Positions 1 through 25,916 of a DNA stretch of 25,916 nt are shown here, one piece after another. The first letter of the stretch is position 1. The number at the start of each line of letters is the position of its first letter. The translations under genes were made by a program, and so were the position numbers. The stretch is from Nitrospirota bacterium (GTDB lineage: Bacteria; Nitrospirota; Thermodesulfovibrionia; Thermodesulfovibrionales; Dissulfurispiraceae): NCBI GenBank assembly GCA_040754455.1, contig JBFMCP010000039.1, forward strand, positions 1-25,916, written 5' to 3'. The notes under the pieces are model-generated. The model had not been told where the DNA came from and did no database searches. It saw only the letters and a program-made list of their open reading frames with translations.

Positions 1-87
1 TGGTAGACCACCACGTTGATAGGCTGGAAGTGTAAGTCCGGTAACGGATTCAGCTCACCAGTACTAATAGACCGTGTGCCTTGACCT
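1..87 (+). rRNA. rrl: 23S rRNA, 3'-terminal fragment (truncated by window start)
   Basis: GTAGACCACCACGTTGATAGGCTGGAAGTGTAAG...CAGCT.ACCAGTACTAATAG.CCGTG.G.CTTGACC matches the conserved 3' end of bacterial 23S rRNA; the exact end is approximate. Confidence 0.93.
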
Positions 88-157
88 CTACTTCTTCCTC
101 CTCTCTTGCCTACCCCACATTCGTCAAGAAGTTTCAATATGTCCGTTCACAGCATAT

Positions 158-198
158 AATTAAAGAAAGGGAACTATACACCCTTTCTTTAATTTTTT
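158..198 (+). terminator. Probable intrinsic terminator of the rRNA transcript
   Basis: Perfect 14-bp inverted repeat AATTAAAGAAAGGG (158-171) / CCCTTTCTTTAATT (181-194), 9-nt loop, followed by a T run. Confidence 0.65.
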
Positions 199-221
199 GC
201 GTACAAAGGGGTTCAACCAAC

Positions 222-1643
222 ATGAAAGAAAGAGATATCTTTGAAGAGATCATCAATTTAGGCAAGCGGCGCGGCGTGCTTACCTATGATGAGATAAATG
301 AAGCCCTTCCCTCTGAGTTCTTCTCTCCCGATGAACTAGAAGACCTCATGGACGTCCTCAATGATATGGGCGTCAAGGTCGTCGACTATGAGGAGTCCAT
401 TCTGGCAGAAGAGGAAGCAGAGGAAGAAGTAGAAGAATATGAGAGAGCGGAAGACCTTGTCCAGGCATATTTCAATTCCATGGGTGACATCTCCATCCTC
501 ACCAAGGATGAGGAGACCACGCTGGCAAAAAAGCTTGAGCAGGGAAGAGAGATCATAAAAGGAACCATCTCTGCGCTTCCCATTTTCGAGCATATAAAGA
601 ACAACCTTGAAGTAGAGGACGAAGAGGGGATCACTACTGAAGAAGAGAAGGCCGATGAGGCGTTGATAAAGACCCTCTCGAGACTCGAAGAGTTAATGGA
701 AGTCGTTGAGAAGGCCGATAGCAAAGTCAAGAAATACGGCTACCTGAAAGGACTGAAGGCAGCAGTCAACGAAAAGAAGAAAAAAGGGACGAATGCAAAA
801 AAGCTGGAGCTCCTGCTGAAAGAAGTTCAGGCAGATTACAAAAGAGTAGAGCAGGAAGTCGGCATCAAAGTCGATGCCCTGAGAGACCTGTGGAACAGGA
901 TATCCAAAGCGAGATATCTTGTAATAGAGACCAAGAATGAGCTTATCACGAGGAACCTCAGGCTCGTTGTCAATATTGCAAAGAACTATGTCGGAAGAGG
1001 GCTTCCCCTGCTGGATCTTATCCAGGAAGGAAACATCGGCCTGATGAAAGCCGTCGACAAGTTCAAATATGAAAAGGGGTTCAAGTTCAGCACCTATGCG
1101 ACCTGGTGGATACGGCAGGCGATAACCCGTGCACTCATTGATCAAACGAAGACAATACGTGTTCCCGTGCACATGATGGAGTTCTACAACCGTGTGACCA
1201 AGGCATCGAGAGAGCTGACCCAGCAGGTAGGGAGAGAACCTACCAACGAAGAGATTGCGAAGAAACTGCTCGTGCCGGTCAGAAAGGTTGAGGAGGTTTT
1301 CAGGGCGATTCAGGACCCGATCGCGTTACAGACACCAATTGGCGATGAGGATACAGAACTCGAAGATTTCATCGGCGACAAGACGAGCCCTTCACCCTAT
1401 TCCGATGCAGAGCGGATCGAGACCTCCGAGCAGATCCAGAGGGTGTTGAGAACGCTGACGCCCAAGGAAGAGACCGTTATCCGTATGCGATTCGGCATCG
1501 GCGTCGACCGTGACCACACGCTCGAAGAGGTAGGACGATATCTCTCGATTACGAGAGAGCGTGTACGCCAGATCGAAGCAAAGGCGTTGAGGAAGCTGAA
1601 ACACCCGAGCAGATTGAGAGCACTGAAGATACTCACCAGCTAA
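222..1643 (+). CDS. rpoD: RpoD/SigA-family sigma-70 factor with region 1.1, possibly a divergent paralogue
   Basis: Region 1.1 (GKRRGVLTYDEINEALP), region 2 (NLRLVVNIAKNY..RGL..LDLIQEGNIGLMKAVDKF...GFKFSTYATWWIRQAITR), region 4 HTH (TLEEVG....TRERVRQIEAKALRKL). Start moved to ATG 222 because the TTG at 81 lies inside the rRNA. Confidence 0.92.
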   Translation: MKERDIFEEIINLGKRRGVLTYDEINEALPSEFFSPDELEDLMDVLNDMGVKVVDYEESILAEEEAEEEVEEYERAEDLVQAYFNSMGDISILTKDEETTLAKKLEQGREIIKGTISALPIFEHIKNNLEVEDEEGITTEEEKADEALIKTLSRLEELMEVVEKADSKVKKYGYLKGLKAAVNEKKKKGTNAKKLELLLKEVQADYKRVEQEVGIKVDALRDLWNRISKARYLVIETKNELITRNLRLVVNIAKNYVGRGLPLLDLIQEGNIGLMKAVDKFKYEKGFKFSTYATWWIRQAITRALIDQTKTIRVPVHMMEFYNRVTKASRELTQQVGREPTNEEIAKKLLVPVRKVEEVFRAIQDPIALQTPIGDEDTELEDFIGDKTSPSPYSDAERIETSEQIQRVLRTLTPKEETVIRMRFGIGVDRDHTLEEVGRYLSITRERVRQIEAKALRKLKHPSRLRALKILTS

Positions 1644-1662
1644 ATCACTATACACCTAAAGG

Positions 1663-1693
1663 AAAAGGGGCTGCTTTTGGCAGCCCCTTTTTT
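1663..1693. terminator. Bidirectional intrinsic terminator between the convergent rpoD and LysM genes
   Basis: AAAAGGGGCTGC-TTTTG-GCAGCCCCTTTT perfect 12-bp stem with A and T tracts on either side. Confidence 0.9.
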
Positions 1694-1716
1694 ATTGGAT
1701 CATTTTGTTGGAGACT

Positions 1717-2739
1717 TTAGTTCCTGAACTGATCTCCGGCCTTGATCTCTTTGATCGACTTTTTCACCAGCGCAACAGAGGCCTTAGCACTTGCGTTGAT
1801 TATCTGAAGCGTACCGATGGTGATATGAGGCTGGTCACCGGTAATTACATTGAAAACATCACCAACTTCTATACCGTCGCTGCTTCCTTTATCCAGGTAG
1901 GCGAATTCTTCCTGGCCGATTATGCTCCGATCAATGTTTACCTTTACGATCATTCCATTCAGGGGCGGTCTTTTCTCTGCAAGCGGTTCCAGGGGCAGCT
2001 CCACAGTATAAAAGGGAATAAACGCATCTCCTTTTACTATCTCTCTGTACGACTCCAGGATTACCGCCCTTTGATTGCCGGTATCTTCGCTGGTTGTTTC
2101 GATCACCCCTTTGATTCTGACGAGATAGCCGAGCACGGCCTCGGTCTTAGGATGGACCATCCTTTCAGGTTCGCTTATGACATAGAATTTTGTTGCGAGC
2201 GGAGCAGGATTCTTGATAGTAATGAACACCGTATCACCACATCCTGCAAGGCCATAGTCTTTCATAGAACCCTTTATCTCGCCCGCTCTCGTCACCTCAC
2301 TTACAACAGAACCGGCCTGCAAGAGAACCTCTTTTGACGTCAAATACTTTCTCGTGGCAACCGGGACTTCTTTGGGGGACACTTTCCGGGGCGTGATCAC
2401 CCGTCCAGTCACCTCGATCTGCTTCTCCTGTTGTGTCTCTTGCCCTTCTTTCTCTAACGGCTGTCCCTTCAGCTCCTGCTTCGCCATCTCTCCGGGGATC
2501 GCCAACTGCTGCCCAGGATATATCCAGTGCGGGTCCTTTATATGGGGGTTCGCCTTCCAGAGTTTCGGCCACTGAAAGGGATCTTTTAACGTTGCAGTTG
2601 CGATGTCCCACAGCGTATCACCTTCTTTTATGGTATAGGTTACGTCTTTCCCCTCCTCTGCCATGAGGGGGACCGTACATATCCAAAGAAACAGCACCAT
2701 AAAAAATAGAACGTTCTTATGTGTTACCTGAATGCTCAT
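1717..2739 (-). CDS. Secreted LysM peptidoglycan-binding protein (TsaP-like architecture)
   Basis: N-terminal hydrophobic signal peptide, LysM motif YTIKEGDTLWDIA...WPKLWKANPHIKDPHWIYPGQ, beta-rich C-terminus (YLDKGSSDGIEVGD); GGAGG SD upstream. Confidence 0.85.
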   Translation of the reverse strand: MSIQVTHKNVLFFMVLFLWICTVPLMAEEGKDVTYTIKEGDTLWDIATATLKDPFQWPKLWKANPHIKDPHWIYPGQQLAIPGEMAKQELKGQPLEKEGQETQQEKQIEVTGRVITPRKVSPKEVPVATRKYLTSKEVLLQAGSVVSEVTRAGEIKGSMKDYGLAGCGDTVFITIKNPAPLATKFYVISEPERMVHPKTEAVLGYLVRIKGVIETTSEDTGNQRAVILESYREIVKGDAFIPFYTVELPLEPLAEKRPPLNGMIVKVNIDRSIIGQEEFAYLDKGSSDGIEVGDVFNVITGDQPHITIGTLQIINASAKASVALVKKSIKEIKAGDQFRN

Positions 2740-2781
2740 TAATCCTCCTTTGAGCTGTCGCTGCAGGATGACCAGGGCTTA

Positions 2782-4167
2782 TTATGCCTCACTCGTTGCC
2801 GTCATTATAGATTTTTTTATCGAATCCATCAAGAGCGTAATACCATCTCTGCCTATACTGAGCGGCGGCATGATGACCACCACATTACCGAGCGGCCTAA
2901 TCAGAATCCCCATCTCCCGTGCTGCATAGGCAACCTTCCATCCCCTCTTCTCTTCCCATGGATAGGGCTCTTTGGTGGACGTGTCTTTTACCAGCTCAAT
3001 GCCTGCCATGAGTCCTTTGCTCCGCACATTGCCGACATGGGGGAGCCCGGCGATCTCTCTTAATGTATTATCGAGAATTTCGATATTCTCTTGCATATGC
3101 TCCAGTGTATGCTCGCTCTCGAAAACCCGGATACATGCTTCGGCAGCAGCGCAGGCAAGGGGGTTCCCCGTATAGGAATGGCCGTGAAAGAAGGTCTTCA
3201 GCTCTTTGAATTCACCGAGAAAAGCAGAATAGACCTCGTCAGTGGTCAATGTTGCCGCAAGGGGCAGGTAGCCGTTGGTTATTCCCTTTGAGAGACAAAG
3301 AATGTCAGGAACGACCTGTTCATGCTCGCAGGCGAACATTTTGCCGGTCCTGCCGAAACCGGTGGCAACCTCATCGGCAATAAGCAGCACATTGAACCGG
3401 TTGCAGAGCTCCCGGACTCCCCTGAGATAGCCTTCCGGCCAGATGATCATGCCGCCTGCAGCCTGGACCAGCGGCTCAACAATGACTGCAGCTATTTCGG
3501 AGGCATGTCGCTCCAGAATAGCTGCCATTTCCCTGAGGCACTCCTTTCCACATACATCGCAGCTTGTTCCGAATTCACAGCGATAACAGTACGGCGAAGA
3601 CGCCTTATACGTCCTGAAAAGAAGTGGATTGAAGGTGCTGTGGAAGATATCAATGCCGCCGACGCTCACCGCACCAAGGGTATCGCCATGGTAGGCGTTC
3701 TTGAGAGAGAGGAAGGTATGCCTTCCTTTCACCCCTTTATGGATCCAGTATTGAAACGCCATCTTGAGCGCGACTTCCACTGCAGTAGAGCCGTTGTCGG
3801 AATAAAAGACCTTTGATAACCGCGGCTGGAGTCCGGCAAAGGAGATATCGGTAAGAGCGATGAGCCTCTCAGCTAGTCTGATCGATGGAATATTGCCGAG
3901 TCCGAGCAGTGTGGAGTGGGCAATCCTATCGAGCTGCGCCTTGATTGCCTCGTCGATCTCTTTTTTCCGGTGGCCGTGGATGTTTACCCAGATCGAGGAG
4001 ACGCCGTCAAGGTACCATTTGCCATAGACATCTTTGATGAAACAGCCTCTACCCTCGGTAATAATGATCGGCTCCTCACCAAACCAATCCTTCATCTGGG
4101 TAAAAGGGTGCCAGATATACCGCCTGTCTGCTTCAATGAGGTGCTTTATTTCATCGAGGTAACCCAT
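2782..4167 (-). CDS. bioA: Adenosylmethionine-8-amino-7-oxononanoate transaminase (DAPA aminotransferase)
   Basis: IWHPFTQM, DGVSSIWVNIHGH, SDNGSTAVEVALKMA, YHGDTLGA, LIADEVATGFGRTG, SKGITNGYLP (PLP lysine), FFHGHSYTGNP, IRPLGN. Confidence 0.95.
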   Translation of the reverse strand: MGYLDEIKHLIEADRRYIWHPFTQMKDWFGEEPIIITEGRGCFIKDVYGKWYLDGVSSIWVNIHGHRKKEIDEAIKAQLDRIAHSTLLGLGNIPSIRLAERLIALTDISFAGLQPRLSKVFYSDNGSTAVEVALKMAFQYWIHKGVKGRHTFLSLKNAYHGDTLGAVSVGGIDIFHSTFNPLLFRTYKASSPYCYRCEFGTSCDVCGKECLREMAAILERHASEIAAVIVEPLVQAAGGMIIWPEGYLRGVRELCNRFNVLLIADEVATGFGRTGKMFACEHEQVVPDILCLSKGITNGYLPLAATLTTDEVYSAFLGEFKELKTFFHGHSYTGNPLACAAAEACIRVFESEHTLEHMQENIEILDNTLREIAGLPHVGNVRSKGLMAGIELVKDTSTKEPYPWEEKRGWKVAYAAREMGILIRPLGNVVVIMPPLSIGRDGITLLMDSIKKSIMTATSEA

Positions 4168-4230
4168 GGTGTCTTCTTAGGAGCTTTATAATCTGCACCT
4201 TAGTATATCACAACGACTATAATAATCCTT

Positions 4231-4920
4231 ATGGGCAAACAACGGAGTATCATGTTTCTATGGCTTACCGCATTCTGGCTTGCTGCAGGCTGCGCAACAA
4301 CGGGGAGTGCGGATTGGAAACATTCTGAAGAGTGCTTTCCCCGGCTCACTGCCGGCGCCTACGATAAAATTATTCGGGACTCGAAAGCGATCCTGCGAAA
4401 TAATCGATGGAATGCCGATGCCCATGCCTGCCTCGCTATGGCTTACTACCTAAAAAGTAATACTGAATTTGCTCTAAAAAGCCTGAAGGGGGCAGAGGAC
4501 ACCATCCCCAAGGAGGCGATCGATGCTATCCACGATAAAATATGGATGCACCTGCCCGAACTGCTTGCGGAAAAAGAGTACAGGGACTTTCATGCGATCA
4601 CCGGCGGCGACTGCATCCTGCGCAACGTAACAGCACTGGACGGTAATGGCTTCCTCATCCTCGGCTACTTTTATAATCCAGAAGTGCAAAAGCGTATACG
4701 CCATATCAGAGGCAATAAATGTGATGCGAATATGGATACGTGCTCGGAAATCGACAAGGTGTGTCCCGCCTGCACCCTTGAGGAATCAGAGGCAGTGATA
4801 ACAATAAGAGACTACAAGATCTCAGAAGTTCAGAAGCTTATTGACAATAGACCGATTGAGAGAAATATACGATATATAGAGAAGATTTTGGAGCTGGAGC
4901 TCAATAGGATAACGAGGTAA
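4231..4920 (+). CDS. Hypothetical lipoprotein with TPR-like N-terminal helices and a Cys-rich C-terminal segment
   Basis: Lipobox LAAG-C after a hydrophobic stretch; NADAHACLAMAYYLK is TPR-like; fills the gap between bioA and greB. Confidence 0.7.
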   Translation: MGKQRSIMFLWLTAFWLAAGCATTGSADWKHSEECFPRLTAGAYDKIIRDSKAILRNNRWNADAHACLAMAYYLKSNTEFALKSLKGAEDTIPKEAIDAIHDKIWMHLPELLAEKEYRDFHAITGGDCILRNVTALDGNGFLILGYFYNPEVQKRIRHIRGNKCDANMDTCSEIDKVCPACTLEESEAVITIRDYKISEVQKLIDNRPIERNIRYIEKILELELNRITR

Positions 4921-4928
4921 ACAGCCCT

Positions 4929-5447
4929 TTACCCTTCCTTGCTGAACGCTTCGTAGCTCACTTCAATAATGGTAAATACCGCTTTGCCTTTGGGTCGCTG
5001 CACCGTGACCTCGTCCCCTCCGGACTTGCGCAAGAGGGCCTGGGCCATCGGCGAATCGATGCTGATGAACCCTTTATCAGGATCGAGCTCATCGGGACCG
5101 ACAATGCGGTATTCGAATACTTCACCTTCCTTATCCTCAAGCCGCACCCAGGCGCCGAAAAAGATCTGCGAATCGTTATCAGGCTTGCGGTCAACGACAA
5201 CGAGAGCATCCAGGCGCTTGGTAAGAAATCTGATGCGCGCATCGATCTCACGCAACATCTTCTTTCCATATATATATTCGGCATTTTCGGAGCGGTCGCC
5301 CATGGCAGCTGCTTCGGCAACCGCCTGCGTCACTTTCGGCCGCTTCACCTTCCATAAATGGTTCAGCTCGTCGGTGAGGCATTTTTTTCCTTCCGGAGTG
5401 ATGTAGTTGGATTTCTGGTGGTGCTGTAGGTTATGCCGTCTTCTCAT
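4929..5447 (-). CDS. greB: Transcription elongation factor GreB
   Basis: NYITPEG...EL..LWKVKRPKVTQAV..AAAMGDRSENAEYIYGKKMLREID.RIRFL, FFGAWV, YRIVGPDE, ISIDSPMA.ALL; start trimmed to ATG 5447. Confidence 0.95.
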   Translation of the reverse strand: MRRRHNLQHHQKSNYITPEGKKCLTDELNHLWKVKRPKVTQAVAEAAAMGDRSENAEYIYGKKMLREIDARIRFLTKRLDALVVVDRKPDNDSQIFFGAWVRLEDKEGEVFEYRIVGPDELDPDKGFISIDSPMAQALLRKSGGDEVTVQRPKGKAVFTIIEVSYEAFSKEG

Positions 5448-5570
5448 AGTGTAATGATCGTCCTTTTCAGGCTTGCGTGAGCCAGAGAGATATTTTATCA
5501 CATTCAGCCCCTGTACCGATGAAAAGACCCTCTTGTGCAGAGGAATTGACGAGGAACAGAGAGGGCGTCC

Positions 5571-5598
5571 TTGAAACATTCCGCAGAGATGATAAAAT
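5571..5598 (+). promoter_or_regulatory. Putative sigma70 promoter of the beta-propeller/DUF305 operon
   Basis: TTGAAA (5571-5576), 16-nt spacer, extended -10 TG-A-TAAAAT (5593-5598); GGAGG SD before ATG 5629. Confidence 0.5.
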
Positions 5599-5628
5599 GG
5601 AATTATCTTTAAGCCCGGGAGGTCTGTT

Positions 5629-6999
5629 ATGGATCAGCACGAGGTTTCGCGGAGAGAATTCCTGAAGGTGCTGGGTGCCGTTGTCGTAGCTGCACAACTC
5701 CCCTCCTCTTTCGCTGAGGTGTTTGCCCGGGATATCGGTGCGCTCGACCGCGTCTTCATTGCCAATGAGGATTCCAATACCATAAGCGTGATCAACCCCG
5801 CAAGCAACGTCATTGAGACCACGATCAACCTGACCAGTTTCGACGAAGACCCACGGCCTCCGTTCCGTTTCGTCACCGCAGGAGTGATGCCCACGCATGC
5901 CGCCATGATCCATAAACCACTCTATCACGGCTGCATTGACGCCCATGGGGTGGTGCCGTCTCCTGACGGACGCCTGCTGGCGACCTGCGGCAGGGGATCG
6001 GGCAATGTCTATCTGATCGATACCACGAACAAAAAAGTCATCGGCAATTCGCCGAATCCGTCAGCATCAGCTTCGACCAATGCCGAGCGGCTGACGAGCG
6101 GTATTCTGGTCGGGCGCGAGCCGCATGAGCCGACATTCACCAGAAACGGCAAAGAGCTCTGGATCGCCATTCGCGGAGAGAACAGGATCGCGATACTTGA
6201 TGTTGCCGGAGCGATCAAGCAGTCCGAAGGAGCGCGGGGGAGCTCGATCAAAAGGTATATAGGCACCGTAAACGGGCCCTCCCAGGTGTGGTTCAATGCG
6301 AAAGGCACCCTCGCCTTTGTCGCAAGCCAGAAAGCTTCCTTAATTGATGTATTCCGTGTGAATCCCAATGCCAAGGGATATTCCAATCCGACGCGGCTCT
6401 CTACTATCGATATCAGCCAGCAGGACAAGCCGGGCTTTACGCCGTTCCTCAAGACCGCTCCCGGCGGCACCGAGGTCTGGTTCTCCCACAAGCTGGCGGA
6501 CGCGGTATCAGGGCGCTCGACAACCGAGCCCTTTGCCCTGCTCGATGTCGTTGCGCTCGGCAACATGGCAAGGCCCAACCACTTCGAATTCGTCGAAAAC
6601 GCAAAAGGCAACGTTATGTATGTCAGTCTCGCACGGGTTGATGACAACGGCCCCGGCGGGGTGGCATCGAGCCAAATTGCGATCATCGACCGCAGCGCAG
6701 CACCGGGCAGTCGGAGGGTGGTCGGGACCTTCTTTTCTCACGGTCGCGAGGCGCACGGACTCTGGACAAACCCGGCAAACAATCTCCTCTATATCGCACA
6801 TGAACAGGACGAGCTGCCCGGCACGCCGAATGCCGGACAGACTGTGGCGAGCGCCTTCGACGTCTCCGATCCTTTCGCGCCGAAATTCATCGCCCAGATA
6901 CCGCTCGGCAGCCTCAAGCTCCCTTCGGGTGAATTAAGGAACAAAAAGAGCATCAACCTCGTTTATGTGCGCCCCGGCTATAAGGGACAGACGGCATAG
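5629..6999 (+). CDS. Tat-exported YncE/YVTN-like beta-propeller protein, His-rich
   Basis: Twin-arginine motif SRREFLK plus hydrophobic stretch; propeller blades (RVFIANEDSNTISVINP, HGVVPSPDGRLL, EPHEPTFTRNGKELWIA, GPSQVWFNAKG, EAHGLWTNP). Confidence 0.8.
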   Translation: MDQHEVSRREFLKVLGAVVVAAQLPSSFAEVFARDIGALDRVFIANEDSNTISVINPASNVIETTINLTSFDEDPRPPFRFVTAGVMPTHAAMIHKPLYHGCIDAHGVVPSPDGRLLATCGRGSGNVYLIDTTNKKVIGNSPNPSASASTNAERLTSGILVGREPHEPTFTRNGKELWIAIRGENRIAILDVAGAIKQSEGARGSSIKRYIGTVNGPSQVWFNAKGTLAFVASQKASLIDVFRVNPNAKGYSNPTRLSTIDISQQDKPGFTPFLKTAPGGTEVWFSHKLADAVSGRSTTEPFALLDVVALGNMARPNHFEFVENAKGNVMYVSLARVDDNGPGGVASSQIAIIDRSAAPGSRRVVGTFFSHGREAHGLWTNPANNLLYIAHEQDELPGTPNAGQTVASAFDVSDPFAPKFIAQIPLGSLKLPSGELRNKKSINLVYVRPGYKGQTA

Positions 7000-7009
7000 G
7001 GAGAAGATC

Positions 7010-7474
7010 ATGCGATATCTCTCTATCTTATTGCTCGGCGTGCTGCTCTCCAATGCAGTCTGGGCAGAGGACCATGCGCATCAGAAATCATCGCCCGCGC
7101 CGCAAAGTCCGGCGCCCGAACCGTTCCAAAAAGAGATGAACGAAGGTATGGAAAAGATGATGCACGATATGCACGCCCGGGGATACACAGGGAATCCCGA
7201 CATCGACTTCCTGAACATGATGATTCCCCACCACCAAGGCGCCATCGAGATGGCCCGGCTCGTCCTCGTCTACGGCCGCGATCCGATAACACGGATGCTC
7301 GCTGAAGAGATCATTGCAAGCCAGCAGGTCGAAATCGATGCAATGAAAAAACGTCTTTCCATCCTCCGCAGCCGAAAGGCTACCGACCCGGAAGAGTTCC
7401 CTGCTCTCGGCGGCACCCGGGGAAGAACGGAACCCAGCGACGGAGGACAGAAGACAGTACCGGAGAAACAGTGA
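7010..7474 (+). CDS. Secreted DUF305 / CopM-like Met/His-rich helical metal-binding protein
   Basis: Signal peptide; MNEGMEKMMHDMH; GNPDIDFLNMMIPHHQGAIEMA...LAEEIIASQQVEIDAM DUF305 signature; start ATG 7010 with a GGGAG SD. Confidence 0.85.
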   Translation: MRYLSILLLGVLLSNAVWAEDHAHQKSSPAPQSPAPEPFQKEMNEGMEKMMHDMHARGYTGNPDIDFLNMMIPHHQGAIEMARLVLVYGRDPITRMLAEEIIASQQVEIDAMKKRLSILRSRKATDPEEFPALGGTRGRTEPSDGGQKTVPEKQ

Positions 7475-7494
7475 TATATCCCTGAGGTGAGGAA

Positions 7495-7827
7495 ATGAAA
7501 ATCTGCTTATCTATTGTGGGCGCAGCAATAGTCTGTCTTATCCTCTTAACGTCTGGATGTTCGACAATAGAGAGGACCAATTGGAAGGTCATCCAGGAGG
7601 ATGCCTATCACAACACGTTTTCTTATGACCCGGGGAGCGTCGAACGTACATCTGCCGGCACTGTTACGGCAAGGGCAAGTTCCGACGGCTCGAAGTATCG
7701 GTACGAGATAGACTGCAAGGGTAAAAAGATGCGCATCCTCGAAGGCCACGGCGCTGACCCGGCGCGTTGGATTGCTATCGTGAGCGGCTCAGGGGACCAA
7801 CTCCTCTACAATGAAGTATGTCGATAG
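7495..7827 (+). CDS. Small hypothetical lipoprotein (surface-adhesin-E-like motif pattern)
   Basis: Lipobox LTSG-C; W...YDPGSV...YEIDC...W..I..GS....LYNEVC pattern; GAGG SD. Confidence 0.7.
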   Translation: MKICLSIVGAAIVCLILLTSGCSTIERTNWKVIQEDAYHNTFSYDPGSVERTSAGTVTARASSDGSKYRYEIDCKGKKMRILEGHGADPARWIAIVSGSGDQLLYNEVCR

Positions 7828-7854
7828 TTAATCGATACGCGAAGCATATTATCT

Positions 7855-7886
7855 TTGGAGAAGACCGCGTAAAACCGGTCCTCCAA
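7855..7886. terminator. Imperfect hairpin between the convergent lipoprotein and radical SAM genes
   Basis: TTGGAG-AA-GACCG / CGGTC-CTCCAA inverted repeat; no strong U tract. Confidence 0.35.
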
Positions 7887-7891
7887 TAGCC

Positions 7892-9199
7892 CTATTTCCT
7901 CCATACCCCCGCCCCCGGCTCGTAGCTGCAGAGCCAATGATGGGCATCTAGAGAACCCTTCCATTCAATGGTTCGAACCAGGCAGGCCCGACATCCGAGC
8001 CTGAATTCACAGGCCGAGCATGATGTGATGTCGTTTCGCGCTGTCGCAGCAAAACGATCGAAGAAACCTTGTCCGAGAATGGTAGCGAGGCTCTCCTCGG
8101 CAAGGCTAGCGACAGCGATCTTCCATCCCGGACAAGGTTTGACAGCGCCATCGGCGCCAATAAAGAGTGCGTTATAAAAACAGTGATGGCGCTGGCTGTT
8201 GATCATGAATTGCCTGAGATCCACGGCCATATCAGCAGGTCCCTGCGGGGCGACAACATTCCTGATATGCTCCGGGGTATGCTTTCCGGGAAGGCCGTAG
8301 ACAAGAAATTTAATCCCTACAGCCCCGTGGGATACAGCAAAATCCGCTGTGGCAATTGCCGCCTCTTCGCGACCGATCCGGGCAGGTATTTTTGCGGTAA
8401 ATGCCACGCCCCGGGAAGCAAAACGGCTGACTGCATTGAGCAGGGAATTATAGCCGGACGGGTGCCGTACTGCACGATTGAAGGCCCGCGTATTCGAGGC
8501 GGCAAAAGGCATGGCGATGCGCACATCAAAAGAGCAGAGGCGCTCTATCATTTCGCAATCGATTACTCCGGTCGTGTGCAGTTCGCTCTTCATTCCGAGA
8601 CGAGCGGCAAGCTCGAGGAGCTGCCAGAGCCTGTCCGCCTCTCTGAAAGGCTCACCGCCAGCAATAACCAGACGGTCAAAGCCGAGAGACCGGAGCAACT
8701 CGACACTCCGGACAATCCGCTCCATGGGGAGCATGGATATCTCTGTGTCGGTCTTCGGCGACACAAAACAGCCGCAGGGCTCGGCAGCAAGCGCACCTTT
8801 GGAAGCACACCATTCGCAATCATAAAGGCACTCCCTGGCAAGCTCGATCGTGACACTGCCCCCCTGGAAGTTAAATCCCTCTTTCTTGATCTGTGCATCG
8901 AGTGCCCAGGGCCGGTAGCCTTCTGTAGCAAAGGGATACGGCGCATACCGTCCGACATGCAGGCTGATCAATGCATCGATATACTGCCTGAGCTCATCAT
9001 ATCGAAGGTGGCTTCGCTCTGCCGCCTCCTCAATCGATCTTCCTTTAGCCAGGAGCGCCAGCGCTTCGGATATCTCCTGCCTGTTAAACCAGTAGAGCTT
9101 GCCGTCGAAAAGGTCGTGAACAACGGAACCATGCACGCCGCGGACAAACTGCGTATGCGGCAGAAACACAAAGTAATTATTGTTATCGGAATGGATCAT
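7892..9199 (-). CDS. Radical SAM/SPASM-domain protein 2 (putative peptide maturase or partner)
   Basis: CxxxCxxC (CLYDCEWC), AGGEP, SPASM C...IGADGAVKPC...CSACEFRLGCRAC...C; N-terminal beta-beta-beta-helix segment resembling a RiPP recognition element; start overlaps the upstream stop (TAATG). Confidence 0.85.
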   Translation of the reverse strand: MIHSDNNNYFVFLPHTQFVRGVHGSVVHDLFDGKLYWFNRQEISEALALLAKGRSIEEAAERSHLRYDELRQYIDALISLHVGRYAPYPFATEGYRPWALDAQIKKEGFNFQGGSVTIELARECLYDCEWCASKGALAAEPCGCFVSPKTDTEISMLPMERIVRSVELLRSLGFDRLVIAGGEPFREADRLWQLLELAARLGMKSELHTTGVIDCEMIERLCSFDVRIAMPFAASNTRAFNRAVRHPSGYNSLLNAVSRFASRGVAFTAKIPARIGREEAAIATADFAVSHGAVGIKFLVYGLPGKHTPEHIRNVVAPQGPADMAVDLRQFMINSQRHHCFYNALFIGADGAVKPCPGWKIAVASLAEESLATILGQGFFDRFAATARNDITSCSACEFRLGCRACLVRTIEWKGSLDAHHWLCSYEPGAGVWRK

Positions 9200-10773
9200 T
9201 ACCTGACATCCAGAAAACGGTAGCGGTCTACCAGAGGATCGCCGAAAGAGAGCGCATCCGGTACTTCTTCGAGAAGAGAATAGAGCGTGACCAGCTTATC
9301 AAGGACGACAGCGCGGGCAAAGCGGCACTGCTCCTCGGGGAAGCGAAACCCGCCGTCACGGCCGACATGCGCAAAGCAGAGATGGCACATACCGCGCGCC
9401 CAGCAGTTATTACAGGACGGCAGGGATGCAGCGTAGCGCCGCATCACCTCGTTGCACCGCTCCACATTGACCCCCTCATGAACAGAGCCTATCGGGAACT
9501 CCTCGGATATCCGCTCGCATATGTGGAAGGCACCGTCGGTAGACACGGTCAATCTCCTGCCCGGTTGACAGGTGCCTGTATAATGGCCCTGACATCCTCC
9601 ACCGAACTTCATGATCCGGCTATAGACGCCGATGAGTGATTCCTCAACGTAGTGATAGAGAAAAGAGCCCTCGGGCACAGGGATCTTATTACGCTTGCGG
9701 GTGAAATACTCATCCAAAATGCTGCTGTGCAGCTGTTGATAGCGGCGGGAGTCAAAAGGAAAAAACTTGTGAAAATCACCGGTCGCCAGATCTCGCAGAA
9801 TGTTCACGAAGGCGATTTGCGGGGCCCTTTGCCCTGGATCATCGAAGAAGCGCAAGATCGCCTCCAGGTCGGAATTCCCGTTGATCGTCACCAATGCCCG
9901 CACCTGCTCATTGAAGTATGCTTCGTCCAGAGAGCGGAGCAATTCCAGGTTGCGCCAGACTGCATCAAAAGTCCCCTTTCCCGAAGGGAAACGGCGATAG
10001 CGGTCGTGCTCGCTCGCTGGCCCATCGAGACTGCAGTTGATGCCGATGCGATTGCTCACGAGAAAATCGGCTGCCCTTTTCGTGAGCGAGGTAAGATTGC
10101 TCGTTACTGAAAAGTGCAGCTTGAAGCGGCCATCGTTCCGCGAGCAGGCATACCGGATGACCTCTTCCAGCATGTCGCTGCAGAGCAGAGGCTCCCCTCC
10201 GTAAAAACTTATATCGAGCTTGCGGTCCGGGATCGAGCGGAAGTAATCCGTATCATTGAGAGATAAGAAGATATCGATCGCCTTCCGTGCCGTCTCCCAG
10301 GACATAAATGATTTACCGAGAGGGCTGAAGCCTTGGTAAAGACCCGAATAGATGCAGTAATCGCAGCGCAGATTGCAGTCTTTCGTGAGCACGAGGATAA
10401 GATTGCTCAACGTGCTCGGGGCAGGTGTCCACTGGAGAGGCTGTGTACAGGAGCGTTCGCGATCATCCGTTGTTCCGGAAATGCGGCCCGGACAACCGCG
10501 GTGCGATGCGCCGAAGGCGCGGGCGGTACGGCGCCACTTAAGCATATACGCGCACAACGCTGAGACGCCGTTCTCTTCAGCGACAGCAGCCCTGAGCGCA
10601 TCATCGCAGTCCTCGTAGAGCGCAGCACATTGCTCCCCGGATACCGGTTGGAACAGGGGATGGGCAGTGAGCGTAGCGGCATCAAAGAGATACTGTGCGC
10701 CTGAACGGGTGGTAAAGATCAAAAAATGAGGATGCTCAAATACCGATGCATCCTTCGCAACCGGAGAATTCAT
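9199..10773 (-). CDS. Radical SAM/SPASM peptide maturase 1 (resembles CcpM / GG-Bacteroidales-type Cys-rich peptide maturases)
   Basis: LTKDCNLRCDYCIYSG (CxxxCxxC), SFYGGEPLL, TSNLT, SLDGP..EHDRYR, SPASM GTCQPG..L.VSTDG.FHICERI...IG...CNNCWARGMCHLC...C; N-terminal RRE-like region. Confidence 0.92.
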   Translation of the reverse strand: MNSPVAKDASVFEHPHFLIFTTRSGAQYLFDAATLTAHPLFQPVSGEQCAALYEDCDDALRAAVAEENGVSALCAYMLKWRRTARAFGASHRGCPGRISGTTDDRERSCTQPLQWTPAPSTLSNLILVLTKDCNLRCDYCIYSGLYQGFSPLGKSFMSWETARKAIDIFLSLNDTDYFRSIPDRKLDISFYGGEPLLCSDMLEEVIRYACSRNDGRFKLHFSVTSNLTSLTKRAADFLVSNRIGINCSLDGPASEHDRYRRFPSGKGTFDAVWRNLELLRSLDEAYFNEQVRALVTINGNSDLEAILRFFDDPGQRAPQIAFVNILRDLATGDFHKFFPFDSRRYQQLHSSILDEYFTRKRNKIPVPEGSFLYHYVEESLIGVYSRIMKFGGGCQGHYTGTCQPGRRLTVSTDGAFHICERISEEFPIGSVHEGVNVERCNEVMRRYAASLPSCNNCWARGMCHLCFAHVGRDGGFRFPEEQCRFARAVVLDKLVTLYSLLEEVPDALSFGDPLVDRYRFLDVR

Positions 10774-10801
10774 TCCGTATGCCGGTTATCCGCAGATACG
10801 G

Positions 10802-11293
10802 TTAAAACGCTTTTGCAGCATGGCCTGCTACGGCTCCGGTCGCTCCCAGCGCAGCAGTAAGGGTTGCAGCGCAGGCGCTGCAGAGAGCGCAGGCGGTACA
10901 GGCGGTACACAAGTCGCACTCTGCGACAGGGCCGAACTTGTCGACAATCTCTGACGGAAGCGCCGAGGAAAAGCCTGAATCTTTCAGAATCTTAATATAA
11001 ATCCTATAATAATCTGCGGGCTCGGGCTCTTTTTTCGCCATCAGTGCCATAACCTCTTTCTTTAGCTTCTCTTCATTCTTGCGGATTTCCTGATAGATGG
11101 CACGATCTATGCTGTTGGCAACTGTTCCCGTTTTTGTGAGCTTAACCAGTTTTCCAAGCGTTTCCTGTGCTGCTTTTTTTGCCGCCTTTGCTTGTTCAGG
11201 GGTGCTCTTTTTGCTCCGGTAGTCCTTCCCGAAATCCTCGACAACCTTAATTTTCTTTGCAGCAGCAGCCGGCAGCTTTTTTACCACTGGCAT
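10802..11293 (-). CDS. Putative RiPP precursor: long Lys-rich leader plus six-Cys (Cxx)6 core
   Basis: Strong SD AAGGAGG; first gene of the operon with two rSAM/SPASM genes; all six Cys at residues 126,129,132,135,138,141, followed by an Ala/Gly/Thr-rich tail. Confidence 0.8.
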   Translation of the reverse strand: MPVVKKLPAAAAKKIKVVEDFGKDYRSKKSTPEQAKAAKKAAQETLGKLVKLTKTGTVANSIDRAIYQEIRKNEEKLKKEVMALMAKKEPEPADYYRIYIKILKDSGFSSALPSEIVDKFGPVAECDLCTACTACALCSACAATLTAALGATGAVAGHAAKAF

Positions 11294-11494
11294 AGGATTT
11301 TCCTCCTTATCAATTGTTATAAGGAGTATTTAGCACAAAAAGTGAGGGAAGTCAAGCTGTTGTCACTCGATCCACTATCATCTTAAGAGAGGAGTGCCGA
11401 TCGCTGATATCAATTTAATCGATCATCTTAAAGAACGATCTCTTGAGTGATGGGCAGGTCTTGTCTTTTGAAAAAGTAAGTGAGGACATTTATC

Positions 11495-12607
11495 TTACCC
11501 CCATCGCAACTCCAGCGTATTGTCGTTACGCAGAGCCACTTGCGTTCCCAGTCTGCGCCCCTCTCTGTTCAAAACTTCATTCAGCCACAGCGCTTCCTCT
11601 TCCGATGCTCGGTTCACCCTAAAGCGCCGCATCCGTGTCGGTGTCATCCGTAGACGGACAAGCTTTCCGTTCAACGGATCAACGCTGGCGAAGTACATTA
11701 AGCTCAGGTCGCCCCTGAAGAATTCATAACCGCTGATGCCCTCGTAGTCGGTCAGGAAATCGCCGCAGCCGTAGAGGATGAGCTTGTTGCTGTATACTTC
11801 GATTCCCTTCACGTGATGGGAGGAATGTCCATGAACGACGTCAATGCCGGCGCTGTCGATCAGTGCATGGGCAAACGATCCCTGCTGGCGAGGGATATCA
11901 TAGCCCCAGTTGCTGCCCCAATGGATTGAGGCAATGACGATATCTCCCGGTTGCTTCATCTGCCGGACAATATAGTCGATGTCTTTCACCCTCTCAAACG
12001 AGAGATCGGGCAGAAAGTTCACGCCCGGTCTGTCTTTTGCGGCAGCCCATGTTTCGGGAATGCCGCTCGTTTCAGAGCCGAAGGAAAATACGACGACTCT
12101 TCCCTTGCCGGCAATCTCCTTTATTGCAGACGCTTCAGCCTCCCTTATAGTACGCCCTGCTCCCGCATACTGTATCCCTGCGCGCTGCAAGGTCTCGATC
12201 GTCTCAATGAGGCCCGGATATCCCCAGTCGAGAACATGGTTGTTGGCGAGTGCGCAGATGTCGATCTTTGCTGCGGTAATGCACGGAATGTTCCCGGGAT
12301 GCATTCGGTAATTGATGCCCTTGTCGAACCAATACTCGTCGCTCTTTGTTACAGCGGTCTCCAGATTGATAATTCTTGCATCCGGCGCTAACCGCTCCAG
12401 CTCATCAAAGGCCTCGCCCCAGATATAAGGGAAATCGACCGGCTTCTGAATCGGGCCGTTCACTTGCTCTGCAAGTTGTACGTAGATCCTTGCATCCCCT
12501 ACGTAAGGCTCGTAGAGCACCGGATCGCTCGGGTGGGGCAGCACCTGGTCGATGCCCCTCCCGGTCATCACATCACCGCACATGAATATAGTGATAGGGC
12601 CGGTCAT
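11495..12607 (-). CDS. CapA-family (poly-gamma-glutamate synthesis-like) metallophosphoesterase-fold protein
   Basis: GDVMTGRGI, INLE, LANNHVLDWG, SIHWG, VHGHSSHH, YGCGDF motifs; no signal peptide. Confidence 0.9.
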   Translation of the reverse strand: MTGPITIFMCGDVMTGRGIDQVLPHPSDPVLYEPYVGDARIYVQLAEQVNGPIQKPVDFPYIWGEAFDELERLAPDARIINLETAVTKSDEYWFDKGINYRMHPGNIPCITAAKIDICALANNHVLDWGYPGLIETIETLQRAGIQYAGAGRTIREAEASAIKEIAGKGRVVVFSFGSETSGIPETWAAAKDRPGVNFLPDLSFERVKDIDYIVRQMKQPGDIVIASIHWGSNWGYDIPRQQGSFAHALIDSAGIDVVHGHSSHHVKGIEVYSNKLILYGCGDFLTDYEGISGYEFFRGDLSLMYFASVDPLNGKLVRLRMTPTRMRRFRVNRASEEEALWLNEVLNREGRRLGTQVALRNDNTLELRWG

Positions 12608-12646
12608 AGATATCCCCCAATAACTGAGACGAGAGTATATTAGGAT

Positions 12647-14386
12647 CTATATATTTGTGAAACAGGCAGTTCCATTCCCATCAGCAATCTTCCAGATAAG
12701 CTCGAAATTGCAGATGATGACTAATGGATTGCCGGTTGCATCCTTCACGATCTGTCCGTTGCCGTCGGTGGCGAGGAGCAGGTCATTGGGCTTTAGTAAC
12801 GAGCCGTCATACCCCGCATTTCTGAGATTCTCTTTCACCTTGTCCAGCATCATCCGGCATTGCGCCTCATCGATAAGGCCCCGATCAACGGCCTTGGCAA
12901 GATCGACCGGCACATGGAGCGGGCCGACCTGCTCGGCGACCCAGTGGTCGGGGCCGTTGTAGTAGCCGCGAATGGTAATATAGTTGTGGTTCTCCTGCAG
13001 AATAGGATTGCCATCAGGATCCAGGATATTCTTATGTGATTCGTATCTCCTCAGGTCCGCCGATGCCTCAACCTTGGCAGTGCCGGTCATGTAGATCGCC
13101 CTTACATAGACGCAGGGGATGCCGAGCTGATTCAGCGTATGGGCAATGGCAAATTCTTCAAACGGGCTGTTGATGCCGAATTCGCGGATCTTTGCCGGAT
13201 GCTCCTCCTCGCTCTCCCCCGGCAGCTCGCCGACTCTCGAGGTCTCCCAGACGAGATGAATGTTATCCTTAGTGATGGTGTAGAAGACCTCCTTGTTTTC
13301 AGACAATCTGATGGAAGGGGTTTTCCTCCACCGCTCAGGAAGGAAGTAATCGAAGAGCCGTGCATTCTTGCCCACCACCCACAGATGCCCGCCGGTGCTT
13401 TCCGCATGACCGTAAATGTAGGGTACGCCGAAGATCTCCATGCTCGACAGATGGGGGGGCAGCGGCGTCGGAATAAAACGATCCCGCTGATCATCCAGAT
13501 AGGAATGGCGTCTGCAGCTCTTGACCTGCTCTTCGTGATCGGCGGTGCGGAGCAGGAGTTCATAATCGACGATTGAATATTTACCTGTGTTTATTACCTG
13601 ATACAAATGATCAATCTGATCCTTTGAGGGGTCGATTACGGGCATCTTTCCGATATCTTCAACGCGCTTTGCATCATCCTCACTGATAATGATATGCTCC
13701 GGCTTCATATCCGCCACCAGATATCCCTTTTTATCGAGATCGGCCATGACATGGCGATTGAGTTTTGACAGATGCAGGGTGCGTTCATCATCGTTGATAT
13801 CGATATGCCCGAAGACTTCCTTGAGATTATGCCCTTCGATCCATTCATAAATCATCTTGTACTGTTTGAGGATGTCGAGATCGATGCCGGGATGTTTTGC
13901 GTGAATACGGTTGATTCGGGCCTTCGATCTTCCGCTCTGCCATGGCTGCATCCTTTCGGGCGGCACATAGATTGCCAGGGGGCGCTGCGTATTTATTTTC
14001 AGCTCCCGCGGGCCGAGCCGGTTCTCCCGCATCTCCATAACCAGAGAGAACTCCTCCCAGGGGCTGTTGAATTCGGCATCGCAGAATTCCTGCAGCGTGT
14101 GGGTGTTGAGCGGAACGTCTTCGCCGACACGGCAGTTCTTGACAACAAGATCGAGGCTCTTGCCGTACACCTCCTTTGTCGGCAGCCGGTAGACGGAGCC
14201 GGTGCCCTCGAGCCTTACTTTGTGTCTGTTGAACCATTCTGCTTCATACCAGTTATTCGTTTCGAGATGCTCTTGGTACTTCTCGGCAAACCGGGTGAGA
14301 TAGAGATCACCGCCGTCGAGAGTTTTAAAGTGGGCATAGACGACCCCCAAGACATTGACGAGCGTTTTTCTGGAGGTTTTATGCAT
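12647..14386 (-). CDS. Hypothetical protein made of two tandem protein-kinase-like repeats (intact N-terminal, degenerate C-terminal)
   Basis: Repeat 1: EGTGSVY, LVVK, NSPWEEF, ADMKPEHIII, IVDYE. Repeat 2: LVWE, NSPFEEF, SLLKPNDLLL, ICNFE. Confidence 0.7.
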   Translation of the reverse strand: MHKTSRKTLVNVLGVVYAHFKTLDGGDLYLTRFAEKYQEHLETNNWYEAEWFNRHKVRLEGTGSVYRLPTKEVYGKSLDLVVKNCRVGEDVPLNTHTLQEFCDAEFNSPWEEFSLVMEMRENRLGPRELKINTQRPLAIYVPPERMQPWQSGRSKARINRIHAKHPGIDLDILKQYKMIYEWIEGHNLKEVFGHIDINDDERTLHLSKLNRHVMADLDKKGYLVADMKPEHIIISEDDAKRVEDIGKMPVIDPSKDQIDHLYQVINTGKYSIVDYELLLRTADHEEQVKSCRRHSYLDDQRDRFIPTPLPPHLSSMEIFGVPYIYGHAESTGGHLWVVGKNARLFDYFLPERWRKTPSIRLSENKEVFYTITKDNIHLVWETSRVGELPGESEEEHPAKIREFGINSPFEEFAIAHTLNQLGIPCVYVRAIYMTGTAKVEASADLRRYESHKNILDPDGNPILQENHNYITIRGYYNGPDHWVAEQVGPLHVPVDLAKAVDRGLIDEAQCRMMLDKVKENLRNAGYDGSLLKPNDLLLATDGNGQIVKDATGNPLVIICNFELIWKIADGNGTACFTNI

Positions 14387-14470
14387 AGGACATTCCCATT
14401 ACGATCCTTATACCTTATCCCCTCTTTAGAAAAGGGGGTTGTGAAAGGACTTTACTATATTATCCCAGCA

Positions 14471-16261
14471 TTATCCCAGCCGCTGAACAAACTCCTGGAG
14501 CTGCTTCTTCAACCGTTCCGGCAGACGGTTGCCGAACAGGGCGAGGTGCTTTTCTATATCGGGGATCTCAGCCTTCCAGGCAGCGGTATCGATGCTCATA
14601 AGCTCTTTCACATCTTCAGGCGATACGTTAAGGCCGCTGAGATCGAGATCTCCTTCCTTCGGAATAAGACCAATAGGGGTTTTCTCCGCTCCTACTTTGC
14701 CTTCGACACGCTCGCACATCCACTTCAGCACGCGGCTGTTGTCGCTGAAGCCGGGCCAGAGGAACTTGCCGTCCCCGCTCTTCCTGAACCAGTTGACATA
14801 GAAAATCCTCGGTGCCTGTGTGCCGAGCTTGTCGCCCATATTGAGCCAGTGCTGGAAGTAGTCGCCCATGTTGTAGCCGCAGAAAGGCTTCATCGCAAAG
14901 GGATCTCGTCTGAGGTTGCCTACAGCGCCGATGTTTGCCGATGTTGTCTCAGATGCTGCCGTAGCGCCGAGAAAAACGCCATGGTCCCAGTTATACGCCT
15001 CATGCACCAGCGGCACGACCGTCGCGCGGCGGCCGCCGAAGATGAAGATATCGATGGGAACGCCCTCGGGTCTCTCCCAGTCTTTGCATATTGCCGGACA
15101 TTGGGATGCAGGAGCGGTAAAGCGTGCATTCGGATGAGCGGCATCATGGGTACTCGCCGGGGTCCAGTCATTCCCTTTCCAGTCAATGGCATGCTTCGGC
15201 TCATCGCCGTCCATGCCCTCCCACCAGACATCGCCGTCGTCGGTCAGCGCACAGTTGGTGAAGAGTACATTCTCCTTCAGGGTATTCATTGCCACAGGGT
15301 TGGTGCTGTAGGATGTGCCAGGAGCCACACCGAAGAAGCCGTTCTCGGGGTTAATAGCATAAAGACGTCCCTCAGGCCCTATCTTCAACCAGGCAATATC
15401 GTCGCCGATGCATTCGCATTTCCATCCGGGAATGGAGGGCTGCATCATAGCGAGATTCGTTTTGCCGCAGGCGGAAGGGAATGCGGCCGCAATATGGAAC
15501 TGCTTTCCTTCCGGATTGGTCAGGCGGAGAATCAGCATATGCTCTGCCATCCAGCCTTCGCGCCGGGCCATGGCAGAGGCGATGCGGAGGGCCAGGCATT
15601 TCTTTCCAAGCAGGGCATTGCCGCCGTAACCCGAGCCGTAGGACCAGATCAGGTTTTCTTCAGGGAAATGGCTGATATATTTTTGCTCGATCGGTGCACA
15701 GGGCCACTTGGAATCTTTCTGCCCCGGGGCAAGCGGAGCGCCGACCGAATGGAGGCAGGGAATGAACTCGCCGTCAGTGCCGAGCAGGTCCAGCACCCGT
15801 GAGCTGACGCGGGTCATGATATGCATGTTGATGACAACATAGGGGCTGTCGCTTATTTCGACGCCGATCTTCGAGATGGGTGAGCCGATGGGTCCCATCG
15901 AGAAGGGGATGACATACATCGTGCGGCCTCTCATGCACCCTTTGTAGAGATCGAGCATAGTCTTCTTCAGTTCTTTGGGATCAATCCAGTTGTTCGTAGG
16001 GCCTGCCTCCTCTCTGGAGGTCGTGCTTATATAGGTGCGGTCCTCAACGCGCGCCACATCGCTCGGGTCGGACCTGAAGAGATAACTATTGGGCCGCTTT
16101 TTAAGAGGAATGGCGATGCCGCTCTTGAGCAGCTTATCGATCATCCGGTGGTATTCTTCTTTAGAGCCATTGCAGATATAAATATTATCGGGCCGGCAGA
16201 GTTCCGCCACCTCCTTGACCCACCTGTTGAGTCGTTCATGCTTCACAGTAACATTCATCAT
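14471..16261 (-). CDS. pckG: Phosphoenolpyruvate carboxykinase (GTP)
   Basis: [99 protein letters not shown]; start may be ATG 16258. Confidence 0.97.
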
Positions 16262-16277
16262 CTTTTCTCCTTCTCCC

Positions 16278-17009
16278 CTACAACGTACTGCAGACCGGGC
16301 ACTCCGGGTCCTTGTATGCTTTATACTGTTTGAACTCTACTTTTTTGCCTTCCCATACCAGAATCTTTCCCTTCAGGGTTTGACCTATGCCGGTGAAGTG
16401 CTTTATTACCTCAAGGGCCTGGAGCGACCCTATAACACCCGGTGTTGCGCCGACCACAGGAAAAGTCTCAGAAGGCGGCGGCTCGGGGAACATGCACTTA
16501 AGACATTGCGTCTCCGGAGGCTTGAGGAAACTGAGCCGTCCCTCCATACCCCAGATGCTGCCGTAGACGAGAGGGATTCTCTTTCTGATGGCGCATTCAT
16601 TTAAGAGATACCGCGTCGGAAAGTTGTCCATGCAGTCGACGATCAGATCGGCATCGCCCACAAGCTCATCCACATTTCCCGCAACGATCCTGTCCGTAAA
16701 GGCGATGACTCTCACCTGGGGGTTCAGCTCGTTGAGCGTCTGCTGTGCGGAGATCGCTTTGTTGGTGCCGATCCTACCGTGATTATGCAGGATCTGTCGG
16801 TTGAGGTTCGACCAGTCGGGCGAATCGAAATCGCATATCCGTATGGTACCGATACCGGCTACTGCAAGATAAATAGCGACCGGTGAACCGAGACCACCCG
16901 CGCCTGCGATAAAGATGGTGGAGTTTTTCAGTTTGATCTGGGTCTCTTCTCCCCATTGGTCCATCATTATCTGGCGGGCATACCGCTTCAGCTCTTCTTG
17001 AGACAGCAC
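16278..17009 (-). CDS. HesA/MoeB/ThiF-family adenylyltransferase
   Basis: [36 protein letters not shown] and C-terminal CPVC zinc site; GTG start with a GGAG SD. Confidence 0.92.
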
Positions 17010-17017
17010 TTCTCCTC

Positions 17018-18004
17018 CTATGCCAGACCCATGATTTGTCTCACTGTACCCATCGTCTCCTCAGCCACCTGGCGCGCCTTTTCAGCGCCTTTTTTCGCAA
17101 TATCATAAAGCATATCGGGTTTATTGATAAGCTCGGTGCGCTTCTTCCAGAGCGGTTCGAGATAGGTGAAGACATTTTTAATAAGTATTTTCTTGCAATC
17201 GATGCAGCCGATCTCAGCGGTCCGACAGCCGTGGGCAACATACTCAAGCTCCTCGTTGGTAGAGAAGATCTTGTGCAGCTGGTAAACAGGTGAGAGCTCA
17301 GGCTCGCCCTTATCGGTTCTCCTCTTCCTCGCCGGATCGGTCATCATGGTCCGTATCTTCTGGTCGACGGCCTCGGGGGAGTCGCTGAGATAGATCGCGT
17401 TGTCATAGCTCTTCGACATCTTCCTGCCGTCAAGGCCCACCACCTTGGGGAAAGGAGTAAGCAGTCCCTCGGGCTCGGGGAAGACTTCTTTATAGAGATA
17501 GTTGAATCTCCGGGCGATCTCCCGGGATATTTCGAGGTGCGGCAGCTGGTCGACGCCGACGGGGACATACTTAGCTTTGTAGATAATAATATCCGCGGTC
17601 TGCAGTACGGGATATCCCAGAAAACCGTAAGTCGACAAATCTCTGTCCTGGAGCTGCTCCTGCTTTTCTTTATAGGTCGGCACCCGTTCAAGCCAGCCGA
17701 GCGGCGTGATCATCGAGAGGAGCAGGTGGAGCTCCGCGTGCTGGGGCACCATGGACTGAATGAAGATCGTCGATTTATCGGGATCGAGCCCTGCAGCGAC
17801 AAAGTTGATCAGCAGGTCCGTAGTGCTCTCCTTTATTGCGGAGGGATTTGCATAGCCAGTGGTGAGGGCATGCCAGTCCGCCACAAAGTAAAAGCAATCA
17901 TATTTGTCCTGGAGCTCAACCCAGTTCTTGAGGGCCCCGACCAGATTGCCGAGATGCAGTTTGCCGCTCGCCTGCATGCCGCTGAGCACACGCTCTCTAT
18001 TCAT
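17018..18004 (-). CDS. trpS: Tryptophan--tRNA ligase
   Basis: SGMQASGKLHLGN (HIGH-type), ADWHALT, GYPVLQTADI, VPVGVDQLPHLE, KMSKS. Confidence 0.97.
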   Translation of the reverse strand: MNRERVLSGMQASGKLHLGNLVGALKNWVELQDKYDCFYFVADWHALTTGYANPSAIKESTTDLLINFVAAGLDPDKSTIFIQSMVPQHAELHLLLSMITPLGWLERVPTYKEKQEQLQDRDLSTYGFLGYPVLQTADIIIYKAKYVPVGVDQLPHLEISREIARRFNYLYKEVFPEPEGLLTPFPKVVGLDGRKMSKSYDNAIYLSDSPEAVDQKIRTMMTDPARKRRTDKGEPELSPVYQLHKIFSTNEELEYVAHGCRTAEIGCIDCKKILIKNVFTYLEPLWKKRTELINKPDMLYDIAKKGAEKARQVAEETMGTVRQIMGLA

Positions 18005-18018
18005 GTAACCTCCTAAAA

Positions 18019-18112
18019 CTTAACCACAGAGTGCACAGAGAAAAATATTTTAACAAAATAGCCACAGCAAATTATCTCTTTATTATAGCTCAGCTTGTTC
18101 TCTGTGGTTAAG
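18019..18112. repeat. 94-bp element bounded by perfect 13-bp inverted repeats (MITE/REP-like)
   Basis: CTTAACCACAGAG (18019-18031) / CTCTGTGGTTAAG (18100-18112); internal CACAGAG re-iteration and an AT-rich core. Confidence 0.65.
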
Positions 18113-18114
18113 GA

Positions 18115-18783
18115 TCACACCAGACCTATCAGGTTGTAAAACACACTTATCAGAGGCACTATGAGATATCGCGAAACACCCGTGGCAACAAGCACAAGGA
18201 TGATGATCATACCGAAAGGCTCTATTCTGCCGAGCGCCTCAGCCTGCCGGTGCGGCAAAAGCCCCATCATGACCCTGCCGCCGTCAAGAGGAGGGACAGG
18301 GAGCAGATTGAATGCGGCAAGGATAATATTGATGTTAATGCTTGCCGTAAGCATCATTACCAACGGTTTCATAATCCTTCCTGCCATTTCCTCTGATACG
18401 AATACCGATCCGGGGATCACCGCGTACTTCAAAAACACCGCGCATATGAAGGCGATGAGGATATTGGTCAGAGGTCCTCCTGCTGCAGAGAGCGCCATAT
18501 CGCGTTTAGGGTTCTTGAAATTATAAGGGTTGATCGGCACAGGCTTTGCATAACCGAAGACAAATTGTCCATTTGTAAATACAAATAGCATTATAGGCAT
18601 CAGGATCGTCCCGAACAGATCGATGTGGGCAATCGGGTTCAGGGTAAGCCTGCCCATCATTTTTGCGGTGGGGTCTCCCAGCTTGTTGGCGATAAAACCA
18701 TGGGAGATCTCATGCAGAATGATGGCGAGCAGGATCGGCACAGCAGAGATAATAATCTGTCTGATTATGTATACGGATTCCAC
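18115..18783 (-). CDS. Site-2 protease family (M50) intramembrane metalloprotease
   Basis: HEISH (HExxH), GDPTAK..GRLTLNP..HID, AKPVP.NP, AGGPLTN, FNLLPVPPLDG; multiple TM segments; GTG start with a GGAG SD. Confidence 0.93.
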   Translation of the reverse strand: MESVYIIRQIIISAVPILLAIILHEISHGFIANKLGDPTAKMMGRLTLNPIAHIDLFGTILMPIMLFVFTNGQFVFGYAKPVPINPYNFKNPKRDMALSAAGGPLTNILIAFICAVFLKYAVIPGSVFVSEEMAGRIMKPLVMMLTASININIILAAFNLLPVPPLDGGRVMMGLLPHRQAEALGRIEPFGMIIILVLVATGVSRYLIVPLISVFYNLIGLV

Positions 18784-18810
18784 GCTTTATTACTCCAAAG
18801 AAACTGTTGG

Positions 18811-18871
18811 AAGGAGGAAGTGAGCGGTAGGAATGGTGCTACGTTTCACTTCTCAGTCCACACTTCTTACT
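18811..18871. repeat. Degenerate heptamer tandem repeats in inverted arrangement
   Basis: Purine arm AAGGAGG-AAGTGAG-CGGTAGG-AATGGTG and pyrimidine arm TTTCACT-TCTCAGT-CCACACT-TCTTACT. Confidence 0.45.
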
Positions 18872-18992
18872 CTTAGAACGGAAACCAGCGGCAACCGTCG
18901 GAAATCTGTACAGAAAACTATTATGTCACAATGGATTACAAAAGGTAAAGAACGGATGGAACGGGGAGGGATTGCGCATTCTGAGAGGGGAT

Positions 18993-19026
18993 GCCCGTAA
19001 GGCTCTTTTTTTAGAGCCTTACGGGC
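18993..19026. terminator. Strong hairpin overlapping the stop codon of the small orphan gene
   Basis: Perfect 14-bp stem GCCCGTAAGGCTCT / AGAGCCTTACGGGC with a 6-nt loop; no U tract on the coding strand. Confidence 0.55.
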
Positions 19027-19247
19027 GTAAACCCCGAGTCGGTGATTCTGATTTTTGCCTTGCAGAGCTCGCCGGACCCGAGGACAATGCCGGTCCGCTG
19101 CTCGAACTCCTCGCTGTTGAAGGGAGCAAGCCACTCAAAAAGCCTTCCTCCAACAAATCCAAGATGAGGGTCCCAGGTTTCCTGTGTTACCCCTATCTCA
19201 TAGGTGGGCATAAGCCTGTCAGAAGTCTTTCCGATATAAACAACCAT
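19011..19247 (-). CDS. Small hypothetical protein (about 78 aa; 84 aa if started at 19265)
   Basis: Standalone ORF with SD GGAGGAGG 8 nt before ATG 19247, preceded by a sigma54 promoter and followed by a hairpin. Confidence 0.7.
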   Translation of the reverse strand: MVVYIGKTSDRLMPTYEIGVTQETWDPHLGFVGGRLFEWLAPFNSEEFEQRTGIVLGSGELCKAKIRITDSGFTPVRL

Positions 19248-19289
19248 ACAGTATTCCTCCTCCATACCAGAAAAGTTTCCTCCTTTCGT

Positions 19290-19305
19290 TGCAAGCCTTA
19301 TGCCA
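19290..19305 (-). promoter_or_regulatory. sigma54 (-24/-12) promoter
   Basis: Minus strand TGGCATAAGGCTTGCA = TGGCA-N6-TTGCA with exact GG-N10-GC spacing. Confidence 0.8.
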
Positions 19306-19311
19306 CGCTAA

Positions 19312-19324
19312 AATCAAAGGCTTA
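19312..19324. promoter_or_regulatory. IHF binding site upstream of the sigma54 promoter
   Basis: AATCAA-AGGC-TTA is a perfect match to WATCAANNNNTTR. Confidence 0.6.
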
Positions 19325-19366
19325 CGACTTCCTTTGTAGGTGAAGCCAGACAGAGCTGAGAAAATT

Positions 19367-19388
19367 AGTGTATGGGAAACAGGACACT
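19367..19388. promoter_or_regulatory. Candidate upstream activator sequence for a sigma54 enhancer-binding protein
   Basis: Palindrome AGTGT-N12-ACACT about 90-110 nt upstream of the predicted transcription start. Confidence 0.4.
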
Positions 19389-19434
19389 TTAGAAAGGTAC
19401 TATTCACCTAAGAGGATTTTTCAGCAAGGGAGAT

Positions 19435-21549
19435 TTACCGCAACAACCTCGAAGAATTCAGGAAGACGAGGACATCGGGCATGACATGGGCCACCGCTGC
19501 CATTGCAGGGGAAAGGATACCCACCGAGGCAAGGCTTATCCCGACCACGTTGAAGAGGATGCCAAGGGTAAGGTTCTGTTTTATGACCTTGAAGGTATTC
19601 CTTCCGATCCTGACCGCTTCGGGGATCTGCTTCCACTCATCGCGCATGAGCGCCACATGGGATGCCTCAATCGCTGCGCCCGAGCCTACCGCACCCATGG
19701 CAATGCCCACATGCGCCTGGGCAAGGGCAGGGGCATCGTTAATGCCGTCGCCAATCATGAGGACGTATTTCCCTGCCGCGGCGAGCTCTCTTACCCTAGC
19801 AACCTTATCTTCGGGAAGCAGTTGGGCCATGAACTTCTTGATGCCGAGCGTTGATGCGATCACCTGTGCGGTCCTCGGATTGTCGCCGGTGAGCATAATC
19901 GGATCAGCAAAGCCGAGCCCCTTCAGCTCATCTATTGCCTCAATCGTACCCTCACGGATGATATCGGCAACACTGATCGCTCCGCAGATAACATTTTTAT
20001 GGGCCAAAAGCAGAACGGTATTCCCCTCTGCTTCTTTCGTTTCGAGGTAGCCCTCGACTTCAGGGGTGATCATTATATCCTTATCTCTGAGCAGCTCCCG
20101 GCTGCCCAACACTATTCGCTCTCCTTCGATGACTGCCTCAATGCCTTTGCCGGGAATGACCTTGTAGTCATCGGGATCAGGAGCTTCGATGCCCATATCC
20201 ACCGCCTTCTTGAGGATCGCTTTTGCAAGGGGGTGCTCCGAATACCGTTCAGCACCAGCGGCGTAGGCCAGTATCTTCTCGTTGCTGCAGCCGAAGCCCT
20301 TCACTTCGGTGACGATGGGGTCGCCGAGCGTGAGTGTGCCGGTCTTGTCCATTACCAGGGTATCGACCTTTGCGAGAGATTCGAGGTGAAGTCCGCCTTT
20401 GATAATGATCCCCCTTTTGGCCGCCTTGCCCATGCTCGCCACCATCGCCAAAGGTGTCGCTATGGCAACGGTGCAGGGACAGGCGACAACGAGCACCGCT
20501 ATCGAGTAGGTGATATTTCTTGTCGCAATAAATACGAGAACGGCAATGGTGAGAATGGCAGGAGTGAAGTAGGCGGCAAACCGGTCGGCCACTCTCTGCA
20601 CCTTGGCTTTGGAGGACTCAGCCTCCTCGACGAGCTTGATGATGCGCGCGTAGGTCGTATCTTCCCCGGTGTGGGTCACCTTTATGAAGAGGATGCCGAG
20701 CTGATTGATGGTGGCAGCATAGACCTGGTCGCCCTCTCTCTTTTCGACAGGGATCGATTCACCGGTGATCGGCGCCTGATTTACTGACCCCCTGCCCGAG
20801 ATAATGATGCCTTCAACGGGTATCTTTTCTCCTGCCTTGACCACCACCACATCGCCGCGCCTCACCTCTTCTACCGGCACCTCTACTTCATAGTTGCCTC
20901 TCTTTACCCGCGCGGTTTTCGGCGCCAGCTCTATCAATTCTTTGATGGCCTTCCGGGAGCGCTCCATGGTAAAGGAGTCAAGGAGCTCGGCAATGAGCAT
21001 GAAAAAGGCGATGATTCCTGCAGAACGGATCTCTCCGATCGCCGTCGATGCGATAACGCCCAGGGACATGAAGACATCGGCGGTGATCGCCTTTTCCCTG
21101 AGGTCGGCAACGGCATGCCTCACCAGCGGGTAGCCGCCGATGAGCACCGCCAGAATGGAAAAGAGATCAAAAGGAATTTTGAAGAATCTTTCTGATAGCG
21201 CCGTATAACTGAGAAGGAGGAGGAGTAATACCACACCGATTCTGGTAAGCTCAAAACTCCACTCATGGGTCAAGAGGCGCTCGAGAAACGTCTTTTGGCC
21301 CGGAGCCTTTTCTTCCGAAGCGATCTTGAATCCCAATCCGGTAATACTACTGATTATCGATTTCTCATTAATGACCGAGGGATCGAAACGGATGTCGATC
21401 TTTCTCGTGCTCAGATAGATCGTAACGCTCTTTACACCATTGTGACGCATAAGCGCCTTTTCAGCCTTTTCCGCACAACTAGCGCAATCCAATCCGCCGA
21501 CCTGAAGGCTGAGGACCTTTACGTTCCCTTCTGAAGCTGCTCTATTCAT
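19435..21549 (-). CDS. Heavy-metal-translocating P1B-type ATPase (CadA/ZntA-like)
   Basis: HMA domain GLDCASC, ITGES, CPC in TM6, DKTGT, SEHPLA, TGDN, GDGINDAPAL; overlaps the regulator's 3' end. Confidence 0.95.
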   Translation of the reverse strand: MNRAASEGNVKVLSLQVGGLDCASCAEKAEKALMRHNGVKSVTIYLSTRKIDIRFDPSVINEKSIISSITGLGFKIASEEKAPGQKTFLERLLTHEWSFELTRIGVVLLLLLLSYTALSERFFKIPFDLFSILAVLIGGYPLVRHAVADLREKAITADVFMSLGVIASTAIGEIRSAGIIAFFMLIAELLDSFTMERSRKAIKELIELAPKTARVKRGNYEVEVPVEEVRRGDVVVVKAGEKIPVEGIIISGRGSVNQAPITGESIPVEKREGDQVYAATINQLGILFIKVTHTGEDTTYARIIKLVEEAESSKAKVQRVADRFAAYFTPAILTIAVLVFIATRNITYSIAVLVVACPCTVAIATPLAMVASMGKAAKRGIIIKGGLHLESLAKVDTLVMDKTGTLTLGDPIVTEVKGFGCSNEKILAYAAGAERYSEHPLAKAILKKAVDMGIEAPDPDDYKVIPGKGIEAVIEGERIVLGSRELLRDKDIMITPEVEGYLETKEAEGNTVLLLAHKNVICGAISVADIIREGTIEAIDELKGLGFADPIMLTGDNPRTAQVIASTLGIKKFMAQLLPEDKVARVRELAAAGKYVLMIGDGINDAPALAQAHVGIAMGAVGSGAAIEASHVALMRDEWKQIPEAVRIGRNTFKVIKQNLTLGILFNVVGISLASVGILSPAMAAVAHVMPDVLVFLNSSRLLR

Positions 21550-21946
21550 CTTCCTCTATATGCCTCAAACATTCGTTGAATAAGTGATTTATATGTTCAT
21601 CATCAAGAGAATAAAATATCATCTTTCCCTCTTTTCTGTACTTGACCAGCCGCATGTTTCTCAATACCCTCAATTGGTGGGAGACTGCAGAACGAGTAGT
21701 AGTGAGCAGCGTAGCAATATCACAGACGCAGAGCTCTTCGAGGGAGAGGGCATAGATGATTTTTGTCCTCGTCGGATCCCCAAGCACTCTGAAGGTCTCG
21801 GCAATCCTCTGCATGGAGTCCTCAGGCTTCATCCTTTTCTTGACTGAGGCGACCTTTCTCACGTCAACACAGGTAGTCTCGCAAATCTCAGCCGTGCGCC
21901 GTCTGCCCGATCGCTCACGATTTCCGGTCTTTGTTGAAACAGCCAT
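21542..21946 (-). CDS. ArsR/SmtB-family metal-sensing repressor (CadC/ZiaR-like)
   Basis: N-terminal CxxxC (CETTC), ELCVCDI alpha3 site, SAVSHQLRVL HTH, alpha5 site DEHI...HIEE; SD GGAGGAG before ATG 21946. Confidence 0.93.
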   Translation of the reverse strand: MAVSTKTGNRERSGRRRTAEICETTCVDVRKVASVKKRMKPEDSMQRIAETFRVLGDPTRTKIIYALSLEELCVCDIATLLTTTRSAVSHQLRVLRNMRLVKYRKEGKMIFYSLDDEHINHLFNECLRHIEEDE

Positions 21947-21958
21947 ACTCCTCCTTCC

Positions 21959-21990
21959 AACAATTGAATAATTGTTCAATTGTTATTATA
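21959..21990 (-). promoter_or_regulatory. ArsR/SmtB 12-2-12 operator adjacent to a perfect -10 box
   Basis: AACAATTGAATA-AT-TGTTCAATTGTT (21959-21984, one mismatch, TGAA core); TATAAT on the minus strand at 21990-21985; possible -35 TTTACT at 22014-22009. Confidence 0.85.
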
Positions 21991-22133
21991 AATGGACATA
22001 CTCTTTGAAGTAAACCCTTAATGCTGTTTTCCTAGCACCTGCTTAACTCATAATTTTATATATCATTGCGAAGGCAGGGGGGAGGCACTCCAGCTGAAAA
22101 CAAGCCTCACCCTGCATTTTGTATAATACGTTT

Positions 22134-22751
22134 ATGAGAAGATTTGTTCTTGCCATCACCGGTGCAAGCGGCTCCATACTGGGAATAAGGGTGCTTGAGG
22201 AGCTGCTGAAGACTGCCGAAGTGCATCTGGTCATCTCCTCAAATACCTTTCCGATACTAAGAGATGAAACAGGGCTCGATTGGGCGCATAAAGAAGAGGT
22301 GAGAGGCAAGGGGCAAGAGGCAAAAGGAACGGAAGACATAATCAGAAAGCACTTTGGTACTGACCGGCTCTTTTTTCATGAAGACAGACAGATGGAAGCC
22401 CCTGTGGCGAGCGGATCGTTCAAAACAGACGGCATGCTCGTCGTGCCTTGTTCCATGAAGACCCTCTCGGGAATTGCCTGCGGCTACGCCAACAACCTGA
22501 TCGAGCGGGCTGCCGATGTAACGATCAAGGAGGGCCGTCCGCTCCTCATTTCGCCCCGCGAAATGCCCTTCAGCGCCATTCACCTTGAGCATATGCTGAA
22601 GCTGGCGCGCCTGGGAGTCGCCATTGCCCCGCCGGTACCCGCCTTTTACCAGGGGCCCAAGACACTGGAAGATATGGTGAATTTCATTGCCGGTAAAATC
22701 CTCGACCGCTTCGGTGTCGAGCACGACCTGTTCAAAAGATGGGCGAGCTGA
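22134..22751 (+). CDS. ubiX: Flavin prenyltransferase UbiX
   Basis: ITGASGS, APVASGSF, VPCSMKTL, NNLIERAADVTIKEGR.L...PRE.P, PPVPAFY; start at ATG 22134. Confidence 0.95.
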   Translation: MRRFVLAITGASGSILGIRVLEELLKTAEVHLVISSNTFPILRDETGLDWAHKEEVRGKGQEAKGTEDIIRKHFGTDRLFFHEDRQMEAPVASGSFKTDGMLVVPCSMKTLSGIACGYANNLIERAADVTIKEGRPLLISPREMPFSAIHLEHMLKLARLGVAIAPPVPAFYQGPKTLEDMVNFIAGKILDRFGVEHDLFKRWAS

Positions 22752-22803
22752 ATTTTTGACTTATGTCATATTGCTCAGCATTTGCATCTGATACACTATA
22801 ATC

Positions 22804-23064
22804 ATGAAAGAGAGCTGCCCAGGAAGCAAAGAAATAACGAGTCCTTCTCCCGAAGAGCTCATATGCGCTTACTGCACCCATAAAAATGAGATATGGACGG
22901 ACGAACCTGATATGGTCTGCAAAGGGTGCGGCAAGACTATTACGAGGGACATGATTCCCTCATGTATCGAGTGGTGTCCTGCAGCAAGGGAATGCGTCGG
23001 CGCTGAGAAATACGAGAGACTGATAAAGAAGCTGAAAGGGCAATCATCATCTTCACCAGCTTAG
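22804..23064 (+). CDS. Small Cys-rich (8 Cys) zinc-ribbon/metal-binding hypothetical protein
   Basis: CPG...CAYC..KNEIWTDE...CKGCG...SCIEWCPAARECVG pattern. Confidence 0.8.
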   Translation: MKESCPGSKEITSPSPEELICAYCTHKNEIWTDEPDMVCKGCGKTITRDMIPSCIEWCPAARECVGAEKYERLIKKLKGQSSSSPA

Positions 23065-23186
23065 CACTCCCGGAGAGCCTTCGAGACTGGTTTTTTAAAC
23101 TCCGTTCCCGCCCCTCCCTCACACGCATAATGTAAAAACGTGAGGCGCCGCTTGAATCCTCTCTCTCCAATCCAGTATCTTACAGT

Positions 23187-24143
23187 GTGATCGGCGTTAT
23201 TCTGCTCAATCTCGGCGGGCCTGATTCCCTCAGTGCGGTAAAGCCCTTTCTGTATAATCTTTTTTCAGACAGGGATATCATCAGGCTGGGCCCTTCCTTC
23301 CTGCAGAAACCTATTGCCTCGCTTATTATAAACTTGAGGGCAAAGAAGACGATGGAGGCCTACCGACTGATCGGCGGCAAGTCTCCTCTGCTTGACATCA
23401 CCACGGCACAGGCCAGGGCACTTGAACACTCTTTGAACGAGCGCCACCTTCCACAATCTTTTAAGATTTATATCGGCATGCGCTACTGGCATACCTTTAC
23501 CGAAGAGAGCCTGGAGCAAATGTACCGGGTGGGCATACGCAAGATCATTGCCCTGACCCTCTACCCACACTATTCGATTGCAACGACCGGGTCCTCTCTC
23601 AAGCAGTTCAAAGAGGCTGCGGCGAAATATCCTATCGAATACTCCTGCATAACCTCATGGTACAACCATCCGATCTATATCGATGCCCTTGTTGAACATA
23701 TCAATAAAGGATTGGCTGATTTCAAAGAGAAACCCGCTGTCCTCTTCAGCGCGCACAGCCTGCCCCAAAAATTCATCGATGCCGGAGACCCTTATGTCCG
23801 GGAGGTCCAGGGCACCATCAATGAAATCACCAAGAGGATCGCTATCGAATGGTATCTCTCCTACCAGAGCAAGACCGGGCCGGTGAAATGGCTCGAGCCC
23901 TCGACCGAGCAGATGCTCCACGAGCTTGCCGGCAAGGGCGTCAAAAATCTTCTCGTAGTACCCATCAGCTTTGTTTCCGACCATATTGAAACCCTGTTTG
24001 AAATCGATATATTATACAAAGAGATGGCTCAAGAGTTCGGTATAACGCTCAAACGGATGGAGTCCCTGAATGCATCTCCCCGATTCATAGAGGCGCTTGC
24101 CGACCTCGTCATGAGCAACGCAAAAGCTGCCGGCTGGATTTAG
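23187..24143 (+). CDS. hemH: Ferrochelatase (proto- or coproporphyrin)
   Basis: LLNLGGP, YRLIGGKSPL, GMRYWH, LYPHYS, FSAHSLP, YQSKTGPVKWLEP, PISFVSDHIETLFEID; GTG start. Confidence 0.96.
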   Translation: MIGVILLNLGGPDSLSAVKPFLYNLFSDRDIIRLGPSFLQKPIASLIINLRAKKTMEAYRLIGGKSPLLDITTAQARALEHSLNERHLPQSFKIYIGMRYWHTFTEESLEQMYRVGIRKIIALTLYPHYSIATTGSSLKQFKEAAAKYPIEYSCITSWYNHPIYIDALVEHINKGLADFKEKPAVLFSAHSLPQKFIDAGDPYVREVQGTINEITKRIAIEWYLSYQSKTGPVKWLEPSTEQMLHELAGKGVKNLLVVPISFVSDHIETLFEIDILYKEMAQEFGITLKRMESLNASPRFIEALADLVMSNAKAAGWI

Positions 24144-24156
24144 GAAAGAGAGAACC

Positions 24157-25362
24157 ATGCAGACTTATGACATTATTGTGGTCGGAGCGGGCATCAGCGG
24201 ACTGAGCCTGGCCCATTACTGCGCCAAAGAGGGGCTCAAGACACTGGTGATCGAAAAGAGCGACAGAGTCGGCGGCACCCTGCACTCACATCGCTTTGAG
24301 AACACCGGCGGGTTCTGGCTCGAGCTGGGTGCACACACCTGCTACAACTCGTACCGCTCCCTGATCGGCATCATGGAAGACTGCAGGATCATGGACCGCC
24401 TGCTCAGTCGTGAGAAAGTTCCCTTCAAAATGCTCGTCGACAGTCGGGTGAAATCCATTCCCTCGAGGCTTAACTTCTTCGAACTCCTCCTCTCGGGACC
24501 ACGCCTGTTCACCCTCAAGCAAGAGGGGCGGAGTGTGGAATCGTACTATTCCGGAATCGTCGGACGCACCAACTACGAGCGGGTCATCGGCCCTGCCATG
24601 AACGCCGTCATCTCTCAAAGGGCGAACGATTTCCCTGCAAACATGCTTTTTAAAAAGCGGCTCCGCAGAAAAGACGTCATGAAGAAATACACTCTTACCG
24701 GCGGTGTCCAGACGATCACCGATGCCATTGCATCACAAAAGGCTTTCGAGATCGTGAAAGGAAAAGAGGTATCTGGAATAAAATCCGTAGGCAGACGCTT
24801 CCAGACCACCACAGGCGATGAAATATATGAATCGAACAGCCTGGCCCTGGCCACCCCGGCATCTGCCGCAGCGCGGCTCCTGAACGAGCCCTTTCCCGCA
24901 CTTGCTGAAAAGCTCGCACAGATCAAGGTCGAATCTGTCGAATCAGTCGGCGTAGCACTAAGAAAAGAGCTGGTATCGCTTCCCCCTGCTGCCGGGCTCA
25001 TCCCCGAGTCGGACAGCTTCTTCTCAGTAGTAACCAGAGATACGGTCAGGGACGACACCTATCGGGGCTTCACGTTCCATTTCAAACCGGGACTGTTGAG
25101 CTACAGTGCGAAGCTCAAGCGTATCTCCGAGGTGCTCGGCGTAAAGCAGGAACAGCTCGGTAATGTTGTCGCAAAAGAGAATTTCATCGCCTCGCTCAGA
25201 GTCGGCCATGAGGCGCTTGTCCGCTCCATCGACCAGGCGATTGCCGGTCATCAGCTTTTTCTTACAGGAAATTATTTCGACGGCTTGGCAATAGAGGACT
25301 GTGTCGCACGATCGCACAAGGAATTCTCACGGCTGAAGGGATTCATCGGACGCCCTCATTGA
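24157..25362 (+). CDS. HemY-like FAD-dependent (copro/proto)porphyrinogen oxidase
   Basis: VVGAGISGL, E..DRVGG, ELGAH, LTGNYFDGLAIEDCV; 13 nt downstream of ferrochelatase; shorter than typical HemY. Confidence 0.75.
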   Translation: MQTYDIIVVGAGISGLSLAHYCAKEGLKTLVIEKSDRVGGTLHSHRFENTGGFWLELGAHTCYNSYRSLIGIMEDCRIMDRLLSREKVPFKMLVDSRVKSIPSRLNFFELLLSGPRLFTLKQEGRSVESYYSGIVGRTNYERVIGPAMNAVISQRANDFPANMLFKKRLRRKDVMKKYTLTGGVQTITDAIASQKAFEIVKGKEVSGIKSVGRRFQTTTGDEIYESNSLALATPASAAARLLNEPFPALAEKLAQIKVESVESVGVALRKELVSLPPAAGLIPESDSFFSVVTRDTVRDDTYRGFTFHFKPGLLSYSAKLKRISEVLGVKQEQLGNVVAKENFIASLRVGHEALVRSIDQAIAGHQLFLTGNYFDGLAIEDCVARSHKEFSRLKGFIGRPH

Positions 25363-25448
25363 GATCGTTCATTGTAGCTGGCTTTTGCAATGAGCGGTAA
25401 TCGGCCAACGATGAACGGAACCGCCCCGCACGGAGGCTAGCAGTTCCG

Positions 25449-25916
25449 TCAAAGGCTGCTTGCGACGATGCGCTTCGTATCGCCAGCGATGAGGTGGCTG
25501 TCGACGCGGATCGTGTGGTTCTTCAGATGACCTTCCAGCTGTTTTTTTGCAGCATGGCATATCTTCCGCAGCACATCGAACCGCTTGCCGTAGTAGAGCC
25601 AGGGAAAGATATCATTGATATCCGCGTTTTTGAAAGGCTGGAACTCCTGGGCGCTGACCCCGGCACCCTTGAGTATGAGGAACGCATCTCCCGGCGCCGG
25701 CTTTGTCGGTTTCCAGGCGGAAACCTTCAGAATATTCTCCCAGCCGAGGACGATGTGGATCCTCGAAGGGCATGCTTCCCGGGCTCCATTGCACGAAGTG
25801 GTCACCTGCATGACCGCATCGAAAATGCTGGTCCCCTCATCGACAATCATATAGACTGCATCATTAAAGCGGAAGAGTTCCTGATGTGCCTGCCGTGAAA
25901 GCGCGCTGTCGCAGAT
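25449..25916 (-). CDS. Hypothetical protein, 5'-truncated by the window end
   Basis: The frame of the 25449-25850 ORF stays open for another 22 codons to the window edge (ICDSALSRQAHQELFRFNDAVY-MIVDE...). Confidence 0.65.
   Translation of the reverse strand: MCDSALSRQAHQELFRFNDAVYMIVDEGTSIFDAVMQVTTSCNGAREACPSRIHIVLGWENILKVSAWKPTKPAPGDAFLILKGAGVSAQEFQPFKNADINDIFPWLYYGKRFDVLRKICHAAKKQLEGHLKNHTIRVDSHLIAGDTKRIVASSL

Follow-up and report, generated by a model that had tools for sequence, protein, structure and literature searches.

The characterised sactipeptides are described, in the parts of the literature drawn on here (PMC8172795; PMC8188230), as products of Bacillota containing at most four bridges. 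For thurincin H, the section of PMC8172795 used in this study gives the links C4-S28, C7-T25, C10-T22 and C13-N19, with donor residues at period 3, a turn of 5 residues and an acceptor arm as long as the donor arm. In the case of thuricin CD, the relevant part of PMC12093266 reports that two radical SAM (rSAM) enzymes, TrnC and TrnD, associate tightly with each other and are jointly needed for sactionine formation. Predicted sactipeptides also include the "Hypervariable/Other Sacti" RODEO singletons, among them PNR89132.1 and SHH35794.1, which appear in the portion of the supplement of Precord et al. 2023 (PMC10288494) considered here.

The locus analysed in this study lies within a 25,916-nt stretch of DNA, referred to below as the window. 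We consider it moderately probable that three of its genes constitute a RiPP-type module, whose two enzymes act as maturases of a thioether-laddered product with the shape of a nested hairpin. The features of the module are as follows:

11302-11308, minus strand: Shine-Dalgarno box AAGGAGG, 8 nt ahead of the precursor ATG (read directly from the sequence)
10802-11293, minus strand: precursor gene (ORF, 163 aa; stop included in the coordinates)
10931-11293, minus strand: precursor residues 1-121, an N-terminal domain predicted to form a helical bundle (AlphaFold2 on a 32-row alignment)
10871-10918, minus strand: run of six Cys spaced at period 3, CDLCTACTACALCSAC, at residues 126-141 (sequence)
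10805-10870, minus strand: tail AATLTAALGATGAVAGHAAKAF, spanning residues 142-163 and proposed as the hairpin's acceptor arm (length rule)
9199-10773, minus strand: rSAM/SPASM enzyme 1, proposed thioether synthase (ORF, 524 aa)
10354-10377, minus strand: CxxxCxxC of enzyme 1 (C133, C137, C140), conserved without exception in the 13 sequences aligned
9325-9570, minus strand: region of enzyme 1 with seven invariant Cys of SPASM type (C402...C483), aligning to the SPASM region of CteB
7892-9199, minus strand: rSAM/SPASM enzyme 2, putative second maturase (ORF, 435 aa)
8963-9175, minus strand: putative RRE-like N-terminal region of enzyme 2 (residues 9-79), modelled as four strands followed by three helices (AlphaFold2)
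8807-8830, minus strand: CxxxCxxC of enzyme 2 (C124, C128, C131), invariant in 6 of 6 sequences
7928-8182, minus strand: SPASM seven-Cys region of enzyme 2 (C340...C424), invariant Cys (Pfam SPASM)

The precursor gene is separated from the enzyme 1 gene by 28 nt, and the two enzyme genes overlap in the sequence TAATG. An earlier note on this DNA had described three tightly linked minus-strand genes headed by a strong Shine-Dalgarno box, a precursor whose six Cys all fall in one C-terminal run, and CxxxCxxC, GGEP and SPASM-type motifs in both enzymes. The coordinates, gap and overlap, the position of the AAGGAGG box, the run itself and the seven conserved C-terminal Cys of each enzyme all bear out this description. 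The module contains an rSAM enzyme with CxxxCxxC and a SPASM auxiliary-cluster domain, encoded beside a Cys-bearing precursor.

A hairpin within the 28-nt gap was not significant (z -1.57; 15 of 200 shuffles folded equally well), and scans for promoters and terminators gave results near chance. No protease or exporter gene adjoins the three genes within the window, and neither of these, nor a conserved double-Gly site, was found in the window or in locus L001 of a Deltaproteobacteria MAG. A neighbouring PGA_cap gene, which matches the lasso-peptide epimerase MslH at the family level only (57 vs 700), is absent from L001 and was therefore rejected as a part of the module. Copper-related genes (CopM, P-type ATPase, ArsR) are present elsewhere in the window and do not adjoin the module.

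The precursor ends in a (Cxx)5C run followed by a tail of 22 residues. A word-based search for homologues returned one relative, while an exhaustive search gave 32 matches, of which P0158 (a repeat protein of 356 aa) was dropped as unrelated in sequence. The family alignment has 32 rows, including an 88%-identical homologue from a Nitrospirota MAG and 30 further, more distant cluster representatives of 157-235 aa. All representatives combine an N-domain predicted to be helical with 4-8 Cys in a (Cxx)n run and a hydrophobic tail of Gly/Ala/Thr character. Since the period-3 run is kept in 32 of 32 members, it is more than a chance feature; C132, C135 and C138 are invariant, and C126, C129 and C141 occur in at least 90% of the rows. 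The region encoding the run contains a 9-nt tandem repeat (2.2 copies, positions 10890-10909). Searches of Pfam and NCBIfam with the precursor gave just three rows at E≤1, all of them at chance level, which excludes the SCIFF, NHLP, Nif11, CLI_3235 and GG-Bacteroidales precursor models, as the earlier note had anticipated. A search of the ESM Atlas yielded nothing above the chance range, and a literature search found no published description of the family. Judged by its sequences, this is a real precursor family, new within a known kind of modified peptide.

The AlphaFold2 model places helices at residues 9-26, 32-49, 61-72, 74-86, 92-105 and 114-120, with pLDDT of 82-91 for the residue blocks 11-110 and below 50 for the core. 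The "leader" is thus predicted to be a folded helical domain and not a floppy segment. Foldseek comparison of the model with the PDB returned generic helical bundles only (all E >0.6). Consensus motifs recur in the N-domain (around NPID, and P-x-DYY-x-x-Y-x-K-V-L-x-DSG), and at least 90% of the alignment rows have Y96. The 38-residue core, composed of the run and the Gly/Ala/Thr tail, is almost uncharged and hydrophobic enough for a membrane segment, the 19-residue Kyte-Doolittle maximum being at least 1.6 in 29 of 32 members.

The length of the tail follows the number of Cys (n). In 21 of the 32 members it is exactly 3n+4 residues (16 for n=4, 19 for n=5, 22 for n=6, found 12 times, and 25 for n=7, found 7 times), so the tail equals the Cys run plus 6; the window precursor belongs to these members (22 = 3x6+4). 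The other 11 depart from the rule, ten by longer tails and one with 3n+3 residues, and no tail is shorter than this. When tails were permuted among the members (10000 trials), the mean was 8.6 matches and the maximum 17, against the observed 21. On a tree built from the N-domain only, n changes at least 4-7 times. Tail composition also has a period of 3, with frequencies by phase of 0.35/0.31/0.05 for Gly and 0.05/0.03/0.29 for Thr; with small residues at phase 0 as well as at phase 1, the composition does not single out one acceptor register. By analogy, a tail of run + 6 matches the geometry of the nested sactipeptide hairpin of thurincin H.

Enzyme 1 carries GGEP at G192-P195 and seven invariant C-terminal Cys (C402, C419, C454, C457, C463, C466 and C483). 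Pfam Radical_SAM scores above its cut-off for both enzymes, and Pfam SPASM for enzyme 2 only (25.3 bits vs a cut-off of 21.5). The best NCBIfam scores of enzyme 1 were obtained with CcpM (215 bits, E-value 1.7e-63), RumMC (184, 5e-54), GG_samocin (167), PapB (143, 1.7e-41) and QhpD (130, 7e-38); the SCIFF maturase model gave an E-value of 4e-27. All scores lie under the curated cut-offs: 215.2 vs 500 for the CcpM equivalog, 183.8 vs 720 for the RumMC sactisynthase, 45.7 vs 650 for the GggB sactisynthase, 142.5 vs 340 for PapB, 130.4 vs 453 for the QhpD equivalog, 95.3 vs 425 for TIGR03974 (SCIFF maturase), 166.6 vs 300 for TIGR04148 (GG-Bacteroidales maturase, with no GG-type precursor match) and 120 vs 519 for the nif11-type rSAM maturase. 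The exact reaction can therefore not be transferred from any of these models. The best-scoring families are all thioether-forming peptide maturases, and the best solved relative is CteB (5wgg, E 5.7e-38 with the family profile), in agreement with the kinship to thioether-installing enzymes proposed earlier. In trees calculated with FastTree, and in a quick IQ-TREE run on 36 of 90 rows, enzyme 1 falls in a tight, 100%-supported clade that comprises 13-15 rows.

Enzyme 2 has GGEP at G181-P184, an additional CxC (C142, C144) that is invariant in the 6 sequences, and invariant C-terminal Cys at C340, C356, C394, C397, C403, C406 and C424. Its best NCBIfam match reaches only 41 bits, and its relatives comprise five proteins of 35-74% identity and one of 21%. 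The model aligns over its full length to SuiB, TigE and CteB (Foldseek E-values: SuiB 1e-12, TigE 2e-11, SkfB 8e-11, EpeE 4e-9, CteB 6e-9). RRE-like N-termini had been claimed for both enzymes; for enzyme 2, a moderate-confidence model (pLDDT 52-89) predicts the four strands and three helices. The PqqD Pfam domain matches neither enzyme. The two N-termini are not alike (hhalign probability 0.2%), and the enzymes are related through the rSAM core only (18% identity). Judged by the model, enzyme 2 is probably a distant RRE-rSAM-SPASM maturase; it is not a paralogue of enzyme 1.

The precursor, enzyme 1 and enzyme 2 genes occur in the same order in L001. A genome scan with generic rSAM patterns listed at least 79 loci, which come from genomes other than those of the window and of the Nitrospirota MAG, and because the patterns were generic, most of these loci are ordinary CcpM-like Bacillota systems; many pair CcpM-type enzymes with short Cys-rich peptides of the MKKLGKK type. 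At the DNA level, at least two loci represent the long-leader family. Four loci of the neighbouring clade (L002, L019, L022 and L066) combine short periodic-Cys peptides with both enzyme types; in L002, a related system with a short leader, an ABC transporter follows directly downstream. The expectation that homologous rSAM pairs adjoin periodic-Cys ORFs was confirmed in 6 of 6 loci with DNA in the enzyme 1 clade. The suggested non-Firmicute host also stands, since the nearest named relative comes from a Nitrospirota MAG and the Atlas cluster of a neighbouring 579-aa protein is commonest in Nitrospirota. Taken as an interpretation of the sequences, the thioether RiPP cluster proposed in the earlier note is supported by the enzyme 1 scores, the placement of the precursor and this co-occurrence.

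The product is probably a thioether-laddered RiPP with six nested sactionine-type bridges. The soluble helical N-domain would serve as a very long leader or carrier, and enzyme 1, through hydrogen-atom abstraction in the tail, would link tail residues to the Cys sulfurs. The outcome would be a nested hairpin ladder with six thioether rungs (most likely sactionine, S-C-alpha) and a turn of 5 or 6 residues, with the pairs C141-147, C138-150, C135-153, C132-156, C129-159 and C126-162, or with every partner shifted by +1. Enzyme 2, which is translationally coupled, may act on the same precursor, either as a partner of enzyme 1, as in TrnC/TrnD, or by adding a second modification. The gene arrangement and its synteny, the motifs, the precursor family and the tail-length rule are established from the sequences; thioether bond formation, the topology of the ladder, the part played by enzyme 2, leader cleavage and export are inferred.

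Other readings of the core differ in the bonds formed and in the fate of the protein. It is rather unlikely that the product is a thioether RiPP of the ranthipeptide type or of another topology, with Cys joined to beta or gamma carbons (e.g. of the period-3 Thr), or to residues in or near the run, instead of an alpha-carbon nested ladder. The enzyme group of CcpM, RumMC, PapB, QhpD and CteB also holds non-alpha (ranthipeptide, QhpD) thioether formers; PapB, QhpD and the SCIFF maturase are makers of such bonds, and the scores of enzyme 1 against these three (143, 130 and 95 bits), its resemblance to CteB and the enrichment of Thr at one tail phase (0.29 vs 0.05 and 0.03) all point in this direction. 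However, the RumMC sactisynthase model outscores all three, a tail of run + 6 suits full-length antiparallel pairing, and the window tail has 3 Thr per 6 Cys and is mostly Ala and Gly, which offer little or no side chain.

There is a low, though appreciable, probability that the whole protein of ~160 aa is kept intact, its folded N-domain being functional and soluble and its cross-linked C-terminus forming a stapled membrane anchor or hairpin, in a protein-level maturation resembling that of QhpC/QhpD. Consistent with this are the confidently predicted bundle with its conserved motifs, the lack of a protease, exporter or conserved double-Gly site in the window and L001, the membrane-like core and the score against QhpD; on the other hand, the related L002 system has its transporter, the 16-residue tail of the n=4 member is short for a membrane span, and long folded leaders that are removed exist in RiPPs such as NHLP and Nif11. 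The repeated CxxC is a common metal-binding spacing, and the CopM, P-type ATPase and ArsR genes of the window might suggest that a small membrane protein binds a metal or cluster through the run, which both rSAM enzymes would leave unmodified. This is highly improbable: the metal genes lie apart from the module and are missing in L001, whereas the three module genes show translational coupling and keep their synteny in another phylum; related enzyme pairs adjoin other periodic-Cys peptides, and the tail-length rule would be left without a reason.

If the nested sactionine-type ladder is true, sactipeptide chemistry would reach Nitrospirota and Deltaproteobacteria, six to eight bridges and a protein-sized carrier. 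We know of no sactipeptide characterised in the Gram-negative lineages concerned. The length rule provides an exact and cheap prediction of the linked residues and of the scaling of rung number, and the system would be a good test bed for the processing of a periodic substrate by rSAM enzymes. Enzyme 2, with few detectable relatives, could represent either a partner function or a reaction of a new kind. A bolder proposal, which we regard as doubtful, is that ladders of 4-8 rungs, the most heavily bridged of the sactionine type yet, with tail = run + 6, are built on a folded, non-disposable domain of ~120 aa, so that the product is a soluble helical protein with a stapled hydrophobic C-terminal hairpin; its makers, in Gram-negative lineages, would be two unrelated rSAM/SPASM enzymes that form a heteromeric pair.

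Among known systems, CcpM/CLI_3235 (TIGR04068) and RumMC (NF035951) provide the models against which enzyme 1 scores best, in alignments of nearly full length, but enzyme 1 falls below their cut-offs and forms its own fully supported clade, and its precursor has no NCBIfam precursor match. The SCIFF/CteB ranthipeptide system shares a six-Cys precursor and provides, in CteB, the closest solved structure to enzyme 1; its rSAM enzyme has an RRE and two auxiliary clusters, features that may have counterparts here. It differs in the maturase score (95 vs 425) and in the precursor, SCIFF peptides being ~45 aa long with irregular Cys spacing. NHLP and Nif11 precursors likewise have a protein-sized N-terminal part ahead of a short modified core, but share no sequence match with this family, which has no conserved Gly-Gly site through its alignment. 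Thuricin CD also depends on two rSAM enzymes. It has two precursors with a Cys spacing of 4, and pairs of the TrnC/TrnD type are paralogues, whereas the present module has one precursor and enzymes that are not paralogues.

The singletons of PMC10288494 are, in the part of the supplement considered, short peptides in which a (Cxx)n run precedes a tail rich in Ala/Val/Gly, which means that the core type is not wholly unseen; they differ in having short leaders and in being listed as singletons, and a check for seven motifs from the long N-domain gave no match in that part of the supplement file. Thurincin H/ThnB of Bacillus thuringiensis, a type I nested-hairpin sactipeptide, resembles the present system in its period-3 Cys donor arm, short turn and equal acceptor arm rich in Thr/Ala/Gly/Ser, as well as in maturation by an rSAM/SPASM enzyme, the comparison being based on the published links. 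According to the section of PMC8172795 used, it forms 4 rungs from a precursor of 40 aa with a single rSAM enzyme, and its cluster includes a protease and an ABC transporter. The module described here has no protease or exporter nearby and combines six predicted rungs (4-8 across the family) with a folded N-domain of ~120 aa and two unrelated rSAM enzymes, in hosts belonging to Nitrospirota and Deltaproteobacteria.

The three adjacent genes at 7892-11293 on the minus strand are best interpreted as a RiPP-type module, for which thioether chemistry is predicted. The block is composed of the following ORFs:

10802-11293, minus strand: precursor gene, 163 aa
9199-10773, minus strand: gene of enzyme 1, a radical SAM/SPASM protein of 524 aa
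7892-9199, minus strand: gene of enzyme 2, a radical SAM/SPASM protein of 435 aa

The tight linkage described in the earlier note can be read directly in the sequence: an AAGGAGG box is located 8 nt 5′ of the precursor ATG, a gap of 28 nt separates the precursor stop codon from the ATG of enzyme 1, and the two enzyme genes overlap by TAATG. The whole Cys set of the precursor is confined, as that note had also claimed, to a C-terminal run: all six residues lie within CDLCTACTACALCSAC (residues 126-141), which is followed by a tail of 22 residues, AATLTAALGATGAVAGHAAKAF.

The earlier note was unable to place the precursor in a described type, and our searches agreed: there was no match in Pfam and there were only three chance-level rows in NCBIfam, and neither Pfam nor NCBIfam release 20 contains a model for this protein. 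A word-based search revealed one relative at 88% identity, annotated as hypothetical in a Nitrospirota MAG; its core differs from that of the window precursor at one tail position. When 1.84 billion cluster representatives were searched exhaustively with HMMER, 32 proteins were obtained at E<=1e-3, including the query. One match, P0158, is an unrelated repeat protein and was dropped. The remaining 30 relatives (157-235 aa) share one common plan: (i) a hydrophilic N-part, with motifs recurring around NPID and P-x-DYY-x-x-Y-x-K-V-L-x-DSG, (ii) a variable linker, (iii) a (Cxx)n-C run and (iv) a Gly/Ala/Val/Thr tail, often with an aromatic final residue. In an AlphaFold2 model built from a 32-row alignment, residues 9-120 of the precursor are predicted to fold as a bundle of helices, with blocks 11-110 at pLDDT 82-91; the core has a pLDDT below 50. 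Foldseek found no PDB relative of this model with E <0.6, and the ESM Atlas gave nothing over the chance range. Full-text literature searches retrieved no description of the precursor family. Among the predicted sactipeptides that the spreadsheet supplement of PMC10288494 lists as singletons are (Cxx)n peptides with short leaders; seven motifs taken from the long N-domain were looked for in this spreadsheet, and none is present. The precursor family and its paired-enzyme module are real, conserved and so far undescribed.

The length of the tail (residues after the last Cys) follows the number of Cys residues in the run (n, which in three members counts an off-register Cys just upstream). For 21 of the 32 members the tail has precisely 3n+4 residues, i.e. 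the length of the run plus 6, since the run has 3n-2 residues.

Members with a tail of exactly 3n+4 residues
n=4: tail of 16 residues, 1 member
n=5: tail of 19 residues, 1 member
n=6: tail of 22 residues, 12 members
n=7: tail of 25 residues, 7 members

Among the other members, one has a tail of 3n+3 and ten have longer tails; none of the 32 is shorter than 3n+3. When the tails were shuffled among the members (10000 trials), the exact matches averaged 8.6, with a maximum of 17. On a tree of the N-domain only, n changes at least 4-7 times, and therefore the rule is not a single inherited accident. The tails also show a period of three, with frequencies by phase of 0.35, 0.31 and 0.05 for Gly, and 0.05, 0.03 and 0.29 for Thr. 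The DNA of the Cys run contains a perfect 9-nt tandem repeat (10890-10909; 2.2 copies), which encodes repeated C-T-A units. Slippage of such 9-nt units would alter the Cys number by one rung per step.

Enzyme 1 passes the Pfam Radical_SAM model. Its best NCBIfam scores are to Cys-peptide/thioether maturase models, each below the curated cut-off: CcpM (215 bits; cut-off 500), RumMC (184; 720), the GG-Bacteroidales maturase (167; 300), the Lachnocin maturase (156; 550), PapB (143; 340), QhpD (130; 453), the Nif11-type maturase (120; 519) and the SCIFF maturase (95; 425). Among solved structures CteB is the nearest relative, at E 3e-18 for the single sequence and 5.7e-38 when the family profile is used; the aligned part comprises the rSAM core and the SPASM region, with the first ~100 residues lying outside. 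The CxxxCxxC and SPASM-type Cys motifs that had been noted in both enzymes proved to be conserved. The 13 aligned members of the enzyme 1 clade keep C133/C137/C140 and seven C-terminal Cys; GGE (G192-E194) is present in 13/13 rows and P195 in at least 90% of them. Enzyme 2, which passes both Pfam Radical_SAM and Pfam SPASM, keeps C124/C128/C131, the GGEP motif noted earlier and seven SPASM Cys across a six-row alignment.

At the sequence level, enzyme 2 is much more isolated than enzyme 1. Its best NCBIfam row (41 bits) is to the SPASM part of a grasp-with-spasm maturase, and a word-based search detected six relatives, five of them 35-74% identical and the sixth 21%. An extra C142-x-C144 (8765-8773), ten residues past CxxxCxxC and invariant in 6/6 enzyme 2 relatives, could constitute an additional ligand pair. 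The AlphaFold2 model (mean pLDDT 64) has four N-terminal strands and three helices, followed by the rSAM barrel, and Foldseek aligned it over 400-450 columns with SuiB (1e-12), TigE (2e-11), SkfB (8e-11), EpeE (4e-9) and CteB (6e-9). Enzyme 2 therefore has a predicted RiPP-maturase architecture, from which its reaction cannot be read. In a profile comparison only the rSAM cores of the two enzymes align (18% identity, probability 19%), and no similarity was found between their N-termini; these comparisons indicate that they are not recent paralogues.

A genome scan using the enzyme 1 clade alignment and generic patterns yielded at least 79 loci, whose six-frame ORFs were searched with local HMMs. 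Among the loci listed, a member of the precursor family was found only in L001, a Deltaproteobacteria MAG (46% identity of enzyme 1), where the gene order (precursor, enzyme 1, enzyme 2) is as in the window and the flanking genes differ. In trees of enzyme 1 (FastTree, 90 rows; quick IQ-TREE, 36 of those rows), the enzyme falls in a clade with 100% support, whose other members are L001 and, depending on the tree, twelve or thirteen proteins from metagenomes. The neighbouring clade contains four loci (97-98% support); the two clades join with 80% support in IQ-TREE, at a point without resolution in FastTree. Each of these four loci, listed below, encodes a short-leader periodic-Cys peptide together with an enzyme 1-like and an enzyme 2-like protein; the Cys spacings given are our own reading.

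Loci with short-leader peptides and both enzymes
L002, 239-5710: TA06; enzyme 2 profile 128 bits; Cys spacing 4
L019, 56-2903: Patulibacter, Actinomycetota; 112 bits; Cys spacing mainly 2
L022, 7454-10285: Acetatifactor, Bacillota; 37 bits; Cys spacing 3, nine Cys
L066, 7641-12192: Eubacterium ruminantium, Bacillota; 62 bits; Cys spacing 4

Gly/Ala/Ser-rich tails follow the Cys runs in L002, L022 and L066, and L002 also carries an adjacent ABC transporter. The co-occurrence of an rSAM pair with a periodic-Cys ORF, proposed as a check in the earlier note, was found in all six loci with DNA in the 18-row group (twelve rows are protein-only). Most other loci listed belong to Bacillota and combine a single enzyme with MKKLGKK-type Cys-rich peptides. 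The enzyme 1 group may handle several Cys periodicities. Period-2 Cys runs (CxCxCxC...) lie beside enzyme 1-like genes in L062 (95-400) and L015 (766-1071), from a Thermoflexales MAG and an uncultured bacterium.

Several neighbouring features of the window were also recorded:

5629-7827, plus strand: probable copper-handling trio, i.e. a YVTN beta-propeller whose N-terminus is twin-arginine-like, a metallochaperone (CopM/DUF305; 94.5 bits against a cut-off of 90) and a 110-aa protein with a lipoprotein-like start
11495-12607, minus strand: PGA_cap/CapA-family protein, directly upstream of the precursor gene
12647-14386, minus strand: 579-aa protein without a Pfam or NCBIfam family
19435-21979, minus strand: P-type ATPase for heavy metals, which contains an HMA domain, and before it a regulator of the ArsR family

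The PGA_cap/CapA protein matches MslH, which epimerizes the C-terminal Trp of a lasso peptide, weakly and at the level of the family (57 bits against a cut-off of 700); a terminator-like hairpin lies 3′ of its gene, which is absent beside the L001 cluster. The 579-aa protein belongs with unnamed Atlas clusters (scores 0.97-0.99) that occur most often in Nitrospirota and Verrucomicrobiota; matches further away (0.93-0.94) point to Kdo/WaaP-type kinases.

In the predicted pathway, enzyme 1 would install thioether bridges from the Cys run to the tail, creating a nested ladder, and enzyme 2 would either assist enzyme 1 or add another change. The maturases to which enzyme 1 is similar leave room for a different linkage, and non-alpha thioethers may be formed in place of an alpha-carbon ladder. 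The family core carries hardly any charge (a median of one charged residue), in 29/32 members its Kyte-Doolittle maximum over 19 residues is at least 1.6, and no protease or exporter was seen adjoining the three genes in the window; the product may be an uncleaved protein with its stapled hydrophobic end in the membrane. The flanking genes serve housekeeping and metal homeostasis (RpoD, GreA, an aminotransferase, CopM/DUF305, the PGA_cap protein, PEPCK, MoeB, TrpRS, a P-type ATPase with ArsR, UbiX and ferrochelatase). That the Cys run, with its matched tail, is a plain metal site is the least likely explanation.

The nested ladder, as the preferred reading, would make the module a variation on the theme of thioether rSAM RiPPs, and provides a sharp structural prediction. 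That two rSAM enzymes can work as a single complex has a precedent in thuricin CD, as described in PMC12093266; enzymes 1 and 2 of the window are unrelated. Among nested-hairpin sactipeptides, thurincin H serves as the type example, and PMC8172795 gives its links as C4-S28, C7-T25, C10-T22 and C13-N19; the donor arm, with a period of 3, and the acceptor arm have 10 residues each and are joined by a turn of 5. The modal family layout corresponds to this geometry with n rungs and one spare residue; the other fit has a 6-residue turn and uses the last residue as an acceptor. The rungs of the window precursor would accordingly connect C141, C138, C135, C132, C129 and C126 to residues 147, 150, 153, 156, 159 and 162, respectively, or, in the other register, to partners each shifted by +1. 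Neither register is favoured, because both phases of the tail hold small residues, and either would extend the hairpin of thurincin H from four links to six.

Follow-up and report, generated by a model that had tools for sequence, protein, structure and literature searches.

Which product is made by a cassette of three tightly linked minus-strand ORFs in a Nitrospirota bacterium, in which a precursor gene is followed by the genes of a first and then a second radical SAM/SPASM enzyme? We addressed this question in a stretch of 25,916 nucleotides, here called the window. A previous sequence-only reading had suggested a thioether-type RiPP cassette; it had left the choice between sactipeptide and ranthipeptide open and had taken the two coupled enzymes for a new arrangement. 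Our analysis supports a putative thioether-type cassette, and the enzyme group and the geometry of the core favour a sactionine over a ranthionine product. With a probability of about one half, the cassette makes a nested-hairpin sactipeptide of the thuricin/thurincin type from a protein-sized precursor, with one catalytic enzyme and one helper.

Gene layout and signals

The gene for the 163-aa precursor (10802-11293, minus strand like all cassette features given here) is separated by 28 nt from the ORF of the first enzyme (9199..10773, 524 aa), a TrnC-like radical SAM/SPASM protein. This ORF and that of the second, TrnD-like enzyme (7892..9199, 435 aa) overlap in a TAATG stop/start at 9199. 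The ORF coordinates bear out the layout that had been proposed, and the strong Shine-Dalgarno sequence that had been noted is AAGGAGG at 11302..11308, read 8 nt 5' of the precursor ATG. A probable sigma-70-type promoter of the precursor gene lies at 11327..11355 (TTGACT at 11355-11350, a 17-nt spacer and TAAATA at 11332-11327). A two-genome alignment shows its -35 box and its spacing conserved in another genome of the same genus (G001), in which homology to the window begins at 11357; the candidate is not among the sites listed by a consensus promoter scanner. Both genomes share a 6-bp stem between the precursor and the first enzyme; this stem is no more stable than shuffled sequences (z -1.2 and -0.3).

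The upstream CapA-family gene (11495-12607) was rejected as a tailoring epimerase: it scores 57/700 bits on the MslH model, is absent from that place in G001 and did not turn up when flanking ORFs were scanned at the remaining loci.

The cysteine arm and its tail

All six Cys of the precursor are spaced at i+3 within residues 126-141 (10871..10918). The C-terminal Cys run described earlier is real, but it is not the end of the protein; it is followed by 22 small or hydrophobic residues of the Ala/Gly/Thr type, the last of which is Phe (residues 142-163 plus the stop, 10802..10870). The six Cys columns are invariant in 6/6 family members, which carry six or seven Cys, and the core has a dN/dS of 0.031 against G001. 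Six-frame translation of the genome gives 60,350 stop-free stretches that are 30 aa or longer, and in these an i+3 run of six Cys occurs once, in the precursor; runs of five occur twice and runs of four 16 times.

The tail may serve as the acceptor arm for the Cys sulfurs. The register of thurincin H (C4-S28, C7-T25, C10-T22 and C13-N19 in the available part of PMC8172795) was used as the template. In this register the window needs a tail of 21 residues and has 22, while the four members with seven Cys need 24 and have 24-25. Tail length fits the number of Cys in 6/6 intact precursors, and in each of them the Cys donors are N-terminal to a long-enough putative acceptor arm. The tails consist of 60-73% Gly/Ala/Ser/Thr, and therefore the identity of the acceptors cannot confirm any register.

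The two enzymes

As had been stated for them, both enzymes contain CxxxCxxC, GGEP and SPASM Cys motifs; in each, all seven Cys of the SPASM set are present. Their N-termini are putatively RRE-like, judging from the sequence pattern and from alignment to the N-termini of TrnC and TrnD orthologues. With HMMs the radical SAM part of the earlier assignment holds for both (Pfam Radical_SAM above cut-off), the SPASM part only for the second (Pfam SPASM).

The SPASM pattern of the first enzyme is Cx11Gx4Cx34Cx2Cx5Cx2Cx16C. The enzyme scores below all NCBIfam equivalog cut-offs shown, with CcpM as the best (215/500 bits); the TrnC orthologue is likewise under this cut-off (207/500 bits). True CcpM members among the loci examined exceed 500 bits and form a separate clade (100/100). 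An assignment to Ccp/CLI_3235 was rejected on the CcpM score and on the lack of an NCBIfam match for the precursor, and an assignment to GG-Bacteroidales on a TIGR04148 score below cut-off (167/300 bits) and on the lack of a GG ahead of the core. The score on TIGR04463 is 46/525 bits. An assignment to the ranthipeptides was also rejected: the models for SCIFF/CteB (95/425 bits), PapB (143/340) and QhpD (130/453) stay below their cut-offs, and in a mixture-model tree the window enzyme, together with the TrnC-, HuaA-class and RumMC-like enzymes, is separated from the SCIFF/PapB/QhpD group by a split with a support of 100/100.

The enzymes that accompany long leaders form a clade (100/100), and the same grouping is obtained in the trees of the C enzymes and the D enzymes (100/100 and 100/99). 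Under LG+G4 this clade grouped with TrnC (99/98). The specific sister relation was dropped, as it is lost once the mixture model and more outgroups are used; in that tree the clade lies within an unresolved group of 33 rows, which includes CcpM- and GG-Bacteroidales-family enzymes. We found no chemistry described in the literature for these two families.

The proximity residues are IYTSER in the window enzyme, with Glu and not His/Gln at position 5, IYTSEK in the TrnC orthologue and in a HuaA-class enzyme (L159), and IYTSEK/R in the RumMC-like enzymes; members of the SCIFF, PapB and QhpD families have FFTSHQ or YFTSHR (FFTSHQ in the SCIFF family). The pattern xYTSER is common to the CcpM- and GG-Bacteroidales-family enzymes too, and 9/23 clade enzymes have Phe at position 2, as in ranthisynthases. 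We consider the first enzyme a probable catalytic sactisynthase.

For the second enzyme, a search of 72,556 plasmid records gave only two matches, both to second enzymes of the thuricin CD type (E 5e-12, 91% covered). A profile comparison gave a probability of 100, a value that is partly circular because the alignment includes a close TrnD relative. The enzyme has no TxN and no SxDG. Its CxxxCxxC motif is present in each of the four long-leader relatives of the alignment and is lost in 2/14 aligned relatives (L018 and L112). Probably this protein is a helper or secondary partner and not a second catalyst; because it keeps CxxxCxxC and a full SPASM set, where the set of TrnD is truncated, it may nevertheless be catalytic. 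As far as sequence can tell, the adjacent TrnC-like and TrnD-like genes are a two-enzyme system of the thuricin CD/Z kind. The view of two coupled radical SAM/SPASM enzymes is thus kept, with the second probably in a helper's role, while the claim of novelty falls: the arrangement has a precedent in thuricin CD and thuricin Z/huazacin, which had not been named.

Relatives and neighbourhood

The genomic context analysed covers 5/23 clade enzymes. These five intact loci come from Nitrospirota (twice), Deltaproteobacteria, Chloroflexi and Bacillota. All of them have the gene order precursor-C-D, with a radical SAM enzyme of the SPASM/twitch kind adjoining a Cys-bearing precursor, and in all of them the leader is 109–146 residues long. 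Homologous enzyme pairs do co-occur with long (Cxx)n-tailed ORFs, the association for which the sequence-only reading had proposed to look, and the precursor of the congener is labelled Nitrospirota, which agrees with the non-Firmicute host suspected before. With 3-5 candidates scored per genome, carriers were found in 2/401 Nitrospirota genomes, both of the same genus. The class of G415 has 4/301, three of the four outside the clade; the class of G416 has 1/399, G416 itself (2 genomes unscored); and the phylum of G414 has 1/301, G414 itself.

A scan for the Walker-A motif of ABC ATPases gave a hit in 0/5 long-leader loci versus 13/15 other relatives; the flanks of L008 are short and L094 is frameshifted. 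The motif is absent throughout the window, and Pfam found no ABC transporter or peptidase family in 27 selected flanking ORFs. Peptidase_C39 has a single match in the genome, a frame of 193 aa that is not fused to a transporter. The lack of an ABC motif in the window and of a C39 transporter fusion fits a secreted antibiotic badly. A different picture is seen in the thuricin CD orthologue cluster L168, which has an ABC transporter and an S41 peptidase; its first enzyme has all the numbered Cys of TrnC as well as R370/K372 (PMC12093266), and its peptide differs from TrnA in the Precord table by two residues.

The leader and the fate of the product

The leader (residues 1-125, 10919..11293) is free of Cys, has a net charge of +10 and is predicted to be all-helical. 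Two AlphaFold2 models are helical with low confidence (mean pLDDT 47.7 and 57.1). With a low-confidence model no Foldseek match reached E <= 0.001, and a wide structural search gave only generic helical pairs (best Z 6.5); the ESM Atlas provided no usable match. The precursor was said to lie outside the curated families, and 0/6 family members indeed reach any NCBIfam or Pfam cut-off. The NHLP and Nif11 leader models of these databases match 0/6 members at E up to 1, and ten precursor motifs have no match in the complete 3,421-row Precord precursor table.

The window leader is homologous to the leaders of L008 and L009 (z 16 and 19.5, 0/2000 shuffles); against the leaders of L010 and P0236 z is 0.7 and 3.3. 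The long-leader subgroups are linked only via a piece from L094, which weakly suggests one common origin for all long leaders. All three cassette genes are under purifying selection in the window's genus, with whole-gene dN/dS values against G001 of 0.072 for the precursor, 0.135 for the first and 0.198 for the second enzyme. The leader (0.077) is under stronger purifying selection than either enzyme.

For the hairpin sactipeptide that we prefer, the following sequence of events can be proposed. Transcription of the precursor, whose gene precedes those of the two enzymes, would start at a promoter of its own. In thuricin CD, TrnC associates with TrnD in a complex in which only the radical chemistry of TrnC is essential (PMC12093266); by analogy, the TrnC-like and TrnD-like proteins would work as one complex, with the conserved helical leader serving both for docking and as a pro-domain that keeps a very hydrophobic core soluble. 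The TrnC-like enzyme would take alpha-hydrogens from the Ala/Gly-rich tail, so that up to six Cys sulfurs could be joined to alpha-carbons of the tail as a nested ladder. A register of the thurincin H type, which is a guess, would be C141-A147, C138-G150, C135-G153, C132-A156, C129-A159 and C126-A162. Since the cassette contains no transporter or protease, the stapled hairpin of 38-40 residues would stay bound to the pro-domain until a general protease releases it, and it could then act on membranes like other sactibiotics. This release and action form the weakest step of the scheme.

At this step a second reading has to be weighed, which is possible but rather unlikely: the chemistry of the hairpin is the same and the leader stays on for good. 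What results might then be a protein inside the cell or tethered to the membrane, with a helical domain and a tail stapled by six or seven sactionines; it would be the sactionine counterpart of QhpC or CrpA and not an antibiotic. Speculatively, in a thuricin-type lineage the short leader, the transporter and the protease could have given way to a folded domain of 100-150 residues, which would be the functional body of the protein or its built-in self-protection; perhaps the three genes are a self-sufficient unit passed among Nitrospirota, Deltaproteobacteria, Chloroflexi and Bacillota. The constraint on the leader, which exceeds that on both enzymes and is evenly spread over its residues (dN/dS 0.078 in 1-57 and 0.065 in 58-110), speaks for such a protein, as does the fact that the leader is still recognisable across three phyla. 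A sequence scan found no signal-peptide-like stretch and no double-Gly ahead of the core, and a comparison of the intact family precursors found no conserved cleavage motif there. The ABC counts given above point the same way, and there is a precedent for proteins with thioethers whose clusters have no known transporter (PMC13692751). However, the core resembles those of secreted sactibiotics, and a short-leader, eight-Cys version (L119) adjoins an ABC transporter. The very patchy distribution of the cassette would suit an accessory conflict trait, long C39-domain proteins are encoded elsewhere in 3/5 carrier genomes, and large structured true leaders are known (NHLP; available part of PMC12537861).

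Other readings of the core

It is improbable that the thioethers are short local rings within the Cys run, with partners 3-5 residues off bonded at the alpha or the beta/gamma carbon, and that the tail stays unmodified as a membrane anchor or follower. The i+4 residues of the window Cys (T, T, A, S, A, L) and the hydrophobicity of the tails (Kyte-Doolittle 19-mer means 1.1-1.9) could be read in this way; CrpC links Cys to Met/Val-containing motifs close by, with no acidic acceptors (PMC13692751), and the tree leaves the sister relation to TrnC unresolved. Against this, the i+4 residues vary freely among the members, the enzyme is outside the ranthisynthase group and has Glu at proximity position 5, and tail length tracks the number of Cys. 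The conserved Asp/Glu at i+4 of the PapB type (CX3D/E) is absent, with one Glu at all the i+4 positions of the six intact precursors taken together.

CxxC repeats are common metal ligands, and two members have a weak zf-CXXC match far below significance (E 0.48), and in L008 alone the cassette is followed by a 4Fe-4S protein; but an uncrosslinked metal or Fe-S binding segment, with enzymes that act elsewhere or only load clusters, is very improbable, as both enzymes fall into peptide-maturase groups, the core is like thurincin H in Cys spacing and tail, and the loci examined share no conserved metal-handling neighbour.

Implications

We found no earlier description of this cassette in the literature; subscription papers and some supplements, which could list it, were outside the search. 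What looks new is the leader of more than a hundred residues at every intact locus with context, its stronger constraint than that of the enzymes in the window's genus (0.08 vs 0.14 and 0.20), the six or seven Cys with a tail barely long enough to mirror them and the lack of an adjoining ABC transporter at the five loci scanned. With no export or cutting genes adjoining, the product may work unlike the known antibiotics of this type, and the cassette raises the question whether the end product of a sactionine pathway can be a protein instead of an exported antibiotic. If the hairpin reading is true, a sactisynthase pair builds six or seven nested alpha-thioethers, whereas the nested sactipeptides that we found described have three or four; the cassette would then offer, in three genes, a compact tool for long stapled hairpins. 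In addition, the pair bears on the role of the second enzyme, a question raised by the 2025 work on thuricin CD, as the SPASM set is full here and the radical cluster is lost in some relatives. Searches that demand an adjoining transporter or a short precursor would miss this family.

Comparison with known systems

NHLP/proteusin and Nif11 precursors and ProC8 of halocin C8 likewise have a large N-terminal part before a small hydrophobic core. According to the available part of PMC11509114, that of ProC8 is an immunity protein, to which the window leader would be a parallel by analogy. The window precursor differs from these in that it matches no model at cut-off and has neither a double-Gly nor a Tat signal. 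CrpA/CrpC and QhpC/QhpD share with the window a protein-sized substrate that has a domain at the N-terminus and a Cys-rich region at the C-terminus, the gene of which adjoins an RRE-radical SAM-SPASM enzyme; they differ in making ranthionines with one enzyme (PMC13692751), and the window enzyme lies outside the QhpD group.

Thurincin H (ThnA/ThnB) has the closest core, with Cys at i+3 and then a tail, a likeness drawn from the core only. In the available part of PMC8172795 its acceptors start six residues past the last Cys and continue at each third residue; the precursor has 40 aa and four bridges, the single enzyme is of the twitch type, and the cluster includes a protease and an ABC transporter, neither of which is in the window cassette. 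Thuricin Z/huazacin (ThzA, ThzC/ThzD; HuaA class, Precord et al. 2023) is similar in its two distant radical SAM enzymes, its one precursor type and its nested hairpin. It differs by a short leader, four bridges at i+4 and transporters in the cluster, as described in the same available text (PMC8172795).

Thuricin CD has two precursors and the window one, with 21-23 residues ahead of the first Cys compared with 125, and three Cys at i+4 (CX3CX3C core) compared with six at i+3. Unlike the thuricin CD type, the window has no double-Gly and no adjoining ABC transporter or S41 peptidase; its D enzyme has a full seven-Cys SPASM set where that of TrnD is truncated, and identity to the thuricin CD enzymes is only about 27% and 20%. 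The two systems nevertheless share the order of precursor, C-type and D-type radical SAM/SPASM enzyme (PMC12093266), the seven-Cys SPASM pattern of the C enzyme, nearly the same proximity residues (IYTSER vs IYTSEK) and a Cys arm that is followed by a small/hydrophobic tail with hydrophobic end residues.

Proposed product of the cassette

We think that the cassette product probably (at about 0.77) carries hairpin sactionine chemistry. Most likely, the C/D pair of TrnC-like and TrnD-like enzymes would dock on a folded leader, and the C enzyme would connect the Cys arm to the tail in a nested ladder with at most six sulfur-to-alpha-carbon bridges.

Cassette organization

The cassette consists of three minus-strand genes: the precursor gene (11293-10802, 163-aa ORF), the first enzyme gene (524-aa ORF), which follows after a 28-nt gap, and the second enzyme gene (435-aa ORF), which overlaps the first in TAATG. 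Positions, strand, gap and overlap all agree with the sequence-only reading. The same genes occur in G001, a genome of the same genus whose precursor is labelled Nitrospirota in its source record. DNA homology with the window runs from 7891 to 11357 at 81% identity and ends there; the immediate neighbours on both cassette sides differ. A conserved TTGACT-17-TAAATA-like site at the start of this block is read as a putative cassette promoter; the promoter scanner did not report it. The stretch that separates the precursor stop from the start of the first enzyme gene (10774-10801, minus strand) contains a 6-bp inverted repeat; both genomes have this repeat with different loops, and its folding energy is no better than that of shuffles. 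In this one genome pair dN/dS is 0.072 for the precursor (leader 0.077, core 0.031), 0.135 for the first and 0.198 for the second enzyme.

A 59-bp piece at 7769-7827, at the 3' end of a small ORF just beyond the cassette's far end, shows an 81% match to 9531-9589 of the G001 locus (L007), just upstream of its precursor, which may point to rearrangement where the cassette borders its surroundings.

Precursor family and distribution

The precursor has six Cys with i+3 spacing (residues 126-141) followed by 22 more residues, a run unique among the 60,350 stop-free stretches of its genome. Leaders of the long-leader family are Cys-free and 103-146 residues long; by comparison, nine peptides of eight short-leader clusters have 2-29 residues ahead of their first Cys. 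The leaders from the window, L008 (Deltaproteobacteria) and L009 (Chloroflexi) are homologous (z 16-23, 0/2000 shuffles) and have the common pattern DRAI...N...P.P.DYY.IY...L.DSG. The Bacillota-type leaders of L010 (Defluviitaleaceae) and P0236, a sixth family precursor without genomic context, match each other (z 19), but match the former group only weakly. The precursor leader is predicted, with low confidence, to be helical, and its comparison with known folds and families gave no match.

Genomic context was available for five of the 23 clade enzymes (window, G001, L008, L009 and L010), and in all five the enzyme gene is flanked directly by a long precursor gene on its upstream side and a D-like gene on its downstream side. 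At L094 (~5900-9630) a cassette copy is riddled with frameshifts; here the precursor has five Cys and follows the D gene on the opposite strand, and its leader piece is similar to both subgroups of leaders. The cassette is uncommon: it occurs in 2/401 Nitrospirota genomes, and three further samples (301, 399 and 301 genomes) contained no additional member. Because its presence is patchy across phyla, horizontal spread is suggested.

Other paired radical SAM/SPASM clusters (L095 1008-5228, L011, L014, L017, L032), several from Aminicenantes, have short, polar, Cys-bearing peptides unlike hairpin cores.

The two enzymes

Both enzymes scored below cut-off for every NCBIfam family displayed. The first belongs to a clade that comprises 23 distinct sequences and has 100/100 support in two trees, which took in 46 and 38 of 157 rows. 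The LG+G4 tree groups this clade with TrnC and HuaA-class enzymes (99/98). This grouping was not recovered by a mixture model with more outgroups, which separates a wider TrnC/HuaA-class/RumMC/CcpM/GG group from ranthisynthases (100/100). The D enzymes of the long-leader loci form the same group as their C enzymes (100/99).

Six catalytic-proximity positions, described in the accessible text of Precord et al. (PMC10288494), were mapped from CteB by alignment. The first enzyme has IYTSER, the TrnC orthologue and a HuaA-class enzyme IYTSEK, RumMC-like enzymes IYTSEK/R, and SCIFF-, PapB- and QhpD-family members FFTSHQ or YFTSHR. However, xYTSER also occurs in CcpM- and GG-Bacteroidales-family enzymes, and position 2 is Phe in 9/23 members of the clade.

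With the second enzyme as query, two of 72,556 plasmid records gave a match, both of the same Bacillus cereus cluster type (L168). The first enzyme of L168 has the Cys of TrnC (C114, C118, C383, C400, C404, C437, C440, C446, C449, C464) and its R370 and K372 (numbering of PMC12093266), and the peptides of L168 agree with the Trn class of the Precord table; by sequence, L168 is a thuricin CD orthologue cluster. CxxxCxxC, GGEP and seven SPASM Cys are all present in the second enzyme, which is devoid of the TxN and SxDG motifs; CxxxCxxC is lost in 2/14 aligned relatives. In thuricin CD, TrnC associates with TrnD in a complex in which only the TrnC radical cluster is essential (PMC12093266). A TrnD-like helper role of the second enzyme would fit these features and this precedent.

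D-like proteins have an extra Cys ~13 residues past CxxxCxxC, invariant in 14/14 (second enzyme residues 142-144) and CxC in the long-leader group, which could act as a ligand of the radical cluster or obstruct it. The D-like partners at L018 7475-8755, L112 2488-3753 and L169 6486-7727 lack CxxxCxxC, retain the SPASM Cys and are encoded next to ABC transporters and short Cys peptides rich in Gly/Ala; they are putative pseudo-enzyme versions of TrnD.

Export, cleavage and flanking genes

A motif scan found the ABC ATPase motif in 13/15 other related loci, and neither in the window nor in the long-leader loci (0/5; L008 flanks are short and L094 is frameshifted). The 27 selected flanking ORFs include no conserved transporter or leader peptidase; two D-Ala-D-Ala peptidases are found only at L010 and an AI-2E transporter only at L009. 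In family comparison the precursor shows no signal-like N-terminus, double-Gly or common cleavage motif. By markers the window's genome is 100% complete, and its single Peptidase_C39 match lies in a 193-aa frame; three of four other carriers encode long C39 proteins elsewhere in their genomes. A pro-antibiotic whose hairpin is freed by a general protease is an even bet. It is doubtful, though conceivable, that the product is instead a hairpin sactionine protein retaining its N-terminal domain. Possible parallels, all analogies, are CrpA and QhpC, protein substrates of such enzymes that bear ranthionines (excerpt of PMC13692751), the large structured leaders of NHLP (excerpt of PMC12537861) and the halocin C8 precursor, whose N-terminal part confers immunity (excerpt of PMC11509114).

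A CapA/PGA_cap metallophosphoesterase gene (11495-12607, minus strand) lies directly upstream of the precursor; its MslH epimerase match is far below cut-off. It was rejected as a cassette part: it is absent at that place in G001. A 579-aa ORF (12647-14386, minus strand) is conserved in G001 (L007 11219-12958, minus strand) and matches no Pfam family at cut-off; its two look-alike segments, NSPWEEF and NSPFEEF, suggest by eye a tandem kinase-like protein. At 5629-7474 (plus strand) a beta-propeller protein with a weak Tat-signal match precedes a DUF305/CopM-family protein, possibly a copper-handling pair, which is not at this place in G001.

Core geometry

In thurincin H the links are C4-S28, C7-T25, C10-T22 and C13-N19, with acceptors six residues past the last Cys and then at each third residue (accessible text of PMC8172795). 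This register demands a tail of 21 residues for six Cys and 24 for seven. The observed tails are 22 and 22 in six-Cys members and 25, 25, 24 and 25 in seven-Cys members, apparently a tight fit, from few and partly related sequences. Since the tail residues are small, the tails cannot confirm the register; an Asp/Glu acceptor pattern is absent from the cores. Local rings within the Cys run, the alternative to bridges reaching the tail, are improbable, and a Cys run that is not crosslinked is very improbable indeed.

L119 encodes an 81-aa short-leader precursor (1632-1877, plus strand) whose eight Cys are spaced i+3 and whose tail has 36 residues; it precedes genes for a C/D pair and for an ABC transporter, and is possibly an exported counterpart of the long-leader family.

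Comparison with known systems

Ten precursor motifs gave no match in the complete Precord precursor table. A published description of this precursor type was not found, and subscription papers and supplements could hold one. TrnC/TrnD-like clusters beyond Firmicutes are already recorded in the accessible part of PMC3132745. The cassette would resemble thuricin CD/Z in how it works and has a thurincin-H-like core; however, it has no short leader, no CX3C and no transporter, and is therefore not classed with the thuricin CD/Z family.

Follow-up and report, generated by a model that had tools for sequence, protein, structure and literature searches.

Sactipeptides carry one to four bridges, and nested hairpins are the rule among them, according to the available portion of a 2021 review. 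Thurincin H is the only characterized peptide with the same Cys spacing as the precursor described here. The same portion of the review gives its four bridges (n = 4) as running from C4, C7, C10, and C13 to S28, T25, T22, and N19, which places the outermost acceptor at +15 in an 18-residue tail. In thuricin Z, the mirrored spacing has a step of 4, and four bridges hold the RumC peptides in a pair of short double hairpins (2021 review, available portion). Six thioethers in one peptide are recorded in that portion only for the ranthipeptide precursor PapA. Sactionine hairpins between Cys and Gly are found in StsA (C2/4/6 to G15/13/11) and in BlaA (C13/15 to G22/20), as given in the available excerpt of PMC10288494.

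Here, we describe a locus in a 25,916-nucleotide stretch of DNA from a Nitrospirota bacterium (the window) that is predicted, from sequence, to encode a variant of these radical-SAM thioether-hairpin RiPPs. The putative precursor resembles thurincin H, as the review portion presents it, in having an N-terminal arm of Cys at spacing 3, candidate acceptors at the same spacing, and a nested arrangement that would run from i+6 to 3n+3. Both tails are hydrophobic, and that of thurincin H contains T-A-A-T-G-A (2LBZ). In contrast to the four bridges, 40-residue precursor, and short leader given for thurincin H in the same text, six bridges are predicted here, and the precursor has 163 residues with a folded leader. 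Thurincin H is given there with one radical-SAM enzyme, a protease, and an ABC transporter, whereas the window operon contains a pair of radical-SAM genes but no protease or transporter gene. The thurincin H acceptors are Asn, Thr, and Ser, and its sequence similarity to the window precursor is not significant. StsA/StsB and BlaA/BlaB, as described in the PMC10288494 excerpt, resemble the predicted hairpin in their mirrored Cys/Gly periodicity, Gly alpha-carbon acceptors, and nesting, but they differ in spacing (2, not 3), in having two or three bridges, and in using an MftC-like enzyme. PapA pairs Cys with Asp/Glu in local motifs; the window tail is nonacidic, and the Cys of the window precursor are clustered and not interleaved with acceptors. 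We consider it about an even bet (probability near 0.5) that the window precursor is a ribosomally made, radical-SAM-modified peptide or small protein whose C terminus forms a nested hairpin of six thioethers.

Results

The locus forms a minus-strand operon in which the precursor gene is followed after 28 bp by maturase 1 and then by radical-SAM protein 2, the start of which overlaps the maturase 1 stop by one base. Its features are as follows.

10802..11293, minus strand, stop codon included: precursor gene, 163 aa (ORF list and translation)
11302..11307, minus strand: ribosome-binding site AGGAGG, 8 nt ahead of the precursor ATG, read from the sequence
10919..11293, minus strand: leader, residues 1-125, a modeled helical domain with the family motif, then a variable linker
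10871..10918, minus strand: Cys ladder (residues 126-141) with a Cys at every third position, six in all, as the proposed donors of the thioethers
10890..10909, no strand assigned: perfect 9-bp tandem repeat, 2.2 copies, encoding CTA-CTA triads (Tandem Repeats Finder)
10805..10870, minus strand: tail, residues 142-163, 22 aa = 3x6+4, proposed hairpin acceptor arm
9199..10773, minus strand: radical-SAM/SPASM maturase 1, 524 aa (Pfam Radical_SAM; RRE-like N-terminal domain)
7892..9199, minus strand: radical-SAM/SPASM protein 2, 435 aa (Pfam Radical_SAM and SPASM)

Translation of 10805-10918 on the minus strand gives CDLCTACTACALCSACAATLTAALGATGAVAGHAAKAF, which is precursor residues 126-163. An earlier note on this DNA had described six Cys, a four-residue linker, and six triads reaching the C terminus, and the translation agrees: Cys occur at positions 126, 129, 132, 135, 138, and 141 and nowhere else in the protein, AATL occupies 142-145, and TAA-LGA-TGA-VAG-HAA-KAF runs to the C-terminal F163. 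The tail also lacks Asp and Glu, as that note had said, and Ala plus Gly account for 13 of its 22 residues (59%). Runs of at least four Cys at spacing 3 occur once in the six frames of the window, and six-Cys runs of this spacing are expected by chance 0.005 times per window (200 mononucleotide shuffles).

A word-indexed search with the precursor returned the protein itself and one homologue, with no further match; this sole close homologue is a Nitrospirota MAG protein of 88% identity whose core differs by L145M alone. The precursor matched 0 Pfam and NCBIfam families at E<=0.01, NHLP and Nif11 leader models included, and a look-up in the ESM Atlas gave nothing at 0.9 or above. The 43 C-terminal residues gave 0 phmmer matches to PDB sequences at E<=10. 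The nine-core family profile had thurincin H (2LBZ) as its sole match among 177,635 PDB sequences, at E=1.8, which we treat as a lead only. The likeness of the ATGA motif to thurincin H, pointed out in the earlier note, is visible in PDB chain 2LBZ_A.

Maturase 1 carries a CxxxCxxC motif (C133/C137/C140) and seven conserved SPASM Cys, and by sequence it most closely resembles thioether-forming RiPP maturases. Its best NCBIfam matches were CcpM (TIGR04068; 215.2 bits) and RumMC (184), far under the curated cut-offs of 500 and 720, followed by PapB (142.5 versus 340), QhpD (130.4 versus 453), and the SCIFF maturase (95.3 versus 425). GggB gave 46 bits against a cut-off of 650, and there were no further sactisynthase models among the best 25 of 56 families. 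The enzyme thus lies under the CcpM equivalog cut-off, under the RumMC and GggB cut-offs for sactisynthases, and under the SCIFF, PapB, and QhpD cut-offs for ranthipeptide enzymes; that it falls below the cut-off of every NCBIfam maturase model matched is counted against the hairpin.

Among CteB/SCIFF, PapB/freyrasin, and QhpD/QhpC, it is CteB (5WGG/5WHY) that is closest to maturase 1 in the PDB, both in sequence and in fold. The AlphaFold model of maturase 1 (mean pLDDT, 80.5) has three strands followed by three helices in residues 17-84, and three strands plus three helices are the usual layout of an RRE. An adjacent enzyme that combines CxxxCxxC, a SPASM/twitch domain, and an RRE is expected at a sactipeptide locus, and maturase 1 combines these features, the last of them as modeled. 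From the alignment with CteB, its active-site-proximal residues are I141, Y191, T224, S248, E420, and R421, where CteB has F, F, T, S, H, and Q and StsB has Y, T, I, S, K, and L (PMC10288494 excerpt). The six residues match neither of these sole reference profiles, which also counts against the hairpin, and the same excerpt calls full-length similarity unreliable for telling alpha from beta/gamma chemistry. Protein 2 and maturase 1 are not closely paralogous (E=0.012), and protein 2 had no match among PDB sequences; it may take part in bridging or introduce some other modification. A complex prediction for maturase 1 with the precursor scored 0.00 and was counted neither for nor against binding.

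The gene order is conserved at a distant locus. In a Deltaproteobacteria MAG (L001), a relative of the precursor, P0114, lies directly upstream of homologues of both radical-SAM genes in the same order, with 46% (maturase 1) and 39% (protein 2) identity to the window proteins. The L001 protein 2 weakly resembles the AhbD, NirJ, and StsB models; it was the only match to the StsB model, with 39 bits against a cut-off of 625. A locus from candidate division TA06 (L002) keeps the enzyme pair (protein 2 match, E=1e-24), and its maturase 1 homologue matches CcpM, N-terminal domain included. The L002 precursor differs: its leader is short, its tail is Gly-rich, and CxxxC spacing separates the last five of its nine Cys. 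Downstream of its radical-SAM pair, L002 additionally encodes an ABC transporter. Within the precursor family, synteny of precursor and enzymes was seen at two loci, the window and L001, a number that we count against the hairpin. A contig scan with maturase 1 alone found no relative, while a scan with the maturase alignment found 79 loci, only L001 among them with a family precursor. We consider it very probable that the precursor is the real substrate of the adjacent radical-SAM enzymes.

A six-frame scan of the 79 loci for at least four Cys at spacing 3 gave 10 matches, of which only those in L001 and L022 were precursor-like; the L022 ORF has 9 Cys and a 40-residue tail. The supplement of Precord et al. 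2023 lists two RODEO-predicted, singleton precursors with short leaders and Cys triads, labeled "Hypervariable Sacti" and "Other Sacti." These peptides and the L022 ORF resemble the window precursor in their spacing-3 Cys runs, their tails rich in Ala, Gly, Val, Ser, and Thr, and an adjoining related radical-SAM enzyme. They differ in their leaders of about 10 to 35 residues, unlike the helical leader here, and none is characterized.

Two genes upstream of the precursor were considered as cluster members and rejected. PGA_cap is separated from the precursor by a 200-bp gap, and the 579-aa kinase-like gene belongs to a family with a much wider distribution than that of the precursor. In L001, the end of a different gene is found in the 346 bp ahead of the precursor. 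The window also contains CopM/DUF305 and heavy-metal P-type ATPase genes, which are encoded on the opposite strand or at a distance of about 8 kb.

A HMMER scan of 1.84 billion representative proteins gave 31 matches at E<=1e-3 besides the query. One of these, P0132 (a 356-aa repeat protein, E=5.9e-4), has no Cys run and was dropped as spurious, leaving 30 true distant relatives (P0102-P0131); a word-indexed search with the family profile gave 4 matches, all already known. The family is rare and apparently undescribed, and literature searches on CcpM/TIGR04068 and on sactipeptides combined with a long leader and CxxC found no paper on it. All thirty relatives share a helical leader of about 120 residues with the family motif, a variable linker, and 4 to 8 Cys at spacing 3, followed by a hydrophobic tail that is rich in Gly, Ala, Val, and Thr and usually has an aromatic residue at its end. 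Alignment of the family shows no variation at C132, C135, or C138 and at least 90% conservation at C126, C129, and C141.

The length of the tail tracks the number of Cys. For n, we counted the Cys of the spacing-3 run and, in P0109, P0110, and P0127, also a Cys that precedes the run by two residues, which was a post hoc choice; the 31-sequence counts leave out P0002, a near-copy of the window protein that the tree includes. The tail after the last Cys measured exactly 3n+4 residues in 20 of the 31 sequences, was longer in 10, and was one residue shorter in 1; when the extra Cys were ignored, the corresponding numbers were 18, 12, and 1. By n, the tails are as follows.

n = 4: tail of 16
n = 5: tail of 19
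n = 6: tail of 22 in 11 of 13 (P0130, 21; P0109, 28)
n = 7: tail of 25 in 7 of 15 (others, 26-41)
n = 8: tail of 29

Most of the longer tails still have an aromatic residue at 3n+3 or 3n+4, with the extra residues C-terminal to it. Across the 31 sequences, n and tail length were correlated (Spearman rho, 0.84; p=2.5e-9), and 20 exact matches to 3n+4 were reached by 0 of 100,000 shuffles of n. The co-variation of Cys triads with tail triads among homologues, which the earlier note had offered as a check of its hairpin, is therefore present. The RODEO peptides and L022 lie off this line (tails of 40 for n=8, 40 for n=9, and 15 for n=4-5).

A maximum-likelihood tree built from the leaders only (32 rows) implies about 8 changes of n, so the 3n+4 rule does not reflect shared ancestry alone. 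Given that the Cys arm and the tail arm are separate segments, each matched change needs two coordinated indels, which points to selection for equal arm lengths and thus to one tail partner per Cys. The value itself equals the need of a thurincin H-type register (innermost i+6, step 3, outermost 3n+3) plus one residue. From these alignments, the co-variation supports one tail partner per Cys, most simply in a nested hairpin, and the stoichiometric rule linking the arms strongly suggests a multirung thioether hairpin. The perfect CTA-CTA repeat suggests that rungs may be gained and lost by slippage of 9-bp units. The length rule fits a parallel, nonnested pairing equally well, which counts against the hairpin, and nested and parallel pairing could not be told apart by correlation of side-chain volumes (|r|<=0.29 in 40 tests). 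A nested ladder with one thioether per Cys, six in the window precursor, is in our estimate about as probable as not.

We considered that bridging might be partial or the topology nonnested, with the two radical-SAM proteins splitting the work or the second making a different modification, for example, an epimerization or a C-C or C-O link, and with the remaining Cys in disulfides or bound to metal. The conservation of two nonparalogous radical-SAM/SPASM genes in the window, L001, and L002 is consistent with such a division, as are the weak AhbD, NirJ, and StsB likeness of the L001 protein 2, the copper-handling genes nearby, and the unnested sactionines of streptosactin (2021 review, available portion). 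However, a one-to-one length rule is hard to explain if some Cys have no tail partner, and the Cys are the best-conserved residues; we regard this arrangement as improbable. The least likely reading, to which we give very little weight, is that the Cys ladder stays unmodified and serves as a ligand for metal or an iron-sulfur cluster, with the radical-SAM genes as mere neighbors. Six regularly spaced Cys and the presence of CopM/DUF305 and a heavy-metal P-type ATPase in the window would suit it, but those genes sit on the other strand or some 8 kb off, the precursor-maturase-maturase order is kept in the distant L001 MAG, tail length tracks Cys number, and maturase 1 has what is modeled as an RRE-like domain.

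The composition of the tails has a real period of 3, which we count in favor of the hairpin: across the 31 tails, positions in the 2 mod 3 register, numbered from the last Cys, are 5 to 6% Gly, and those in the other two registers are 30 to 36% Gly. The tail triad thus reads [Thr/Val/other]-[Gly/Ala]-[Ala/Gly], which leaves two "small" registers. The share of Gly plus Ala at predicted acceptors was 67% for an innermost offset of +4, 29% for +5, 50% for +6, and 62% for +7. Of the 31 tails, 25 have Ser or Thr at +3 and 24 have Gly at +12; position +5 is hydrophobic in 22/31, and position 3n+3 is aromatic in 17/31. The window precursor has T144, T146, G153, and F163. The Ser or Thr at +3, together with Pro in several members, makes a turn-like start to the tail after the last Cys.

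The earlier note had applied the thurincin H register to propose exactly C141-A147, C138-G150, C135-G153, C132-A156, C129-A159, and C126-A162. In this +6 register, all acceptors are indeed Ala or Gly, as it said (A147, G150, G153, A156, A159, and A162). Taken by itself, that pattern does not go beyond chance: when the window tail (13/22 Ala+Gly) was shuffled, p was 0.023 with the register fixed and 0.08 with any of four registers allowed. Among the n=6 members, Gly peaks at +9 (9/13), +12 (12/13), and +15 (9/13), with an aromatic residue at +21 (5/13), and this favors +6, as does the aromatic residue that 17/31 tails have at 3n+3. The n=7 members have Gly peaks at 4, 7, 10, 12, 15/16, 19, and 22, a one-residue register shift midtail that speaks against a strict +6, as does the one-residue shift by which MAFFT sets the window tail apart from those of most n=6 relatives. 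Innermost offsets from +4 to +7 satisfy the length rule equally well, and the specific pairs were not supported; we consider this exact set improbable.

The analogy with thurincin H in fact favors a different set of acceptors, T146, L149, T152, V155, H158, and K161 (+5, the Thr/Val register). Given that the thurincin H acceptors are Asn, Thr, Thr, and Ser with small residues between them, the argument that Gly acceptors require alpha-carbon chemistry, which the earlier note had made, holds only if +6 is right. The same six residues define a second version of the hairpin, in which Cys sulfur would be joined to their beta or gamma carbons as ranthionines. This version draws on the Gly-poor (5 to 6%), Thr/Val-rich 2 mod 3 register, with Ser or Thr at +8 (15/31), +11 (15/31), and +17 (13/30) and Val, Ile, Leu, or Met at +5 (22/31), and on the enzyme, given that CteB, the closest solved enzyme, is called a ranthisynthase in the PMC10288494 excerpt and that the PapB, QhpD, and SCIFF-maturase models also match maturase 1. 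On the other side, the RumMC sactisynthase model outscores PapB (184 versus 142 bits), and the local Asp/Glu acceptors of ranthipeptides have no counterpart in the window precursor, in which the tail is free of both residues and the Cys triads are contiguous and not interleaved. The Thr, Ser, and Asn acceptors of thurincin H are themselves bonded through alpha-carbons (2021 review, available portion), and conservation in the tail is strongest for Gly at +9, +12, and +15, comparable to the Gly acceptors of StsA and BlaA. We judge ranthionine bridges unlikely. That all bridges are sactionines is a tentative assignment, somewhat better placed than the ranthionine version, and we advance both it and the six specific pairs as hypotheses drawn from sequence.

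The leader does not have the form expected of a sactipeptide, namely, a short leader with a protease and a transporter in the cluster; it is 125 residues long and modeled as folded. In the family alignment, it carries the motif P-x-DYY-x-x-Y-x-KVL-x-DSG. The AlphaFold model of the precursor has a helical bundle with pLDDT of 82 to 91 over residues 11-110 (helices at 9-26, 32-49, 61-72, 74-86, and 92-105), and its core is unreliable (pLDDT <50). Foldseek against the PDB gave no fold match better than E=0.6. NHLP and Nif11 precursors likewise place a long structured leader ahead of a short core (PMC12537861, available excerpt), but the window precursor matched no leader model and had no relative in the fold search, and its leader appears to be a separate family.

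QhpC in quinohemoprotein amine dehydrogenase is a protein that carries a cross-linked tail. The product here could likewise be the uncleaved 163-residue protein, with its helical domain kept and its C-terminal tail cross-linked; this reading bears on what becomes of the leader and does not conflict with the hairpin. The leader is predicted with confidence to be a folded domain, gene annotation with Pfam and NCBIfam found no protease, C39 peptidase, or ABC exporter in the window operon, no conserved cleavage motif was found ahead of the first Cys in the family, and maturase 1 matches the QhpD model (130 bits). Nevertheless, protein-like leaders that are later removed are known from the NHLP class (PMC12537861, available excerpt), both radical-SAM genes of the related locus L002 are followed by an ABC transporter, and the linker ahead of the core varies in length, as at leader-core junctions. 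We hold retention of the leader to be somewhat unlikely.

Discussion

Our findings suggest a working model for the six-thioether hairpin. The helical leader of about 120 residues would dock on the maturase through its RRE-like N-terminal domain, and the C-terminal 38 residues would fold back at a turn just past C141 (A-A-T-L-T). Each of the six Cys would then form a thioether with a single residue in the 22-residue tail, giving a nested ladder of six bridges, and relatives are predicted to have four to eight. The bridges would most likely be sactionines (sulfur to alpha-carbon), with acceptors at every third residue beginning 5 to 7 residues after C141. Bridge formation, nesting, acceptor identity, alpha-carbon chemistry, and the role of protein 2 are all features that we infer.

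The earlier note had stated that six nested bridges would exceed the known number, and this agrees with the range of one to four in the available portion of the 2021 review and with a search of the full-text literature, which, with subscription-only papers and bioRxiv supplements outside its scope, found no sactipeptide paper reporting five, six, or seven sactionines. If the hairpin prediction is true, the number of bridges per hairpin would rise from four to between six and eight.

We tentatively propose, with rather less confidence than we place in the hairpin itself, that the locus represents an undescribed RiPP family in which a protein-like helical leader precedes a length-programmable zipper of n Cys triads to n tail triads. 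Its 4 to 8 nested thioethers to alpha-carbons (six in the window precursor) would be installed by a pair of unrelated radical-SAM enzymes, and evolution would tune their number through 9-bp slippage in the two arms. If true, no known sactipeptide ladder would be more densely bridged. The 3n+4 rule already has a use, as a purely genetic read-out of cross-link stoichiometry. The natural variants with 4 to 8 rungs would offer a ready series for asking how one radical-SAM maturase keeps count of a long series of identical reactions and sets their order, as well as for building rigid peptide scaffolds. The sequences concerned come from Nitrospirota and Deltaproteobacteria MAGs, and the finding, if true, would add a new type of folded leader and a two-enzyme system from little-studied anaerobic phyla.

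Gene neighborhood of the precursor

The gene upstream of the precursor encodes a PGA_cap/CapA-like protein and is followed, further upstream, by the gene for a 579-aa protein:

11495-12607 (-), PGA_cap/CapA-like protein gene
12647-14386 (-), gene for the 579-aa protein

The PGA_cap/CapA-like assignment is given by Pfam (267 bits), and a gap of 200 bp separates this gene from the precursor. The protein also bears a weak likeness to MslH (57 bits versus a cut-off of 700), the epimerase that acts on the C-terminal Trp of a lasso peptide, and precursors of the long-leader family end, as a rule, in aromatic residues. At L001, the Deltaproteobacteria locus with a family precursor and both radical-SAM genes, no PGA_cap/CapA-like gene was seen in the 346 bp upstream of the precursor. 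The 579-aa protein had no match in Pfam or NCBIfam. In the ESM Atlas, it groups with hypothetical clusters from Nitrospirota and Verrucomicrobiota that are large, at 449 and 1072 members, and also with Kdo/WaaP-type kinases at 0.93-0.94, and its only matches in the PDB were kinases, at a marginal E of ~0.2.

The precursor/radical-SAM cluster is flanked in the window by copper/heavy-metal genes:

6965-7474 (+), CopM/DUF305 metallochaperone
19435-21549 (-), P-type ATPase with an HMA domain
21542-21979 (-), ArsR-type regulator

The window opens with a match to the 3' end of bacterial 23S rRNA and a sigma factor ORF:

1-88 (+), 67-bit match to positions 2838-2925 of the 23S rRNA model Rfam RF02541
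81-1643 (+), sigma-70 (RpoD-like) ORF, listed start TTG at 81

Neither a 5S rRNA nor a tRNA follows the 23S rRNA end in the window, and the listed TTG lies within the rRNA match. Either the sigma factor actually starts downstream of the listed TTG, or the two features were brought together by the assembly.

Cys-triad cores beyond the long-leader family

Radical-SAM protein 2 (7892-9199 (-)) carries an additional CxC/CxxC motif at residues ~140-145, ~15 residues after CxxxCxxC, which pairwise alignments showed to be common to the window, L001 and L002 copies. The L002 locus, from candidate division TA06, keeps the same radical-SAM/SPASM gene pair as the window, with an ABC transporter next after it:

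239-712 (+), precursor
895-2436 and 2366-3766, radical-SAM/SPASM pair
3839-5710, ABC transporter

Its precursor differs from that of the window: the leader is short, the tail is Gly-rich, and of the nine Cys the last five have CxxxC spacing. A further ORF was found at L022, an Acetatifactor MAG locus:

5454-5738 (+), Cys-triad ORF upstream of a radical-SAM gene (5767-7191)

The leader of this ORF is short, its nine Cys are set at spacing 3, and its Ala/Ser/Thr/Gly/Val tail is 40 residues long; two singleton precursors in the supplement of Precord et al. 2023 resemble it. Cys-triad cores therefore also occur outside the long-leader family.
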